NCBI GenBank assembly: GCA_024404055.1
Contig: JAKSQS010000001.1
Location: 3,404-67,403, forward strand
Source: Clostridia bacterium
GTDB taxonomy: Bacteria > Bacillota > Clostridia > Oscillospirales > Acutalibacteraceae
Reading direction: 5' to 3'
DNA: 64,000 bases
Part shown: one piece after another, positions 1-64,000 of the stretch
How the letters are laid out: each line of letters starts with the position of its first letter
Position numbering within the stretch: position 1 is the first letter of the stretch
Notes under the pieces: generated by a model
What the model saw: the letters and a program-made list of their open reading frames with translations, nothing else
Databases searched by the model: none
Told to the model about the DNA's origin: nothing
Made by a program: the position numbers and the translations under genes

Positions 1-693
1 CACATCAGTATAAATTATATCCGCGCCCTTAACAGACTCCGGCGGATTTTCGGAAAATGAAAGCTTTGCGCCTGTTTTTTCGGCAATTTTTTCACATTCT
101 GCAATCAGTGCCTTGTCGGGGAAATATTTTTCCGGCGCACAGATTGTGAAATCCATGCCCATTTTTGCCGCACCGACCATAAGGGAGTTACCCATATTGT
201 ATCTCGCATCACCCATATAAACAAGCTTTATGCCTTCAAGATGCCCGAAATGCTCACGGATAGTCAGAAAATCCGCAAGTATCTGTGTGGGATGAAATTC
301 GTTTGTCAGTCCGTTCCATACGGGTACTCCGGCATATTTTGCAAGCGTTTCAACCCTTTCCTGCCCGAAGCCGCGGTATTCAATACCGTCAAACATTCTG
401 CCGAGCACCTGCGCGGTGTCTGCAATGCTCTCCTTGTTGCCTATCTGTGAGCTTTTCGGGTCAAGATAAACGGGATGCATACCCAAATCACTTGCCGCAA
501 CCTCAAACGAACAGCGCGTACGGGTGCTTGTTTTTTCAAATATCAGAACGATATTTTTTCCCTCACACATTCTGTGGGATATACCGTTCTTTTTTTCATG
601 CTTCAGCTTTGCCGCAAGGTCAAGAAAATAATTTATCTCCTCCGGCGTGAAATCAAGCAATTTAAGAAAATTTTTGTTTTTAAGACTTTCCAT
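1..693 (-). CDS. argF: ornithine carbamoyltransferase, truncated by the window edge (N-terminal ~231 aa present)
   Basis: Absent from the ORF track because it runs off the window. My reverse-strand translation from ATG (complement of 691-693) reads [61 protein letters not shown]. This gives the STRTR carbamoyl-phosphate motif, HPTQ, and the OTCase-type GDARxNMGNS block. It starts 5 nt after the argH stop. Confidence 0.88.
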
Positions 694-698
694 AAACC

Positions 699-2075
699 TT
701 ATTCCCTTATAATATTTCTTGCGTATTCAATCTGTTCTTCCACAGAGCTTATGCCCGTGCCGCCCCTGCTTATGCGCTTTTCAACGCACACATCAAGGTC
801 AACCGCCTCATATACATCGCTTTCAAACAGCTCATGGAACTCTTTGTATTTTTCAAGCGTAAGCGTTTCAAGCACCTCGCCGTTTTTAATGCACCATGCA
901 ACAATCTGCCCGGACACCTTGTAGGCACTGCGGAACGGCAGTCCTTTTTTCACAAGATAGTCTGCAAGGTCGGTGGCATTGATAAAGCCCTTCTGCGCCG
1001 CTTTTCTCATGTTGTCGCTTCGCACCGTGAGGGTTGCAATCATGCCTTCAAAAACATCCAGACACATTTTCACCGTGTCACAGGCATCGAAAACCGGCTC
1101 CTTATCCTCCTGCATATCCTTATTATACGCAAGCGGTATACCCTTCATCACCGTAAGCAGACCCATCAGGTCACCGTATACCCTGCCCGTTTTTCCGCGC
1201 ACAAGCTCCGCCATGTCGGGATTTTTCTTCTGCGGCATGATGGATGAGCCGGTTGTAAAGCTGTCAGACAGCTCAATAAACTTAAATTCCCAGCTTGACC
1301 AGAGAATAATTTCCTCCGAAAAACGGGAAAGGTGCATCATCAGCACGGAAATGCAGCTCATCAGCTCAAGGCTGAAATCCCTGTCGGAAACACCGTCCAT
1401 AGAATTGAGGCATATGCTGTCAAAGCCGAGCTTTTGCGCTTCAAACACCCTGTCCGTCGCATAAGTCGTGCCGGCAAGGGCGCAGCTTCCTATTGGGGAA
1501 ACATTCATCCTTTTACGGCAGTCGCGCAATCTGTCAACATCCCTCAAAAGCATCATAACATATGCCATCAGATGATGCCCGAAGGTGACGGGCTGGGCAC
1601 GCTGCAAATGCGTATATCCGGGCATGATAACACCCTTGTTTTCCTCCGCCCTGTCTGTAACCGTTTTGATAAGCGCAACTGTTTTTTCGATTATTTCATC
1701 AGTCTGCTCTCTCAGATAAAGGCGCAGGTCAAGCGCAACCTGGTCGTTTCTGCTCCTTGCGGTGTGCAGCTTTTTGCCCACATCCCCTATTCTATCCGTG
1801 AGAACCTGCTCAACAAACATATGGATGTCCTCAGCGTTTTCATCAATGGAGAGTGCGCCGGAGCTTATGTCCTCAAGAATACCGTGAAGCCCGTCAATAA
1901 TTCTGTCCGCTTCCGCCCCGGATATTATATTACAGGAGGAAAGCATCGCGGCGTGAGCCATGCTGCCCTCAATATCCTGCTTATACATTTTGCTGTCAAA
2001 AGAAATGGAGGAATTAAAATCATCCGCGATTTTATTTGTTATTCCGTCCGTTCTTCCAGCCCACATTTTAGCCAT
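699..2075 (-). CDS. argH: argininosuccinate lyase
   Basis: 458-aa ORF with the fumarate-lyase superfamily signature [12 protein letters not shown]. Lies between argG and argF on the same strand. Confidence 0.93.
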
Positions 2076-2136
2076 AATATATTTCAGCGGTTCAGCCGTC
2101 AGAGCTTCTCACGACTGAACCGCACCCTTTCATTTA

Positions 2137-3363
2137 TTACTTGTTATTCTTCGCGTCTACAATCGCCTGAACCTTTATCGGCAGACCGTAAAGATTGATG
2201 AAGCCTGCGGAATCCTTCTGGTCGTAATCGCTTTCACCGAAGGTTGCGATTTCCTCGCTGTAAAGTGAATAGTCACTCCATACACCCGCCTTGATGATGT
2301 TGCCCTTGTAAAGCTTAAGCTTAACCTTGCCGGTCACCTTTTCCTGCGTCTTGTCAACAAACGCGGAAATAGCCTCTCTCAAAGGGGTAAACCACTGTCC
2401 GTTATAAACAAGCTCCGCAAATGTGATGGAAATTCTCTGCTTTTCGTGCATTGTAAGCTTGTCAAGGCAGATGCTTTCAAGTGCCTCGTGAGCCTTGTAA
2501 AGAATCGTTCCGCCGGGAGCTTCATATACGCCGCGGCACTTCATGCCGACAAGACGGTTTTCAACAATGTCAATAATGCCGATGCCGTTTGCACCGCCGA
2601 TTTCGTTAAGCTTGAGAATAATATCCTTTGCGGACATCTTTTCTCCGTCAAGAGCCACGGGTGCGCCCTTGTCAAAATCAAGAGTGATATATGTCGGCTC
2701 GTCCGGCGCGTCAACGGGTGAAACACCCATTTCAAGGAAGCCGGGCTTTTCATACTGCGGCTCATTGCCCGTATCCTCAAGGTCAAGACCCTCATGGGAA
2801 AGGTGCCACAGATTCTTATCCTTTGAATAATTTGTTTCACGGTTTATTTTAAGCGGAATATCATGTGCCTCGGCATAGTCGATTTCTTCCTCGCGGCTCT
2901 TGATTGTCCACTCTCTCCACGGAGCAATGATGGGCATATTCGGTGCAAAATGCTTTATCGCAAGCTCAAAACGAACCTGGTCGTTACCCTTGCCGGTGCA
3001 GCCGTGACAAATGGCATCCGCACCTTCCTTAAGCGCGATTTCAACAAGACCCTTTGCAATGCAGGGACGCGCATGGGATGTACCGAGAAGATAATCCTCA
3101 TACACTGCGCCAGCCTTCATGGTGGGAATGATATATTCATCAACATATTCATCCGTAAGGTCAAGAACATAAAGCTTGGATGCGCCGGTCTTTATTGCCT
3201 TTTCCTCAAGTCCCTCAAGCTCGTCTGCCTGACCGACATTGCCGGACACCGCAATAACCTCACAGTTATTATAATTTTCCTTCAGCCACGGAATGATAAT
3301 GGAGGTGTCAAGTCCTCCCGAATATGCAAGAACAACTTTTTTTATTGAATCCTTATTAACCAT
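2137..3363 (-). CDS. argG: argininosuccinate synthase
   Basis: PP-loop AYSGGLDTS near the N-terminus, and a typical ArgG body (..[13 protein letters not shown]..). I moved the start to the ATG at 3363 ([11 protein letters not shown]..), which follows GGAGAA. The longer track ORF (to 3456) would read through its own promoter. Confidence 0.93.
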
Positions 3364-3403
3364 AACTTTCTCCTTTTTACGCTCTGATGTAATTACTGCA
3401 AGG

Positions 3404-3432
3404 ATTATACATTCACCTGCCGCTTTTGTCAA
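3404..3432 (-). promoter_or_regulatory. sigma-A type promoter of argGHF: TTGACA, 17 nt spacer, TATAAT
   Basis: The minus strand reads cTTGACAaaagcggcaggtgaatgTATAATcc. The -35 is the complement of 3427-3432 and the -10 is the complement of 3404-3409. It lies about 40 nt upstream of the argG ATG. Confidence 0.7.
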
Positions 3433-3459
3433 GTCTTTTTCTTTGATTGAATGCATATT

Positions 3460-3477
3460 TTTGTATTTATATGCAAA
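3460..3477 (-). promoter_or_regulatory. candidate ArgR operator (ARG box-like 18-mer)
   Basis: The minus strand TTTGCATATAAATACAAA matches the classical ARG box TNTGAATWWWWATTCANW at 14 of 16 specified positions. It sits inside the palindrome TGCATA-n12-TATGCA (3452-3475), just upstream of the -35. Confidence 0.4.
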
Positions 3478-3615
3478 AATTATACAGAAACGCGAATATT
3501 TATACAGGATTTATGAAATATAACGAATTATTTTATCATAACAAAAAATTAAGCAAAATTATGTTATGGAAAAAGCGGAAAAAGTATGATATATTGTAAT
3601 AAATAAAGCGAAAGG

Positions 3616-4773
3616 ATGATGTATATGACAAAAATAATTGCTTTTTTCACCGCGTTATGGACTTTTCTGTGTCCGTTTACGCTTTGCCCGAAAACAGAGG
3701 TCAGCAAGGACGAATGGGACACAAATTACAGCTATGTATTTGTTCACGGCCTTTCGGGCTGGGGCAGCTATGACAGTGTGAACAAAATCATGCCCTACTG
3801 GGGTATGTTCGGCGGAAATCTGCATAAATATCTGAAAAAGCAGGGCTTCAACTGCTATGCCGCTTCCGTAGCTCCTCAGGGCAGCGCGTGGGACAGAGCG
3901 TGTGAGCTTTATGCCCAGCTCACGGGTACGGTGACGGATTACGGTGAGGCACATTCAAAAGAATGTAACCACGAGCGTTACGGCACGGACTTCACGGGGA
4001 AAGCACTCATTAAGCAGTGGGACAGCGAAAACAAAATCAACCTTCTCGGTCACTCCTTCGGCGGCGCAACGGTAAGAATGCTTGTCAGCCTGATGGCTCA
4101 GGGCGACGAAAACGAAAGAGCTGCCTCGGGTGAAAGCGTATCTCCCCTGTTCACGGGCGGAAAGGCGGATTGGGTTTATTCCGTCACAACGCTTGCCGCG
4201 CCGCACAACGGCACCACGGCTTATAATGTTGACGACAGCGAAAACGCAGGCAGCGACATGGACAAGGCAATGGCGCAGCTTGTTGAAAAGGCAAACGAGA
4301 CAGAAGACGACGGCAGGGCAAGAAAAGATTATGCGGATTATGATATGTATATTGATAACGCACTTGAGCTTAACAAAAAATTGGCTCTGCCTGAAAATGT
4401 CTATTATTTTTCCGTTGCCTGCACCTGCACAAAGATGAATGAGGACGGCACATACAGCCCCGACCGCAGCAGAATGGAAGCACTGTTCGTTTCCAGCGCG
4501 GAGGCAATAGGTCATTACACGGGCGCAACGGAAAACGGCTTTGTAATTGACGAAGCATGGCGCGAAAACGACGGACTTGTGAACACCTGCTCGGCAAAAG
4601 CGCCTATGTATCAGCCCTCGGCGGAGTTTGAAAAAAATAACATTCAAAGCGGAATATGGCTTGTTATGCCCGTTTTTTACGGTGACCATATGTCATTACA
4701 GGGCGGTATGTTTGTCAAAAACGATATGAGAGCATATTACGCAAACCATATGAATATGATAAATTCTATATAA
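3616..4773 (+). CDS. secreted triacylglycerol lipase-like alpha/beta hydrolase
   Basis: N-terminal hydrophobic signal-like segment. Oxyanion-type block VFVHGLSGWG and nucleophile elbow LLGHSFGGATV, as in Staphylococcus/Geobacillus-type lipases. The start could be 3616, 3619 or 3625. Confidence 0.65.
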   Translation: MMYMTKIIAFFTALWTFLCPFTLCPKTEVSKDEWDTNYSYVFVHGLSGWGSYDSVNKIMPYWGMFGGNLHKYLKKQGFNCYAASVAPQGSAWDRACELYAQLTGTVTDYGEAHSKECNHERYGTDFTGKALIKQWDSENKINLLGHSFGGATVRMLVSLMAQGDENERAASGESVSPLFTGGKADWVYSVTTLAAPHNGTTAYNVDDSENAGSDMDKAMAQLVEKANETEDDGRARKDYADYDMYIDNALELNKKLALPENVYYFSVACTCTKMNEDGTYSPDRSRMEALFVSSAEAIGHYTGATENGFVIDEAWRENDGLVNTCSAKAPMYQPSAEFEKNNIQSGIWLVMPVFYGDHMSLQGGMFVKNDMRAYYANHMNMINSI

Positions 4774-4861
4774 CAATCCTTGAACAGTCAAAATTTTTCT
4801 TTCTGCTATTGTATTTTTGTTTTATATCTGTTAATATAGGAAGAAAAAAGGGGGATTTTTT

Positions 4862-5722
4862 ATGAGCTTGAATTTCATCGACTGGCTTTCCTTCAAGGAT
4901 ATTTTTCCTGTTGCGGGAAGCGGAACATCGCTTGCTGAATTTTGTGCACAGTATTCGGATGTTCAGACAAACTGGTGCTACACGATAGCAGGACTTATCG
5001 GTATCATCATTCTTCTTATGAAGAAAAACAAAAAGTGGTATTGGTATGCTTTCCTTATCATTTATATGATAATGTCAGTTACCTCCGTCGGTATGCACAC
5101 CGCAAACTACGGCGAATTTGTGCGCGGTCAAATGACTACAAAGCTGCTTATGAGCTACATAGATATGTCACTGACCGAATATGTCGCATGGTCCGGCGTA
5201 TGCTGCTTCGCATTTGAATTTTATGAAGCAAACAAAAAGAAACGAAACATATTCCTGATTACGGAAACGGCAATTATGCTTGCAGTCATTATAACGCTGA
5301 CGATTGAAGTATTTGTGCTTCATGACCGTCCGCTTTATATCAGCAAGGAATTCTTTACAACCGGTGTTGCTCCTGCCATGGACGGAAAAACAGGCGGACT
5401 TTCCATTGCGGAATTCGGCTGCTTCCTTACGGCAGTACCCATCCTTTATCTTCTCATCTCAAACTTCAAATCCATGGAGAAAAACGAAAAAGCAATTCTC
5501 CTTCTTACAATCGGTACATTCCTTGTGGCTTTCATCGACACATCCATATGGGGCGACAACGAGATTGCGAACTTTGCTCTCGGAAATTATCAGGGACATT
5601 CCATCTGGCATATGCTCGGAGCCATTGCAGAGCTTGAGGTTGTATTCTGGGTTGACACCCGTGAGACCAACAAAAAGCTTAAAGCCATTAAGGCAAAGCA
5701 GCCGGCTGACATTGCCGCATAA
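4862..5722 (+). CDS. multi-pass membrane protein, alkaline ceramidase-like (CREST superfamily) hydrolase
   Basis: About 7 predicted TM helices. Candidate His/Asp/HxxWH metal-site pattern: SVGMHTAN, YIDMSL, GHSIWHMLGA. RBS AAGGGGGA lies upstream. Confidence 0.45.
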   Translation: MSLNFIDWLSFKDIFPVAGSGTSLAEFCAQYSDVQTNWCYTIAGLIGIIILLMKKNKKWYWYAFLIIYMIMSVTSVGMHTANYGEFVRGQMTTKLLMSYIDMSLTEYVAWSGVCCFAFEFYEANKKKRNIFLITETAIMLAVIITLTIEVFVLHDRPLYISKEFFTTGVAPAMDGKTGGLSIAEFGCFLTAVPILYLLISNFKSMEKNEKAILLLTIGTFLVAFIDTSIWGDNEIANFALGNYQGHSIWHMLGAIAELEVVFWVDTRETNKKLKAIKAKQPADIAA

Positions 5723-5743
5723 CAAAGCGATTATTTAAAATAA

Positions 5744-5776
5744 AGCCTCCGGCTGAGTCCGGAGGTTTGTTTTTTA
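5744..5776. terminator. bidirectional rho-independent terminator between convergent genes
   Basis: Stem CCTCCGG (5746-5752), loop ctgagt, stem CCGGAGG (5759-5765). Followed by TTTGTTTTTTATTTT and preceded by an A-run. Confidence 0.75.
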
Positions 5777-5778
5777 TT

Positions 5779-7491
5779 TTATCTTAGCGTGCGACGGAAA
5801 ACGGGTATGTTTTCCGATGTGAAGCTGAATCTTCCGCTTTTATATTTTTCTCCCGTGAAGAAGTCTTCCCATTCGCCCTCGGGCAGATATATTTCCCTTG
5901 TGTCGCTTTCAAAATCCGTAAACGGAGCCACAAGCATATCTTCACAGAAAAGATATTCGTCACAGATATTATATGTATTTTCGTCATCTGTATAGTCCAT
6001 AACAAGGGCTCTCACCGGCGGTACGCCTGTTTCTTTATAACGGTCAAACGCCTTTTTCAGCTCCGGCACAAGCGCCTTTCTGATGGAAAGTACCTGCTTT
6101 ACCTCGTCAACGCAGTTAAATTTCAGCCACGGAATTTCAGGACAGCTCCACGCATTGATAAGGCACTGAACGGAAAATGTCACCATCTGCAATCTTCTTA
6201 TCAGCTCTTTTTTTGTTGCGCCGTCTCTGACCTCCGGTGTCCACAGTATGCCGGAAAAGCCGGAGTTTACAACGCCCGTCAGAAACGCCGTGATATTTGA
6301 AAGGTCACTGTAAAGCACAAACGGATATGACGCGCCGAGAGCACCCATGCTGCGTATTTCGGACATAGTCGGCTTTTTATCAAGCCCCTGCATCATCGTC
6401 TTTGCATAAAGCGCACCGAACAGACTGTGATACTGCTCACCGTCAAGTCCCGAGGGGAACTGCGTATGGTTCGGGAATGTCCAGCCGCCCGTATAGTCGC
6501 TGCCGTCACATTCATCCGCCTTGAAGCCGTCTATGCCCATGGATGTAAGGTTTTCTTTATGATAGCCGGCAAAAATCTCTCTTGCCTCAGGCAGAGAAAA
6601 GTCAGGCACAAGTCCGCCCCACACACAGTAATCCGCGCTGTACGGCAAAAGCGCGTTATATATAGGTGAATCGGGATGCACAAAGGCGTGCTCCCACAAA
6701 TTGATGTGGTAGCCCATATCAATCAGCCTGTCAACAAGCTTTTTCGGCTGCGGAAATCTCTGCTTATTCCACACATATGTGCACGAATAGGCGTGAGTAT
6801 GCCAGCCGGGTTCAAGACCGAGAATATCGCACGGCACGCCGTTTTCCCGCATATACTCTGCCACTTCAAGTATCTGTTCATCGTTGTAGCCGCCGTTACA
6901 GCGGTACAGTACACCTAAAGCCCACTCGGGAACAGAGCATCCGCCGCCCGACATCATATTATACTGCGATACAATATCGGTGATGTTCTTTCCCTCTATA
7001 ACATAAACATCTATGCCGCGGCTGACAGGGATAAAAGCGGAAAATGTAACATCGTCCGCGCTTTTTCTGACGGCGTAAAGCTCTTCGGTAGTCAGCTTTA
7101 TTTCATCCGATTTATCCGACATTCCGTTTTCGGGCTTCATAACGCCGCAGTAAAATTCCGCGTATCTTGCCGTGTCAAAATACATTCCCCAGCCCTTGTT
7201 TGTCACGAAAAACGGAACAGGGGCATGGCTGTCGCCCGTGTCACGCGGCGCGTCCGCGTTGCAGCGCACAGTAACCTTTTTCCCGTAATGGTCAAAGGAA
7301 TAAAGCTGCAAGCCGAAACCGAAAATTTTCGTGTCGGGCGCAATGGAAAATTCAAGCACCGAGCCCTTTTGCGTGGTTTTGAAGGAAAAATCGCTTTCAC
7401 TGAACAGACAGTCCGTTTCAGTGTAATTAAAGCCGTCGCAGTAAGCGGACGGAACCTTTTGTTCGGGTGTACCGAAGGTAAATTTTTTCAT
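5779..7491 (-). CDS. glycoside hydrolase family 31 (alpha-xylosidase/alpha-glucosidase-like), cytoplasmic
   Basis: 570 aa with no signal peptide. The nucleophile block MGIDGFKADECDG resembles the YicI-type GVDCFKTDFGE. Confidence 0.65.
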   Translation of the reverse strand: MKKFTFGTPEQKVPSAYCDGFNYTETDCLFSESDFSFKTTQKGSVLEFSIAPDTKIFGFGLQLYSFDHYGKKVTVRCNADAPRDTGDSHAPVPFFVTNKGWGMYFDTARYAEFYCGVMKPENGMSDKSDEIKLTTEELYAVRKSADDVTFSAFIPVSRGIDVYVIEGKNITDIVSQYNMMSGGGCSVPEWALGVLYRCNGGYNDEQILEVAEYMRENGVPCDILGLEPGWHTHAYSCTYVWNKQRFPQPKKLVDRLIDMGYHINLWEHAFVHPDSPIYNALLPYSADYCVWGGLVPDFSLPEAREIFAGYHKENLTSMGIDGFKADECDGSDYTGGWTFPNHTQFPSGLDGEQYHSLFGALYAKTMMQGLDKKPTMSEIRSMGALGASYPFVLYSDLSNITAFLTGVVNSGFSGILWTPEVRDGATKKELIRRLQMVTFSVQCLINAWSCPEIPWLKFNCVDEVKQVLSIRKALVPELKKAFDRYKETGVPPVRALVMDYTDDENTYNICDEYLFCEDMLVAPFTDFESDTREIYLPEGEWEDFFTGEKYKSGRFSFTSENIPVFRRTLR

Positions 7492-7586
7492 AATAATACA
7501 TTCCTTTCAATAAAAAGCTGTACCTGACTAACATCAAAGCAGAGCGGTTTCCTTTAAGCCGGAAAGCCGCCCTGTATTATCTTTTC

Positions 7587-9560
7587 TTATTTGAGCTCAA
7601 ACGCGCCGGTATAAAGCTGATAGTATTTGCCCTGCTGCTCTATAAGTCCGGCATGGTTGCCCTCTTCGATAATCTCACCGTGCTCAAGCACAATAATATC
7701 ATCGGAATTTCTGACGGTGGAAAGCCTGTGCGCAATAACAAACACGGTTCTGCCCTCCATAAGCTTATCCATACCGAGCTCAATAAGCCTTTCCGTTCTT
7801 GTATCGACAGAGCTTGTTGCTTCATCGAGAATAAGCACGGGTGTATCGGCAATTGCAGCCCTCGCAATGGATATAAGCTGTCGCTGACCCTCGCTTATAT
7901 TCTGTCCGTTTGTGCCGAGCTGTGTTTCATACCCTTCGGGCAGCTTTTCAATAAAATCGTGGGCATTTGCAAGCTTTGCCGCCGCCACAACATCCTCATG
8001 CGACGCATCCAGTCTGCCGTAGCGTATATTTTCCTCCACTGTACCGGAGAACAGCTTTACATCCTGTAAAACAACCGCAAGCGAATGGCGCAGGTCGTCT
8101 TTTTTGATGTCCTTTACATCGATACCGTCGTAGGTGATTTCACCATCTTCAATATCATAAAACCTGTTAATGAGATTTGTAATCGTGGTCTTGCCCGCGC
8201 CGGTAGAACCGACAAAAGCAAGCTTTTTACCGCTTTGTGCTTCAAGGCTGATATTTTTGAGAACCGGCTCACCCTCCTTGTAGCTGAAGCTGACATTGTT
8301 AAAGCGCATAACGCCCTTTACGGGAATGCGAACTCCGTCCGGCTTCTCCCACGACCAGCCTTCGCCTTCCTCTTTTACAAGGCGAACCTCACCCTCGTCA
8401 ACCTCTCCGGGCATATCGAGAATTTCAAAAATTCTTTCCGCTCCTGCAAGCGCCGACATAAGAGAATTGTACTGTCCGGCAATGGTTGCAATCGGGTTGC
8501 CGAAGCTTTTTGAGTAATCCTTATAAACAATAAGGCTGCCGACATCCATTTTTCCTTTTATTACGAGATACGCACCCATAATAATGCTGACCGCATAATT
8601 CGCCCTTGAAATAAGCGAGAGAAGCGGCGACATAAGACCGCTGACAATGCCTGCCTTTGTTCCTGTTTTGCGATAATCCTCGGTTATTTTGAAAAATCCC
8701 TCTTTTACCTGCGCCTCATGGTTGAAAACCTTGATACATTTCAGACCTCTGATGTGCTCTTCAATATATCCCGTATAGTCACCGTTTATTTTGTGCTGCT
8801 TTTTGTAAAGCTTTGAGCTGACGGAGGATATGGATAGTATTACAAACAGCATAAGTGCAACCGTGCCGAAAAGTGTCAGCGTTATACGCCAGCTGTAATA
8901 AATCATCAGGGATATTGTAACCGCAAAGGTTATCACCGCGCTTATAAGCGAAATAAAGCCGTTACTGACAAGGGAGTTTATCGCTTCAACATCCGCATTG
9001 AAGCGGCTCATTATATCGCCCGTCTTGTGAGTGTCAAAGAAATTGAGCGGAAGGGTCTGTATATGGTCAAACAGCTCCCGGCGTATACCGTTTAATGCCT
9101 TCTGTGTAATTTTAAGCATCATCTTGCTGTATGCAAGGGTAAGAACTCCGCCGAGTATCGCAACGGCAGCAAAAATAACAAGATATTTTATAATATCAGC
9201 CACCGCCTGCTCTTTAGGAATATGCTTTTCACCCTGCATTATCGCGTATTCAAGGGTGTTGAATATCGGCTTCATCAGCACGGAGGAGCCCGCACTCATA
9301 GCCGATGAGAGGATAACGAGAAAGCACACAAAAATAATTCTTCCTCTGTACGGCTTAAGGTATGAAAGCAGTCTTTTTGTTGACTTTTTTATATCCTTGG
9401 GCTTGTTTTTGTTTTCTTTTTTCTTCTTTTCTCTTTCGGCTTTTTTCTTTTCTTTTTCAGCTTTTTTCTCTTCGGGAGTCAGCTTTTTCTTTTCTTCTTT
9501 GCTTTTTTGTTCCTTGTCTTTTTCTTCGGTCATTACATCGGGAGTTTTATTTTCTTCCAT
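7587..9560 (-). CDS. ABC exporter permease/ATPase, consensus-site subunit of a heterodimer (BmrD/TM288-like)
   Basis: 657 aa: a ~60-aa K/E-rich N-terminal tail, a 6-TM exporter domain and an NBD. Walker A GSTGAGKTT, deviant signature ISEGQRQ, Walker B plus catalytic Glu LILDEATSS. Shares nt 9560 with the stop of the upstream partner. Confidence 0.9.
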   Translation of the reverse strand: MEENKTPDVMTEEKDKEQKSKEEKKKLTPEEKKAEKEKKKAEREKKKKENKNKPKDIKKSTKRLLSYLKPYRGRIIFVCFLVILSSAMSAGSSVLMKPIFNTLEYAIMQGEKHIPKEQAVADIIKYLVIFAAVAILGGVLTLAYSKMMLKITQKALNGIRRELFDHIQTLPLNFFDTHKTGDIMSRFNADVEAINSLVSNGFISLISAVITFAVTISLMIYYSWRITLTLFGTVALMLFVILSISSVSSKLYKKQHKINGDYTGYIEEHIRGLKCIKVFNHEAQVKEGFFKITEDYRKTGTKAGIVSGLMSPLLSLISRANYAVSIIMGAYLVIKGKMDVGSLIVYKDYSKSFGNPIATIAGQYNSLMSALAGAERIFEILDMPGEVDEGEVRLVKEEGEGWSWEKPDGVRIPVKGVMRFNNVSFSYKEGEPVLKNISLEAQSGKKLAFVGSTGAGKTTITNLINRFYDIEDGEITYDGIDVKDIKKDDLRHSLAVVLQDVKLFSGTVEENIRYGRLDASHEDVVAAAKLANAHDFIEKLPEGYETQLGTNGQNISEGQRQLISIARAAIADTPVLILDEATSSVDTRTERLIELGMDKLMEGRTVFVIAHRLSTVRNSDDIIVLEHGEIIEEGNHAGLIEQQGKYYQLYTGAFELK

Positions 9561-11332
9561 TATGCAAGCACTCCTTCCTGCTGTGACTGATAAATTTCTT
9601 TGTAAATTTCGTTATTTTCCAAAAGCTCCTCATGCGTGCCGACAGCGTTTATTCTTCCGTTTTCAACAATAACAATCCTGTCTGCATCCATAACGGAGGT
9701 TATGCGCTGTGCGATGATTATTTTTGTTGCCTGTTTCAGCTCATCGCTTTTAAGTGCCTGTCTTATTTTCGCCTCGGTCTCGGTGTCAACCGCCGAGGTG
9801 GAATCATCTAAAATCAGTATTTTCGGTTTTTTGATAAGTGCCCTCGCAATGCAAAGTCTCTGCTTCTGTCCGCCGGACACATTTACGCCGCCCGCACCGA
9901 GAACGGTTTCATACCCATCGTTAAATTCATTGATGAACCCGTCCGCCTGCGCCATTTTACAGGCGTTTATAACTTCTTCGTCTGTCGCGTCGTTCTTGCC
10001 CCAGCGGATATTTTCTCTGATAGTCCCTGAGAAAAGAATATTCTGCTGAAGCACCATAGAAACGGCTTCTCTTAAATTAAACATCGTATAATTCTTTATG
10101 TTGTGTCCGCCGACGCATACCTCGCCGCTTTCCGCGTCATAAAGACGGGAAATAAGCTGTACAAGGGTGGATTTTCCCGCGCCCGTGCCGCCGATAACGC
10201 CTATTGTTTCGCCTGAATTGATTTTAAGGCTGACATTTTCAAGTATCGGCTTAAGTGCTTTTTGTGAATAACGGAACGATACATTTTTAAATTCAATGCT
10301 GCCGTCCTCCACCGTAAGCGTTTCATCCGCTTCGTCATCCCTGACCGCAGGCACATCCATAAGAACCTCTTTAACACGCGTAAGTGATGCCTTTGCCGCA
10401 ATGATGCTGACAAAAATCATCAGCACTGACATCAGTGAGGTAAGCACCGACATAATACAGCCGACAAGTGTGGTCAGCTTGCCAGGGGTGAGAGCGAAAT
10501 TATCAATCGGATTATAGAAATTATCTATAATAGACATGGAGCCGCTCCACAGCGCAAAGCCCATACACGCATACATGATTATCATAATAGCCGGTGTGAG
10601 GAAAAGCAGCATATTCTGACTTTTAAGGTTCCATTTCAGAATATCATCGTTAGCGGTATTGAATTTTTCACGCTCATAATCCTCACGCACAAAGTTTTTA
10701 ACAACTCTTATTCCGTTGGAATTCTGTCTGACAACGGAATTGAAACGGTCTGTCTTTTCCATAAGCTTTTTGAAAAGCGGAACCGCAATAACCGCAAGCA
10801 CAACAAGCACGGCAACAAGGGCGGGTACGGAATAAACAAACACCATATACATATTTGTGCCCTTGCACAGCTCCAACGCCTTAACAAGCGCAATAACAAC
10901 CATAATCGGACCTTTTATAAAGCTTATCATCAATGCCTGAAACACGGTCTGTATGGAATTTATATCTCTTGTGACACGGGTTATGAGCGATGTGGAAGAA
11001 AACTTGTTTATGTTTTCAAACGAGAAATCCTGTACATGACAGAAAATGGCTTTTCTTGCGTTTGTGCTGAAGCCTACACTCGCCTTTGTTGCGCATATGT
11101 TTGCCGCCACACCTATGGCAAGGGTTGTAAGTGTGTAAAGCATCATTTTAATAAGCATGGATTTCACACCGCTCATATCTCCGCTTTCGCCCATCTGGTA
11201 AAGCACATCAACAAGTCCGCCCGTAATATCAAGCAGCTCAACATCAATCGCAACATCAAGAATGATGAACAGCGGACACAGAACAGTATAAATCCAATAG
11301 CCTTTGACGAATTTTATGCATTTTTTAAACAA
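9560..11332 (-). CDS. ABC exporter permease/ATPase, degenerate-site subunit (BmrC/TM287-like)
   Basis: 590 aa with a TTG start 9 nt after AAAGGAGG. Walker A GGTGAGKST, canonical signature VSGGQKQR, Walker B ILILDDSTSAVD with Asp in place of the catalytic Glu. Confidence 0.9.
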   Translation of the reverse strand: MFKKCIKFVKGYWIYTVLCPLFIILDVAIDVELLDITGGLVDVLYQMGESGDMSGVKSMLIKMMLYTLTTLAIGVAANICATKASVGFSTNARKAIFCHVQDFSFENINKFSSTSLITRVTRDINSIQTVFQALMISFIKGPIMVVIALVKALELCKGTNMYMVFVYSVPALVAVLVVLAVIAVPLFKKLMEKTDRFNSVVRQNSNGIRVVKNFVREDYEREKFNTANDDILKWNLKSQNMLLFLTPAIMIIMYACMGFALWSGSMSIIDNFYNPIDNFALTPGKLTTLVGCIMSVLTSLMSVLMIFVSIIAAKASLTRVKEVLMDVPAVRDDEADETLTVEDGSIEFKNVSFRYSQKALKPILENVSLKINSGETIGVIGGTGAGKSTLVQLISRLYDAESGEVCVGGHNIKNYTMFNLREAVSMVLQQNILFSGTIRENIRWGKNDATDEEVINACKMAQADGFINEFNDGYETVLGAGGVNVSGGQKQRLCIARALIKKPKILILDDSTSAVDTETEAKIRQALKSDELKQATKIIIAQRITSVMDADRIVIVENGRINAVGTHEELLENNEIYKEIYQSQQEGVLA

Positions 11333-11384
11333 TCCGCAAAACCTCCTTTAATGGAATTGCATATATACACCCGTATTTAGAATT

Positions 11385-11413
11385 ATAATACAACATTTTC
11401 GAGCTTTAGTCAA
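11385..11413 (-). promoter_or_regulatory. candidate internal promoter for the second ABC pair: TTGACT, 17 nt spacer, TATTAT
   Basis: The minus strand reads TTGACTaaagctcgaaaatgttgTATTATaat, immediately after the stop of the 11415-13409 gene. Confidence 0.45.
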
Positions 11414-11414
11414 C

Positions 11415-13409
11415 TCACTCTAATTCAAACGCGCCCGTATAAAGTCTGTAATACTGTCCCTTCTGTTCAATCAGCCTGTCATGGTCGCCGCGCTCTATAA
11501 TTCTTCCGTGGTCAAGCACCATGATAACATCTGAATTTCTGACCGTAGAAAGCCTGTGGGCAATAACAAACACCGTTCTGCCCTCCATAAGCTTATCCAT
11601 GCCGCGCTGAACGAGTGCTTCCGTTCTCGTGTCGATTGAAGAGGTTGCCTCGTCAAGAATCATAACCGGCGGATCCGCAACGGCTGCTCTCGCAATGGAT
11701 ATGAGCTGACGCTGACCCTGTGAAAGATTTGCACCGTTGGAGGTCAGCATGGTATTGTAGCCGTCCGGCAGACGTGTGATGAAATCATGCGCGTTTGCAA
11801 GCTTTGCCGCCGCTATGCATTCCTCGTCCGTCGCGTCCAGCTTGCCGTAACGGATGTTATCCATAACCGTTCCCGTAAACAGGTTTACATCCTGCAAAAC
11901 AATGCCGAGGCTTCGCCTTAAATCGGATTTTTTGATTTTGTTGATATTTATGCCGTCATAGCGGATTTTTCCGTCCGCAATATCGTAAAAGCGGTTGATA
12001 AGGTTTGTTATCGTGGTTTTACCTGCGCCGGTCGCGCCGACAAACGCGACCTTCTGTCCGGGCTTTGCGTAAAGAGTAATGTCGTGAAGCACAGGCTTAC
12101 CCTCAACATATTCAAAATCAACATGGTCAAGCACAACATCACCCTCAAGGCGGGTGTATGTAACGGTGCCGTCTGCCGCGTGCGGATGCTTCCACGCCCA
12201 GTGACCGGTACGCTCTTCACATTCAACGATTTTACCGTTTTCCTCACGGCAGTTGACAAGCTTTACATAACCCTCATCCGTTTCCGGCTTTTCATCTATA
12301 ATTGAGAAAATTCTCTGTGCGCCTGCCATAGCCATCGCTATGGAGTTTATCTGCTGTGAAGCCTGATTGACCTGTCCCGTGAACTGCTTACACATACCGA
12401 GATATGAAGCAACAACGGGAATTGCAAGCGGCGCAAGCACCGACCCGGTTGAGATTATATTTTCAATGGATATGTTCGGGATTTTTCCGTTTGAGCAAAT
12501 GAGTATACCGCCGACAAACGCGGTGCTGACATAAAGGAGGTTGCCGATATTATTCATAATCGGTCCGAAAATATTTGCAAAGGTGTGTGCGCTTTCGGCA
12601 TCCTTAAACAGCTCCTCATTAACCTTGTCAAAATCAGCCTTTGCCTGATTTTCATGGCAGAATACCTTGACAACCTTCTGACCGTTCATCATTTCTTCAA
12701 CATAGCCCTCAACCTTGCCGACGGCTCTCTGCTGCTTCATGAAGAACTTTGCGGAATTTCCGCCAACCTTTTTTGTCACATTTGTCATTATGATAACGCC
12801 GAAAATGACCACTATCATAAGTGAAACGCTGTAATAAATCATCACGCAAATGAGCACCGCAAGTGTTATGCAGGCTGAAAAAATGCTCGGAATGCCCTGT
12901 GAAATAAGCTGACGGAGAGTATCAATATCATTGGTGTAAAAGCTCATAATATCGCCGTGAGTATTCCTGTCAAAATACTTTATGGGCAAATCCTCCATCT
13001 TCTCAAACATACGCTTGCGCATATTGTCAAGAAAGCCCTGTGTTGTAAAGGCGAGAAGCTGCGCCTGTGTTGCGTTTGCCGCAATGCCCACAATAAACAG
13101 CCCTATCATCAGCGTCAGAATGTGAATAACATCGGGTCTGACTGTATTCCACGCTTCGGCATAGCTCATTGTTTTGCAAAGCTCAAGGCCCTTGACGATA
13201 TAGCTTGTTATGTTTTCAATATACACCGCCGGCATAACGCCGATAACCGCGTTTATGATTATGCAGATGAATATTCCGGCAAGCTTTCCCGGAAAATCGT
13301 GAAACAGTAATTTCAGAAGTCTGAAAAGCATTTTGAAGTCCATAACGGGCTTGCCCTTGGCGTTTAGCTTCACATTGCCGTTAGCCGGCATTTTCATTCC
13401 TCTTGCCAT
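11415..13409 (-). CDS. ABC exporter permease/ATPase, consensus-site subunit (paralog of 7587-9560)
   Basis: 664 aa. Walker A GATGAGKTT, deviant signature LSQGQRQ, VMILDEATSSID. The C-terminal NBD is near-identical in blocks to the 7587 protein (LMEGRTVFVIAHRLSTVRNSD..LYTGAFEL). Confidence 0.9.
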   Translation of the reverse strand: MARGMKMPANGNVKLNAKGKPVMDFKMLFRLLKLLFHDFPGKLAGIFICIIINAVIGVMPAVYIENITSYIVKGLELCKTMSYAEAWNTVRPDVIHILTLMIGLFIVGIAANATQAQLLAFTTQGFLDNMRKRMFEKMEDLPIKYFDRNTHGDIMSFYTNDIDTLRQLISQGIPSIFSACITLAVLICVMIYYSVSLMIVVIFGVIIMTNVTKKVGGNSAKFFMKQQRAVGKVEGYVEEMMNGQKVVKVFCHENQAKADFDKVNEELFKDAESAHTFANIFGPIMNNIGNLLYVSTAFVGGILICSNGKIPNISIENIISTGSVLAPLAIPVVASYLGMCKQFTGQVNQASQQINSIAMAMAGAQRIFSIIDEKPETDEGYVKLVNCREENGKIVECEERTGHWAWKHPHAADGTVTYTRLEGDVVLDHVDFEYVEGKPVLHDITLYAKPGQKVAFVGATGAGKTTITNLINRFYDIADGKIRYDGININKIKKSDLRRSLGIVLQDVNLFTGTVMDNIRYGKLDATDEECIAAAKLANAHDFITRLPDGYNTMLTSNGANLSQGQRQLISIARAAVADPPVMILDEATSSIDTRTEALVQRGMDKLMEGRTVFVIAHRLSTVRNSDVIMVLDHGRIIERGDHDRLIEQKGQYYRLYTGAFELE

Positions 13410-15145
13410 TATTCATCACCTGCCTTGTTCTGCGAATAATATACCTCTTTGTATATTTCATTGGTTTTAAGCAGCTCATCATGCGTTCCCACCGCGTCTA
13501 TACAGCCGTTTTCCATAACAACTATCATATCCGCGTCCTGCACGGAGGATATTCTCTGTGCGATGATAATTTTCGTCGTGCCGGGAATTTCCTCTCTGAA
13601 CGCCTTTCTGATAAGCGCGTCAGTATGCGTATCAACCGCCGATGTGGAGTCGTCAAGAATAAGTATTTTCGGCTTTTTAAGAAGCGCGCGTGCAATACAT
13701 ATACGCTGTTTCTGTCCGCCGGAAACATTCGCGCCGCCCTGCTCGATAAACCTGTCATACTTTTCGGGATGCGCCTTTATAAATTCATCCGCCTGTGCAA
13801 GGGCGCATATTCTCTGAAGCTCATCATCATCCGCATTTTCATCGCCCCAGCGGAGATTTTCCTTCACCGTGCCGCTGAAAAGCACATTTTTCTGAAGCAC
13901 CACGGCAACCTGATTGCGAAGAGCCTTGAGCGAATAATCGCGCACATCGATTCCGCCGACCTTAACACTGCCGTCCGTCACATCGTAAAGACGGGAGATG
14001 AGCTGAATAAGGCTGCTTTTGCCGGAGCCCGTACCGCCGATAATTCCAACCGTCTGCCCGGAGGAAATGTGCAGATTGATATTTTCAAGAGCGTTCTTTT
14101 CCGCGCTTTTTGAATACTTGAAATTAACATTTTCAAAATCCACACTGCCGTCGGGACCCTCTGTAACGGCGTTTTCTTTTTCTTTTATATCGCTTTCCTC
14201 GTCAAGCACCTCACATATACGCTTCATGGAGGCAACGGACATTGTTACCATAACAAAAATCATGGAAAGCATCATAAGAGACATCAGAATCTGCATGGAA
14301 TATGTAATCATGCTTGAAAGAGTGCCTACATCAAGATATTCGCCGCCGAGACTTACAACAAGCTTGGAGCAGAAGAAGGAAATGAGCAGCATAGAGGTAT
14401 ACATACAGCTTTGCATAAGCGGACTGTTGAACGCAAGTATGCGTTCGCACACCGTAAAGTCGTGCCGAAGCTCCTCACTCGCGGCGCCGAATTTCTTTTT
14501 CTCATAGTCCTCTCTTACAAAGCTTTTTACAACTCTCATGCCCTTGATGTTTTCCTGCACGGAATTGTTGAGCTTATCGTATTTTTTGAAAACCGCACGG
14601 AATCTCGGCATGGCAAGACACGCCACAAGTCCGAGACCGAAAGCAAGCACGGGAATAATACAGATGAATATCCATGCAAGCTTTTTGCCCACAACAAACG
14701 CCATAACCGCCGCAACAGTCAGCATAAGCGGCGCTCTGACAGCGGTTCTGATAATCATCATAAACGACATCTGCACATTGTTAACATCCGTTGTCAGACG
14801 GGTGACAAGGGACGATGTGCTGAATTTATCTATATTTGAAAACGAAAAGCCCTGAACCTTATAAAACAGGTCGTGACGCAGATTTTTCGCATACCCCGAT
14901 GAAGCCGTGGCGCAGGTTCTGCCTGCCGCAGCACCGAAGGACAGGGAAACGAGAGCCATAGCCACAAGCAGAACACCGTATTTTGTTATCTGCGACATGG
15001 AACAGCCTGCCTCAATGGAATTTATCAGCCTTGCCGTAATAAGCGGAATTATGCATTCACAGCACACCTCGCCTATCATAAGCAGCGGCGTTATCAGCGT
15101 TTGTTTTTTATACTCCCTTATGCCGGAAGCAAGTTTTTTTATCAC
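13409..15145 (-). CDS. ABC exporter permease/ATPase, degenerate-site subunit (paralog of 9560-11332)
   Basis: 578 aa with a GTG start after GAGGTGGA. Walker A GGTGSGKSS, signature VSGGQKQR, ILILDDSTSAVD. Confidence 0.9.
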   Translation of the reverse strand: MIKKLASGIREYKKQTLITPLLMIGEVCCECIIPLITARLINSIEAGCSMSQITKYGVLLVAMALVSLSFGAAAGRTCATASSGYAKNLRHDLFYKVQGFSFSNIDKFSTSSLVTRLTTDVNNVQMSFMMIIRTAVRAPLMLTVAAVMAFVVGKKLAWIFICIIPVLAFGLGLVACLAMPRFRAVFKKYDKLNNSVQENIKGMRVVKSFVREDYEKKKFGAASEELRHDFTVCERILAFNSPLMQSCMYTSMLLISFFCSKLVVSLGGEYLDVGTLSSMITYSMQILMSLMMLSMIFVMVTMSVASMKRICEVLDEESDIKEKENAVTEGPDGSVDFENVNFKYSKSAEKNALENINLHISSGQTVGIIGGTGSGKSSLIQLISRLYDVTDGSVKVGGIDVRDYSLKALRNQVAVVLQKNVLFSGTVKENLRWGDENADDDELQRICALAQADEFIKAHPEKYDRFIEQGGANVSGGQKQRICIARALLKKPKILILDDSTSAVDTHTDALIRKAFREEIPGTTKIIIAQRISSVQDADMIVVMENGCIDAVGTHDELLKTNEIYKEVYYSQNKAGDE

Positions 15146-15181
15146 TTTCCATCCACCTCATTTTCTGTGTTTTACACTCAT

Positions 15182-15210
15182 ATTCTAATATTCTAATAAA
15201 ATTTTGTCAA
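15182..15210 (-). promoter_or_regulatory. promoter of the ABC exporter cluster: TTGACA, 17 nt spacer, TAGAAT
   Basis: The minus strand reads gTTGACAaaattttattagaatatTAGAATatg. This leaves only about 35 nt of leader before the GTG start. Confidence 0.6.
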
Positions 15211-15335
15211 CACTTACAATAAACCTAAATAAAAAATGGTGAAAAAATCAGTTTGTAGAAAACAGTCACCCTTTTTTGTGCAAGTTTTTTCGTCATTTTT
15301 CACAAAAATATGCGTTATAAACAGGCGTTAATAAT

Positions 15336-15364
15336 TTGACATTTCATTCACACTGTGATATAGT
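15336..15364 (+). promoter_or_regulatory. promoter: TTGACA, 17 nt spacer, TATAGT
   Basis: aatTTGACAtttcattcacactgtgaTATAGTacc, about 88 nt upstream of the 15453 ATG. The leader contains a nested hairpin: TCGCGA..GCAGGCtgccGCCTGC..TCGCGA. Confidence 0.6.
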
Positions 15365-15452
15365 ACCGAAGTTCGTTTTGAGGACATAAAAATTCACTCG
15401 CGAAAAAGCAGGCTGCCGCCTGCCGCTCGCGATAAACAGAAGGAATGTCATT

Positions 15453-16256
15453 ATGAAAACCCGAATACGAGTTCTGTCGGGATTATGTGCGGCGGTTATC
15501 TCCGTTAGCGCTTCGGCTTTGGTTTCATCCGCCGAAATAATCAGCGACAGAAAATTTACAGTCAACAAAATTACTGTTGAACGGACATCTGCTCCCCATG
15601 TCGGCAACTGCTTTGCATACGCAAACGCCATTTACAAAATCATCTGGGGAAAAAGCTTCAACTGCACCTATAAGGGTGACAGCGACAACCTGAATATGCT
15701 GTACGGTCTTTCCGACGATGAAAGACTTATAACGGCACAGCACACAAAAAATTTCATTGAAAAAGCCCCGCTCGGCGCAGTCATTCGTATAACCAACGCC
15801 CCGTCATCCTCTGAGGCGTTTCAGTCTGACAGCACACCGTATAACGGAAAATACGGTCATAATGTCATTATCACAGCAAAGGATGGTGACGGCTTTTACT
15901 GTCTTGAGGACTGGCGGCGGCAATCCAACACAAGCTATTACACATGGGAACAGTTCGGTAATCAATATAACGATTATACCTATTATAAATATATAAAATG
16001 GCCTGTTGCCGAAAAGAAAAAGCCCGTAAAAAATAAAGCAAAAAAGAAGTCGGCTCCGGCAAAGAAAAATCCTGCCATTCCCGAATGTGCGCAGGGGCTC
16101 GGCGTACATGATTCGGATGTTTTCAGGTTTGAAAGCTTCAGCGAGATTTATTCCTATGAAGACGGAACCGGCGTTATGGGTACTATTATTAATGTGGAAA
16201 ATGAGCCTGCGGCAGTAGGGGCGGCACTTATGCCGGAAATAGCGGCTGCAAAATAA
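15453..16256 (+). CDS. secreted protein, putative papain-fold (CHAP/NlpC-like) cysteine amidase/peptidase with a Lys-rich tail
   Basis: Signal peptide MKTRIRVLSGLCAAVISVSASALVSSA. Candidate catalytic Cys (HVGNCFAYANAIY) and His (KYGHNVIITA). A K-rich segment KKKPVKNKAKKKSAPAKK follows. Confidence 0.4.
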   Translation: MKTRIRVLSGLCAAVISVSASALVSSAEIISDRKFTVNKITVERTSAPHVGNCFAYANAIYKIIWGKSFNCTYKGDSDNLNMLYGLSDDERLITAQHTKNFIEKAPLGAVIRITNAPSSSEAFQSDSTPYNGKYGHNVIITAKDGDGFYCLEDWRRQSNTSYYTWEQFGNQYNDYTYYKYIKWPVAEKKKPVKNKAKKKSAPAKKNPAIPECAQGLGVHDSDVFRFESFSEIYSYEDGTGVMGTIINVENEPAAVGAALMPEIAAAK

Positions 16257-16452
16257 CCGTTTTAATCAAAAGTAACTATACCAAATTTATTCGCTTTGTT
16301 TTATCTGCTCTTTACCGGATGTATAAAGGGCGGATATTTTTTTGATTTTTCATTTCCGTCTGTGCCGACGCGAAGCACAAGCTTTTTTGCTCTCATAACG
16401 GGAAATGTGCATATCATTTTATCACCATCCGTTTTTCCGAATATCAATTAAA

Positions 16453-16971
16453 TTATTTGTTTTCAAGGCTCGCGTAATATTCAGCTTCCTTTTTTCTTCG
16501 TTTTTCATGGTGGCGGGCGAAAACTGTTTCCACAGCGAACGGGTCAACCCTCACCGACACCGCGCCCACGCGGTTTGCGCACAGGCAGTCCTTGAAAATC
16601 TGGTCGCCTATCATCACCATTTCATCCGGCTTTACTTTTGCAAGCCTTGCCGCAAGCTTCAGCGCATAGGTATACGGCTTTATCGCAGGTGCAATAAACG
16701 GCACTCCGCCGAGAAGAAAGGAAATATACACAGCGCGGTTGATAAATGTGTTTGAAACAAGAACCACCGGGTAGCCTGCCTTTTTCACGGCTTTTACCCA
16801 CTGTATGCCTTCTTCCGGGACACTGTATGTCATATCATAGGTCAGGGTGTTGTCAATATCAAGTCCGACTGCCTTAACGCCCCATTTTTTCAGCTCGTCA
16901 ACCGTTATATCCGTCAGCCTGTGAAAAATATAATCCGGCTGCGGTGAATCAAGTACATATTTTTTATTCAT
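16453..16971 (-). CDS. HAD-IIIA family phosphatase, YqeG-like
   Basis: 172 aa with HAD motif I GLDIDNTLT, motif II VSN, and motif IV GDQIFKD. Size and layout match YqeG-type phosphatases. Confidence 0.7.
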   Translation of the reverse strand: MNKKYVLDSPQPDYIFHRLTDITVDELKKWGVKAVGLDIDNTLTYDMTYSVPEEGIQWVKAVKKAGYPVVLVSNTFINRAVYISFLLGGVPFIAPAIKPYTYALKLAARLAKVKPDEMVMIGDQIFKDCLCANRVGAVSVRVDPFAVETVFARHHEKRRKKEAEYYASLENK

Positions 16972-17620
16972 TTATATGCTCCTTTTTGTTTTTAATCAGA
17001 AAATGTACAAATACAAACACAAGTACTGTAATACACTGCAAAAAAGTACAGGAAATATATATGTACCGGAAATTCGGCAGGAAGTCAAATAAGCTCATTA
17101 TCCTTTCCGCAGTGATGCCCACAGACCATATAAGTCCGGAAAGGCAGATAAACTGTGCTATCCGGTTCCACCATATGAAAGAAAGCACCGTAAGCACGAT
17201 AAACATAATCGGTACGGCAAGAACATAGCTGAGATTGGCGTACTCCACCGTTAACGGCACATTTTTCAGTGCAAGATGAATTACGGAGCAGATGAAGAAC
17301 ACCCCGATTGCTGATATGGCAGGTACAAAAACCGATATGATTTTCAATCTTTTTTTCTTATATTCGCTGTTTTCGGTAAAATCCGTTTCTATGCTTTCCT
17401 CACCCATCAAAGCCGACACGGAAGTATCCAGTGCTTCCGCGATTTTCAGCACGGTATAGGTATCAGGTAAGCTTTCTCCTCTCTCCCATTTTGAAACCGC
17501 TTTGTCCGTATAATTAATTTTTTCGGCAAGGCGGAGTTGTGTCAATCCCTTTTCTTTTCTTTTTGCTTCTAACGCTTTCCCGAAGGATAATTTAAATTCC
17601 TGTTCGTCCGTTGTTCTCAC
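16964..17620 (-). CDS. XRE-family HTH regulator with a C-terminal multi-TM domain
   Basis: The N-terminus LTQLRLAEKINYTDKAVSKWERGESLPD is a Cro/cI-type HTH. About 4 hydrophobic helices follow. Overlaps the downstream HAD gene by 8 nt. Confidence 0.75.
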   Translation of the reverse strand: MRTTDEQEFKLSFGKALEAKRKEKGLTQLRLAEKINYTDKAVSKWERGESLPDTYTVLKIAEALDTSVSALMGEESIETDFTENSEYKKKRLKIISVFVPAISAIGVFFICSVIHLALKNVPLTVEYANLSYVLAVPIMFIVLTVLSFIWWNRIAQFICLSGLIWSVGITAERIMSLFDFLPNFRYIYISCTFLQCITVLVFVFVHFLIKNKKEHINE

Positions 17621-17686
17621 CTCTTGCTGTATATTTAAATTATCATATCATTTCATATTGATATATTTAAGAAAAATCTGTAAATA

Positions 17687-18376
17687 TTACATACAGAATT
17701 TCAGAATACCTATGAACTGTAATACACTTCCAACTAAAATAAAGATATGGAAAACACCGTGAAAATAGTGCTTTTTAATACCAACGGTAAAGAAAATCAT
17801 ACCAAGGGTATATACCGTGCCTCCCAGCACGAGCCATATGAAGAACTCCTTTCCGAAGGCGGAAATTCCATGCCGTGCCGCAAATATTATTGACCAGCCG
17901 ATAACAAAATAGCCGCTCATGGCAATCCCGGCATAACGGTGAAAATCAATGGCGGTAAATGTTACTCCCACTGCCGTTCCGACTACAAGCACGGTAAGCT
18001 GAACGATAAACAGCTTCATGCTGTATTCCCGGATTCCTGTCAGAAGAACTGGTAAATATGTTCCTGCTATCATAGCGTATATGGAGCAGTGGTCGAGAAC
18101 CTGCATAACTTTTTTCGCCCGTATCGGTTTCAATCCGTGGTAAACGCTGGAAACGGTATAAACCACCACGGTCATAATTCCGTACACAATGCCTCCTGCC
18201 AGTCCCCACGCATTTTTATGCATGGAAGAAAACACGGTACAAAGCACAAGTACGGCAACGCCGAACGCAGCGCCGATTATATGGGTCACCATATTAAATA
18301 TTTCTTCACCCGCAGTATAAAACGGTAACTGCCTGTCTTCAAGCTTGGTTCTTATCACGGTATGCACCCCTTTCAT
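17687..18376 (-). CDS. hemolysin III / PAQR family membrane protein
   Basis: 229 aa with 7 TM helices. Motifs NMVTHIIGA, SSVYHG, DHCSIYAMIAGTYLP and HGVFHIFILVGS. Confidence 0.85.
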   Translation of the reverse strand: MKGVHTVIRTKLEDRQLPFYTAGEEIFNMVTHIIGAAFGVAVLVLCTVFSSMHKNAWGLAGGIVYGIMTVVVYTVSSVYHGLKPIRAKKVMQVLDHCSIYAMIAGTYLPVLLTGIREYSMKLFIVQLTVLVVGTAVGVTFTAIDFHRYAGIAMSGYFVIGWSIIFAARHGISAFGKEFFIWLVLGGTVYTLGMIFFTVGIKKHYFHGVFHIFILVGSVLQFIGILKFCM

Positions 18377-18434
18377 GTTGTGCAGCTATTGTAGCTCCTT
18401 GTCCTCTCAATAGCAACCTACGATAGAAAAAAGA

Positions 18435-18465
18435 ACTCTACGGATAATTCTTCTGTCCGTAGAGT
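18435..18465. terminator. bidirectional rho-independent terminator
   Basis: 9-bp stem ACTCTACGG / CCGTAGAGT, flanked by AAAAAA on the left and TTTTTT on the right. Lies directly downstream of the 18481-19329 gene. Confidence 0.75.
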
Positions 18466-18480
18466 CATTTTTTCGTCATA

Positions 18481-19329
18481 TTATTTCATTTTGGCGGCTA
18501 TTCTGCACGCCCGTTTATATGCCTCTGCAATATAGACCTCAACGGGCATAGCGTCGTATACATCGTTTTCATGTCTGCCGGGCTTTGATTTTTTGCAAAG
18601 CTCAAATGTGAGAATACTGTCATACCCGCATTTTTTCAGCCTGTTTGTGTTACAGTCCCAGTCGGCTATGCCGTCAAACGGCAGCAGGTGCAGGTCGTCA
18701 AGCCATGTTATTTTACCGCCGTAATCCCGGATGCCGAGATTATCGTTTATGTGCGTACAAATCAACCTGCCACCGTATTTTGCAAGTAAATCATCAGAAT
18801 GATTATAACACATTTCATGTCCGGAGTCCCAGCAGAAGCCCACGCTTTTTTCACCGGAGAAATTCCTGAAAATCGCATCTAAATACTCTATGCCCTCCGT
18901 GTTTTCAAAACCGATTTTCACGCCGCATTTTTCGGCTTCCCTTATCAGCTTATAATATCTTTCAAGCCCGACCTGTGTCGGGATATTGTCGGAATCAAAA
19001 CCGATAAAAACATGGGACACCATAATCGGCACGCTGTATTCTTCGCATATATGAACGCATTCAATAAGCTCCGAAAGACCTTTTTCGGCAAGCAGCTCAT
19101 CCTCGCCCCACAGGTCGTCTGTTTTGTTGAACGGCGCATGGACGGATTGGATTGGTATATCATATTCCCTTGCTGCGTTCACGCACGGCATTATATCAGC
19201 GCCGTGCGCCCAGCCGGTGAAAAAAGCATCAAATCCGGCTTCTTTTATCAGTCTTATCTGTTCGGGAATACCGACGCCGAACTGCCCGGAAAGACCGAGA
19301 CAAAGCTTTTTATTTTCCAAAATATTCAC
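18481..19329 (-). CDS. sugar phosphate isomerase/epimerase (xylose isomerase-like TIM barrel)
   Basis: 282 aa with the family's typical metal-ligand spacing: HAPF, SHVFIG, FENTEG, CWDSGHE, THINDN. GTG start. Confidence 0.65.
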   Translation of the reverse strand: MNILENKKLCLGLSGQFGVGIPEQIRLIKEAGFDAFFTGWAHGADIMPCVNAAREYDIPIQSVHAPFNKTDDLWGEDELLAEKGLSELIECVHICEEYSVPIMVSHVFIGFDSDNIPTQVGLERYYKLIREAEKCGVKIGFENTEGIEYLDAIFRNFSGEKSVGFCWDSGHEMCYNHSDDLLAKYGGRLICTHINDNLGIRDYGGKITWLDDLHLLPFDGIADWDCNTNRLKKCGYDSILTFELCKKSKPGRHENDVYDAMPVEVYIAEAYKRACRIAAKMK

Positions 19330-19342
19330 TCCGTTTAAAAAA

Positions 19343-19372
19343 GAGGATGTAAAAAACAGATTTTACATCCTC
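19343..19372. terminator. rho-independent terminator (12-bp stem)
   Basis: GAGGATGTAAAA aacaga TTTTACATCCTC with T-runs on both strands. Lies immediately after the stop of the 695-aa gene. Confidence 0.8.
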
Positions 19373-19379
19373 CGTTTTT

Positions 19380-21467
19380 TTATTTTATAATGCCGAAATG
19401 TCTGCCCAGCCAGTACATCATCATATAATCCGCACCCTTTTCACAGGAGGTACTGTTTCCGCCGTCCAGATTGAAAACGCCGTAGCCGCACCGCGCAAAC
19501 GGTCTTTCATCCCATGCAAGCGGCTTTGTAATGCGTATGCTTTCGCCCCATTTCAGCGGAGTTTCGTCAAACTCTATTTCTCTGCGGCGGCTGTTTATCA
19601 TCTTCAAGTCAACAAAATCAAGCGGATAATCACGCAGAACCTTAACCACCGTATCCACATCACAGGGCTTGCCCGTAAACGCACTGTAAATAAAGCCGTA
19701 AAGCGGATTGATTTCTATTTTTTCATATTCGTAGTGAGAAGCAAGACCCATGAGCAGATAATTTTTCACCGCCGGGTCATCCTCAAGGCGGAGAATCGTC
19801 ACGCTGTTGAGCATACCCAAAAGGTCATCAATATGGCACGAATGGGCATCGTCACGCTTGTGATAAGCCGCGTTGATAAGAAAATGGTGCTCTTTAATAA
19901 GCTCTCTGTATCTGTTCTGATACTTTTCGTCACCCGTCATATGATAGGCAACCTTTAAAAATCCGAGCATTTGCAGGGAATTAACACCCTTTTCCCACAT
20001 CCACATACTGTCGTGGTTGAGTGCGTCGGGATTCCAGCACGCCCATGTTGTCGGAGTACCGTCAAAGTCCACAAGATAACCGTTGTTGTCAAGTATATGG
20101 TCAACTATGTCCTTGACAGCCTCACGGATTTCAGCCTTTTCCGCTTCATCCGCCACAAGGTCATAATAAACGGACATACCGTAAAAATGCCCCGTCATTT
20201 CATCGCTGGAGGTTTCACCGAGCCATTCGTAGGTTCCGTCAGAGCTGCGGTGCCATTCAGCCCACATTTCCTGCTGTTCAAGTCCCTTTCCCCAGTCCTC
20301 TTCATCGGGGAAGCGCACCGCTCTTGCGGTAAAGCCCTTGATTTCCGGTGCTTTCATCAAAAACAGCATTGCCCTCATGCTTCTCCTTGCCGCTTCAAGT
20401 GCACGGCTGTCACCTGTTTCCTTATACCAGAAGCACAGAGCGGAAAGGTATATCTGCGTCCACAGTCCGTCGTTATCCGTTATATTGGAAACGCTGCCTT
20501 CTTCATTGGTTTCGTTTTTTATGCCGGAAATACCCGTCACATAGCCGAGCTTTCTGACCATGTATTTTTCGGTCATGTTGAAGAAATATTCGCTCTTTTC
20601 TTCAAGCGTCATTTCCTTTTCGGTTGTTACGACAATGCCGCCCTCACTGCCCGTATAAAGCGCGCCGTCCTTTTCTGCCGTGGCATAAACATCAGGCGAA
20701 CACGCGTAACGGGTGGCAGGCAGATACTTTTTCTCTCCGTCCTTTATCAGCACCGCGCCCGCGTCAATACCGGCAAGGATGCTGCCGTCGGCGCAGACGG
20801 TGACGGAATAAACGCTTTCGTCTATAAGCGCGCTTATCTGCTTTCTTGAATACCAGCCGCTTTTATAGTCATAAATGAAAAGTCCCTCCTTTGCTCCGAC
20901 CCAAAGGTAGCCCACCTTGTCAAACGCAATGGCGGTAACGCATATGTCGGGCATATCGGAATGCTCGGGGAAAATGTTTCTCCATGTTCTGCGCTTGCCC
21001 TCCATGCGCTGTATGCAGCGGTTGTTGGCGGCGCAGAGCTTTCCGTCGCCTGCCGCAAGGAAGCAGGCATATTGCTCCGTATACTGGAAAACCTCAAAGC
21101 TGCCGTTTTGTTCAATATAAAGACAGCTTTCAGTCAGCACATAAACCGTTGTGTCACAGACTATCGCCTTAATGTCGGATGAAAACTCACAAATCTTTTC
21201 CGCTCCGTTTTCCGTGACAATGTAAAGCTCTTTTCCGCAGGAGGCGAAAACTCTGCCGTTTCCGTCCGCAAATACTCTGTCAAAAATCCTGTCGGCGCAA
21301 AGTGCGCTCACTTTTTTGTTTTCGCAGCGGAAAAGTCCCTTGTCCGTGCAGGCATAAATAACGCCGTTTTCCGCAGCGGCAAGGCTTTTCACCGTTGCGT
21401 CAATGCGTATTTTTTCGCATACTCTCTGATTGTATTTTCCTGTTATAAGAGTATCGGTGTATTTCAT
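19380..21467 (-). CDS. hypothetical 695-aa protein: N-terminal beta-propeller-like repeats, C-terminal helical (possibly alpha/alpha-toroid) region
   Basis: Long ORF in an operon context, with GGAAGG 7 nt before the ATG. No signal peptide. The N-terminal half has repeated short G-rich blocks (GVIYACTDKGLF, GRVFASCGKELY, GYLWVGAKEGLFIY). The C-terminal half is rich in W/Y helices. No family recognised with certainty. Confidence 0.6.
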   Translation of the reverse strand: MKYTDTLITGKYNQRVCEKIRIDATVKSLAAAENGVIYACTDKGLFRCENKKVSALCADRIFDRVFADGNGRVFASCGKELYIVTENGAEKICEFSSDIKAIVCDTTVYVLTESCLYIEQNGSFEVFQYTEQYACFLAAGDGKLCAANNRCIQRMEGKRRTWRNIFPEHSDMPDICVTAIAFDKVGYLWVGAKEGLFIYDYKSGWYSRKQISALIDESVYSVTVCADGSILAGIDAGAVLIKDGEKKYLPATRYACSPDVYATAEKDGALYTGSEGGIVVTTEKEMTLEEKSEYFFNMTEKYMVRKLGYVTGISGIKNETNEEGSVSNITDNDGLWTQIYLSALCFWYKETGDSRALEAARRSMRAMLFLMKAPEIKGFTARAVRFPDEEDWGKGLEQQEMWAEWHRSSDGTYEWLGETSSDEMTGHFYGMSVYYDLVADEAEKAEIREAVKDIVDHILDNNGYLVDFDGTPTTWACWNPDALNHDSMWMWEKGVNSLQMLGFLKVAYHMTGDEKYQNRYRELIKEHHFLINAAYHKRDDAHSCHIDDLLGMLNSVTILRLEDDPAVKNYLLMGLASHYEYEKIEINPLYGFIYSAFTGKPCDVDTVVKVLRDYPLDFVDLKMINSRRREIEFDETPLKWGESIRITKPLAWDERPFARCGYGVFNLDGGNSTSCEKGADYMMMYWLGRHFGIIK

Positions 21468-21484
21468 CGGCTTACCTTCCTTTT

Positions 21485-22564
21485 TTATTTTTTAATATTA
21501 AATGTATATCTGACATCATAATTTCTGTCAGCACAAATCGTCAGTGACGGATTTTCAAGGTTATAAATCGAAGACCATTGGGTTGAATAAACTCTGCCCT
21601 TTTCGTCCGGTTCGGTACCCTCGATATTGACATAATGCAGAAGCTCCATACCCTCTTTAACCGAAAGCACGCCCTTTTTCTCCGTCAGCCTTTCTACAAG
21701 CTTGTCATATCTGTCCATACCCTGCTTTTCATATTTAAAGGGTACCTTATGCAGATAGAAATTCGTTGCACACTGCCAGTCGCCTTTCTTTTCCGTGACA
21801 ACCATTTCATCGTTTACATATGAAACAACCGCGCTGTTGCCCTCTGCGTCCGCTATCTGGAAATGGTAGCAGCCCTTTGCGGAGGCGTGCATATCAAAGG
21901 TGCCGAGAATCTCAATTGCTTCTTTAACAGTTGCCGCCTTGTCAAGCATAATACGGATGGCAAGAGTGGTGTCAACATCGGTTTTGTCGGTTTTCTGGTC
22001 TGTCGCCGGTGCCTGAAGCTGTAAAACGCCGACCGCCAGTCCCTTTTCGTTTACGCCGTCAAGCGGGAAATATGGCAGCGCAAGCAGGTTGATTCTGTTT
22101 GTGAGCTTTGTCGGCTTCATTTCGTCATTATATCCGAGAAAGCTTAAATTAACAACCGATACGGAGGCATAAGCACCCTTTGGCGCAGTTTTCACAACCG
22201 CAAAATCCGTTTGCTGATTATCAAGATTTCTGCCGAATATATAGCCGCTTTCCGGCTGCTTTGCAATGAAGGTGCTGCACGCAAGCTCCGGCACTTCATA
22301 AGGTACATCAATGGGAAGACCCTTGAGCATTGCTTTGATAATGTACTGTGCAAGCTCGTCCTCGGTGGTTGCGCCGCCGGATTTAAGCAATTCGTCAAGC
22401 TTGTAGTCCGCCGTGTAGTTCACTTCATAAAGACCGATCTCTTCATTTGATTTCACCGTGAGTAAGGTTGCGCCCTCGTGAATAAACATTCCGATGCCCA
22501 CAGCCGCAATAACAATAATGATTGATAATATTGCGCTTAAAATTCTTTTTACAACCTTTTTCAT
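21485..22564 (-). CDS. Ntn-hydrolase, choloylglycine hydrolase / linear amide C-N hydrolase family, membrane-anchored precursor
   Basis: N-terminal TM anchor. Candidate nucleophile Cys in ELACSTFIA, followed by GRNLD and DGVNEKGLAVG blocks typical of BSH/PVA-type enzymes. Confidence 0.65.
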   Translation of the reverse strand: MKKVVKRILSAILSIIIVIAAVGIGMFIHEGATLLTVKSNEEIGLYEVNYTADYKLDELLKSGGATTEDELAQYIIKAMLKGLPIDVPYEVPELACSTFIAKQPESGYIFGRNLDNQQTDFAVVKTAPKGAYASVSVVNLSFLGYNDEMKPTKLTNRINLLALPYFPLDGVNEKGLAVGVLQLQAPATDQKTDKTDVDTTLAIRIMLDKAATVKEAIEILGTFDMHASAKGCYHFQIADAEGNSAVVSYVNDEMVVTEKKGDWQCATNFYLHKVPFKYEKQGMDRYDKLVERLTEKKGVLSVKEGMELLHYVNIEGTEPDEKGRVYSTQWSSIYNLENPSLTICADRNYDVRYTFNIKK

Positions 22565-22644
22565 TTTCCGTTCCTCCGAAAAAATAATATCAATTCGGCG
22601 GCTTTCACGGCAAAGTGCGCATGAAAGCCCCCGATATTTTTTCT

Positions 22645-23952
22645 TTATTTGCTCTGATTGAATTTATCTATCTTGTCAATAACGCCGAGAATAACCTCAA
22701 AGCCCTTGCCGACGGTTTCGGGTGTAAAGCGGTCCGCCGTGTCACGGAAGGTATGGTAATAATAGGTCAGAACCGGGTTCTGCGCAGCAAAGGTAACTGA
22801 TTTAACGCCTGCCTTTGTGAACGGTGTGCTGTCACAGCCGCCGACCGGGTTATGTATGCAGCCGCCGGTTTTGCTTTCAATACCGAGCTCCTTAAAGGTA
22901 TCCTTGAACATCTGCTCAAGGTCCTTGTCAAATCTTGTGAACTGCCAGTCGTCCTTGATAACAACCTCAAAATAATCCTCATCGGCAACGGAGTCAATGT
23001 TGATGTTCCATACATTGTTGAGAATTTCCTCGCCCTTGTGCTCACGGGTGAAGGCTATTGAGCCGCGAAGTCCGGCTTCCTCACTGCCGCAGTTAAAGTC
23101 GATTATACGGCAGTTTGCGGGCATCTTGTCCGGGTTGTCGCGGAAATATTTTGTCACGGCATAGCTTAAAGCGCAGCCTGTCGCGTTATCCATAGCTCCG
23201 GGAGACGCATTTTTTTCGTCCGGGTCACACCACATAATCAGATACGCGCAGCCGATAGCGGTGATGATGGGAAGGAAAAGAAGAGCAAATCTGAAAATGT
23301 TGAAAAACTGACTGTTTATTACCGCATCGTTCCATGAGAAAAGTCCGCTGTATGTCAGTGCCATAAATACCGAAATTGCCGTCAGCAGGAAAAAGCAAAC
23401 CGCGCCGAAGCCGACCTTGAGATAAACAAAAATAATGCCGGGGAGAATGTTGCCGTTTCTGTGCTTATAGGTTTTTTCGGAATGTCTCCAGTTCCATGAG
23501 GTGTCTGTATGACCGGAAAGAATTATCGTATAATCATACTTTCCGCCGGGAGGCAGAAGCTCGCCGTAGGTGTTCTGTGAAACCTTGCTTTTGAAAAAGC
23601 CGTCAAACCATGTTTTATAAAAGAAAACGGAGCAGATGAGCCATACCCATGTGGCAACGCTTGCAAGTGCCATGCCGTACCATATTGCGCTTATACCCAT
23701 GGCGGCATAAACGAGAACGCTTAAAACAACGCCGACCCAGCCGGCATACGGAATGCCGCCTATTGAAGCTCTCGGAGATACCGAAAACGGCTCTCTCTTA
23801 GCCTTGATGCCTATGCTTTCGAGCTTATCGCCCATGTACTTTGCAAATTTTCTTTCGTTCTCTCCGCCCGGAAGACGGGGAACGATTACCTTTGAAGCGT
23901 GTTCGACTATGCCGTACGCTTCATCAACATAGCTTTTGTATTCTTCTTTCAT
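22645..23952 (-). CDS. M28 family metallopeptidase with inserted transmembrane segments
   Basis: M28 ligand motifs in order: SGHTDTSW, GAMDNATGCA, GSEEAGLRGS, NIDSV, YYYHTFRD. Hydrophobic helices lie between the N-terminal lobe and HxD, and between HxD and the bridging Asp. Confidence 0.75.
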   Translation of the reverse strand: MKEEYKSYVDEAYGIVEHASKVIVPRLPGGENERKFAKYMGDKLESIGIKAKREPFSVSPRASIGGIPYAGWVGVVLSVLVYAAMGISAIWYGMALASVATWVWLICSVFFYKTWFDGFFKSKVSQNTYGELLPPGGKYDYTIILSGHTDTSWNWRHSEKTYKHRNGNILPGIIFVYLKVGFGAVCFFLLTAISVFMALTYSGLFSWNDAVINSQFFNIFRFALLFLPIITAIGCAYLIMWCDPDEKNASPGAMDNATGCALSYAVTKYFRDNPDKMPANCRIIDFNCGSEEAGLRGSIAFTREHKGEEILNNVWNINIDSVADEDYFEVVIKDDWQFTRFDKDLEQMFKDTFKELGIESKTGGCIHNPVGGCDSTPFTKAGVKSVTFAAQNPVLTYYYHTFRDTADRFTPETVGKGFEVILGVIDKIDKFNQSK

Positions 23953-24073
23953 TTTTTCCGGCGAAAACGCCGATTCCTCCCTTTCGGTTTTAATTTATAT
24001 AATTCTACATCAGATTTATTGCTTAAATCAACTTAATATTAAGAAATTAACAGTTTGTTTAAAAACAAATTTG

Positions 24074-24102
24074 TTGACGGAAATGCGACACAGTGGTATA
24101 CT
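24074..24102 (+). promoter_or_regulatory. promoter: TTGACG, 17 nt spacer, TATACT (TGg extended -10)
   Basis: gTTGACGgaaatgcgacacagtggTATACTttg, about 32 nt upstream of the 24134 ATG. Confidence 0.6.
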
Positions 24103-24133
24103 TTGACAAAAAGGTAAAAAAGAGGCTGATATT

Positions 24134-25663
24134 ATGAAAAAACTTATCGCGATTGTATTGTGCATATTGACAGCCGTATCATGTACGGCGTTTTCCTTCG
24201 CGGCAGAGGAAGAATGCACCTGCACTCATACGCCTGTTGTCACCGTTCGCGGCTTCGGCTCGCTTATGGAGGTTGAAAACGGCAGCGGAGAATATACGGG
24301 TATGTTCTCATACGACAAGGACGAGGCTCTTGCCTTTGCGAAAGAAGAAGTAAAAAAGCTTGTTGACATTGCGCTGAAAAAGGATACCGGCACATTTGTT
24401 TCCGAGTTTTATAACACTCTCGATTTCTTCCTTGGGGCTCTGCGGTGCGACCTGAACGGGAACAGCGTGAAGACCGTTCGCGCTCTCGGGTGTGACGAGC
24501 TGAAAAAGGATAAACACAAGGGCGATGATTTGCCGTCGGTCAGCCGCGGAATTGAAGGCGATGACTATGTTTTTGAATATGATTTCAGGCTTGACCCTCT
24601 TGAAAACGCGGATTTGCTTTATGAATTTATAGAGGGCGTCAAGGCTCTTACAAGGCACGGCAAGGTAACTGTTGTGGCTCACAGTGAGGGTACCTGTGTA
24701 ACGGGTGCTTATCTTGTGAAATACGGCACAAAAAGCGTGAATAAGGTTATTTTTGTCGGCGCGGCAGTGAACGGTATTTCCCTTATCGGCAACGCTTTTA
24801 CAAAAAACATTTCACTTGACGGCAGGGCGGACGCGCTTGAGCAGTTTGCCGCAACCGCTTTGGGCTTTGACGGCGTGAACGAATTTATTAACCTGCTGAT
24901 TTCCGCGCTGAACAAGGCTCACATCCTCGGCGTTGTGACAGACGCGCTGGATATTCTGCTTGACAGCACCATTGACGGGCTTTACAGGGATTACCTTGTG
25001 GATATGTTTGCGACCATGCCCGGACTCTGGTCGTTTGTGCCGGATGAATATTATGAAAACGCAAAAGCCGTGATGTTCGGCACAGATGAAAAATATGACG
25101 CGCTGTGCGAAAAGCTGGATAACTACCATTATACCGTTCAGAACAAAATAAACAGCGTGTTTGAAAAGGCAAAGGAGGACGGCACGGCGGTCGCATTCTG
25201 CGGCGGCTACGGCATAAGCTCCATACCCGTGGCAGGTGAAGCACCGGTAAACAGTGATTTTCTTATTGACACAAAATACACATCCTTCGGTGCGACAACG
25301 GCTCTTTTCGGTGAAAAGCTTGAAAATACCGGCGGTGAATACGCTTCACCCGACGGAATTATTGATGCGTCTACCTGCCTTTTCCCGGAATATACATGGT
25401 TTGCCAAATATCAGAGCCATAACAATTTTTGCGAACCGTTCAGACAGTTCATCAAATGGCTTATTGACTTTGACGGTCAGCCCACTGTCAATTCGGATGC
25501 AGCATATCCGCAGTTTTTAACCTGTGACGGACACAAAAAGCTTGTTGCCGTCAATGCGGATGACGATATTCTCAATCAGGGAAGCTTTGCAGAAAGATTT
25601 GTTCGTGCTGTAATGAAGCTTGTTGAATTTGCGATTTCAAAAATAATGACACTGTTTGCATAA
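24134..25663 (+). CDS. secreted lipase/esterase-like alpha/beta hydrolase
   Basis: Signal peptide MKKLIAIVLCILTAVSCTAFSFA. Nucleophile elbow VVAHSEGT, preceded by a VTVRGFGS block. 509 aa. Confidence 0.55.
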   Translation: MKKLIAIVLCILTAVSCTAFSFAAEEECTCTHTPVVTVRGFGSLMEVENGSGEYTGMFSYDKDEALAFAKEEVKKLVDIALKKDTGTFVSEFYNTLDFFLGALRCDLNGNSVKTVRALGCDELKKDKHKGDDLPSVSRGIEGDDYVFEYDFRLDPLENADLLYEFIEGVKALTRHGKVTVVAHSEGTCVTGAYLVKYGTKSVNKVIFVGAAVNGISLIGNAFTKNISLDGRADALEQFAATALGFDGVNEFINLLISALNKAHILGVVTDALDILLDSTIDGLYRDYLVDMFATMPGLWSFVPDEYYENAKAVMFGTDEKYDALCEKLDNYHYTVQNKINSVFEKAKEDGTAVAFCGGYGISSIPVAGEAPVNSDFLIDTKYTSFGATTALFGEKLENTGGEYASPDGIIDASTCLFPEYTWFAKYQSHNNFCEPFRQFIKWLIDFDGQPTVNSDAAYPQFLTCDGHKKLVAVNADDDILNQGSFAERFVRAVMKLVEFAISKIMTLFA

Positions 25664-25714
25664 AGCAGAGGGTTTATTTTTTCGCAGAAGTAAAAAATAA
25701 TAAATTGAATCGGT

Positions 25715-25752
25715 GCGTTGGGACTGTCGCATCAGACAGTCCCTTATGCATC
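25715..25752. repeat. GC-rich perfect hairpin with a TCGGTGCGTTG flank (REP-like)
   Basis: TCGGTGCGTTG followed by GGGACTGTC gcatca GACAGTCCC (9-bp perfect stem, 25729-25752). The same 11-mer flank recurs at 60992-61002. Confidence 0.4.
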
Positions 25753-25949
25753 GGTTTTTATTTGTCTTACCTGTGGCAGCGTGACACTGATATAAACCGA
25801 AAAGCACGCCGCAGCAAACTTGTTGTTTTAGCTTTGAAATTAAATCTTGTTTTGTTAATTTTTTTTAATAAATCGTTTCCGAATAACAATTTTTATGTAA
25901 ATTTGCACAAAATAATTCCATTTTAGAATATTTTATAGCAAATTCGTTA

Positions 25950-25978
25950 TTGAATTTTCTTTTCTGCGGATGTATAAT
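25950..25978 (+). promoter_or_regulatory. atp operon promoter: TTGAAT, 17 nt spacer, TATAAT
   Basis: aTTGAATtttcttttctgcggatgTATAATaca, about 35 nt upstream of atpB. Confidence 0.6.
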
Positions 25979-26013
25979 ACATCATCTTAATACTTCATTC
26001 TAAAAGAAAGGAG

Positions 26014-26856
26014 ATGCGACAGTTGAGCAAAAAGCAAAAAATACGCAGCGGCGTGCTTTTTATTCTTATAGTGGCTGCGCTTCTTGCCGGTATTTTTCTT
26101 ACCGGTAGCAAGCACGGTGAGAGTGAATCCATACGGGAAGTTATGCAGGACGCTGTGCTTCACGAAAGCGCGAAAATAAATCTTTTCGGGCTGAAAGAGG
26201 TAAACCCGGCAGTCATAAGCGCGTTTGCGGTTACGGGAATATTTCTTGTTTTCGCCCTTGTTGTCAGAATTTTTGTTATACCGAAATTCAAAGAAATTCC
26301 GGGAAAATTTCAGCTTTTGCTTGAGCAGGGCGTGGGACTTTTTGATTCTCTTGCAAAATCCAACAGTCCGCACAGAAATAAATTTCTCGGCGGCTATGTT
26401 TTCACGGCAGGTGCATATATTTTTGTCGGAACCCTGTTTGAGCTTTTCGGTGTTCAGGCGGTAACAACCTCGGGCGCATCCGTTTCTCTCCCCGCTCCGC
26501 TTGCGGATATCAACGGCGCGATAGGTATGGGCGTTTTCTCCTACCTGATAATCATGTCGGGCGCGGTGAGCGAGCACGGAATAAAAGGCATCGGAAAAGC
26601 ACTGAAGGACTTTTCGCTTCCCATTTCAATGAGCTTCCGTCTGTTCGGCGCACTGCTAAGCGGTGCTCTTGTGACGGAGCTTGTGTATCACTATTTATCG
26701 CTGTCGTTCGTTCTTCCGATTTTTGTCGGAGTAATGTTCACTCTGCTTCACGCACTGATACAGGCATATGTTCTGACGATGCTGACAGCACTGTTCTACG
26801 GTGAAATGAGCGAGCCTGCGGTCAAAAAAACTAAAAAATTAAAAAAGAAAGCTTAA
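26014..26856 (+). CDS. atpB: F-type ATP synthase Fo subunit a
   Basis: Polytopic protein with the essential Arg block ISMSFRLFGALLSG. First gene of the operon. The ATG at 26014 sits only 1 nt after AAAGGAG, so the TTG at 26023 (10-nt spacing) may be the real start. Confidence 0.88.
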   Translation: MRQLSKKQKIRSGVLFILIVAALLAGIFLTGSKHGESESIREVMQDAVLHESAKINLFGLKEVNPAVISAFAVTGIFLVFALVVRIFVIPKFKEIPGKFQLLLEQGVGLFDSLAKSNSPHRNKFLGGYVFTAGAYIFVGTLFELFGVQAVTTSGASVSLPAPLADINGAIGMGVFSYLIIMSGAVSEHGIKGIGKALKDFSLPISMSFRLFGALLSGALVTELVYHYLSLSFVLPIFVGVMFTLLHALIQAYVLTMLTALFYGEMSEPAVKKTKKLKKKA

Positions 26857-26874
26857 TTTACGGAGGAAATCAAA

Positions 26875-27279
26875 ATGAAAAAAACATTATCAGCAGTTAT
26901 ATCGGTTGTTATCCTTGTTCTTACGGTAAGTCTTGCAGTTATACCGGCACTCGCTGCAAACGAAGCACCGGTTGATGTTGCCGCTCCCGTTGCCGCAGCG
27001 TCAGACGAATTGTCCGAAACGGGAAAGGTTGAGGAATTTAAAGCGGAAGATGAATTAAAGAGCACAAAAGCCATCGCGGCTGCAATCATCATCGCGGTGG
27101 TTGCAACTGCCGGTGCCATCGGTATGGCAATTGCAATAGTTAAATCCGTCGGCGGCATATCCCGTCAGCCTGAGGCAGCAGGCAACATCCGTACCACGCT
27201 TATGCTCGGTCTTGTGTTTATCGAAACCTGTATAATTTACGCGCTTATCGTCGCTATACTTGTAATCTTTGTTCTTTAA
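26875..27279 (+). CDS. atpE: F-type ATP synthase Fo subunit c with a ~65-aa N-terminal extension
   Basis: The C-terminal 70 aa form a canonical c hairpin: ATAGAIGMAIA .. SRQPE .. LVFIETCIIYALIVA. The ATG at 26875 follows ACGGAGGAA. The ORF is 134 aa, against roughly 70-90 for a typical c subunit. Confidence 0.88.
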   Translation: MKKTLSAVISVVILVLTVSLAVIPALAANEAPVDVAAPVAAASDELSETGKVEEFKAEDELKSTKAIAAAIIIAVVATAGAIGMAIAIVKSVGGISRQPEAAGNIRTTLMLGLVFIETCIIYALIVAILVIFVL

Positions 27280-27297
27280 TTAAAGGAGGCGTGAAAA

Positions 27298-27783
27298 ATG
27301 CCCTTGAATATTGACTGGCAGCAGATACTTCTGCATCTGTTCAATGTTGCTCTGCTTTTTGCCATCCTTTATTTTCTGCTTTACAAGCCCGTGCATAAAT
27401 TCATGGACGAAAGAGCCGAAAAATATGAAAAAATGAAGAATGACACGGAAAACAGACTTGCCGAGGCTGAAAAAACAAAAGCCGAATATGAAAAACAGCT
27501 TGCCCGTGCAAACGCCGAAATAGACGAGCTGAAAGCGAAGGCAAGAAGCGACATGGCAAAGGCGGCAGATGCAAGCCGTCTGAATGCCGAAAACGAAGCG
27601 AAAAATATTATCAGTGCGGCGCGAACGGGTGCCGAAAGTGAAAAGAAGAAAATTATCGACGAGGCTCGCGGCGAAATCGGCGATATAATTGCGTCTGCGG
27701 CTCAGAAGCTTGTGAGTGAAAGCACAGCCGCGGCATATGACGAATTTTTGACGGCGGCGGAGGGAAGTGACACCGATGAGTGA
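27298..27783 (+). CDS. atpF: F-type ATP synthase Fo subunit b
   Basis: 161 aa with a single N-terminal TM helix and then a long charged A/E/K-rich helix. RBS AAAGGAGG. Confidence 0.88.
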
Positions 27784-29533
27784 AAATAAAAAAGCTCTCA
27801 CGGCTGTTATTTATTCCGACGCACCGCCGACGGAAAAACAGAAAAACAGCTTTACGGCGTTTCTTTCAAAAAGATACGGCAGAGAGGTTGTTCTGAATTG
27901 GGAAAAAAGTGATAAATACCCCGGTGGTTTTTTGCTTGATGCCGGTGAAGAGGTTTTTGACTGGACACCCGCCGGAAGACTGAGCCAGTTTACATCTGCC
28001 GTAAAAGAGGCGGCAGTCTCCGGCAAGGGTACTATTTCACTTTTAAAGGACACCGTTAAAAACTGGGTTCCGAAGGCGTATGCACAGCAGATAGGCAAGG
28101 TAGTTTCCGTAGGTGACGGAATTGCCGCCGTATCGGGACTTGAAAGCGCGGCATACGGTGAAATTCTGCTTTTTGAGGGCGGCATAAAGGGTATGGTTCA
28201 GAATCTTTCCGAAAAGGAAATCGGCTGTATTCTTTTTGACAGCGACGGAGAGGTATGCGCCGGCAGCAGTGTAAGGCGCAGCGGAAAAACGGCAGGTGTA
28301 CCTGTCGGAGAAGGCTTTATCGGCAGGGTTGTAAACGCCCTCGGAGAGCCTATTGACGGTCTTGGCGAAATCGAAGCGGTTTCATACCGTCCCGTTGAAA
28401 ATCCCGCGCCCGGTATAATTGAAAGAAAAAGCGTTTTCAGACCGCTTGAAACAGGCATCATAGCCATAGACTCCATGTTCCCGATAGGCAGGGGGCAGCG
28501 TGAGCTGATAATCGGTGACAGGCAGACGGGAAAAACCGCCATTGCCCTTGACACGATTATCAATCAGAAGAACAAGGATGTCATATGCATTTATGTTTCC
28601 GTAGGTCAGAAGTCAAGCAGCGTGGCACAGCTTGTTTCCACGCTTAAAAAATACGGTGCCATGGATTACACAGTGGTGCTCCATGCCTCGGCAAGCGACA
28701 GTGCACCCATGCAGTATATAGCCCCCTATGCCGGCTGTGCCCTCGGTGAATATTTCATGGATAAGGGAAGGGATGTTCTGATTATTTATGACGACCTTTC
28801 AAAGCACGCGGTGGCATACAGGGCACTGAGCCTGCTTTTAGGCCGTTCCCCGGGTCGTGAAGCATTTCCGGGCGATGTATTTTATCTTCATTCCCGTCTG
28901 CTTGAACGCTCCGCGCAGTTAAGCGACGCAAACGGCGGCGGCAGCATGACGGCACTGCCCATAGTTGAAACGCAGGGCGGCGACGTTTCGGCATATATCC
29001 CCACAAACATTATATCCATAACAGACGGTCAGATTTTCCTTGAAAGTCAGCTTTTCTATTCGGGTCAGCGTCCGGCGGTAAATGTCGGTCTTTCCGTTTC
29101 CCGTGTGGGCGGAGACGCGCAGACAAAGGCAATGAAAAAAGCCGCCGGAACAATAAGGCTTGACCTTGCACAATACCGTGAGATGGAGGTTTTCACCCAG
29201 TTTTCAAGCGACCTTGACGAAGCAACAAAGAAAAGGCTTGTTTACGGACAGGGACTTATGCGTATGCTGCGCCAGAAGCAGTACAGCCCATACACACAGT
29301 GTGAGCAGGTGCTCCTGCTCGTTTCGGCGCTGTCGCACGCTATGCAGGATATACCTGTTGACGGCGTTGCCGATTTTATTCACGGTCTTCTTGCGGCATT
29401 CAGAAGCGAAAAGCCGTCACTGTGCAAAAGGATAAGCGAAACAGGCAAGCTCACCGATGAAGACAGAAAAGAAGCGGCAGACTTTGCCAAAGGCTTTGCG
29501 GCGGAATACGCTGTTCGGGAGGAGCTGTTGTAA
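27776..29533 (+). CDS. atpA: F1 subunit alpha with an N-terminal delta(OSCP) C-terminal-domain-like extension
   Basis: Alpha core: [15 protein letters not shown], Walker A GDRQTGKT, and so on. About 85 extra N-terminal residues resemble the delta C-terminal domain. The ATG at 27776 overlaps the atpF stop (ATGAGTGA). The track's GTG at 27767 is also possible. Confidence 0.85.
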
Positions 29534-30445
29534 TTGCCAAATGCAAAGGAAATAAAGGGTCGAATCAACAGTATAAAAGAAACGCGAAAAATCACAAACG
29601 CCATGTACCTTATTTCTTCAAATAAGCTGCGCAAGGCGGAGGAGGAGCTGAAAAAGACCCGACCGTATTTTAACGCGGTGCAAAAGGAAATAAAAAGGGT
29701 TTTCTGTGTGGATGAAAATATTGAAAACAAATATTTTTATCCGCCTGACGGGAATCCCGATTTGGATGGCGCATACGGTTATCTTGTCATAACTGCGGAC
29801 AAGGGACTTGCCGGTGCTTACAATCAGAATATTCTGAAAGAAACGGTTCGTCTTATGCAAAAGCACAGCGGCTTCAATGACGAGCTGTATGTGGTGGGTG
29901 AATACGGCAGACATTATTTCACCTCCCACGGGATAAATATAGAAAAAAGCTTTCTTTACACCGCGCAGAATCCCACAATGAGACGCGCAAGAGAAATATG
30001 TTATACCCTGCTTGACAGGTATGAACAGGGAAAGCTTGTTAAAATTTATATAATATACACCGATTACAGCGGCTCCATGAGCACGAGGGTATGCTCAACA
30101 AGGCTTCTTCCGTTTCAGCGTGCAAAATTTATTTCCGGCGATGAAGAACAGGAGGAGCTTAACCGGGCGGATTTTGAATTTGAGCCGTCACTCGGCAAGG
30201 TGCTTGACAACATTGTACCGGGATATATCACCGGTTTTATTTACAGTGCCCTTGTTGACAGCTTCTGCTCGGAGCAGAACGCGAGAATGACGGCTATGGA
30301 CAGCGCGAACACAAACGCGGACGAAATTCTTTCTCAGCTTTCCATGCAGTACAACCATGTCCGCCAGGGCGCGATAACACAGGAAATCACAGAGGTATCA
30401 TCGGGTGCGAGAAGTCGCAGAGCAAAAAACGAAAGGGAGGCATAA
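29534..30445 (+). CDS. atpG: F1 subunit gamma
   Basis: N-terminus IKGRINSIKETRKITNAMYLISS and C-terminus ITQEITEVSSGA are typical of gamma. The TTG start directly follows the atpA stop, with GGGAGGAG upstream. Confidence 0.9.
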   Translation: MPNAKEIKGRINSIKETRKITNAMYLISSNKLRKAEEELKKTRPYFNAVQKEIKRVFCVDENIENKYFYPPDGNPDLDGAYGYLVITADKGLAGAYNQNILKETVRLMQKHSGFNDELYVVGEYGRHYFTSHGINIEKSFLYTAQNPTMRRAREICYTLLDRYEQGKLVKIYIIYTDYSGSMSTRVCSTRLLPFQRAKFISGDEEQEELNRADFEFEPSLGKVLDNIVPGYITGFIYSALVDSFCSEQNARMTAMDSANTNADEILSQLSMQYNHVRQGAITQEITEVSSGARSRRAKNEREA

Positions 30446-31851
<1,406 letters not shown>

Positions 31852-31852
<1 letters not shown>

Positions 31853-32262
31853 TGAACACATTTTATCTTGAAATTCTTTCCGCCGAAAGACCGTTTTTTG
31901 AGGGTGAATGTGAATCGCTGACAATTCCCACTCCTGACGGGCTTTACGGAATACTTGCAAATCATGTAAATGCCGTTTACGCTGTATCACCGGGAGAGCT
32001 CACCTACCGTGAGCCGGACGGAGAAAATGTTATCGCATTTTCAAGCTACGGCATTGCAAAGGTTGAAAACAACCGTGTGCTTGTACTTGTCGAAACGGTT
32101 GAATTGCCCGAGGAAATAGACGAAATCCGCGCATTGCAGGCGGCGCACGACGCAAAGGAGGCTTTGCTGCAAAAGCAGAGCATTATCTCCTTTAAGGTTG
32201 CCGAATCCCAGCTTGCAAGGTCGTTAAGCAGAATAAAAGTAAAAAAAGACGGTATGTTGTAA
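31852..32262 (+). CDS. atpC: F1 subunit epsilon
   Basis: About 136 aa with an N-terminal beta-sandwich-type sequence and a C-terminal helical hairpin. The ATG overlaps the atpD stop (TGATG). Confidence 0.85.
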
Positions 32263-32265
32263 AAT

Positions 32266-32931
32266 ATGAATAATACAGTAAGAGATATTTTGAAAAATTC
32301 GCTTCTTGCCGCCTTCGGTCTGTTTTTGTTCGCGTTCGGTGTGTATCTCACAATACAGGCAGACATCGGCGTTGCGCCGTGGGACGCGTTTAATTTGGGA
32401 CTTTCCTCCACATTCGGCATAAAATACGGCACGGCAAGCATTATTGTTTCATTTGTAATCGTTGTTATTGATGTGCTGCTCAAGGAGCAGATAGGAATAG
32501 GGATGTTTCTCGATGCGGTGCTTGTGGGCAAAAGCGTGGATTTTTTCAGTTGGACGGGACTTGTTTCCAAACAGGAAAAGCTTGTTTTCAGTCTGCCGGT
32601 TATGGCGGCGGGAATAATCATCATGGGCTTTTCGCAGTTTCTTTATATGAAGGCTTCTTTGGGCTGCGGACCGAGGGACACACTGCTTGTCGGCTTGAAA
32701 AGAAGGGCAAAAAAAATACCCATAGGGCTTATCAGCGTGTGTATACTTGCCATTGTCACACTTGCCGGCTATCTGCTCGGCGGATCGATAGGCATAGGCA
32801 CGGTTATTTGCGCCTTGCTTACAGGTCCGGTTATGCAGCTTGATTTTAAAATCGTTAAATTTGACCCGACGGTACTCAAACATCAAAATATCATCGAATC
32901 ATTTAAGGTATTTGTTCACAGAACACAATAA
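32266..32931 (+). CDS. membrane protein, YczE/YitT-like
   Basis: 221 aa with about 6 TM helices. Blocks IQADIGVAPWDAFNLGL and LGCGPRDTLLVGL recall the YczE-type family. Confidence 0.45.
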   Translation: MNNTVRDILKNSLLAAFGLFLFAFGVYLTIQADIGVAPWDAFNLGLSSTFGIKYGTASIIVSFVIVVIDVLLKEQIGIGMFLDAVLVGKSVDFFSWTGLVSKQEKLVFSLPVMAAGIIIMGFSQFLYMKASLGCGPRDTLLVGLKRRAKKIPIGLISVCILAIVTLAGYLLGGSIGIGTVICALLTGPVMQLDFKIVKFDPTVLKHQNIIESFKVFVHRTQ

Positions 32932-33980
32932 AAATTGCTTTCCCATGCCGGTATATACGGGTGGTGTCTGTAATAGATTTTATATTCTCCACACAGCTCA
33001 TTTATCTTAATCGGCAGCGCGAATGCATCCTCGTTACGGTGATAGGCGCAGACATACAGCTTCGGCTTATACTTTTTTATTGTCTGTGCCGCGCCGGAAA
33101 GTGCTCTGCTCTCCGCGCCTTCTATATCCATTTTAATAAAAGTAACCTCGCCGTCGATAACATTGTCAACGGAATTAAATAAAACGGGAACACCGTTTTG
33201 CTTTTCGCTCGTGTGAGAATTTCTGCCGGCTTTTTTGCTGAAATACAGCGTTTGCTCACAATCCCATGCGCCGATATTGAAAAGGCTGATATTTTCCATA
33301 TCCTCAGTGTTTTTTTGCAGCTTACGGAAATTTTTTTCATCAGGCTCGAAGGCATATATTTTTCTGTATTTACCGTTTGTAACAGCGGTAAATTCTCTTA
33401 TTGTATCACCGTCATACGCGCCGAGGTCAACAATAATTTCATCTTCCCGAAGCGGAAAAACCGTACTGTAAAGCTGTGCTTTTTCACTTTCACAGTCAAA
33501 CAGATACTTCACCTTTCCGCTGATTTTAAAATTCAGCACCGAAATAAAATCAAAGCGGCTTTTTTCGTCGGCAAGCAAGCCGAAAGCCCTGTCAAACAGT
33601 GCTTCATTTTCTTTTATATAATCAAGGGTAAATAATCCCTTTCCGGCAACGGGTACAGTGGGTGACAGCAGCTCATGCTGTTCACTCATTTGTTTTACTC
33701 TTTCCATAGTATCCTTGTCGTGAACGGCAAAGGTCATTAAAATCAAAAAATCATCGTATTTTTCGCATATGTCGGCATATTTCAGCACGCGAAAGCCGTG
33801 AAAGCTGTGACCTCTGACAAAATTATCGGAAGCGAAAACATCACTCACCGTCACGCCGATGCCGTCAAGAACATCGAATACCATATCCGCGCCGTTTCCC
33901 ATGCCGTAAAGCACCACGGGCTTACCGCAGCTTTTCGCTCTGTCCCATACCGAAACGGTTTCCGTCAATTTTTCAAGCAT
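32916..33980 (-). CDS. FkbM-family SAM-dependent methyltransferase with an N-terminal Rossmann-like domain
   Basis: The C-terminal half has VDLGAYDGDT (SAM-binding Gly-rich block) and the FkbM hallmark FIKMDIEGAESRAL. The start lies 1 nt after the upstream stop. Confidence 0.7.
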   Translation of the reverse strand: MLEKLTETVSVWDRAKSCGKPVVLYGMGNGADMVFDVLDGIGVTVSDVFASDNFVRGHSFHGFRVLKYADICEKYDDFLILMTFAVHDKDTMERVKQMSEQHELLSPTVPVAGKGLFTLDYIKENEALFDRAFGLLADEKSRFDFISVLNFKISGKVKYLFDCESEKAQLYSTVFPLREDEIIVDLGAYDGDTIREFTAVTNGKYRKIYAFEPDEKNFRKLQKNTEDMENISLFNIGAWDCEQTLYFSKKAGRNSHTSEKQNGVPVLFNSVDNVIDGEVTFIKMDIEGAESRALSGAAQTIKKYKPKLYVCAYHRNEDAFALPIKINELCGEYKIYYRHHPYIPAWESNFYCVL

Positions 33981-33981
33981 T

Positions 33982-35697
33982 TTACACCATCCCCGTGTTT
34001 TTTATACTCACATACAATGACATATTCTGTACGCAAAAGGTATATTCGTCTGCTGCAAAGCCGCCTGTCAGGAAAAAGATTTTCTCTTTGTGACAAGGGC
34101 TGTCCGAAAACAACTGTGCCGTGTTTTCGATAATCGGCAGAATAAATTTCACTCCGTCCGCTTTTTTATTCAATTTCACATTTATCTTAATGCCGTCTGG
34201 AGAAAAAATATATTCGGCTTTTACAATCGGTGCGTCCTGCTCACTTTCAAAATCCGCAAGAAGGACAAGGCGTGAGCAAGCAGTTACACAAATAGCGTCC
34301 CCTGTCTTTTCAGCTTTTATCGTCGCGCCCATGTCAAAACATGAGGCGTATTTTTTTCCGTTTTTTTCATATTCAACCCTCGGAATAAGGGATGAATGCC
34401 GCGTTTCTCCTTCATAATTCTGCATATTCAGCGGCTCTGTCCGCCTGTAATCATACACACTGCCGGCAATAACCGCGCCCATATCCGCGTGATAAAGCAT
34501 TGACAGACTGCCGCCGGAGGCGTGACTTGCGCCTTTTATATAATTTCCCGGTGTAAAATCATACCCTGTCACCGTGGCATACCAGTCTGCGCAGCGGATT
34601 TTATAGGTATCAAGCTCCGGAAAATATTTTATATATGTCCCCTGTCCTTCACATGGCAAAGCATATTTTCCGTTATATTTGCCTATTCCTTCGATGACAG
34701 CATCCGTCAGTGAACAGGCATGACAAAAGGTATGATGAACACATGGCTTCTGCCCGTTTACGGCGTAATATCTGCCGCCTTGCAGTGCCCCGTCCACAGT
34801 GCATTTTTCAAGCAGTGTAAAGTTTCTTTTTGCTGCTTCATAAAAAACCGGGTCAAGCCCTCCGAGCTGCGTAAACACTCCGGTGCATCCGTCTGCCGTT
34901 CGGCTGCCGTAATATGTCCACTTGTTGTTTCTTGCGCCAAAGGAGTTATCCCACGCGCCGTCAGGCATCATAAATTCAAGCAGTATTTTTGCGTATTTAC
35001 AAAGCTTTTCAAGTGCAGCGAAATCACCGAGAATATCTGCCGCGGCAATAAGGCAGGGCAGGGATTCCTCAGCATTATAGCCTATATCAATGGCAGCGCA
35101 GCCCTTCGCAGTTGTAATATCATGCGGCTGACCTTCCCCGCGAAGAAGTCCGTTTTGAGTGAAATTCTCCATGCAGTAAGACAGCAGCACCCTTGAAAGG
35201 CGTGTATATTCTTCATTTCCCTTATAGCTGCCGTACATAGCGTCTGCGCAAGCCGCCGCAGCGTAATAATTTATATACGAGTGAAATCCCGGTCTGATAT
35301 TTTCAAATACCCACTGTGAGGATGAATCAAGGCAGACCTCAAGATTACGCCTGAAGTCTGCCGGAATAATATTTCTGAAATAATGCAGCGTTTTATACAG
35401 GTTGATAACGGAAAAAACGGTTATTCCCTTCCATTCGCTCCCGAAATCGTTTTTCACGGCTCCGTCCGGGCAGGTCAGCTTTTCTCTGAATCTCATAACC
35501 CTTTCAGCCGCTTTGAGAAAATGTGCGTCCCCCGTCTTTGCATATGCAAAGGTCAGCGGATAAACCGCATTATCTGCCCTGCCGTGAGAAACACCGCAGC
35601 TTTCACAGCGGAATCCGCCATCCTCATTCTGCATTTTTACAAGATATTCGCACCATGAAAGAAGAAGCTTTTCGTATCTGTCCATATTACTGCTCAA
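33982..35697 (-). CDS. hypothetical 571-aa protein, possibly helical toroid plus beta-sandwich (polysaccharide-lyase/heparinase II-III-like architecture)
   Basis: Cytoplasmic, with no signal peptide. The N-terminal ~330 aa are helix-rich with W/Y/G repeats (NEDGGFRC.., MMPDGAWDNSFG). The C-terminal ~200 aa look like beta-strands and include a GASHASGGSLSMLYHADMG block. Family assignment is uncertain. Confidence 0.35.
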   Translation of the reverse strand: MSSNMDRYEKLLLSWCEYLVKMQNEDGGFRCESCGVSHGRADNAVYPLTFAYAKTGDAHFLKAAERVMRFREKLTCPDGAVKNDFGSEWKGITVFSVINLYKTLHYFRNIIPADFRRNLEVCLDSSSQWVFENIRPGFHSYINYYAAAACADAMYGSYKGNEEYTRLSRVLLSYCMENFTQNGLLRGEGQPHDITTAKGCAAIDIGYNAEESLPCLIAAADILGDFAALEKLCKYAKILLEFMMPDGAWDNSFGARNNKWTYYGSRTADGCTGVFTQLGGLDPVFYEAAKRNFTLLEKCTVDGALQGGRYYAVNGQKPCVHHTFCHACSLTDAVIEGIGKYNGKYALPCEGQGTYIKYFPELDTYKIRCADWYATVTGYDFTPGNYIKGASHASGGSLSMLYHADMGAVIAGSVYDYRRTEPLNMQNYEGETRHSSLIPRVEYEKNGKKYASCFDMGATIKAEKTGDAICVTACSRLVLLADFESEQDAPIVKAEYIFSPDGIKINVKLNKKADGVKFILPIIENTAQLFSDSPCHKEKIFFLTGGFAADEYTFCVQNMSLYVSIKNTGMV

Positions 35698-37177
35698 CTG
35701 TCAGCTCTTCTCTCGCCTGTCTCATCTGCGCAAGCTCCGAAAGGATAACCTCTTTCTTCTTGCCTGTGTAATTGTCAAACAGATATGAGCCGGAGGCAAG
35801 GAAGTTGCCCACAACACCGCAAAGGGTGAACATCAGGAAAATACCCTTGAGCGCACTTTCTGACTGTACAACTGTTTCGCCGGAATTTGCGGAGCTCTTG
35901 TATCCTATTTTCTGGAACATAATGTTATAGAAATTCGTGCGGATAATGTTGAAAACATTGCCGAAAATGCTCTGTGCCGCGCTTACAAGACCCTCACTGC
36001 GTATGGGAGTACCGTATTTCTTTTCCGAATACCACTCCATGTAGTCCGTCGCATCGCCCACAATAATTTTTTTGGATGCGGCAATGGCATTGTTGGGCAT
36101 ACCGGCAAGACCTATCATTATGCCGATAACATATCTGTATTTGCGTATTTTGTTCAGGTCAAATTTAATGGCAAAGGATGCCATGAGCGCATAGAATAAG
36201 CCGGTGTAGCCGAAGCCGCCGCTTAAAATTGTTCTTGCTGAAAAACGCTTGCCTAAAAACGGAACCGCCGCAAGTCCGGCATAGGAGAGTGCGCCGCTTA
36301 TCGCATCGATAACAGCCTTCATGCCGTATTTGCCGAAAACATCCTCATACATATAATTGAGCAGCTTATATGAAAGCTGTCTGACCTGCTCGAAGAAGGT
36401 GGCAACCTCCATAATGATGAACGAGCGGCAGTGCAGCAGCGTCATTACGGTTCTCTTATCCCAAACGATTTTTGTTTTTTCGGGTCTTTCAACCACGCGC
36501 AGCTTTTCTTCAAGCGTGAAATACGGTGCGAACATAGCGGCAAGACCAAGCACACAGAAAATAAGGGCACAGAAGAAATACAGCCATTTCTGTGTATTCG
36601 GGTCGTCGGTTCTGCCCACGATAATGGGAATAACCCAGCCCGGGAGCATAGAGCCCAAAGACGAGGCAAGGGTGGCAACCGTATAGAAATTCTTTCTGTC
36701 GTTGGCGTTGTTTGTCATTCGCAGAGAAAGCGTATTCAGCGAAAGGTCGTAAAACGCGTCAACGGTGTTAAAAATAAATCTGAAAACAAGCAGCCACGCA
36801 AAGTTCAGCTTAACGCTTGCCGAGGGAACCAGAAACAGCAGCATGGAGGTTACGGCAAACGGTATAGGCATGGTGCCAGTCAAAATCTTCGTGGGTGTTT
36901 TTTTGCCGGCAGCAACGGGCGTATCGAGAATTGAGCCTGCCACAGGGGGCGCAATAAAGCCCAAAGCCATCAGTATATTTTCGATAATGGTTATAAGATA
37001 GTAGTCACTCTCGCGGAACATGAACTTTCTTACAAACTTATCGTCAAATGTGCCGATGCTGTCCTGCCCCATGGAATTGCCGAATATGCCGCCCGCGTAA
37101 CCGAGCTGTTCCTTGAGCGTAAAGGACGGGTTGTTTACAACCTTGTTTTTAAAGTCGCTGATCTTTTCTTTAAGCAT
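35687..37177 (-). CDS. MFS transporter of the glycoside-pentoside-hexuronide (GPH/MelB-like) type
   Basis: 496 aa with about 12 TM helices. N-terminal block LKEQLGYAGGIFGNSMGQDS typical of GPH symporters. Overlaps the downstream gene by 11 nt. Confidence 0.6.
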   Translation of the reverse strand: MLKEKISDFKNKVVNNPSFTLKEQLGYAGGIFGNSMGQDSIGTFDDKFVRKFMFRESDYYLITIIENILMALGFIAPPVAGSILDTPVAAGKKTPTKILTGTMPIPFAVTSMLLFLVPSASVKLNFAWLLVFRFIFNTVDAFYDLSLNTLSLRMTNNANDRKNFYTVATLASSLGSMLPGWVIPIIVGRTDDPNTQKWLYFFCALIFCVLGLAAMFAPYFTLEEKLRVVERPEKTKIVWDKRTVMTLLHCRSFIIMEVATFFEQVRQLSYKLLNYMYEDVFGKYGMKAVIDAISGALSYAGLAAVPFLGKRFSARTILSGGFGYTGLFYALMASFAIKFDLNKIRKYRYVIGIMIGLAGMPNNAIAASKKIIVGDATDYMEWYSEKKYGTPIRSEGLVSAAQSIFGNVFNIIRTNFYNIMFQKIGYKSSANSGETVVQSESALKGIFLMFTLCGVVGNFLASGSYLFDNYTGKKKEVILSELAQMRQAREELTVEQ

Positions 37178-37205
37178 AAAAACATCCTCTCATTCTTATG
37201 AAATA

Positions 37206-39437
37206 TCAGTATTTTACTTTTCTGCCGCCGGAAAACGCCGAATATATCTTTTTACCGTTCACGGTTTTATAAGCTCTTACATTAAAATAGAACGCCGTAC
37301 CCTTTTTCAGTCCGCTTTCAGTTAGCGTGAGCTTTGCCGTGTCGACATATTTTTTATAGCTGCCGCCGCTTTTCTTAAAATATACTTCATATCCCGTCGC
37401 GCCGCTCACCTTTTTCCATTTCACCACAGCCTTGCTGCCGGAGCGTTTTGCCGTTACCGATGGAGCGGCAGGCTTTGTTGCCGTCAGCAGAATGTCGGAA
37501 CGCTCGCCGTATTCGCCGCCATATGCTTTAACATAGAATTTACATCCCGTTGCCGGTTTTATACCTTTGACCGTATAAGAGCAGGTTTTAACATATTTCA
37601 GCTTTTTATACAGCTTTTGAGAATAATAATATCTGTAAACGGCATATCCGGACGCGCCCTTAACCTCTTTCCATTTCAAGGTTACAGCAGATGTGGTCTG
37701 ACTTGCCTTGAGTGAAGTTACCTTACCCGGAATAATTTTAAAATAAAGCACCTTTTTGCCGCTGTATCCGTTTTTCTCTATACCGCTGACAGTTATTTTG
37801 GCTTTGCCCATATCTATATTTTCCGAATAAACCACGCTGTAATGCACATTCTTTTTAAGCGTTGTTTTACCGTTTTTCACAGTAAACGACGGCGTTTTCG
37901 CCTTGCCGGTATATACAACATTTTTTATCTCGGAAAAGCTACATTTTGAAATATTTGTAACCGGCTTTTTATCCGTCGCTCTTTCCTGCGTAAATCCGCA
38001 CGCGGTACAGGATTTTGCCTGTATGCCGTTTGCCGTATATGTTGCCTCTTTAACCGTATACCAGCCTGAATATGTATGCTGCTTTTTCGTGCCTGCGACT
38101 TCAATTGTGTCTGTTGCCCCGCAGTTTTCGCACTTCGCCGTTTTTGTTCCGTCAGATGTACAGGTTGCATTTTTGTCATAAACATAAGTAAGAAAGCTGT
38201 GTCCGTCTGCCGGAATCACATCACCCTGCACTTTAACAGCCTGACAAACCGGGCAAACCATATCGCCGGTATATCCGTCCTGCATACACGACGGGGGCTT
38301 CTCTCCCGAAAGCACGGGTGCATCTTCATGTATACATACAGTAGTTTTGCACACATCACACACACCGTCACCGTTTTCATCCTTATGTCCCGCGGCAGGT
38401 ATTATTTGCTGTGGCGTAATAACCGTGCCGCAAACGGAGCAATGACTGCCGGCAGTAAGTCCGGTATGTATACAGGTTGCCGCCTTTTCTATGTCCTGCA
38501 CAGGCGTATGAGAAAGCTTTTTCGTCGTTTTCGCGGTTCTGCTGATTTCTTTTTTGCAAACGGAGCAATAAACAACGCTGTCATATGAGCCGGCTGCGGC
38601 ACAGGTGGCTTTTTTCTCGTTTTCCTTCACCGCAGCTGACGGAGTGTGTGAAAGCTTTTTTATCGCGTACGGAAATTCTTCCCTGCAAAAGCATATTTTC
38701 TTTCCGCTGCCTTCCGCTGCACAGGTTGCCTGTTTAATGACAATATCATCCGTATAATAATGGATGTGTTTTTTATTGTACGCCGGAACGCCGTAGCCCT
38801 TTATCTCGCTGTCATCAAGGCGTATTGTGCGCCTTTTCACCATATCACTGTAATTGCCTTCTATGGTGTGAGCATATCCGTCTTTAACATACTCCACAAT
38901 GCCTACATGGTCACCGTATTCGCTTGCCGGCTCTTTACTGCAATACCCGTATGAATCGGTAGCCGGACCGAAATCATATACAATCACATCACCCGGTAAA
39001 GGTACATAATCTATTTCCTTTGTTCGCTGTGCGTCTCTGCCGCGATATTCAATTTTCAAATCGTCTGCCGTTGCCCATGTTGTAAAAGCAATTTCCTCTT
39101 TGGATATTCCCGCCTGTCTTGCGCACCACACAACAAACATCGAACACCACGCACAGCCGTTTTCATCAAAATATTCACCGTATTTTGTCAGATTGTTTCC
39201 GCTTTCCTTATACCCTACCTGCGTTTTCGCAACCTCAATTATATCATACGCCTTGTTTCCTGTGTTTTTATGGGTGTTTTCATATGTCGCAGCACCAAAA
39301 AAGCCTTTAGCATCATTTTTTAATATAAATGAGCCCTCGTCCGCCCCGGCAAAAGCGTAAAGAGAAACCGATAAAGCAAGTGCCGCAGTGAAAAAAATAA
39401 AAAGAAGCAATTCAGATAATCTGTTTTTATTCTTCAT
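37206..39437 (-). CDS. secreted CHAP-domain cell-wall hydrolase with six Cys3-His modules, an Ig-like domain and two FN3-like domains
   Basis: The start is trimmed to MKNKNRLSELLLFIFFTAALALSVSLYAFA (signal peptide) at 39437. CHAP motifs NGCAWCSMFVVWCARQAG and GDHVGIVEY..HTIEGN. Repeated ATCxxxG-x5-CxxC..H modules. FN3-like LKWKEVKGASGYAVYRYY and VKWKKVSGATGYEVYFKK. Confidence 0.8.
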   Translation of the reverse strand: MKNKNRLSELLLFIFFTAALALSVSLYAFAGADEGSFILKNDAKGFFGAATYENTHKNTGNKAYDIIEVAKTQVGYKESGNNLTKYGEYFDENGCAWCSMFVVWCARQAGISKEEIAFTTWATADDLKIEYRGRDAQRTKEIDYVPLPGDVIVYDFGPATDSYGYCSKEPASEYGDHVGIVEYVKDGYAHTIEGNYSDMVKRRTIRLDDSEIKGYGVPAYNKKHIHYYTDDIVIKQATCAAEGSGKKICFCREEFPYAIKKLSHTPSAAVKENEKKATCAAAGSYDSVVYCSVCKKEISRTAKTTKKLSHTPVQDIEKAATCIHTGLTAGSHCSVCGTVITPQQIIPAAGHKDENGDGVCDVCKTTVCIHEDAPVLSGEKPPSCMQDGYTGDMVCPVCQAVKVQGDVIPADGHSFLTYVYDKNATCTSDGTKTAKCENCGATDTIEVAGTKKQHTYSGWYTVKEATYTANGIQAKSCTACGFTQERATDKKPVTNISKCSFSEIKNVVYTGKAKTPSFTVKNGKTTLKKNVHYSVVYSENIDMGKAKITVSGIEKNGYSGKKVLYFKIIPGKVTSLKASQTTSAVTLKWKEVKGASGYAVYRYYYSQKLYKKLKYVKTCSYTVKGIKPATGCKFYVKAYGGEYGERSDILLTATKPAAPSVTAKRSGSKAVVKWKKVSGATGYEVYFKKSGGSYKKYVDTAKLTLTESGLKKGTAFYFNVRAYKTVNGKKIYSAFSGGRKVKY

Positions 39438-39450
39438 ATTGTACACCTTG

Positions 39451-40254
39451 TCAATTTTCAAAAAAATCCATAATTCTCTGCTTATAATCCGGTGCTTCGT
39501 CATATACTGCGTGTGAAAATTCTTCACCGTACATATAACATTCACAGCCTAATTTTTTCGCTGTTTCAACCGATGCCTCACCGCCGAGAACCTTGTCGCC
39601 GTATGCGCCGATAACAAGCACGGGGCACTTTATGCTGTCAAGGGAATCATATATATCAAACTCTGCCGCCGCACGGGCATAAACACAAAACAGGTCACAC
39701 TCTTCGGCAGTGCCATCGTTTTCAAACATTCTGAACGCGCCTGCATATTTTTCAAGAAAGGAAGCCGAATATATACTGTTCACAATTTCTCTGTTAAGTG
39801 AAGCAACATCATGCTTTGCCGCGTATTCAACCCATTTTTTCAATTTATCCGCACCCGCGGCAGACGCTCTCGACATACTTGACGCTATAATAAGCTTTTT
39901 AACAAGTGACGGATAATCAACGGCTATTTGCTGTGAAACCATGCCGCCGAAGGATGTACCGAAAAAATATGCTCCGTCAATTCCGAGGGACATGAGAAGC
40001 TGTGCCGTATCTTTAGCCGCGTCACGCACACTGTATCCCGCGCTTGCATTTTTTCTTCTGTCAATAACATACACCGTATAATCATCCGTAAATTCCTCAT
40101 ACGCCTTTATCACCGCCGGTGCAGACTGCATAACGCTTTTAAGGCTCAAGCCCGGGATTATCACCATTGTTTTACTGCCGTGTCCGAAGAAAAAATAATC
40201 CGTTTCAATCCCGTTACGGTTATATGTTTTAATCAATCCGTCATTATTTCTCAT
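39451..40254 (-). CDS. alpha/beta hydrolase
   Basis: 267 aa with oxyanion block FFFGHGS, nucleophile elbow FGTSFGG, and a C-terminal His block FSHAVYDE. Confidence 0.75.
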   Translation of the reverse strand: MRNNDGLIKTYNRNGIETDYFFFGHGSKTMVIIPGLSLKSVMQSAPAVIKAYEEFTDDYTVYVIDRRKNASAGYSVRDAAKDTAQLLMSLGIDGAYFFGTSFGGMVSQQIAVDYPSLVKKLIIASSMSRASAAGADKLKKWVEYAAKHDVASLNREIVNSIYSASFLEKYAGAFRMFENDGTAEECDLFCVYARAAAEFDIYDSLDSIKCPVLVIGAYGDKVLGGEASVETAKKLGCECYMYGEEFSHAVYDEAPDYKQRIMDFFEN

Positions 40255-41978
40255 TTTATAAGCTCCGTTAAAATTCTGATAAAGCTTCTGAAATAACTTA
40301 TTATGAGCGCAAACAATCCCGAGGGTGCTTCGTTTTCAAGCGAAGAAAGCTCTGCCGCCGTACCCTCAAGACTTACATTCAGGTCTGACGGAGCATATTC
40401 ATCGTTGGTTATACCCTCCAGCACGGGAATCACAGCCGCACCGATAATAATATCCGCCGCATTTCTGCCTATGAGAATTTTTTCGGCGAAGGTGCCGCTG
40501 ATTTTGTCGGTGCATACGCCTATCACATTGAAAAGCGCCTGCGCCTTGTCGCTGCGTTCACCGCCGGTGAGCAGCTTCACCACGGCATATGTAAGTCCCG
40601 TGCTTAAAACGCTTAATACAATTTGTATTTCTTTATCCGTATACTTTATATTCTCGTCACCCGCAAAGAAAGTCGCCACAACATCGGCAATTGCCTCGTT
40701 GACATATTCATAATCGCTTTCCGGCAGAGTATAGCCGCAGCTTGCCGCAAGCTCTTCAAATGAATCGTTTTTGCCGGGTGTGTTTTCATTTTCATACAAC
40801 GGTACAGTCAGTGCCGCTCCTACACATTCCGTCATAAGATAATCCGCCGCTTCATAAGCCGGTGTGCCGGTCTGTATTTTGAGCTTTCTTGCAACAAAAG
40901 CCGGAGAACAGAGATTTTTTGCTACCCAATACTGTATTCCGGCACTTAAAAACCCTTCTTTATATTCATTGAAATTATTTACAACAAGCTCTCTCTGTAC
41001 ATCGGAAATCCCATACGGCAGATAATTTTCATCAAGGCCGTCAAGATACCTCATTTCAATATCAACGCTTTGCTCACTGAAGCTTACGGCGCGGTATGAA
41101 CACGGAGAGGTGATGAGTGAACCTGTCATAATATCATAAATTCTGTTGCCCTTCTTTGTGGTTAAAGCCGAAATATCGTTCGCGTGGATATGTCCGGTAA
41201 AAACATATCTTACGCCCATATCGGCAAGTGCCTTGCCCGCTCCGCCGGAGCATTTTACAGTGCTTTGCACATTAAAATGCTTTACAACACTGTGATGACA
41301 CATCACAACAGGATATTTTCCGTCTGCCTTTGCGGAGCTTATCTGCGCCTTTATCCATTCCATATCGGAGGATGTTATTTCGCCGTTATCCTCGCCGTAA
41401 ATACAGGTATCAACAGCAATAAGACGGTAATTTTCGTTCAGGTCGGCAGCATATGAACAGGAGCTTTCATCAACCGCAACGGCATCCGAATAGCCGAACG
41501 CACTGTAACACTGCTTAAATTCATCCGCAGTAGTGAATTTTCCCTCGTCATCATCAATATCGTGGTTGCCGTTTATAACATAAATTTTCTTGTTCAGTCC
41601 CCTGCTTTGCGCTTCATCAAGGGTCTGCTGCATCATATCTCTCACGCAGCTATGGTCAACAGGCTTCGCGCTTGAAGTAAGATCGCCTGCGATAAGCAGA
41701 ATTTCCTCATCACTTTCAAGAAATTCATTGAAAAAACGGCGATTTATCCCCTCAGACACATTTGACATCTGACCCTGTATCGTTGCGTCAAAATACGGGT
41801 CGGTCTCGCTGTATCCGTCCGTCTGCGACAAATCGCCGATAAGCTCTGTGCTCTTGACATGAATATCAGTCGCAATAAGAACCTTAAGCGGTGAATCGGC
41901 AGCAAGACTCACGGGACAGCAACATAAAATAAGCAAAACCGAAAGAATTACAGCGATAAAGTTTCTGGATTTTTTCAT
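40251..41978 (-). CDS. secreted calcineurin-like metallophosphoesterase with a ~270-aa C-terminal extension
   Basis: Signal peptide. Phosphoesterase motifs in order: ATDIHV, AGDLTS, GNHD, CHHS, GHIHAN. ATGA overlap with the downstream gene. Confidence 0.8.
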   Translation of the reverse strand: MKKSRNFIAVILSVLLILCCCPVSLAADSPLKVLIATDIHVKSTELIGDLSQTDGYSETDPYFDATIQGQMSNVSEGINRRFFNEFLESDEEILLIAGDLTSSAKPVDHSCVRDMMQQTLDEAQSRGLNKKIYVINGNHDIDDDEGKFTTADEFKQCYSAFGYSDAVAVDESSCSYAADLNENYRLIAVDTCIYGEDNGEITSSDMEWIKAQISSAKADGKYPVVMCHHSVVKHFNVQSTVKCSGGAGKALADMGVRYVFTGHIHANDISALTTKKGNRIYDIMTGSLITSPCSYRAVSFSEQSVDIEMRYLDGLDENYLPYGISDVQRELVVNNFNEYKEGFLSAGIQYWVAKNLCSPAFVARKLKIQTGTPAYEAADYLMTECVGAALTVPLYENENTPGKNDSFEELAASCGYTLPESDYEYVNEAIADVVATFFAGDENIKYTDKEIQIVLSVLSTGLTYAVVKLLTGGERSDKAQALFNVIGVCTDKISGTFAEKILIGRNAADIIIGAAVIPVLEGITNDEYAPSDLNVSLEGTAAELSSLENEAPSGLFALIISYFRSFIRILTELIK

Positions 41979-42007
41979 AACAAATACCTCTTTTTCAGTA
42001 TTGCTTT

Positions 42008-42036
42008 ATTATAACATTGCCGGTTCCTTTTTTCAA
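42008..42036 (-). promoter_or_regulatory. promoter of the metallophosphoesterase array: TTGAAA, 17 nt spacer, TATAAT
   Basis: The minus strand reads aaTTGAAAaaaggaaccggcaatgtTATAATaaa, about 30 nt upstream of the 41978 ATG. Confidence 0.6.
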
Positions 42037-42069
42037 TTAAAAATAATAAAAAAAACGCCGCAAAATAAT

Positions 42070-42099
42070 AAAAAAAACGCCGCAGTTATTACCGCGACG
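42070..42099 (-). terminator. rho-independent terminator of the 5S rRNA gene
   Basis: The minus-strand RNA reads CGTCGCGG uaauaa CUGCGGCG followed by U8. The stem has two G-U pairs. Confidence 0.65.
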
Positions 42100-42107
42100 A
42101 ATATTAT

Positions 42108-42223
<116 letters not shown>

Positions 42224-42259
42224 TGTGAGCGTTTGTCGCGCTCACCAAACACCTTGCAT

Positions 42260-42288
42260 ATATTACCACGGCTTTTTCGCTTTGTCAA
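42260..42288 (-). promoter_or_regulatory. dedicated 5S promoter: TTGACA, 17 nt spacer, TAATAT, with an A/T-rich UP-like region
   Basis: The minus strand reads aaaaatttcaaaaaaggcTTGACAaagcgaaaaagccgtggTAATATatgc. A leader hairpin GTGAGCG..CGCTCAC (42225-42245) lies just 5' of the mature 5S. Confidence 0.7.
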
Positions 42289-42351
42289 GCCTTTTTTGAA
42301 ATTTTTTTAAAAATTTTTTTGCGTTCATTTCTCTTTAATGAAACGGTGCTA

Positions 42352-43107
42352 TCATATGTCTATATCCAGCTCCACCGGGCAATGGTCGGAGCCGAATATA
42401 TCGGAGTGAATAACGGCTTCGCTGATTTTTTCCTTTATCCTGTCCGAAACGCAGAAATAGTCAATGCGCCAGCCCGTGTTTCTCTCTCTGGCTTTAAAGC
42501 GGTAGCTCCACCATGAGTAAGCCTCCTGCCTGTCGGGATAAAGATAACGGAAAGAATCTGTAAAGCCGCTTGCAAGCAGAGCTGAAAATTTTCCCCTTTC
42601 CTCATCGGAAAAGCCGGCGTTTCCCCTGTTTGTCTTCGGATTTTTCAGGTCGATTTCATTATGCGCCACATTCAGGTCGCCGCAGAAAATAACCGGCTTT
42701 GTTTCATCAAGTCTGCCGAGATACTCTCTGAAAGCGTCCTCCCATTCCATTCGGTAATCAATCCTTTTCAGTCCGTCCTGCGCGTTCGGAGTATAGCAGC
42801 ACACAAAATAAAAGCATTCGTATTCAAGCGTAATCAGCCTGCCCTCTGTATCGTGCTCCGGTATACCCATACCGTAAAAAACACTAATCGGCTCTTTTTT
42901 TGCAAATACCGCCGTGCCTGAATATCCCTTTTTTTCGGCATAATTCCAGTAACCTGTGTAGCCATCCGGCAGAAAATCCGTTTGTCCCTGCTGTACCTTT
43001 GTTTCCTGAAGGCAGAAAATATCCGCATCAAGCGTCTTTATAACATCCTCCAGCCCCTTGGAAAGACAGGCGCGTATTCCGTTTACATTCCATGAAACAA
43101 ATTTCAT
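42352..43107 (-). CDS. xth: exodeoxyribonuclease III
   Basis: 251 aa starting [13 protein letters not shown], with LQETK, GDLNVAH and a C-terminal SDHCPV. These are the classic ExoIII/APE1 motifs. Confidence 0.92.
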
Positions 43108-43299
43108 TATATTAACCTCCGTTTCCGAATTCTGTTCAAAAAATGTTAATAATGTGTTAACAGCGTGTTATTATATAATATGTTTTTTTAAGATATTATA
43201 TAGTTTAGCATATTGCGGCTGTTTTTTCAAGACACCGTTTTCATAAGTCTAAATTCTGAAAGGAAAAACGCTTCTTTACCGAAGCGTCGGGTAAAAAAC

Positions 43300-46200
43300 A
43301 TGAATAAAAAAATTATTTCGGCATTTATGGCGGTGCTTATGTGCGCATCCGTTGTTTTTTCGGTGCCGTTTTATTCTTTTGCCGAACAAATAAAAGCAGA
43401 TGCTCTTTCCGCTGCGCTGGAAGCCGTACCCGATGTGAGCACATGGGGGCAGTATATTGATACCTCCGCGCTTGAAAAAGCCGTAAAGGAGGCAGACCGC
43501 TGTCTGGCAGATACATCGGGTGAGATTACGCAGCAGGAAATAGACAATGCCGTTAATGCAATCAACAATGCAGTCGCCGCACTTGAAAAGCATACGACCG
43601 GAATAACCCTCAACCCCACTTCTTTAAATATTGCGACAGGCGAAACCGATGTCATAAAGACCGTTCTCACCCCGGCAGACGGTGCTGACACGGTCAAGTG
43701 GAGCGTTTCCTCGCCCGCCGTTAAAATAGTCGACCAATCAAACTATGGCTGTCAGCTTAAGGCGGAGTCGTATAGTGCCTCACCCGTCACGGTAACGGCA
43801 AGCTGCAACGGCAAAACCGTCTCATGCAAAATAAATATACTTAATCCTGCAAAAACCGCTGTTGTTACCGTATCGCCGACATCCGCATACAGAACAAAAA
43901 CGGCACAGGCAGCCGCCAAGGCGTACGGTGCTGACGGGAATCTCTCCACGGACAGCATTTCATGGCAGTGGACAAGCAGTGACCCCGCCGTTGCAGATAT
44001 AACCTCCGTAACAGGTGTTATTACCTGTAAAAAAACCGGGCACTGCACAATTACCGCAACGGGTATTTTCAACGGCGGCACTGTTAAGGGCAGCACTGAA
44101 TTTTATGTAAATGATTTTACACCAATCAAATCTCTCACTCCTGTCAACACGCTGATTTCAAAAACAATGACCATGGTGGAAGGCACCTCGCTTTCATATG
44201 AGGTACGCATTTCCGACGGCGCAACAATAAAGGAGCTTGCATGGGGCACAACAAATAAGTCCGTTCTTACAGTAAGCAATCCGAAGGTGAACGGCTATGT
44301 CGCAAGCGCAACAATAAAGGCGGTCAAAAGCGGAAAAGCCACACTTACAATAAAAGCAACCGACGGAAGCGATATAACCAGAAACATTTCCGTAACGGTT
44401 CTGCCGAAGGTAAGCTCAATAAAGCTTGATGCATCTGTGCTTGTGCTTAATCCCGGGCAGACCAAAAAGCTTTCCGCGACAATATCACCTTCAAACGCCG
44501 GCAATCAGAACATCAACTGGTCAAGCTCGGACAAATCGGTGTGCTCGGTAGATTATAAGGGAAATCTTACCGCAAAAGCAGTCGGTGTATGCAACATATT
44601 TGCCCAGGCTGCGGACGGCTCCGGCAAAAAAGCAATATGCTGCGTAAGGGTAGCTGATCCTTCCGCGCAGATAATTATTTCAAAAAAATCCGTTTCAATG
44701 AAGACGGGCAGCACGGTTTCCGTCACGGCAACCGTAAAAACGGTAACCGGCAAAAGCTATGCCACCACAAATGAGGTAAACTGGAAAAGCTCGAAAACGG
44801 CAGTCGCCTCCGTTTCATCCTCCGGCAAAATCACCGCGAAAGCGGCAGGCACGGCAACGATCACTGCTTATGCAAAGGATAACGCTGATATAAAAACAAC
44901 CTGCAAGGTCACGGTTGTAACACCCGTCACGGGGTTGAAGCTCAATTACACTTCTTTTAAAATCGGTGTCGGCAGCGCAAAAACCGTTACTCCCGCGGTT
45001 CTGCCGGAAAACGCCTCCGACAGGTCGGTTACATGGACAAGCTCAAATAAAGCGGTTGCCACTGTATCATCAACAGGCACGGTCGCCGGCGTAAAGCCCG
45101 GCACCGCAACCGTAATCTGTAAAACCACAGACGGCGGTTTCACGGCAAAATGCACAGTCACGGTAATCAGTCCCGTCACATCCGTAAAGCTTTCATCCAC
45201 CTCGCTCAAAATATATACCGGCAGCTCAAAAACCATCACGGCAACCGTCTCACCCTCAACCGCAACGGATAAAAGTGTTACCTTTAAATCCTCTGATACA
45301 AAGATTGCCACCGTTTCGTCAACCGGCACGGTAAAGGGCATAAAAGCAGGCAGTGCCGTTATAACCGTTAAATCGGCAGACGGAAAATGCTCTGCGCAAT
45401 GTGCCGTAACAGTGCAGCAAAGGGTTACCGGCATAAATCTTGACGCGACAAAGGTCTGCTATATCGGTCAGGTATGCTCCCTGAACGCAACGGTTACTCC
45501 TGCCGACGCAAGCAACAAAAAGCTTATCTATGCAAGCTCAAACACATCGGTTGCCACAGTCACTGAAACCGGCTTTGTTACGGCAAAGAAAAAAGGCAGT
45601 ACTGCCGTCACTGTAAAAAGTGCGGACGGCGGTTACACAGCCACCTGCTTAATTACCGTAACACCAAAGGTCAGTGCAACCGGTTTCAAATTCAGTGTCA
45701 GTCAGAAATCACTTAAAACCGGTGAAAAATACACCTTAAAGCCCCTCTTCTCACCCTCTGATACCAGCGAAAAGGGCGTATCGTATAAATCGGATAATCC
45801 GGCTGTTGCCACAGTGAGCTCCGCGGGAAAAATCACAGCCAAAGGACCCGGCACCTGCACCGTTACGGGTATATCGGCAGACGGCGGCTTTGTTGCAAAA
45901 TGCAAGATTACCGTAACACAGCCTGTCACCGGCGTAAGCTTTCCTCTTTCCTCTTACAGGGTTGCCGCAGACAAATCAATTTCTCTCAAGCCCAATGTTC
46001 TTCCGGCAAATGCGTCAAACAAGTCCCTGAAATGGAAATCAAGCAATAAGGAAATCGCCACAGTAAGCTCCAAGGGCACTGTAAAAGGTATCAAAACCGG
46101 CACCTGCCAAATCACCTGTACCACGGCAGACGGCGGCTTTACCGCAACCTGCACCGTTGAGATTTACAAAGAAGTCACCGCAGTAAAGCTCACAAAAACC

Positions 46201-48642
46201 AAGGTGAGCCTTGCCACCGGCAAACAGATAGTGCTTGTTGCAAAATTCACCCCGGCAGACGCAACGAACAAAACGCTTACATGGAAAACCTCAAATTCCT
46301 CCGTTGCCTCGGTCAGTGCATCGGGCAAGGTCAGGGGTGTAAGCGCAGGCACGGCGGTTATCACCTGCAAAACAGCAGACGGCGGCTACACCGCGAAATG
46401 CACCGTCTCCGTTTTCCGTCCCTCGACCGGCGTAACACTCAATTATGCGTCAGTCAGGCTCGATGCCGGAAAAGAAAAAACGCTGAAAGCAACGGTTACG
46501 CCGCAAAACGCAACCTATAAAACCGTTAAATGGAATTCCTCCGACCCGACGGTAGTTTCCGTTGACAAAAACGGAAAGCTTACCGCGCTAAAATCCGGCA
46601 CATCAAGAATTTCCGCAGTCAGCAAGGACGGATATAGCTCGGGCTACTGCTCGGTAACAGTGGTTCAGCCGCCGAAAAAGGTTACCGTAAAGGCTTCAAC
46701 TACAAAGCTCGATTTAGGCTGCGCGACACAGCTCAAGGCAACCGTTTCTCCCTCCGACTCATACAGCAAGGATGTTGTATGGACATCCTCAGACACCGAA
46801 AAAGCAACTGTCAGTGCCTCAGGCGTTGACACGGCTAAAAATGCAGGCAAGGTTACCATAACCTGTACAACAGTTGCCGGAGCCAAAAAAGCGGAAACGG
46901 AAATACTCTGTAAAATTCCGCCGGAAGCAATAAAGCTCAATAAAACATCCGCCACACTTCTGCTTAACAAGAGCACAACGCTTAAAGCCTCGTTCACACC
47001 TGCCGATACAACAATAAAAACCGTTAAATGGTCTTCAAGCAACCCGTCTGTCGTAAAGGTCAGCTCCGGCGGCAAGGTAACGGCGGTTGCCATAGGTTCT
47101 GCCACAATCACCGCCAAATCCTCAGACGGCGGACTGAAAGCCACCTGCTTCATCACGGTTCCGAGAAGAGCCACCGGCATCAGGCTGAACAAAACGAGCG
47201 CAAATGTTGACCTGAACGGAAAATACACATTGAAAGCGACCGTGCTTCCTGCCGACGCAACCTATGACGATGTAACATGGTCAAGCTCAAACAGGAGCAT
47301 AGCGACCGTCAGCTCCGAGGGCGTTGTCACAGGAAAAGCACTCGGGAAAGCCATAATCACCGCAACAAGCGTGGACGGCGGATTTAAAAAGAGCTGCGCC
47401 GTTACGGTCATTATTCCTCCGTCATCAGTTAAAATTTCCAAAACCTCCGCAACGGTAAATGTCGGCGGAAGTCTGACGCTTAAGGCGACCGTGCTTCCGT
47501 CAAACGCGGCAAATAAAACAGTAACATGGAAATCCTCCGATACATCCGTGGCAACCGTCACAAACGGCAAAGTGATAACAAAAAAATCCGGCACAGTCAC
47601 AATCTATGCCGTTTCCTCCAAAAGCACGGTAAAGGCAGCCTGCAAAATAAAGGTTATTGTGCCGGTTACGGGCATTAAGCTCAACAAAACCGCCGCATCG
47701 GTTTACACCGGCTCCACACTGACGCTGACCTCTTCCGTCAGTCCCTCAAACGCATCCGTTAAAACCGTTAAATGGAGCTCATCCGATAAGTCCGTTGCTA
47801 CGGTTACATCAGCAGGTGTTGTAAAAGGAATATCAGCAGGAACAGCCGTCATAACCTGTAAAACCGACAGCGGAGCCAAAACCGCCGCCTGCACTGTAAC
47901 AGTCAAAAAAGCTGTTTCGGGCGTATCTCTCAACATCACCTCAAAAACCGCAGACGCGGGCACGGCATTTGCGCTCAAAGCATCCGTTCTCCCCGCAGAC
48001 GCAACAAATAAAGCCGTAACTTGGTCTTCGTCAAACAGCGCGGTTGCAAAAGTCAGCTCCTCAGGCGTTGTAACCCTGCTTTCGGCAGGTACAGCTAAAA
48101 TAACCGTTAAAACAGCGGATAAGAGCAAAACCGCCGTCTGTACCGTAACTGTTAAACAGCCCGTGAAGGAAATTTTGCTCAAAGGCAGTATACGCACCGC
48201 ATATAACTCCGAATTTAAGCTGACGGCAACCGTAAAGCCGTCAAACGCAACAGACAAAACACTGAAATGGTCTTCCTCAGACAAAAGCATACTTACCGTT
48301 GACCAAAACGGAAATGTGAAGGTTACAGGCACGGGAACGGCACAGATCAAATGCACTGATTCAACGGGAAAGATAAGTGCGGTATGCACGGTCACCGCTG
48401 ATGAGATAATTTCGCTCAATCAGACTGCCGTCACCCTCGGTATAGGCGAAAAATTCAGCCTTTCAGCCGAGGTGCTTCCGTTGACAAATGTACAGGAGGT
48501 TACATTTGAATCTAAGAACACGGACATAGCCACGGTTTCCGAATATGGCGAAATAATTGCCTGCAACCCCGGTCAGGCAGTCATAATTGTACAAAGTAAA
48601 AATTCCGGCGCGACTGCAACCTGCGTTATAACAGTAGAATAA
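43300..48642 (+). CDS. giant secreted protein: signal peptide, helical N-terminal module, then 20 tandem Big_2 (bacterial Ig-like group 2) domains
   Basis: The start is trimmed to MNKKIISAFMAVLMCASVVFSVPFYSFA. I counted 20 repeats of the ~85-aa pattern ..VTWxSSNxxVATVSSxGxVxGxxxGTAxIT..DGGxTAxCxVTV. No LPXTG, SLH, dockerin or catalytic domain recognised. Confidence 0.85.
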   Translation: MNKKIISAFMAVLMCASVVFSVPFYSFAEQIKADALSAALEAVPDVSTWGQYIDTSALEKAVKEADRCLADTSGEITQQEIDNAVNAINNAVAALEKHTTGITLNPTSLNIATGETDVIKTVLTPADGADTVKWSVSSPAVKIVDQSNYGCQLKAESYSASPVTVTASCNGKTVSCKINILNPAKTAVVTVSPTSAYRTKTAQAAAKAYGADGNLSTDSISWQWTSSDPAVADITSVTGVITCKKTGHCTITATGIFNGGTVKGSTEFYVNDFTPIKSLTPVNTLISKTMTMVEGTSLSYEVRISDGATIKELAWGTTNKSVLTVSNPKVNGYVASATIKAVKSGKATLTIKATDGSDITRNISVTVLPKVSSIKLDASVLVLNPGQTKKLSATISPSNAGNQNINWSSSDKSVCSVDYKGNLTAKAVGVCNIFAQAADGSGKKAICCVRVADPSAQIIISKKSVSMKTGSTVSVTATVKTVTGKSYATTNEVNWKSSKTAVASVSSSGKITAKAAGTATITAYAKDNADIKTTCKVTVVTPVTGLKLNYTSFKIGVGSAKTVTPAVLPENASDRSVTWTSSNKAVATVSSTGTVAGVKPGTATVICKTTDGGFTAKCTVTVISPVTSVKLSSTSLKIYTGSSKTITATVSPSTATDKSVTFKSSDTKIATVSSTGTVKGIKAGSAVITVKSADGKCSAQCAVTVQQRVTGINLDATKVCYIGQVCSLNATVTPADASNKKLIYASSNTSVATVTETGFVTAKKKGSTAVTVKSADGGYTATCLITVTPKVSATGFKFSVSQKSLKTGEKYTLKPLFSPSDTSEKGVSYKSDNPAVATVSSAGKITAKGPGTCTVTGISADGGFVAKCKITVTQPVTGVSFPLSSYRVAADKSISLKPNVLPANASNKSLKWKSSNKEIATVSSKGTVKGIKTGTCQITCTTADGGFTATCTVEIYKEVTAVKLTKTKVSLATGKQIVLVAKFTPADATNKTLTWKTSNSSVASVSASGKVRGVSAGTAVITCKTADGGYTAKCTVSVFRPSTGVTLNYASVRLDAGKEKTLKATVTPQNATYKTVKWNSSDPTVVSVDKNGKLTALKSGTSRISAVSKDGYSSGYCSVTVVQPPKKVTVKASTTKLDLGCATQLKATVSPSDSYSKDVVWTSSDTEKATVSASGVDTAKNAGKVTITCTTVAGAKKAETEILCKIPPEAIKLNKTSATLLLNKSTTLKASFTPADTTIKTVKWSSSNPSVVKVSSGGKVTAVAIGSATITAKSSDGGLKATCFITVPRRATGIRLNKTSANVDLNGKYTLKATVLPADATYDDVTWSSSNRSIATVSSEGVVTGKALGKAIITATSVDGGFKKSCAVTVIIPPSSVKISKTSATVNVGGSLTLKATVLPSNAANKTVTWKSSDTSVATVTNGKVITKKSGTVTIYAVSSKSTVKAACKIKVIVPVTGIKLNKTAASVYTGSTLTLTSSVSPSNASVKTVKWSSSDKSVATVTSAGVVKGISAGTAVITCKTDSGAKTAACTVTVKKAVSGVSLNITSKTADAGTAFALKASVLPADATNKAVTWSSSNSAVAKVSSSGVVTLLSAGTAKITVKTADKSKTAVCTVTVKQPVKEILLKGSIRTAYNSEFKLTATVKPSNATDKTLKWSSSDKSILTVDQNGNVKVTGTGTAQIKCTDSTGKISAVCTVTADEIISLNQTAVTLGIGEKFSLSAEVLPLTNVQEVTFESKNTDIATVSEYGEIIACNPGQAVIIVQSKNSGATATCVITVE

Positions 48643-48664
48643 AATTGACATTATTTTTCCCAAA

Positions 48665-48705
48665 AAACCGAGCGGATTTGTGAAAACCACATTTCCGCTC
48701 GGTTT
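48665..48705 (+). terminator. rho-independent terminator
   Basis: AAACCGAGCGGA (48665-48676) pairs with TCCGCTCGGTTT (48694-48705), followed by ATTT. Confidence 0.7.
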
Positions 48706-48835
48706 ATTTGCCGTAACATAATAACCTGATATTGCTTCACGCTTAAAAAATTTTAATTATTGTCATTTTATATATGGATTTTTATTTTAATGTATGATAT
48801 AATCGGTTGAATAATGTGACAGTGGGGGATTTTGC

Positions 48836-49588
48836 GTGGAAAGCGTAAAGAAACATGAAGATAACGAGCTGATAACCGGCAGAAACGCGGTTATCGAAGC
48901 ACTGCGTTCCGGCAGAACAATAGATACTCTGCTTGTGGCAAGGGGCGAGCGCACGGGCTCCGTAAACAGTATAATCGCTGCTTGTAAAGAAAAAAATGTG
49001 GTTATCAAGCAGGTGGATATAAAAAAACTTGATTTTCTCTGCGGCAGGGACAATCATCAGGGTGTCGCGGCATATGCCGCAGCCCGTGAATATGCAAGTG
49101 TTGATGATATATTTTCCCGGGCGGAAGAAAAAAATGAGCCTCCGTTCATCATTATTTGTGATGAAATTGAAGACCCTCATAATTTAGGTGCAATAATCCG
49201 TACCGCTGATGCAGCGGGAGCTCACGGAATCATCATCCCGGAGCGCAGAAGCGCGTCACTGAGCTTTTCCGTTGCCAAAACAAGCGCGGGTGCAGTGGAA
49301 TATATGCCCGTCGCCCGTGTGGGCAATCTCGCCTCAACCATAGAGGAACTGAAAAAAAGAGGCGTATGGATATACGGCGCAGACATGGACGGGGAAAACT
49401 GCTTCACAACCGAATTTGACGGCTCCGTGGCACTGGTAGTCGGCAGTGAAGGGCACGGAATAGGCAGACTGATAAAAGAAAAATGCGATTTTATCGTTTC
49501 CCTTCCCATGAAGGGGCATATAAATTCCCTTAACGCCTCTGTTGCGGCAGGAATAGTGATGTATGAAATATCACGGCAGAGAACCTGA
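48836..49588 (+). CDS. rlmB: 23S rRNA (guanosine-2'-O)-methyltransferase, RlmB/TrmH group 3
   Basis: N-terminal substrate-binding domain (ITGRNAVIEAL..) and SpoU motifs DEIEDPHNLGAIIRTA, VVGSEGHGI and SLNASVAAGI. GTG start after GGGGGA, with an extended -10 TGATATAAT at 48795-48803. Confidence 0.85.
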   Translation: MESVKKHEDNELITGRNAVIEALRSGRTIDTLLVARGERTGSVNSIIAACKEKNVVIKQVDIKKLDFLCGRDNHQGVAAYAAAREYASVDDIFSRAEEKNEPPFIIICDEIEDPHNLGAIIRTADAAGAHGIIIPERRSASLSFSVAKTSAGAVEYMPVARVGNLASTIEELKKRGVWIYGADMDGENCFTTEFDGSVALVVGSEGHGIGRLIKEKCDFIVSLPMKGHINSLNASVAAGIVMYEISRQRT

Positions 49589-49610
49589 AAAACGAAAGGA
49601 AATACAAGCT

Positions 49611-52013
49611 ATGGCTGATAATAACGGCAGCTTTTCACTTGACGATATACTAAATGATATTAAACGGGAAAGAGAAATAAAAGCCGGACTTATTGAGCAA
49701 ACGCCTGACGAAGAAAAACCGCAGGCAGAACCCGACAAAACCATTTACCGTACAAAGAATAACATTGATGAACTGCTTGAAGAATATCTGTACGGCGGAA
49801 GCGAAAAAAAGTCCCCCGTACCCGGAAGGGAAAAAACAAAGTATATTTCTATAGGCAAAGAGGATGAAGCCGCACAGCCTGTAAAAGCCGAAGGAGCTCA
49901 TGCAGACAATGAAGATGACGGACAAATGCAGATTCCGGGTTTTTCGGAAAAAGACCCCTCTGTCACTCCGGATATTGTTTCCGAGGAGGAAGCGGAGCAG
50001 GAGCTTATTGACCGCAGGAAAAAAAGGATAGACGAATTTCGTGTGTTTGCCGCCGGAATAAGCGACGAATCGCTGCTTGAAATAGAGCAGAAGGAAGAAA
50101 AACGCGGCAGAAAGCGCGCTGAGATTTTTAACAGCATAGAGCTCAAAAACGGTCAGGGGCTTTTCGATGCGGTAGACGGTGTTGAAGAAAAAAAGAAAAA
50201 GAAGAAAAACTCCGTAAACTTTTTCCTTGCTCACAGTCCCGCAAAATCCGCACGGGAAAAAGCCCGTAAGGAAGCGGGCGAAAGAAACCGTTTTAACGCA
50301 AAGGCACAGAAAAAAATAACCGAAGAAATGAAAACGAAAGCAAAGTTTTCCGCCGTTATGTCCGGCATTATCACGGCGGTGCTTGTTTTCCTTGCGGCTC
50401 TCCCCCATTTTTACCGTGAAGGCGGCGCACTTGAAACACTTCTGGGCGGCAGCGGCAGAATATATCTCGGCATGAATCTCGCACTGATAATTCTTGCCGT
50501 TTCGCTTTCATATGATACGGTGCGCTCAAGCGTTAAATCAATTATGAACCTGACGCTGAACGCGGACACAGCAGTGCTTATTGCCCTTTTCTTTTCCGCG
50601 CTGCACAACATTGCTCTTTTGATAAAAGGCGGGTTTACCGAATACGGCTCAACACTGTATAACAGTGCCGCCTCGTTTTCGCTTTTACTTAACAGCATAA
50701 CAAAGCTTTTTGTTTCAAAGCGAATGGAAGTAAACCTTACAACGCTTACAAAAAACAAGCAGCTCCGTTCGGTGCAGGCAATAGAAAACAGGGCTGATGC
50801 CAAACAGCTTGCATACGGAATTTCAACAAACGGCAATCCCGAAATTCTTTACTCTGCCGAAACTCAGATACCGGAGAATTTTTCCGACATTTCATCAGAC
50901 AGAAGCCCGGAGGAAAGATTTTTTGCGTACGCAATACCCGTAATACTTATTGTAAGTGTAATAGCCGGAATTATAGGGGCAATTTTCAGAAAAGACATTT
51001 TCGGCTTTATAACAGGCTACACGGGTTGTATATGCATATGCTTCCCGGTGAGCATGGCATTTATTTCAAATTATCTTATTCTCCGCTGCAACTTATCAGC
51101 GTGTAACGACGGCAGTGCCATACTCGGGTATGCAGGCATATCCGATATGGAAAAAACAAACGCTTTTATTATGGATTCAGGCGAAATTTTTTACGGTGAG
51201 GTATCAAACTTTCACACGGTCAAAGCCTCTGCCATTATGACTGAGGAAGCAGCGATAACCTACACGGGTGCGGTGCTTATAAAAGGGAACTGTGTACTGT
51301 CCGATGTTTTTGCGCAGATAATCGAGCAGCAAAACATCCGTCTGCCTGCCGTTGAGGATCTTAAATATGAGGACAGGCTTGGTTTTTCTGCATGGGTAAA
51401 CGATGTTAAGGTGCTTGTGGGCAACCGCGATATGATGACACAGCACAATGTGGAGCTTCCCCCTCTCACGGATAAAGAAAGAGACGGCAGTGCCGAAACA
51501 GGTACAATGTATGTTGCGGTGGAGCAAAAGCTTGCCGCCATGTTCAATGTGCGCTACCTTATGGGCAAAAATGTCGCAAGGCAGGTCAGAAGGCTCACCG
51601 ATAACGGTGTTGTTCTCATGCTTATGACAAGAGACCCCGGCATAACGGAGGAATTTGTTTCCGCATACGCGAAAATCAAAAGCGACAGCATAAAGATAAC
51701 AAATTCAAAGGGCTGCGACATCATGCGGCTTTATAACGGCAGTATTCCGAGAAAGAAAGAAAGCGGTCTGATATGCAAAAGCTCCTCGGGCTCCTTGTTA
51801 AGGCTTATAAATGCCGCGTTCAGACTGGTTAACGCCGACAGACAGGCATCTATCATACAGGCAATCGGCATTATATGCGCCGCCGTAATCAGCATCGCCT
51901 TCACTCTCGCAGCACCTCACGGTTTTTTAAATCCGATATTTATTATAGTATATCAAATAATCTGGGGCGTTGTTTCCTGTGTCGTTTCGGAAAAAACTCT
52001 CAACAAAAAATAA
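49611..52013 (+). CDS. P1B-type ATPase-like membrane protein lacking all catalytic motifs (probable pseudoenzyme) with a ~250-aa charged N-terminal region
   Basis: The start is trimmed to MADNNGSF. The TM core and P/N-domain-like region are collinear with heavy-metal ATPases: GCICICFPVSMAF .. NDGSAILGYAGISDMEKTNAFIMDSGEI .. VKVLVGNRDMMTQHNV .. VVLMLMTRDPGITEE .. two C-terminal TM helices. DKTGT, TGES, TGDN and GDGxND are all absent. Confidence 0.6.
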   Translation: MADNNGSFSLDDILNDIKREREIKAGLIEQTPDEEKPQAEPDKTIYRTKNNIDELLEEYLYGGSEKKSPVPGREKTKYISIGKEDEAAQPVKAEGAHADNEDDGQMQIPGFSEKDPSVTPDIVSEEEAEQELIDRRKKRIDEFRVFAAGISDESLLEIEQKEEKRGRKRAEIFNSIELKNGQGLFDAVDGVEEKKKKKKNSVNFFLAHSPAKSAREKARKEAGERNRFNAKAQKKITEEMKTKAKFSAVMSGIITAVLVFLAALPHFYREGGALETLLGGSGRIYLGMNLALIILAVSLSYDTVRSSVKSIMNLTLNADTAVLIALFFSALHNIALLIKGGFTEYGSTLYNSAASFSLLLNSITKLFVSKRMEVNLTTLTKNKQLRSVQAIENRADAKQLAYGISTNGNPEILYSAETQIPENFSDISSDRSPEERFFAYAIPVILIVSVIAGIIGAIFRKDIFGFITGYTGCICICFPVSMAFISNYLILRCNLSACNDGSAILGYAGISDMEKTNAFIMDSGEIFYGEVSNFHTVKASAIMTEEAAITYTGAVLIKGNCVLSDVFAQIIEQQNIRLPAVEDLKYEDRLGFSAWVNDVKVLVGNRDMMTQHNVELPPLTDKERDGSAETGTMYVAVEQKLAAMFNVRYLMGKNVARQVRRLTDNGVVLMLMTRDPGITEEFVSAYAKIKSDSIKITNSKGCDIMRLYNGSIPRKKESGLICKSSSGSLLRLINAAFRLVNADRQASIIQAIGIICAAVISIAFTLAAPHGFLNPIFIIVYQIIWGVVSCVVSEKTLNKK

Positions 52014-52030
52014 GAAAGGTGTATAAAACA

Positions 52031-52721
52031 ATGAGCGATATAATCCGCGTTGAGGGACTTTCCAAGTCCTATGGCAAAAAAACAGTTCTTACAGACCTGA
52101 ATCTTTCACTTGAGGCAGGTCAGATAATCGGTCTTCTCGGTCCTAACGGCTGCGGCAAAACCACTCTTATAAAAATCCTCACGGGTCTTATTAAGGACCA
52201 TGACGGCATTGTGAATATTGACGGACAGCGTCCGGGTCCCTATACAAAAAGCATTGTTGCGTATCTTCCCGAAAAATCCTATCTTCCCGAATGGATGCGC
52301 CCGGTTGACGCGCTGGATTACTTCAATGATTTTTATTCGGACTTTGACAGAAAAAAAGCCGAATACATGGCACAGCATTTTTCCATTGACATGAAACAGA
52401 AGGTTAAAACCATGTCAAAAGGTCAACAGGAAAAATTGGGACTGATTCTCGTCATGTCAAGAAGCGCAAAGCTTTATATTCTTGACGAACCTCTCGGCGG
52501 CGTTGACCCGGCGGCAAGGAGCGTTATACTTGACCTGATAATGAAAAACTATGCGGAAAATTCCACGGTAATGCTCTCCACCCACCTTATAAACGATGTT
52601 GAAAGAATATTTAACAGAGTTCTTATGATAAACGGCGGAAAAATCGTCGTAAATTCCGATGTTGACGCTTTCCGTCAGCAGGGCAAAACTGTTGAAGATG
52701 TTTTCAAGGAGGTATTCGCAT

Positions 52722-52732
<11 letters not shown>
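52031..52732 (+). CDS. ABC transporter ATP-binding protein (ABC-2/Ccm-like single NBD)
   Basis: The start is trimmed to MSDIIRVEGLSKSYG, after AAAGGTG. Walker A GPNGCGKTT, signature MSKGQQEK, Walker B LYILDEPLGGVD. Confidence 0.88.
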
Positions 52733-56590
<3,858 letters not shown>

Positions 56591-56610
56591 ACAAGAGGAG
56601 ATGGAAAAAT

Positions 56611-58266
56611 ATGTCTTTTAACAACGACCTTGCCAACCTTCTTTTTCCGCATATAAGCGGCACGCCGGAGGAGCTTGAACAGCGTTATCCCTCAAGGGAG
56701 CTCAAGGAAGGCGCAAGGGTCACGCGTTTTGCCCCAAGTCCCACGGGCTATCTTCACATCGGCGGTCTTTTCGGAGCTCTTGTTGATGTTATGACTGCGA
56801 GAGCATCCGGCGGCAAAGCGTATCTGCGCATTGAAGATACAGACAAAAAGCGTGAAATAGACGATGGTGTAAGTGCCATTATTGAGGGCTTTGATGCCTT
56901 TGACCTGCATTTTGACGAGGGCGTTACCGGCTTCGGCACCGAAAGCGGCGAATACGGTCCTTACACGCAGTCATTAAGAAAAGAAATATATCAGACTGTG
57001 GCAAAGTCCCTTGTGGAAAAAGGACTTGCCTACCCCTGCTTCTGCACGGCAGACGAGCTTTCCGCCCTTCGTGAGCAGCAGGAGACGGACGGTGCACTCA
57101 TACGCGGTTATTTCGGCAAATATGCCCGTTGCCGTGACCTTTCATATGATGAAATCAAGGCAAATATCGATGCGGGCAAGCCGTGGGTGCTGCGTCTGCG
57201 CTCCGACGGAGACGAAAACAAAAGAATCGTGTTTGACGATATGATAAGGGGCAAAATCGAGATGCCCGAAAATATTATTGACGAGGTTCTTTTAAAATCG
57301 GACGGTATTCCCACCTATCATTTTGCCCATGTGTGCGATGACCACCTTATGCGCACAACCCATGTTATTCGCGGCGAGGAGTGGATTTCCTCCGTTCCCA
57401 AGCATATAGCGCTTTTCAAGGCGTGCGGCTACAAGGTGCCTAAATACGCCCACACTCCGCAGGTTATGAAAATTGATGAGGAAACCGGCGACAAGCGCAA
57501 GCTTTCCAAAAGAAAAGACCCGGAAGCGGCTGTGGGATATTTCGTTGAAGACGGTTATCCGTCAGAAAGCGTTCTTGAATATCTTATGACGCTTATCAAC
57601 TCCAACTTTGAGGACTGGCGCAAAGCCAACCCGAAGGCGGATATATGGTCATTCCCCTTCAATCTCAAGAAAATGAGTGCGAGCGGCTGTCTTTTCGACC
57701 TCGTAAAGCTCAACGACATAAGTAAAAACATTATCTGTGTTATGAGTGCTGAGGAGGTTTATTCTCTTTGCGTGAAATGGGCTGAAAAATATGACGGACA
57801 GCTCCACGCGCTTCTCACCGCCGATGAAGCCTTTTCAAAGGGTATACTGAACATTGACCGCGAGGTTCCCAAGCCCAGAAAGGACATCGCGAAGTGGTCT
57901 GACATCAAGGATTACATAAGCTACTTCTTTGATGAGCTTTATGTTCCCTGCTTTGACCTGCCCGAAAGGGTCAGCCATGAGGATGCCGCCGCAATTCTTC
58001 GCGCATATATCGAAAAATATGACGACGCGGACGACAAGGATACATGGTTTGCAAAAATCAAGGAGCTTTGCGAGCCGTTCGGCTACACCCCCAATGTCAA
58101 GGAATACAAGAAAAATCCCGATGCGTTCAAGGGTCATGTGGGTGACATTTCCACAGTAATAAGGCTTGCGGTGACAGGAAGAACAAATACCCCCGACCTG
58201 TATGAGATTATGAAGCTTATGGGCAGAGAAAAGGTTGTTGCCCGTATGAAAAAATACACGGATTAA
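56611..58266 (+). CDS. gltX: glutamate--tRNA ligase (long form)
   Basis: Class I motifs [14 protein letters not shown] (HIGH) and KLSKRKD (KMSKS), plus the LRIEDTD block. 551 aa. Confidence 0.85.
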
Positions 58267-58280
58267 GGAAGGAGAACAGT

Positions 58281-59921
58281 ATGGAAGAATACAATGTGTC
58301 ATCTAATTTTATCCACGATTTTATTGATGAGGACCTTGAAAAAGGCGTATACGACCATGTTCAGACCCGTTTTCCGCCTGAACCCAACGGCTATCTGCAC
58401 ATAGGTCACGCCAAGGCGATATACATTGATTTCAGCACCGCGAAAAAATACGGCGGCGTTTGCAATCTCCGTCTTGACGACACCAACCCGTCAAGAGAAG
58501 ACCTTGAATATGTTGACAGCATAAAGGAAGACATTGAATGGCTCGGCTTTAAATGGAACAAGGTGCTGTACGCGTCAAGCTATTTTGATTTCATTTACGA
58601 ATGCGCCGTTAAGCTCATAAAAAAGGGCAAGGCTTATGTCTGCGACCTCACAGCGGAGCAGATAAAAGAATACCGCGGCACACTCACAGAGCCCGGAAAA
58701 GAAAGTCCTTACAGAAACCGCAGTATTGAAGAAAATCTGGAGCTTTTCAAAAGAATGACAGACGGCGAATTTCCGGACGGAGCAAAAGTGCTTCGCGCAA
58801 AAATTGATATGGCATCACCCAATATCAATATGCGTGACCCGGTTATTTACAGAATAGCCCATGTTACCCACCATCAGACGGGAGACAAATGGTGCGTATA
58901 TCCGATGTACGACTTTGCGCATCCGATTTCAGACACAAAAGAAGGCGTTACTCACTCCCTTTGCTCACTTGAATTTGAAAATCACCGTCCCCTGTACGAC
59001 TGGTTCTTAAAGGAGCTTGAATTTGAGCATCCGTCAAGACAGATTGAGTTTGCGCGCCTTAACATTAACTACTGTGTAACAAGCAAGCGCAAATGCTTAC
59101 AGCTTGTTAACGACGGCAAGGTGAGCGGCTGGGACGACCCGAGAATGGCAACCCTTTCGGGCATGAGAAGAAGGGGCTATCCGGCAGCAGCTCTGCTTGA
59201 TTTCATTGACCGCGTCGGCGTTGCCAAAGCATACAGCGTGTGCGACTACGGACTTCTTGAGGCTTGCGTACGCGACAACCTCAACAGCAATGCACCGCGT
59301 GCCATGGCGGTTCTTTCTCCGCTGAAGGTCATCATTGACAATTACCCGGACGGGCAGACGGAACAGCTTGAGGTTGAGAACAATCCTGACCGTCCCGACC
59401 TCGGCACAAGAAATGTTACCTTCTCCAGGGAGCTTTTCATTGAGAAAGAAGACTTTATGGTTGACCCGCCGAAAAAATACTTCCGTCTGTTCCCCGGCAA
59501 CGAGGTAAGGCTCAAGGGTGCATATCTTGTGAAGTGCACAGGCTATGATACGGACGAAAACGGCGAGGTTACGGCGGTACACTGCACCTACGACCCGGAA
59601 AGCAAGGGCGGCAACGCTCCCGACGGCAGAAAGGTCAGGGGCACACTGCACTTTGTTTCCGCGGCGGACTGCGTACCGTGCGAGGTAAGGCTGTACGACA
59701 GGCTTTTCAAGGCGGAAACACCTGACGACCTTGAAGCCGACCTCAACCCGGATTCGCTTAAGGTTCTTGACGGATGTCTTCTTGAGGGCAGTCTTAAGGA
59801 TATAAGGCCGGGGGACACCTATCAGTTCATGCGTCAGGGTTATTTCTGCGCAGACAAGGACAGCACGGCTGAAAAAATCATCATCAACCGCACCGTTCAG
59901 CTCAATTCATCCTGGAAATAA
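58281..59921 (+). CDS. glnS: glutamine--tRNA ligase
   Basis: [32 protein letters not shown], and the GlnRS-type C-terminal beta-barrel domains. 546 aa. Confidence 0.88.
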
Positions 59922-59942
59922 TTTCAGAAAGGAAAAAACATT

Positions 59943-60608
59943 ATGAAAATCGCATACAGAATCGTAACTCCGATACTTGCGGCAGGCGCAGTAATTATGG
60001 CGTTCCTGCTTGATATGTTCTCATTTTCCATTCAGATAAGCGACAAATTACAGCCCATCGGCGTATCCTTCTCACTCATAGAATCCATTCAGAAGCTTAC
60101 AAGCGCAAAGGCTCCCGACACAGAGGACGCAAAAAGCATAACCGAAATTATTCAGCCCATGCTCCCCGCAACCGTCACATTTTTCGTGTTTTTCATCCTT
60201 GCCATGCTGATTATGATTTCGATAATTTTTGTTTCCGCCCTTTCGGAGAAAAGAAAGCCCGTTTTCATCCTCTGCGCGGCAGGTCTTGTATGTATGTTTG
60301 CCGGAATTATTGCCAGCAACAGTGCCTTTGCCACTCTGCTTGACGGTGAGAAAATCAACCTCGGTGAGGTTCTCGGTGCTTTCCTTGAAGGAACCACCGG
60401 TACCCTTGCCACTCTGGCAGGTACTCTCGCCTCCTATCTTTCCAACATTCATCTCACAGCCACCCTTTCCGTTGCGTTCTATGCCATGTTCGGTATTTAT
60501 CTTATAATAATCGTATGGGCAATTATTGCAGGCTTTGTTATTAAAAATCCCATTGTGCGCACCAAAAAGGAATATCGCAGAAAAAAGCCCATGAGAAAAA
60601 TTATATAA
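59943..60608 (+). CDS. hypothetical membrane protein (~5 TM, basic C-terminal tail)
   Basis: Hydrophobic segments throughout. RBS AAAGGAAAAAA. Ends KKEYRRKKPMRKII. Confidence 0.6.
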   Translation: MKIAYRIVTPILAAGAVIMAFLLDMFSFSIQISDKLQPIGVSFSLIESIQKLTSAKAPDTEDAKSITEIIQPMLPATVTFFVFFILAMLIMISIIFVSALSEKRKPVFILCAAGLVCMFAGIIASNSAFATLLDGEKINLGEVLGAFLEGTTGTLATLAGTLASYLSNIHLTATLSVAFYAMFGIYLIIIVWAIIAGFVIKNPIVRTKKEYRRKKPMRKII

Positions 60609-60623
60609 AAGGAAACGGATATT

Positions 60624-60908
60624 ATGTCAAAGCTTCTTGATATGCTGAACGATGAAGCACTTGATTTTACCGTAAAAATCACCGATACGGACGGCGTGAC
60701 GGCTGAATATGAATTTCTTGACATTGTTTTATATAAAAAGAATGAGTATGCCGTGCTTCTCCCCTCCGACGATGATGAAAATGTGGATATTTTTAAAATT
60801 ATCCCGGACGGTAAAAATGAAAAATACGCCCGTGTGACGGACGATGAGACACTCGACGCGGTTTTCGATATTTTCCGCGTGAAAAACGAGGATGAGTTTG
60901 ACTTCTGA
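60624..60908 (+). CDS. DUF1292-family small acidic protein
   Basis: 94 aa with the pattern EYEFLDIVLYKKNEYAVLLPSDDD..VDIFKI typical of DUF1292. Confidence 0.6.
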   Translation: MSKLLDMLNDEALDFTVKITDTDGVTAEYEFLDIVLYKKNEYAVLLPSDDDENVDIFKIIPDGKNEKYARVTDDETLDAVFDIFRVKNEDEFDF

Positions 60909-60941
60909 GTGCACAGGCGCACAACCCATGCCGGGCAAACC

Positions 60942-61019
60942 GTAGGGTACGATGCCCATGTCGTACCGCTGTAGCGTGACATGAATACTTTTCGGTGCGT
61001 TGAGGGCAACGCACCCTAC
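60942..61019. repeat. pair of related GC-rich hairpins in inverted orientation (REP/BIME-like)
   Basis: Unit A, plus strand: GTAGGGTACGATGCCCATGTCGTACC. Unit B, minus strand: GTAGGGTGCGTTGCCCTCAACGCACC. Each forms a 7-9 bp stem, and the outer GTAGGGT/ACCCTAC ends are themselves inverted repeats. Confidence 0.5.
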
Positions 61020-61143
61020 AAAGCTAATCCGGATGGTTTTTCTGTATAAAAGCCTTAACTTAATGGCATTGGCGCTCGACATCCCATCCCACGGTGATTT
61101 TTATATCGAATGTTATTTGAGTATCCAACGCCCACGATGCATC

Positions 61144-61181
61144 AAAACGCCGCATCCTGCGAAATTCGGATACGGCGTTTT
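61144..61181 (+). terminator. rho-independent terminator for the plus-strand array
   Basis: AAAACGCCGCATCC tgcgaaattc GGATACGGCGTTTT followed by a T-run. Confidence 0.65.
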
Positions 61182-61196
61182 TTAAACCATACCTAA

Positions 61197-61240
61197 AAAG
61201 CGAATCGTTTGCACTGATTTTTAGTGCTTCGACTCGCTTT
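61197..61240. terminator. bidirectional terminator-like long hairpin
   Basis: Outer stem AAAGCGAATCG / CGACTCGCTTT (1 mismatch) and inner stem GCACT / AGTGC. T-runs follow on both strands. Lies downstream of the 61274-61561 gene. Confidence 0.55.
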
Positions 61241-61273
61241 TTCTTTGGGGTTGTTGCGTCACAGCTCCTTATT

Positions 61274-61561
61274 TTATTTCATTATTTTTTCGGCAGGCTT
61301 ACTGTCAATATATATTTCACACGGAATTGAAAGCCTGTCCATCAAATCAAAAAGACTTGAAACAGTGAAGCTGTAACACAGATTTTCCCATTTTGAAATC
61401 ATGCCCTGAGACACATTTAGAAAATCGGCAAATTCCTTTTGTGTTAAGCCCATCGCCATTCTTTTGTTATAAATTGCAGCGGCTATTTTTTCCCTGATTA
61501 CAGAATCTTTGATTTGAACATCCGTTAAATTATCCGGCAGTAAATCACACATAAGCACCAT
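61274..61561 (-). CDS. XRE-family HTH protein (95 aa)
   Basis: Cro/cI-type HTH: MGLTQKEFADFLNVSQGMISKWEN. Confidence 0.75.
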   Translation of the reverse strand: MVLMCDLLPDNLTDVQIKDSVIREKIAAAIYNKRMAMGLTQKEFADFLNVSQGMISKWENLCYSFTVSSLFDLMDRLSIPCEIYIDSKPAEKIMK

Positions 61562-61580
61562 TGTCCTTTTATTAAAAAAG

Positions 61581-61669
61581 CAAAATACAAGTTTAACCTG
61601 TATTTAATTATAGCATTTACTTCTACAAAATACAAGTATATACGGTAAAATTTTATAGATAATACTTGT
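61581..61669. promoter_or_regulatory. candidate operator repeats in the divergent XRE intergenic region
   Basis: The 12-mer CAAAATACAAGT occurs at 61581-61592 and 61626-61637. ACAAGTAT (61633-61640) recurs inverted as ATACTTGT (61662-61669). Confidence 0.4.
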
Positions 61670-61683
61670 TATGGGGTGAAGTA

Positions 61684-62010
61684 ATGGAAAACAGAATCAG
61701 ACAGCTCCGCAAAAAATACCATATGTCACAAATACATTTAAGCATTGAGCTTGAGGTATCGCAGGAAACCGTCAGCGCATATGAAAGCGGCAAGCATTTC
61801 CCGAGCTTTCAGTCTCTTGTAAAGCTTTCCGAAATATTCGGCTGTTCTATTGATTATATAATGGGCTTATCGGATGAAAGCAGTCTCAGTCGCAGACTTT
61901 CGGATGATGAGAGCCGTCTTCTCACTTCTTTCTCGGGCTTGAACGAAAAAAGCCGCGCAATGGCATTATCTTATATACAGGCACTCACGGATATGCAGAA
62001 CAATAAATAA
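61684..62010 (+). CDS. XRE-family HTH protein (108 aa)
   Basis: The start is trimmed to MENRIRQLRKKYHMSQIHLSIELEVSQETVSAYESGKHFPS, after GGGGTGAAG. Cro/cI-type HTH. Confidence 0.75.
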   Translation: MENRIRQLRKKYHMSQIHLSIELEVSQETVSAYESGKHFPSFQSLVKLSEIFGCSIDYIMGLSDESSLSRRLSDDESRLLTSFSGLNEKSRAMALSYIQALTDMQNNK

Positions 62011-62079
62011 CTTCATTTTATATTGTAAATTCAGCCGCATCTGTGATAAAATAACAGCAAATAAAATCGGAGGCTCAAT

Positions 62080-63195
62080 ATGGAAATAAAGCCCTGCCGC
62101 CAAAAATGGAACGGCACAATGACAGACAGAGAACGCTTTAACCGGCAAATGCATTTTAAAAGCTTTGACCGCAGCTTCAATATGGAATTCGGCTACTGGG
62201 ATGAAAACTATACCGAATGGAAAATGTTTCGTGAAAACGGAATAGAGCATGAATGGCAGGCAAACCGTTTTTTCAGCTTTGACCGCATAGATGTTCTCGG
62301 CGGTCACAACTGGATGGAGCCCTGCTTTGAAAGCCGCATGGTGGAGGAAACCTCAACCCACCGCATATACATAAATGCGGACGGTGTTATGGCAGAGTCT
62401 CCAAAGGACAGCCACAGCACCATTCCGCACTATATAAAACCCACGGTTGTTACCCCGGATGACTGGAAAAAGGTGAAAAAAGAGCGTTTTGATATTAATA
62501 ATCCGATAAGAATTTATAATCTTGACGACCTGAAACGCGAATGTCCCGACGACAGGGATTTTCCCGTCGGCATACACTGCGGCTCCATGATAGGCAAAAT
62601 CCGCGATATGCTGACCTTTGAAGGACTGTGCTACGCCATTTACGATTACCCGGAAATGCTGGAGGATATGGTTGAGACCTGCTGCGAGCTTGTGGAATAT
62701 TCACTTGACCAGCTTCTGCCGAACGCAAATTTTGATTATGCCTGCGGCTGGGAGGATATTTGCTACAACGGCGGTCCGATTGTTTCCGTGCCGTTTTTCC
62801 GTGATGTGGTATGCCCCCGTTACAGGCGCATTTCCGACAAGCTGCACAAATACGGCATAGACCTTTTTTATACGGATTGTGACGGTGATGTCAGACCTCT
62901 TCTGCCTTATTTTCTCGACAACGGCATCAACTGCCTTTTCCCGTATGAGGTCAACTCCTGCGCCCACCCCGGCGAGCTGCTTGACGAATACCCGGAGCTG
63001 CGAATTATGGGCGGCGTTGACAAAATGGCTCTCGGCGGCGGCAGAAAAGAAATTGAAAAATATCTCATTTCCATTGCACCGTATGTTGAGCGCGGCGGTT
63101 TTATTCCGTTTTGCGACCACCGCTGTCCGCCGAATGTGAAGGAAGATGACTATCTTTATTATCTTGACCTGAAACAGAAAATGTTCGGTATGTAA
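62080..63195 (+). CDS. uroporphyrinogen decarboxylase (URO-D) superfamily protein, non-heme context
   Basis: 371 aa. An N-terminal MTDRERFNRQMHFKSFDR block and a C-terminal GGFIPFCDHRCPPNV block, as in URO-D-like TIM-barrel proteins of Clostridia. Confidence 0.5.
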   Translation: MEIKPCRQKWNGTMTDRERFNRQMHFKSFDRSFNMEFGYWDENYTEWKMFRENGIEHEWQANRFFSFDRIDVLGGHNWMEPCFESRMVEETSTHRIYINADGVMAESPKDSHSTIPHYIKPTVVTPDDWKKVKKERFDINNPIRIYNLDDLKRECPDDRDFPVGIHCGSMIGKIRDMLTFEGLCYAIYDYPEMLEDMVETCCELVEYSLDQLLPNANFDYACGWEDICYNGGPIVSVPFFRDVVCPRYRRISDKLHKYGIDLFYTDCDGDVRPLLPYFLDNGINCLFPYEVNSCAHPGELLDEYPELRIMGGVDKMALGGGRKEIEKYLISIAPYVERGGFIPFCDHRCPPNVKEDDYLYYLDLKQKMFGM

Positions 63196-63210
63196 ACGGA
63201 GGGAATAAAT

Positions 63211-64000
63211 TGAACAGCTTATTTTCCGATTATCACAAGCCGATGCCGATTTTGTCTTATCCCGGCTGCGAAAAAGCAGGATTTAAGGTGTCGGAGCTTT
63301 CTTTTGACAGTGACAAGCAGGCACAGGTTATGAAAGCGGTTGCAGACCGCTGTGACAGCCTTGCCGCCGTAACCCTTATGGACCTTTCCGTTGAGGCGGA
63401 ATGCTTCGGCGCGGATGTTATTATAAGTGAAGCCGCCGTCCCCGCCGTTACGGGCGTTTTGCTCAAGGAGCCCGGGCAGGCGTATGACCTGCCGGTTCCC
63501 AAGGTCGGCGAAAAACGCTCCGGTATATATATTGACGCGGTGAAAAAAGCAAAGCAGCTTATAAAGGACCGTCCCGTTATCGCGGGTGCCGCCGCTCCGT
63601 TTTCGCTTGCGGCGCGACTTTTCGGCGTAACGGAAACCATGCTGCTGTGCTATGACGAGCCGGAGGCGGTAAAGGCGGTGCTGAAAAAATGCACGGAGTT
63701 TATTATCGAATATATTACGGCTCTCAAAGCCGCCGGTGCAGACGGCGTTATTCTCGCAGAGCCAGTGTCGGGTCTGCTGTCTCCGGCACTTGAGGAGGAA
63801 TTTTCCGCACCATACATAAAACTGCTGGCAGACGCGGTGAAATCGTCGGATTTTGCCGTCATATACCACAACTGCGGAGCAAATGTCTCCCGCATGACCG
63901 CCTCGATTTTTTCAAACGGCTGTGATGCCTACCATTTCGGTAATGCGGTAAATATGCGTGATATGCTTTCCGCTTCCCCGGCATCCGTCCCCGTTATGGG
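63211..64000 (+). CDS. URO-D / MtaA-CmuA-like methyltransferase family protein, truncated by the window edge
   Basis: Absent from the ORF track because there is no stop in the window. My translation from TTG 63211 (8 nt after GGAGGG) reads LNSLFSDYHKPMPILSYPGCEKAGFKV..VTLMDLSVEAECFGADV..GADGVILAEPVSGLLSPALEEEFSAPYIKLL..IYHNCGAN. The listed minus-strand ORFs in this stretch are antisense artefacts. Confidence 0.6.

Follow-up and report, generated by a model that had tools for sequence, protein, structure and literature searches.

The α-subunit gene of the F-type ATP synthase operon described here, ORF X, is a genuine and conserved gene fusion, in which a C-terminal domain of δ, the part that normally binds b, is followed by a linker of about ten residues and a complete α-subunit. 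In our analysis this conserved fusion is best explained by a native enzyme that carries several peripheral stalks, probably up to three b2 + a modules, a reading to which we give somewhat better than even credence. Fusions of this kind have already been noted in the literature (PMC12229609), and X adds a new one from an Oscillospiraceae-like lineage.

Organization of the operon

The operon was analysed within a 64-kb stretch of DNA, which is referred to as the window. An earlier sequence-only reading had given the gene order as a–c–b–X–γ–β–ε, and this order is borne out by the Pfam assignment of all seven open reading frames (Table 1). The promoter-like site upstream of atpB is the top match to the σ70 consensus in the scanned region, with agreement at 10/12 positions, and atpF is the sole gene for subunit b. 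The stop codon of atpF (TGA, 27781–27783) overlaps the start of X (ATG, 27776), which confirms that there is no room for atpH between the two genes. The position of GGAGGG 11 nt 5′ of this ATG favours it as the start of X rather than the GTG at 27767. The Shine–Dalgarno sequence of subunit a, as read from the sequence, abuts its own ATG; Shine–Dalgarno strength was considered as a proxy for the a:b stoichiometry and was judged to be too weak for this use. The X protein is identical to NCBI MCQ2461795.1, which is annotated as 'F0F1 ATP synthase subunit alpha [Clostridia bacterium]', and this public annotation conceals the δ domain of X.

Table 1. Features of the ATP synthase operon (positions are those of the window).
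Feature	Position	Strand	Evidence or remark
Promoter-like site TTGAAT-17-TATAAT	25950..25978	+	36 nt 5′ of atpB; consensus match only
Subunit a (atpB), 280 aa	26014..26856	+	Pfam ATP-synt_A, E = 1.1e-18
Subunit c (atpE), 134 aa	26875..27279	+	Pfam ATP-synt_C at residues 67–129 only
Subunit b (atpF), 161 aa	27298..27783	+	Pfam ATP-synt_B, residues 10–139, E = 4.8e-17
Shine–Dalgarno GGAGGG of ORF X	27759..27764	+	Read from sequence; 11 nt 5′ of ATG 27776
ORF X, δ C-terminal domain–α fusion, 585 aa + stop	27776..29533	+	Pfam, TIGR00962
δ/OSCP C-terminal domain, residues 2–75 of X	27779..28000	+	Pfam OSCP, AlphaFold2, Foldseek
Linker, ~10 residues, δ domain to α N-terminal helix	28001..28030	+	Low pLDDT in model
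Complete α, residues 86–579 of X	28031..29512	+	TIGR00962; Pfam ATP-synt_ab_N, ATP-synt_ab, ATP-synt_ab_C
Subunit γ (atpG)	29534..30445	+	Pfam ATP-synt, E = 1.9e-88
Subunit β (atpD)	30449..31852	+	Pfam ATP-synt_ab, E = 6.9e-72
Subunit ε (atpC)	31849..32262	+	Pfam ATP-synt_DE_N + ATP-synt_DE

The α portion of X and its start

The length of 585 aa that had been given for X is confirmed, as is the late onset of recognizable α sequence within it: the TIGR00962 match spans residues 86–579, entering at profile position 7, with a score of 736.2 bits against a cut-off of 484.45. The N-terminal helix, β-barrel, nucleotide-binding domain and C-terminal domain are all present, together with the Walker A motif GDRQTGKT, which is invariant among the homologues, and X has the features that define an F-type ATP synthase α-subunit. 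Translation of α from an internal codon near residue 85 had been named as an observation that would speak against the fusion. From codon 54 to codon 139 of X there is no in-frame ATG, GTG or TTG, and the linkers of the X homologues contain no conserved Met; with no start codon available, production of a plain α-subunit by internal initiation is ruled out.

The N-terminal segment is a δ/OSCP C-terminal domain

The identification of the extra segment as the C-terminal domain of δ/OSCP, which had been made by eye, holds when profiles are used. Residues 2–75 of X match Pfam OSCP (PF00213) at profile positions 97–171 of 172, with 30.3 bits against a gathering cut-off of 22.3 and with E = 2e-8 for the segment alone, and the by-eye alignment with Escherichia coli δ is reproduced by HMMER, in which residues 12–74 of X are aligned with residues 111–173 of 5t4o_L. 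The objection that no significant OSCP match might be obtained fails, since the match is significant both by sequence and by fold. The identity to canonical δ C-terminal domains is about 25–30%; the δ C-terminal motif is kept, with nine invariant positions (A10, P18, Q22, F29, W42, F52, G57, D62 and R68).

An AlphaFold2 model of the N-terminal 141 residues, which was the model used in the fold search, has pLDDT values of 83–91 over residues 10–70 and of 50–54 in the linker, which is predicted to be flexible. A full-length AlphaFold2 model was poor, with a mean pLDDT of 54 from a shallow 20-sequence alignment, and was left out of the fold search. The best Foldseek matches of the N-terminal model are chains I, K and J of PDB entry 9JC1, the engineered fusion compared below, with ~135 aligned columns, and these are followed by δ/OSCP C-terminal domains with r.m.s.d. 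values of 2–3 Å over 65–75 residues. When residues 1–120 of X were compared with the PDB using phmmer, 9jc1_I was the sole match, colinear over residues 9–118 of X and 5–118 of 9jc1_I with two short gaps. The length of the linker is nearly invariant among 26 diverse homologues. By sequence and by model, the N-terminal segment of X corresponds to a δ/OSCP C-terminal domain, for which binding of subunit b is predicted.

Absence of the δ N-terminal domain

X is not a complete δ-subunit, as the N-terminal helical bundle is lacking. In the canonical enzyme this bundle lies on the threefold axis of F1, binds the N-termini of the α-subunits and restricts the enzyme to one stalk. Positions 1–96 of the PF00213 profile find no match in X. 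A δ HMM was built from 26 free δ-subunits, with free δ-subunits and one full-length δ–α fusion as positive controls; in the six frames of the 64-kb window and of four related loci from a genome collection (L001–L004), only its positions 101–178 match, and only in X. The absence of the bundle, which had been proposed previously, is upheld by the six-frame search of the window, and no δ N-terminal domain is found in 52 metagenome loci. The usual position of atpH is between atpF and atpA, and a separate atpH is absent from this site in the window, in L001–L004 and in all 52 metagenome loci. X belongs to a class of truncated δ–α fusions, in which a δ C-terminal domain and then α are encoded in one open reading frame; the two other marks of this class, no atpH between atpF and atpA and no δ N-terminal domain, are found within the window, L001–L004 and the 52 metagenome loci.

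Distribution of the fusion

The same N-terminal extension is present in all 120 of the closest database proteins, at 67–100% identity, and in 52 of 53 independent metagenome contigs, in which the δ domain is continuous with α; the complete fusion reading frames of the 52 metagenome loci encode 577–596 aa. The same open reading frame, of 575–596 aa and with 45–100% identity in the δ domain, recurs in >150 independent sequences drawn from assemblies in NCBI, ENA, JGI and Logan. The relatives of X are named as Clostridia or Oscillospiraceae MAGs by their sources. The survey of relatives for atpH and for α length that the sequence-only reading had proposed shows that the fusion is recurrent and that atpH is gone from the atpF–atpA site in L001–L004 and the 52 metagenome loci.

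In the genome-collection scan, the single-protein query gave 0 matches, and a generic α pattern gave L001–L004 and L038 after re-examination of the open reading frames; only L001–L004 were left as true truncated δ–α fusions, L038 being a full-length δ–α fusion. Most matches over query residues 1–140 were rejected because atpH and atpA proved to be two ordinary genes that happened to share a frame, for example in Rhodobacteraceae, where tblastn ran through the stop codon. An exhaustive search of representatives gave mostly N-terminal fragments at contig ends, and the multi-stretch matches P0123, P0133, P0138 and P0181 proved to be spurious matches to repeat proteins.

Several variants were also encountered. 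Some fusions carry two tandem δ domains per α, P0064 combines b, a δ domain and α in one fusion, P0221 is a chimera, and L102 and L122 are truncated. In Clostridium, δ-subunits were found whose C-terminal domain is present in two or three tandem copies, and the sequences of these multi-domain δ-subunits suggest that multiplied b2 docking sites may be a recurrent natural theme.

Subunit c of the operon

Subunit c has an N-terminal extension of ~66 aa, which consists of a signal-peptide-like stretch ending in ALA|AN and a subsequent acidic, Ala-rich tail. The extension also occurs in L001–L004 and in about 40 metagenome loci, where c has 112–148 aa, and throughout these loci and the window the extension, which is predicted to be exported, always accompanies the fusion. 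The presence of E117-T118 and Y122, with Met at the hand-aligned equivalent of Gln32 of Ilyobacter tartaricus, amounts to no more than a partial Na+ motif.

Number of stalks

As every α-subunit bears a δ domain and the N-terminal bundle is absent, three b2 docking sites per F1 are expected. Each of the three α-subunits in F1 would carry its own covalently attached docking site for b2, and if the native enzyme behaves like its engineered Bacillus PS3 counterpart, it would most likely be built with two or three b2 stalks, each of them keeping a separate a subunit in place at the c-ring. Run in reverse, such an enzyme would pump more protons for every ATP. Higher proton pumping per ATP would suit an energy-limited fermentative anaerobe of the gut or rumen. 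The sequence-only reading had remarked on the puzzle of three stalk-binding domains and one stalk, to which the work published on the engineered fusion provides an experimental answer (PMC12229609). Several observations count against an enzyme with several stalks. Even in the engineered enzyme, triple-stalk particles were rare and proton pumping was reduced (PMC12229609). In the variants with two δ domains F1 would have six docking sites, a number at odds with a simple scheme of one stalk per α, and the unusual exported N-terminal tail of c might affect how a packs against the c-ring.

A possible although doubtful alternative is an enzyme with a single stalk, in which the fusion replaces free δ for one b2 and the other two δ domains are empty owing to the supply of a and b, to steric constraints at the c-ring or to the order of assembly. 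Canonical F-type enzymes have one stalk, many particles of the engineered fusion carried only one (PMC12229609), and the variants with two δ domains show that stalks and domains need not be equal in number; the abutment of the Shine–Dalgarno sequence of a and its ATG might, very tentatively, mean weak translation. However, the fusion alone raised the content of a and b about twofold in the engineered enzyme (PMC12229609), and an enzyme that only ever used one site would offer little reason for a large clade to have conserved the loss of the symmetry-breaking N-terminal domain.

It is highly unlikely that the extension does not act as a fused domain in the mature complex, whether because it is cleaved to give a small δ-like protein and a normal α-subunit or because a full-length δ encoded elsewhere caps F1. 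The flexibility predicted for the linker (pLDDT of about 50) would be compatible with cleavage, and the search for the δ N-terminal domain covered the 64-kb window and the fetched loci. Against this, X has no internal start codon, the conserved length of the linker is more readily understood as a geometric requirement than as a spacer for cleavage, atpH is missing from its usual site in the window, L001–L004 and the 52 metagenome loci, and the δ N-terminal domain is nowhere in the 64-kb window.

Highly unlikely is a re-purposed δ domain that acts as a regulatory or auto-inhibitory appendage or binds a partner other than b, with the stator attached by other means. Other lineage-specific extensions of α are regulatory, for example the C-terminal extension of mycobacterial α, and this counts for re-purposing, as does the low identity (about 25–30%) to canonical δ C-terminal domains. 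However, the canonical δ motif is kept and the fold matches b-binding δ domains at 2–3 Å; moreover, an ordinary b that needs a docking site is encoded directly upstream with translational coupling, and the operon holds no other candidate anchor.

That a truncated atpH has been joined to atpA through a frameshift, an assembly error or a wrongly called start can hardly be entertained: single odd database cases do exist (P0064, P0221, L102 and L122), but recurrence of the same open reading frame in >150 independent sequences effectively refutes an artefact, and the hidden frameshift in a normal δ gene against which the sequence-only reading had cautioned fails because no frame of the window encodes the missing N-terminal half and dozens of independent assemblies agree.

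Significance

The lowest membrane potential at which a cell can make ATP depends on the H+/ATP ratio, which, to our knowledge, was until 2025 thought to be tuned by c-ring size only. If the fusion enzymes of these very common anaerobes of the gut and rumen do carry several stators, their ratio would exceed that of every other known natural ATP synthase, and energy-yield calculations for fermentative and Rnf-dependent metabolism would change; the enzymes would also be natural templates for the engineering goal of PMC12229609. The window and the >150 related sequences provide concrete operons for direct testing. A bolder proposal, which we advance with rather less than even confidence, is that a large and abundant, Oscillospiraceae-like clade of gut and rumen Clostridia natively runs a threefold-symmetric enzyme with two or three b2–a modules and an H+/ATP ratio far above that of any measured natural enzyme, that the fusion co-evolved with the acidic tail of c, and that, if the multi-domain δ-subunits of Clostridium are taken into account as well, stator multiplicity is widely used, besides c-ring size, to tune the gear ratio in anaerobes.

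Comparison with known systems

V/A-type ATPases have two or three EG stalks, which attach separately to non-catalytic subunits and leave the crown of the head free (PMC12002316). Unlike the system proposed for X, their stalk proteins are unrelated and a single a subunit is present, so that the extra stalks leave the ion/ATP ratio unchanged. The mycobacterial b–δ fusion (PDB entry 7JG5, chain d) resembles X as a covalent δ fusion in the peripheral stalk, and its δ C-terminal domain matches that of X in sequence and fold, whereas its fusion partner is b, its δ N-terminal domain is kept and it forms a single stalk. The natural F-type enzyme of Chloroflexus contains two a subunits and two stalks, and its δ C-terminal domain docks b canonically (PMC12002316); this domain is at Foldseek rank 20 for the X domain. 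The second stalk of Chloroflexus depends, however, on free δ-subunits that dimerize and whose N-terminal domain is shortened, with no fusion to α, and at most two stalks can form, as against three.

Natural δ–α fusions have been listed from Acidaminococcus fermentans (UniProt D2RLW6) and as G4Q3K6 and A0A1I2C5T3 (PMC12229609, Discussion and Supplementary Fig. 9), and a multi-stalk enzyme was predicted by the authors for the natural fusions of A. fermentans (PMC12229609). According to the published description, the A. fermentans fusion is like X in being located within an atp operon and in having no δ N-terminal domain. A. fermentans is a Negativicute, and its fusion belongs to a lineage other than the Clostridia and Oscillospiraceae MAGs of the X relatives.

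The engineered FoF1 of Bacillus PS3 with an N-terminally truncated δ–α fusion (2025, Nat Commun) assembles with as many as three a subunits and three b2 stalks (PMC12229609; PDB entry 9JC1). With no other change made, a was raised 2.2-fold and b 1.8-fold; the cryo-EM classes contained one to three stalks, triple-stalk particles being rare and many particles being single-stalk (PMC12229609). The H+/ATP ratio was 5.8 compared with 3.0, the equilibrium proton-motive force was halved and proton pumping was below that of the wild type, all in a thermophilic enzyme over-expressed in E. coli (PMC12229609). Of the two, multi-stalk assembly has been demonstrated for 9JC1 only. X is natural and 9JC1 is man-made, the identity of their δ domains is only about 24–26% and the linker of X is three residues shorter; the window operon encodes an extended c and a full-length ε, whereas the engineered PS3 enzyme has no ε C-terminal domain. 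Nevertheless, X and 9JC1 are colinear over residues 9–566 and 5–566, respectively, and in both a single chain runs from a δ C-terminal domain through a short linker into a full α-subunit, with no δ N-terminal domain.

Operon structure and the start of ORF X

Domain assignment with Pfam reproduced the gene order of the sequence-only reading for the F-type ATP synthase operon, in which X denotes the ORF joining delta's C-terminal domain to the N-terminus of a complete alpha subunit. The proposed size of about 585 aa and the lack of room for atpH (delta) between b and X were likewise borne out: X encodes 585 aa, and its ATG at 27776 sits in ATGAGTGA, so that the b and X genes overlap. The Shine–Dalgarno sequence lies 11 nt 5' of this ATG but just 2 nt from GTG 27767, which makes ATG 27776 the likely start; the start Met of X homologues occupies the equivalent position. 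With the NCBIfam model TIGR00962, alpha is found at residues 86–579 (736 bits, cut-off 484), starting close to residue 88, near which alpha had been read to begin, and as the match starts from profile position 7 the N-terminal helix of alpha is kept in X. At 161 aa, subunit b has an ordinary length, and it gave no delta match with either Pfam or a delta HMM (179 positions, built from 26 free delta subunits lying 5' of alpha in ordinary loci).

Apart from this, the window is ordinary chromosomal DNA from a saccharolytic anaerobe, with genes for glycoside hydrolases, tRNA synthetases, ABC transporters and arginine biosynthesis; near the atp operon there is no gene for a second ATPase or an ion pump. 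A gene for a multi-pass membrane protein without a Pfam match begins 4 nt past the epsilon stop; the gap holds no terminator-like site, so this gene may share a transcript with the atp operon. The ORF lists of L001, L002 and L004 (genomes described in the table) show no gene like it 3' of epsilon.

Coordinates of features in the window and in related loci
Sequence	Feature	Position	Strand	Description
Window	F-type ATP synthase operon	26014-32262	+	order a, c, b, X, gamma, beta, epsilon
Window	Subunit c N-terminal 66 aa	26875-27072	+	extension
Window	Shine–Dalgarno	27759-27764	+	GGAGGG
Window	ORF X	27776-29533	+	delta–alpha fusion
Window	b stop codon	27781-27783	+	TGA, overlaps X start
Window	Membrane protein gene	32266-32931	+	221 aa
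Window	Four genes in a row	7587-15145	-	each a fused ABC exporter (ABC_membrane + ABC_tran); probably two heterodimeric pairs
Window	Adjacent class-I Glu/Gln-type tRNA synthetase genes	56611-58266, 58281-59921	+	tRNA-synt_1c; anticodon-binding domains differ
Window	Large ORF	43213-48642	+	1809 aa
Window	ORFs (509-816 aa)	19380-21467	-	no Pfam match at E <= 1e-5
Window	ORFs (509-816 aa)	24134-25663, 49563-52013	+	no Pfam match at E <= 1e-5
Window	ORFs (509-816 aa)	33982-35697	-	no Pfam match at E <= 1e-5
L001	Extended subunit c	6097-6465		Mogibacterium sp. MAG; operon order as in window
L002	Extended subunit c	6100-6489		Clostridia MAG; operon order as in window
L003	Extended subunit c	1255-1662		Lachnospiraceae MAG; operon order as in window
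L003	Tandem-domain fusion	2162-4108		648 aa
L004	Extended subunit c	6027-6500		Candidatus Geddesella stercoravicola; operon order as in window
L038	Full-length delta–alpha fusion	6611-8653		680 aa; Pseudoflavonifractor phocaeensis NZ_JAUDDJ010000002.1

The delta domain of X

Residues 2–75 of X match the Pfam OSCP/delta family PF00213 at profile positions 97–171/172, which is the C-terminal half only, with a significant score of 30.3 bits (gathering cut-off 22.3; E = 2e-8 with the first 100 residues scanned alone), and the NCBIfam delta models match at the same C-terminal positions. The alignment with E. coli delta previously made by eye was recovered by HMMER, with X residues 12–74 aligned to residues 111–173 of 5t4o_L. 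In an AlphaFold2 model of residues 1–141, made from a 26-sequence alignment, the N-terminal domain is predicted as strand, helix, three strands and helix, with a pLDDT of 83–91 for residues 10–70, followed by a low-confidence linker (pLDDT about 50), the alpha N-terminal helix and the start of the beta-barrel. The top three Foldseek matches of this model in the PDB were chains I, K and J of 9JC1 (about 135 columns), an engineered Bacillus PS3 FoF1, followed by delta, OSCP and mycobacterial b-delta C-terminal domains with an rmsd of 2–3 Å over 65–75 residues. Across 25 diverse members nine positions are invariant (A10, P18, Q22, F29, W42, F52, G57, D62 and R68), among them the canonical delta C-terminal motif, and the linker length is almost constant across diverse fusion homologues.

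Missing N-terminal domain and lack of an internal start for alpha

With all filters off and every stop-to-stop segment of six frames searched, the sole significant match to the delta HMM in the 64 kb window was X, at HMM positions 101–178 only, and the same holds for L001–L004; the positive controls, free delta (L007 and L039) and a full-length delta–alpha fusion (L038), all scored over positions 2–176. No delta N-terminal domain was found in the plus-strand ORFs of 52 metagenome loci. The reading of X as a delta C-terminal domain fused to alpha, with the N-terminal helical bundle missing, is thus supported by the architecture, the conservation and the lack of a local N-terminal domain. Production of a plain alpha by internal initiation was ruled out, because X contains no in-frame ATG, GTG or TTG between codons 54 and 139, the alpha helix beginning at about codon 86, and because only 22 of 120 homologues have a Met anywhere in the linker and helix-start region, none of them conserved.

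Distribution of the fusion

X is identical in sequence to NCBI MCQ2461795.1, whose annotation goes no further than 'F0F1 ATP synthase subunit alpha [Clostridia bacterium]', and Oscillospiraceae MAGs are the source of its named relatives. All 120 closest cluster representatives, drawn from NCBI, ENA, JGI and Logan assemblies (67–100% identity), carry the N-terminal delta domain. Scanning metagenomes with delta-domain-specific patterns gave 53 loci, most of which, as judged by record names, stem from samples of human gut, rumen or other animal origin; the delta HMM found the domain in 52 of them, in the same ORF as alpha wherever the contig extends that far. Complete fusion ORFs among these loci encode 577–596 aa, with an early stop in L102 and L122, and the operon order recurs in four species-representative genomes (L001–L004). 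The fusion in X is therefore real and, beyond the few entries of the literature, characterizes a large set of uncultured gut and rumen Clostridia and Oscillospiraceae.

Apparent fusions in L005–L031 and other scan loci (Rhodobacteraceae, Sphingopyxis and others) were rejected, as their atpH and atpA (alpha) are separate genes; where the two share a frame with a short spacer, as in many Alphaproteobacteria, tblastn aligns through the stop and mimics a fusion, which is a trap for automated surveys. One database protein, P0064 (716 aa), has b, the delta domain and alpha in one ORF; given the overlap of b and X in the window, a 1-nt frameshift would give such a protein, and as only one contig has it, an error of sequencing or gene calling is the probable cause.

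Subunit c extension and other delta variants

The subunit c extension, of 50–80 aa, comprises a signal-peptide-like hydrophobic stretch ending A-x-A (..VIPALA|ANEAP in the window) and then an Ala/Glu/Asp-rich tail. It accompanies the truncated delta–alpha fusion in every locus showing c, namely the window, L001–L004 and about 40 metagenome loci with the upstream gene visible, in which c has 112–148 aa; this pairing is new relative to the literature consulted. In L038, the c subunit is an ordinary 72 aa.

Two tandem delta C-terminal domains, both retaining the conserved motif, precede alpha in P0003–P0016 (669–677 aa) and L003. Two domains per alpha would mean six docking domains per F1, and these proteins warn against equating domain number with stalk number. 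The single-genome L038 fusion, with N- and C-terminal delta domains in frame with alpha (HMM positions 2–176), may be either an intermediate in evolution or an oddity of its own. In Clostridium sensu stricto (source names C. argentinense, C. sulfidigenes and C. sartagoforme), the normal N-terminal domain of free delta is succeeded by a tandem of two or three C-terminal domains (P0143, P0296, P0300–P0310 and P0236, 345–412 aa; P0297–P0299, P0303 and P0312–P0325, 260–290 aa), an arrangement that may also supply F1 with several b2 docking sites by a different natural route. These three variants are new relative to the literature consulted and together suggest that evolution has repeatedly altered how many b2 docking sites there are. 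In P0343–P0352 (261–273 aa), an HMM scan found the N-terminal domain apparently doubled ahead of a normal delta.

Discussion

How three stalk-binding domains could serve one stalk has already been addressed by engineering. Ueno and colleagues (Nat Commun 2025) deleted residues 2–104 of PS3 delta and joined residues 105–178 to the alpha N-terminus through a short linker (PMC12229609). Subunits a and b were 2.2-fold and 1.8-fold more abundant than in wild type, and cryo-EM resolved classes with one, two or three b2 stalks, every stalk paired with an a subunit of its own on the c10 ring; H+/ATP was 5.8 versus 3.0 for the wild type, the proton-motive force at equilibrium fell to half and proton-pumping activity was below wild type (PMC12229609). 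In X, loss of the symmetry-breaking N-terminal domain and a docking domain on every alpha would similarly allow up to three stators to bind, and on this precedent a multi-stalk enzyme with high H+/ATP is, with some confidence, the most likely mechanism. The attachment of b2 to every fused domain, the stalk number in vivo and a physiological benefit are steps that we infer.

A single-stalk enzyme with two idle delta domains is the main rival, though a less likely one. Only a small probability attaches to cleavage of the extension or to a free delta gene at another locus; atpH usually lies between atpF (subunit b) and atpA, and from its absence at this site across about 60 independent operons we infer that a free delta is unlikely. 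Re-purposing of the fused domain is similarly minor, and an artefact is hard to reconcile with the domain in all 120 closest representatives and 52 of 53 metagenome loci.

Returning to the multi-stalk enzyme, the same fusion was noted in natural operons of Acidaminococcus fermentans (D2RLW6) and of a further two UniProt entries, and multi-stalk enzymes in nature were predicted, with experimental verification awaited (PMC12229609, Discussion and Supplementary Fig. 9). Full-text literature searches found no later paper characterizing a natural delta–alpha fusion enzyme. Independent work showed that the F1Fo of Chloroflexus aurantiacus has a pair of stalks and a pair of a subunits, secured by free delta subunits that form a dimer (PMC12002316). 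The engineered 9JC1, with its N-terminally truncated delta fused to alpha, is the only PDB entry with a chain matching X 1–120 by sequence; the two are colinear (X 9–118 with 5–118; over the whole protein, X 9–566 with 5–566), the natural linker region being three residues shorter. In conclusion, X is a new-lineage case of a fusion type noted in 2025; the idea of such a fusion will not surprise a specialist who knows the 2025 papers, and the X family provides abundant, concrete candidate enzymes.

Follow-up and report, generated by a model that had tools for sequence, protein, structure and literature searches.

A probable pseudo-ATPase family built on a P1B-type skeleton and encoded next to rlmB in Clostridia

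What is the role of an 800-residue membrane protein that has the build of a copper-transporting P-type ATPase but none of the canonical motifs of that enzyme in intact form? The question is raised by MJ177_00205, a gene within a stretch of 64,000 nucleotides (the window) on contig JAKSQS010000001.1 of a Clostridia bacterium. The phospho-aspartate is invariant in P-type ATPases and defines them, which gives weight to a family lacking the corresponding motif. The NCBI entry equal to the 800-aa form is titled "hypothetical protein MJ177_00205 [Clostridia bacterium]"; neither Pfam nor NCBIfam has a model for the family, whose annotation does not go beyond "hypothetical". A search of the full-text literature found no description of the pseudo-P1B-ATPase family and no bacterial P-type pseudo-ATPase family. 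The gene and its surroundings are as follows, in window positions:

48836..49588, + strand: rlmB, SpoU family (TIGR00186 RlmB, 254 bits against a cutoff of 160)
49589..49610, + strand: intergenic spacer of 22 nt between rlmB and MJ177_00205
49611..52013, + strand: MJ177_00205, read here as a pseudo-P1B-ATPase gene, 800 aa plus stop
52031..52732, + strand: ABC transporter ATP-binding protein gene (Pfam ABC_tran, 1.3e-24), 17 nt 3' of MJ177_00205

The frame is uninterrupted over 49563..52013, and the ATG at 49611, which yields the 800-aa form, lies 10 nt downstream of a Shine-Dalgarno-like AGGA (49597-49600). The upstream gene product matches the Pfam models SpoU_sub_bind and SpoU_methylase; RlmB is the 23S rRNA Gm2251 2'-O-methyltransferase. 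The sequence-only reading had described MJ177_00205 as tightly packed between its neighbors, and this holds, with gaps of 22 nt on the rlmB side and 17 nt, rather than 18, on the ABC side. The terminator scan returned no terminator-like site on the + strand between rlmB and MJ177_00205; the promoter and terminator scan of the region was uninformative overall, with counts close to the shuffle expectation. No regulatory RNA was found near the gene in Rfam and tRNA scans.

By sequence, profile and predicted fold, MJ177_00205 groups with P1B (CopA-type) ATPases. The NCBIfam CopA profile aligns its positions 442-693 (of 838) with residues 439-689 at E=5.6e-10, and the sole match of a phmmer search against the PDB is the Legionella enzyme LpCopA (3rfu, E=5e-9). 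With the family profile as query, LpCopA is found at 9.6e-28 and all matches are P-type ATPases, while an hhalign comparison with a bona fide P1B ATPase reaches 98.6% (E=1.3e-15). The AF2 model of the core (pLDDT 81.5, pTM 0.77) was compared with known structures by Foldseek; the best matches are CopA, ATP7B and ZntA (E=1e-17, TM-score up to 0.61), and the alignment spans about 670 columns of whole CopA. Against viral structures, Foldseek returned only weak matches to giant-virus P-type ATPases. The scores fall far short of the curated cutoffs (35.9 bits against 346 for TIGR01525 and 38 against 1316 for NF007952). The Pfam models E1-E2_ATPase and Hydrolase do not match MJ177_00205, and a search with them matched one of ten family core sequences (E=0.006). 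The similarity to P1B ATPases proposed from the sequence is detectable by profile, far above chance and collinear. Its onset had been placed at the metal-site helix; collinearity itself is borne out, but it begins earlier and takes in all eight transmembrane (TM) helices.

The family reaches far wider than is visible from a single sequence. It contains at least 2,524 clusters (50% identity) at E<=1e-30, the best 150 of which span the whole core, and titled loci come nearly all from Oscillospiraceae/Ruminococcaceae-type Clostridia, the cultured Ruminococcus flavefaciens among them; the family is strongly conserved and belongs to Clostridia of the gut and the rumen. Related loci were collected with a hand-made degenerate DNA pattern that fixes E587, G591, W595 and G604 and allows only a few residues each at R600, N605 and R606; conservation at these positions in the 80-gene sample is biased because the pattern itself fixes or restricts them, and the unbiased conservation figures are those of a 148-member set. 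In comparison with a 78%-identical relative, whose ORF is intact, dN/dS is 0.094 overall, 0.093 in the TM regions and 0.041 in the cytoplasmic module, indicating purifying selection that extends to the very module that appears to be dead. MJ177_00205 is clearly homologous to an enzyme family, lacks catalytic residues and is under purifying selection, which supports the view of it as a pseudoenzyme. The earlier proposal of a maintained pseudoenzyme on a P1B skeleton, as opposed to a decaying pseudogene, agrees with the dN/dS of 0.09 and with the loss of motifs across the family.

The predicted topology, taken from the AF2 model and hydropathy, follows the P1B order: four TM helices, an A-domain remnant, two helices, the P/N module and two final helices. 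The segments of the core are as follows:

50334..50753, + strand: TM helices equivalent to MA, MB, M1 and M2, aa 242-381 (AF2, hydropathy, Foldseek)
50754..50906, + strand: truncated A-domain remnant, aa 382-432, with two strands and short helices (AF2)
50907..51110, + strand: M3 and M4, aa 433-500, with C475-x3-P479 in M4 at the CPC site
51111..51785, + strand: degenerate P/N module (HAD-like plus nucleotide-binding-like), aa 501-725
51786..52001, + strand: M5 and M6, aa 726-797 (AF2 helices aa 726-767 and 775-797, hydropathy)

The first four helices are modeled at aa 242-267, 282-312, 318-339 and 351-381, and the two C-terminal helices are kept, as had been noted from the sequence. The A-domain had been described as some 70 unrelated residues without TGES. 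It is in fact cut to about 50 residues, the C-terminal end of which aligns to CopA "IVQMVSDAQRSRAPIQ", and TGES is absent from all 228 family members searched for motifs. In M4, the earlier equation of a CIC with the CPC metal site was out of register: both phmmer and hhalign place CPC at F478-P479-V480, so that the Pro is retained (codon at nt 51045-51047) and the Cys residues are not. P479 is present in 143/148 members and C475 in 113/148. CPC occurs in none of the 228 members, and related forms are rare ([SAC]PC in four, CP[CHSG] in three). No cluster of Met, His or Cys is conserved across the family in M5 and M6, where the polar Q750 and W785 are found.

A comparable correction applies to the phosphorylation site. 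The proposed equivalent of DKTGT, MEKTNA, does not stand, as its MEK pairs with CopA's own upstream MEK. According to phmmer, hhalign and the family profile, DKTGT aligns to D522-S-G-E-I (D522 at nt 51174-51176), and the phospho-acceptor Asp is therefore present in MJ177_00205. This residue is Asp in 104 of the 148 members (70%), the remainder having G, N, E or S, and in 53/80 genes of a separate sample taken at species level; an intact DKTGT is found in none of the 228 members. The TGD hinge, correctly recognized as altered, reads T673-R-D675 (nt 51627-51635). Its family form is [TS]-x-D, with D675 in 146/148 and [TS]673 in 136/148 members. Also as reported from the sequence, GDGxND and SEHP are absent (0/228 each; HP[LI] occurs in four members). 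A single Gly of GDGxND is kept in the family (G724, 139/148) and is Ser in MJ177_00205. The structural VGN block survives as VLVGNR at aa 601-606; G604, like G591, is found in 148/148 members. Family-specific conserved residues of the P/N module are K538, E587, R600, R606, Y634 and D675, with E622, Y649 and N677 as further ones. The MJ177_00205 lineage departs from near-invariant family positions at five sites (G307S, F376L, E622K, N677G and G724S), a point against the reading favored below. The original statement that every catalytic motif has been erased is accordingly correct in that no canonical motif is intact, but it overlooks D522, T673-x-D675 and P479. The protein would nonetheless be catalytically inactive, judging from its sequence.

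Upstream of the membrane domain, the metal-binding domains appear to be replaced by a long tail, with the following features:

49611..50333, + strand: N-terminal cytoplasmic region, charged and mostly disordered by prediction, aa 1-241
49635..49661, + strand: short linear motif S-L-D-D-I-L-N-D-I, aa 9-17, in a predicted helix
49917..49943, + strand: linker motif D-G-Q-M-Q-I-P-G-F, aa 103-111, subclade-specific

The description of this part as charged and probably disordered was accurate: 41% of aa 1-250 are charged, no hydrophobic segment is present, and pLDDT lies below 50 at aa 1-9, 25-124, 143-152 and 167-226. The N-terminal 250 aa contain no Cys and no Pfam match, and hence no HMA (CxxC) domain; likewise, Pfam found no domain in the N-terminal tails of the six longest members (1,470-1,780 aa). 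Tail length is variable, and family members span 503-1778 aa. The short motif, covered by an AF2 helix at aa 10-26 (pLDDT about 67), recurs within the first 40 aa as phi-[DE][DE]-I-L in 45% (strict form) or 62% (loose form) of 211 full-length members, compared with 0.1% and 2.9% of shuffled sequences. The linker motif has the form [DE]GQ-x3-5-G-F with an acidic stretch after it and is shared by 29/225 members.

The gene neighborhood offers a further line of evidence. In 74 of 75 testable species loci the family gene is immediately preceded by an rlmB homolog in the same orientation, at a median gap of 37 nt, and an rlmB homolog also precedes it in all six divergent members, which are only 17-26% identical to MJ177_00205. 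Neighbors other than rlmB vary from locus to locus, and the pair is among the most stable in the loci examined. Co-occurrence with the downstream ABC pair, to which the sequence-only reading had pointed, is not family-wide; the conserved neighbor is rlmB. Locus counts likewise led to the rejection of the EF-G-like gene and IF3 as family-wide partners. A link to sporulation was also considered and rejected (spoIIE is close by in locus L002 and in 4/120 loci overall).

How should such a protein be interpreted? Decay into a pseudogene, or inactivation of copA in one strain, would fit the degeneracy of all canonical motifs and the missing Pfam match, but the reading frame of 2.4 kb is uninterrupted, dN/dS is 0.09, and among thousands of full-length relatives with conserved synteny none has intact motifs. 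Family size, rlmB synteny, selection and family-wide motif loss refute this explanation, the probability of which is negligible. A role as accessory subunit to the ABC transporter encoded downstream is suggested by the 17-nt gap, by the identical order in locus L001 (rlmB, family gene, ABC, permease, GH2) and by the closest relative, L128, in which an unannotated gene begins 16 nt downstream, at the contig end. However, an ABC homolog is found downstream in only 6-8 of the 83 loci with enough sequence, and of the divergent members, five out of six have something else there (infC, ALGX, an EF-G-like gene, or rpsR in reverse orientation). The ABC gene is a neighbor in the MJ177_00205 subclade only, with no family-wide partnership; as a reading of the family, the accessory role is largely refuted, and we consider it very improbable.

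The remaining alternatives concern the protein's own activity. An ATP-driven transporter with a non-canonical site could be phosphorylated at D522 (or a Glu), with the conserved T/S673-x-D675-x-N677-x-T679 block assisting, and could carry a substrate other than a soft metal. Such a pump is compatible with the retention of the entire P/N fold and all eight TM helices and with the cytoplasmic module being the most constrained part; moreover, D522, T673 and D675 are all kept in MJ177_00205, which therefore leaves room for non-canonical phospho-chemistry. Yet the phospho-acceptor Asp is invariant in real P-type ATPases, whereas about 30% of members have another residue there, including G, N and S. 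In addition, KTGT, both Asp residues of GDGxND (Mg2+ ligands), HP and TGES are missing in 228/228 members, and only about 50 residues of A-domain are left, making an active pump decidedly unlikely. Alternatively, the protein might work without ATP: it could form a passive channel or carrier, or it could be a receptor that recognizes a ligand in the membrane or outside the cell, with the cytoplasmic module as no more than its output or plug. Retention of eight TM helices with the M4 Pro, C475, Q750 and W785, together with the dN/dS of 0.09 in the TM regions, is in line with this idea; against it stand the absent set of metal ligands (no CPC, no conserved M5/M6 cluster) and the weaker constraint on the TM regions than on the cytoplasmic module. 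We know of no P1B membrane domain that conducts without the ATPase cycle, and an ATP-independent device of this kind seems doubtful.

Elimination of the alternatives, together with the analogy to other pseudoenzymes, leaves as the best reading a non-pumping pseudo-ATPase that serves as a membrane scaffold or sensor, to which we assign a probability of roughly 55%. On this interpretation, the family derives from copper-type (P1B) P-type ATPases and would have abandoned the pump cycle. The full eight-helix membrane domain with its kinking M4 Pro is kept, and the phosphorylation and nucleotide-binding domains retain their fold, while the residues for metal binding, phosphate acceptance and hydrolysis, and Mg2+ coordination are lost or altered. 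The A-domain has shrunk to a stub without TGES, and the metal-binding domains have given way to a long disordered tail with a conserved acidic-hydrophobic helix motif at its extreme N-terminus. Instead of hydrolyzing ATP or pumping metal, the protein would be a scaffold anchored in the membrane, or a conformational sensor. Its dead P/N module, the most constrained part and the one with the family-specific residues, may bind a ligand or partner, and the N-terminal motif on its flexible tail may recruit a cytoplasmic partner, possibly tied to RlmB or to biogenesis of the large ribosomal subunit. The gene would be co-transcribed with rlmB as a two-gene unit that has stayed stable amid reshuffled surroundings; shared transcription with a housekeeping gene could by itself explain this linkage, without a physical or functional connection.

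A further step, which we regard as quite unlikely, is that within an entire bacterial order a former copper pump has become a membrane receptor or scaffold without catalysis, its function being coupled to RlmB and 50S biogenesis. Through its tail and N-terminal motif it might anchor the modification of rRNA or the assembly of ribosomes to the membrane, or regulate these processes there, possibly in response to a ligand recognized by the dead P/N module or by the membrane domain. If true, this would connect the membrane with ribosome maturation in a new way and, since to our knowledge no earlier prokaryotic P-type pseudo-ATPase family is known, the first case of its kind. More generally, the family is a natural experiment with a P-type fold deprived of its pump cycle and a concrete target for annotation with a new family model. 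Nearly all titled loci belong to the Oscillospiraceae/Ruminococcaceae, a group well represented in the guts of humans and animals, and function can be tested in culturable carriers, such as R. flavefaciens 007c, Merdimmobilis hominis and Hominimerdicola aceti.

Among known systems, the P1B-1 enzymes (L. pneumophila CopA, 3rfu/4bbj; A. fulgidus CopA; human ATP7B) are closest in sequence, profile and fold. Common features are the eight TM helices arranged as four, A, two, P/N and two, the Pro in M4, the Rossmann-like P-domain with inserted N-domain, the "VxVGN..LM" block and the T-x-D hinge. Unlike CopA, the family has a disordered tail in place of an HMA domain and lacks the CPC cysteines and SEHP/HP; in place of DKTGT it has D (70% of members) followed by [AS]-x-[DE]-[LI]-[FY]-P, and one Gly is left of GDGxND. 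The A-domain of CopA comprises roughly 110-125 residues, as opposed to about 50 without TGES in MJ177_00205. KdpB and other P-type ATPases (P2, P3) have the general fold in common with the family and appear as secondary Foldseek matches (E 1e-10 to 1e-7), but they are weaker matches than P1B, differ in TM count and are catalytically competent. A more distant counterpart is provided by the alveolate guanylate cyclases, for example Toxoplasma TgATPaseP-GC, in which a P4-ATPase-like domain is fused to cyclase domains (PMC6592433, PMC13466520). That protein differs in being eukaryotic, P4-derived and cyclase-fused, with sequence kinship only at the superfamily level; the parallel is a conceptual one, namely the reuse of a P-type body in a signaling protein rather than in a plain pump.

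The open reading frame of the query, a homologue of P1B ATPases, spans 49563..52013 on the plus strand. The start chosen in an earlier sequence-only reading, ATG 49611, has AGGA 10 bases upstream and yields an 800-aa protein identical to the NCBI entry 'MAG: hypothetical protein MJ177_00205 [Clostridia bacterium]'; the protein of a 78%-identical relative begins with the same MADNNGSFSLDDIL. The tight packing described in that reading was borne out: 22 nt separate the rlmB stop codon from the ATG, and an ABC ATPase gene follows 17 nt downstream. A terminator scan of the window gave no terminator-like site between rlmB and the query.

Features of the window
42107..42223, minus strand: lone 5S rRNA gene (Rfam RF00001, 89.5 bits)
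43213..48642, plus strand: 1,809-aa ORF, just upstream of rlmB
48836..49588, upstream of the query: rlmB (TIGR00186, 254 bits against a cutoff of 160)
49917..49943, plus strand: linker motif in the query, aa 103-111
52031..52732, plus strand: ABC ATPase gene
After the ABC ATPase gene, plus strand: polytopic membrane ORF, 296 aa (weak ABC2_membrane_4 match only)
After the membrane ORF, plus strand: GH2 beta-galactosidase gene
52031..56590, plus strand: tightly packed cluster of the preceding three genes, 3' of the query

Judged by eye from its translation, the 1,809-aa ORF resembles a large surface or adhesin protein: it has a signal-peptide-like N-terminus and ~20 tandem Ig-like repeats of ~85 aa with the recurrent pattern '...SSN.SVATVS..G.VT..K.G.A.IT...DG...A.C.VTV'. 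The 5S rRNA gene looks like an orphan copy, since Rfam and tRNA scans found no 16S, 23S, or tRNA genes in the 64-kb window.

The query is a P1B-ATPase skeleton, well beyond chance. A Pfam search returned no match; profile similarity to P-type ATPases is nevertheless detectable. The NCBIfam CopA model is collinear with residues 439-689 (E=5.6e-10) and the P1B subfamily model reaches 4e-9, both far under the family cutoffs. Against all PDB sequences, the sole phmmer match was Legionella CopA (E=5e-9), which improved to 9.6e-28 with a ten-member family profile; all 18 matches of this profile were P-type ATPases, with copper pumps at the top. Alignment to a bona fide P1B ATPase with hhalign gave 98.6% probability. 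A confident AlphaFold2 model of residues 241-800 (pLDDT 81.5, pTM 0.77) was matched best by Foldseek to CopA (E=1e-17), ATP7B, and ZntA, next to KdpB, and then to P2/P3 pumps. According to the model and hydropathy, four transmembrane (TM) helices are followed by a small beta/alpha stub, two TM helices, a module resembling the phosphorylation and nucleotide-binding (P/N) domains, and the two C-terminal TM helices noted previously. This order is the P1B layout; thus, collinearity had been recognized correctly but begins earlier than the metal-site helix, at MA.

The motif register was taken from three independent, mutually consistent alignments (phmmer-PDB, hhalign, and family profile-PDB).

P-type and P1B motifs in the query
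DKTGT: D522-S-G-E-I; phospho-acceptor Asp kept, KTGT lost
CPC: F478-P479-V480; Pro kept, both Cys lost
SEHP: no counterpart; absent
VGN..LM: VLVGNRDMM; kept
TGD hinge: T673-R-D675; partly kept
GDGxND: single position left (query S, family G); neither Asp kept
TGES: no counterpart; M2-M3 insert merely ~50 residues

The sequence-only reading held that every catalytic motif was erased. None is complete, but D522, P479, and T673/D675 survive. The absence of SEHP and GDGxND and the retained VGN..LM block had been read correctly, whereas two sites had been misplaced: MEKTNA, taken for DKTGT, matches the MEK that CopA itself has several residues upstream, and CIC sits just upstream of the true CPC position. 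TGES is indeed absent.

When 1.84 billion representative proteins were scanned in full by HMMER with the core profile, at least 2,524 representatives matched at E<=1e-30. The best 150 of these (E<1e-133) all span the entire 558-position core and bear N-terminal extensions of widely varying length. DKTGT, TGES, GDGxND, CPC, and SEHP each occur in 0/228 members, and catalytic and metal-binding residues are missing throughout the family. At the nucleotide site, G591 and G604 are present in 148/148 aligned members; also conserved among these are D675 (146), Y634 (145), P479 and E587 (143 each), R606 (142), K538 (135), and C475 (113). The phosphorylation-site residue D522 is kept in 104/148, the others having G, N, E, or S. 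Five near-invariant positions are changed in the query lineage (G307S, F376L, E622K, N677G, and G724S), which is a somewhat divergent branch. Comparison of the query with its 78%-identical relative gave a whole-gene dN/dS of 0.094; by segment, the ratio was 0.18 in the tail, 0.093 in the TM regions, and 0.041 in the 'dead' cytoplasmic module. As dS (~1.5) is close to saturation, these ratios are approximate, though clearly far below 1. Selection on the query is strongly purifying, most of all in the degenerate P/N module.

The N-terminal ~240 residues of the query are 41% charged, contain no hydrophobic segment, and mostly have pLDDT<50, with a short helix predicted at residues 10-26; this agrees with the highly charged, probably disordered N-terminus proposed earlier. 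Across the family, the tail is rich in E/K/A/P/D, and no Pfam domain was found in it, even in members of 1,470-1,780 aa. A short motif at the extreme N-terminus is real: phi-[DE][DE]-I-L lies in the first 40 residues of 45% (strict) or 62% (loose) of 211 full-length members, compared with 0.1% or 2.9% of shuffled sequences and 0.5-2% or 2-9% of other 40-residue windows. In 29/225 members, the linker carries [DE]-G-Q-x-x-[LI]-x-G-F, then an acidic stretch and 'E-x-x-L-x-x-x-R-K'; this motif defines a subclade including the query. The tail is variable and disordered, with a conserved N-terminal motif.

A degenerate DNA pattern from the most conserved block, run on a species-representative genome collection, gave at least 120 loci, and 120/120 listed loci were confirmed by tblastn. 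Their titles include Oscillospiraceae, Ruminococcaceae, Acutalibacteraceae, Ruminococcus, Gemmiger, Faecalibacterium, Anaerotruncus, Negativibacillus, and others, with Ruminococcus flavefaciens 007c, Hominimerdicola aceti, and Merdimmobilis hominis as cultured carriers among the matches listed; on this reading of titles, the range is the Oscillospirales group. Two bins are labelled outside the Oscillospiraceae/Ruminococcaceae group (L071, 'uncultured Bacteroides sp.', and L037, '[Ruminococcus] torques'), for which mis-binning or mislabelling seems more likely than real occurrence.

In six divergent members (17-26% identical to the query), the gene always lies 16-43 nt after a SpoU/RlmB-type gene of the same orientation, while all other surrounding genes differ. 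Of the listed pattern loci, 75 include the ORF 5' end together with 800 nt or more of upstream sequence; in 74 of these, the gene immediately before the ORF, in the same orientation, is an rlmB homologue (median distance 37 nt), and none was found upstream in the other, L027, from the Oscillospiraceae MAG Lab288P3bin47. Downstream genes vary: an EF-G-like gene follows in 15/83 listed loci (~18%) and an ABC ATPase in 6-8/83, so the conserved partner is rlmB, and rlmB and the pseudo-ATPase gene form a stable two-gene unit. In relatives' loci L003 and L004/L005 and in pattern loci such as L039, L059, and L085, the EF-G-like GTPase gene is found 200-800 nt after the pseudo-ATPase gene, in the same orientation; elsewhere, infC-rpmI-rplT, rpsR-ssb-rpsF, prfB, or pth lie close by. 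Together with rlmB, these neighbours give the surroundings a loose translation theme. Family-wide co-occurrence with the downstream ABC pair fails; the pair characterizes the query's subclade and is shared with L001, where 8796..13369 holds the same order of ABC ATPase, membrane ORF, and GH2 beside a pseudo-ATPase 26% identical to the query. This order suggests a subclade-level cluster.

What, then, does this P1B-derived 8-TM protein do? It probably does not run the E1P/E2P cycle: the acceptor Asp is dispensable in 30% of members, and the Mg2+ ligands have been lost along with the TGES loop and most of the A-domain. Most likely, it would serve as a membrane-anchored scaffold or conformational sensor, whose P/N module may bind a ligand or partner via family-specific conserved residues and whose tail motif may draw in a partner from the cytoplasm. 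Given the rlmB linkage, the first candidate would be RlmB or large-subunit biogenesis, a speculative assignment. An ATP-independent channel or receptor built on the TM domain is an unlikely alternative; the TM region is itself conserved, and selection is strongest outside it. A non-canonical active pump is somewhat less likely still: most aligned members keep D522, but the losses just listed speak against it.

The gene order of the query would suit an accessory subunit of an ABC transporter, a role made improbable by the few listed loci (6-8/83) with an ABC ATPase downstream. A pseudogene can be set aside almost entirely. The earlier view of a maintained pseudoenzyme is upheld by the whole-gene dN/dS, the at least 2,524 relatives, and the uniform motif loss; orthologues with intact DKTGT, named beforehand as speaking against it, are absent from the 228-member sample, so that this objection does not arise there.

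The query shares its overall shape with CopA. Of eight P-type/P1B hallmarks examined, six are lacking and the topology is retained; at the nucleotide site, SEHP is absent while G591 and G604 are invariant among the aligned members. The query should therefore not be filed as a P1B ATPase; it is better read as a pseudoenzyme offshoot of the P1B ATPase family. Full-text searches of the literature turned up neither a bacterial P-type pseudo-ATPase nor an rlmB-pseudo-ATPase pair; the nearest conceptual parallel found is the P4-ATPase-like body of alveolate guanylate cyclases (PMC6592433). The family is large, order-wide, unannotated, and open to experiment.
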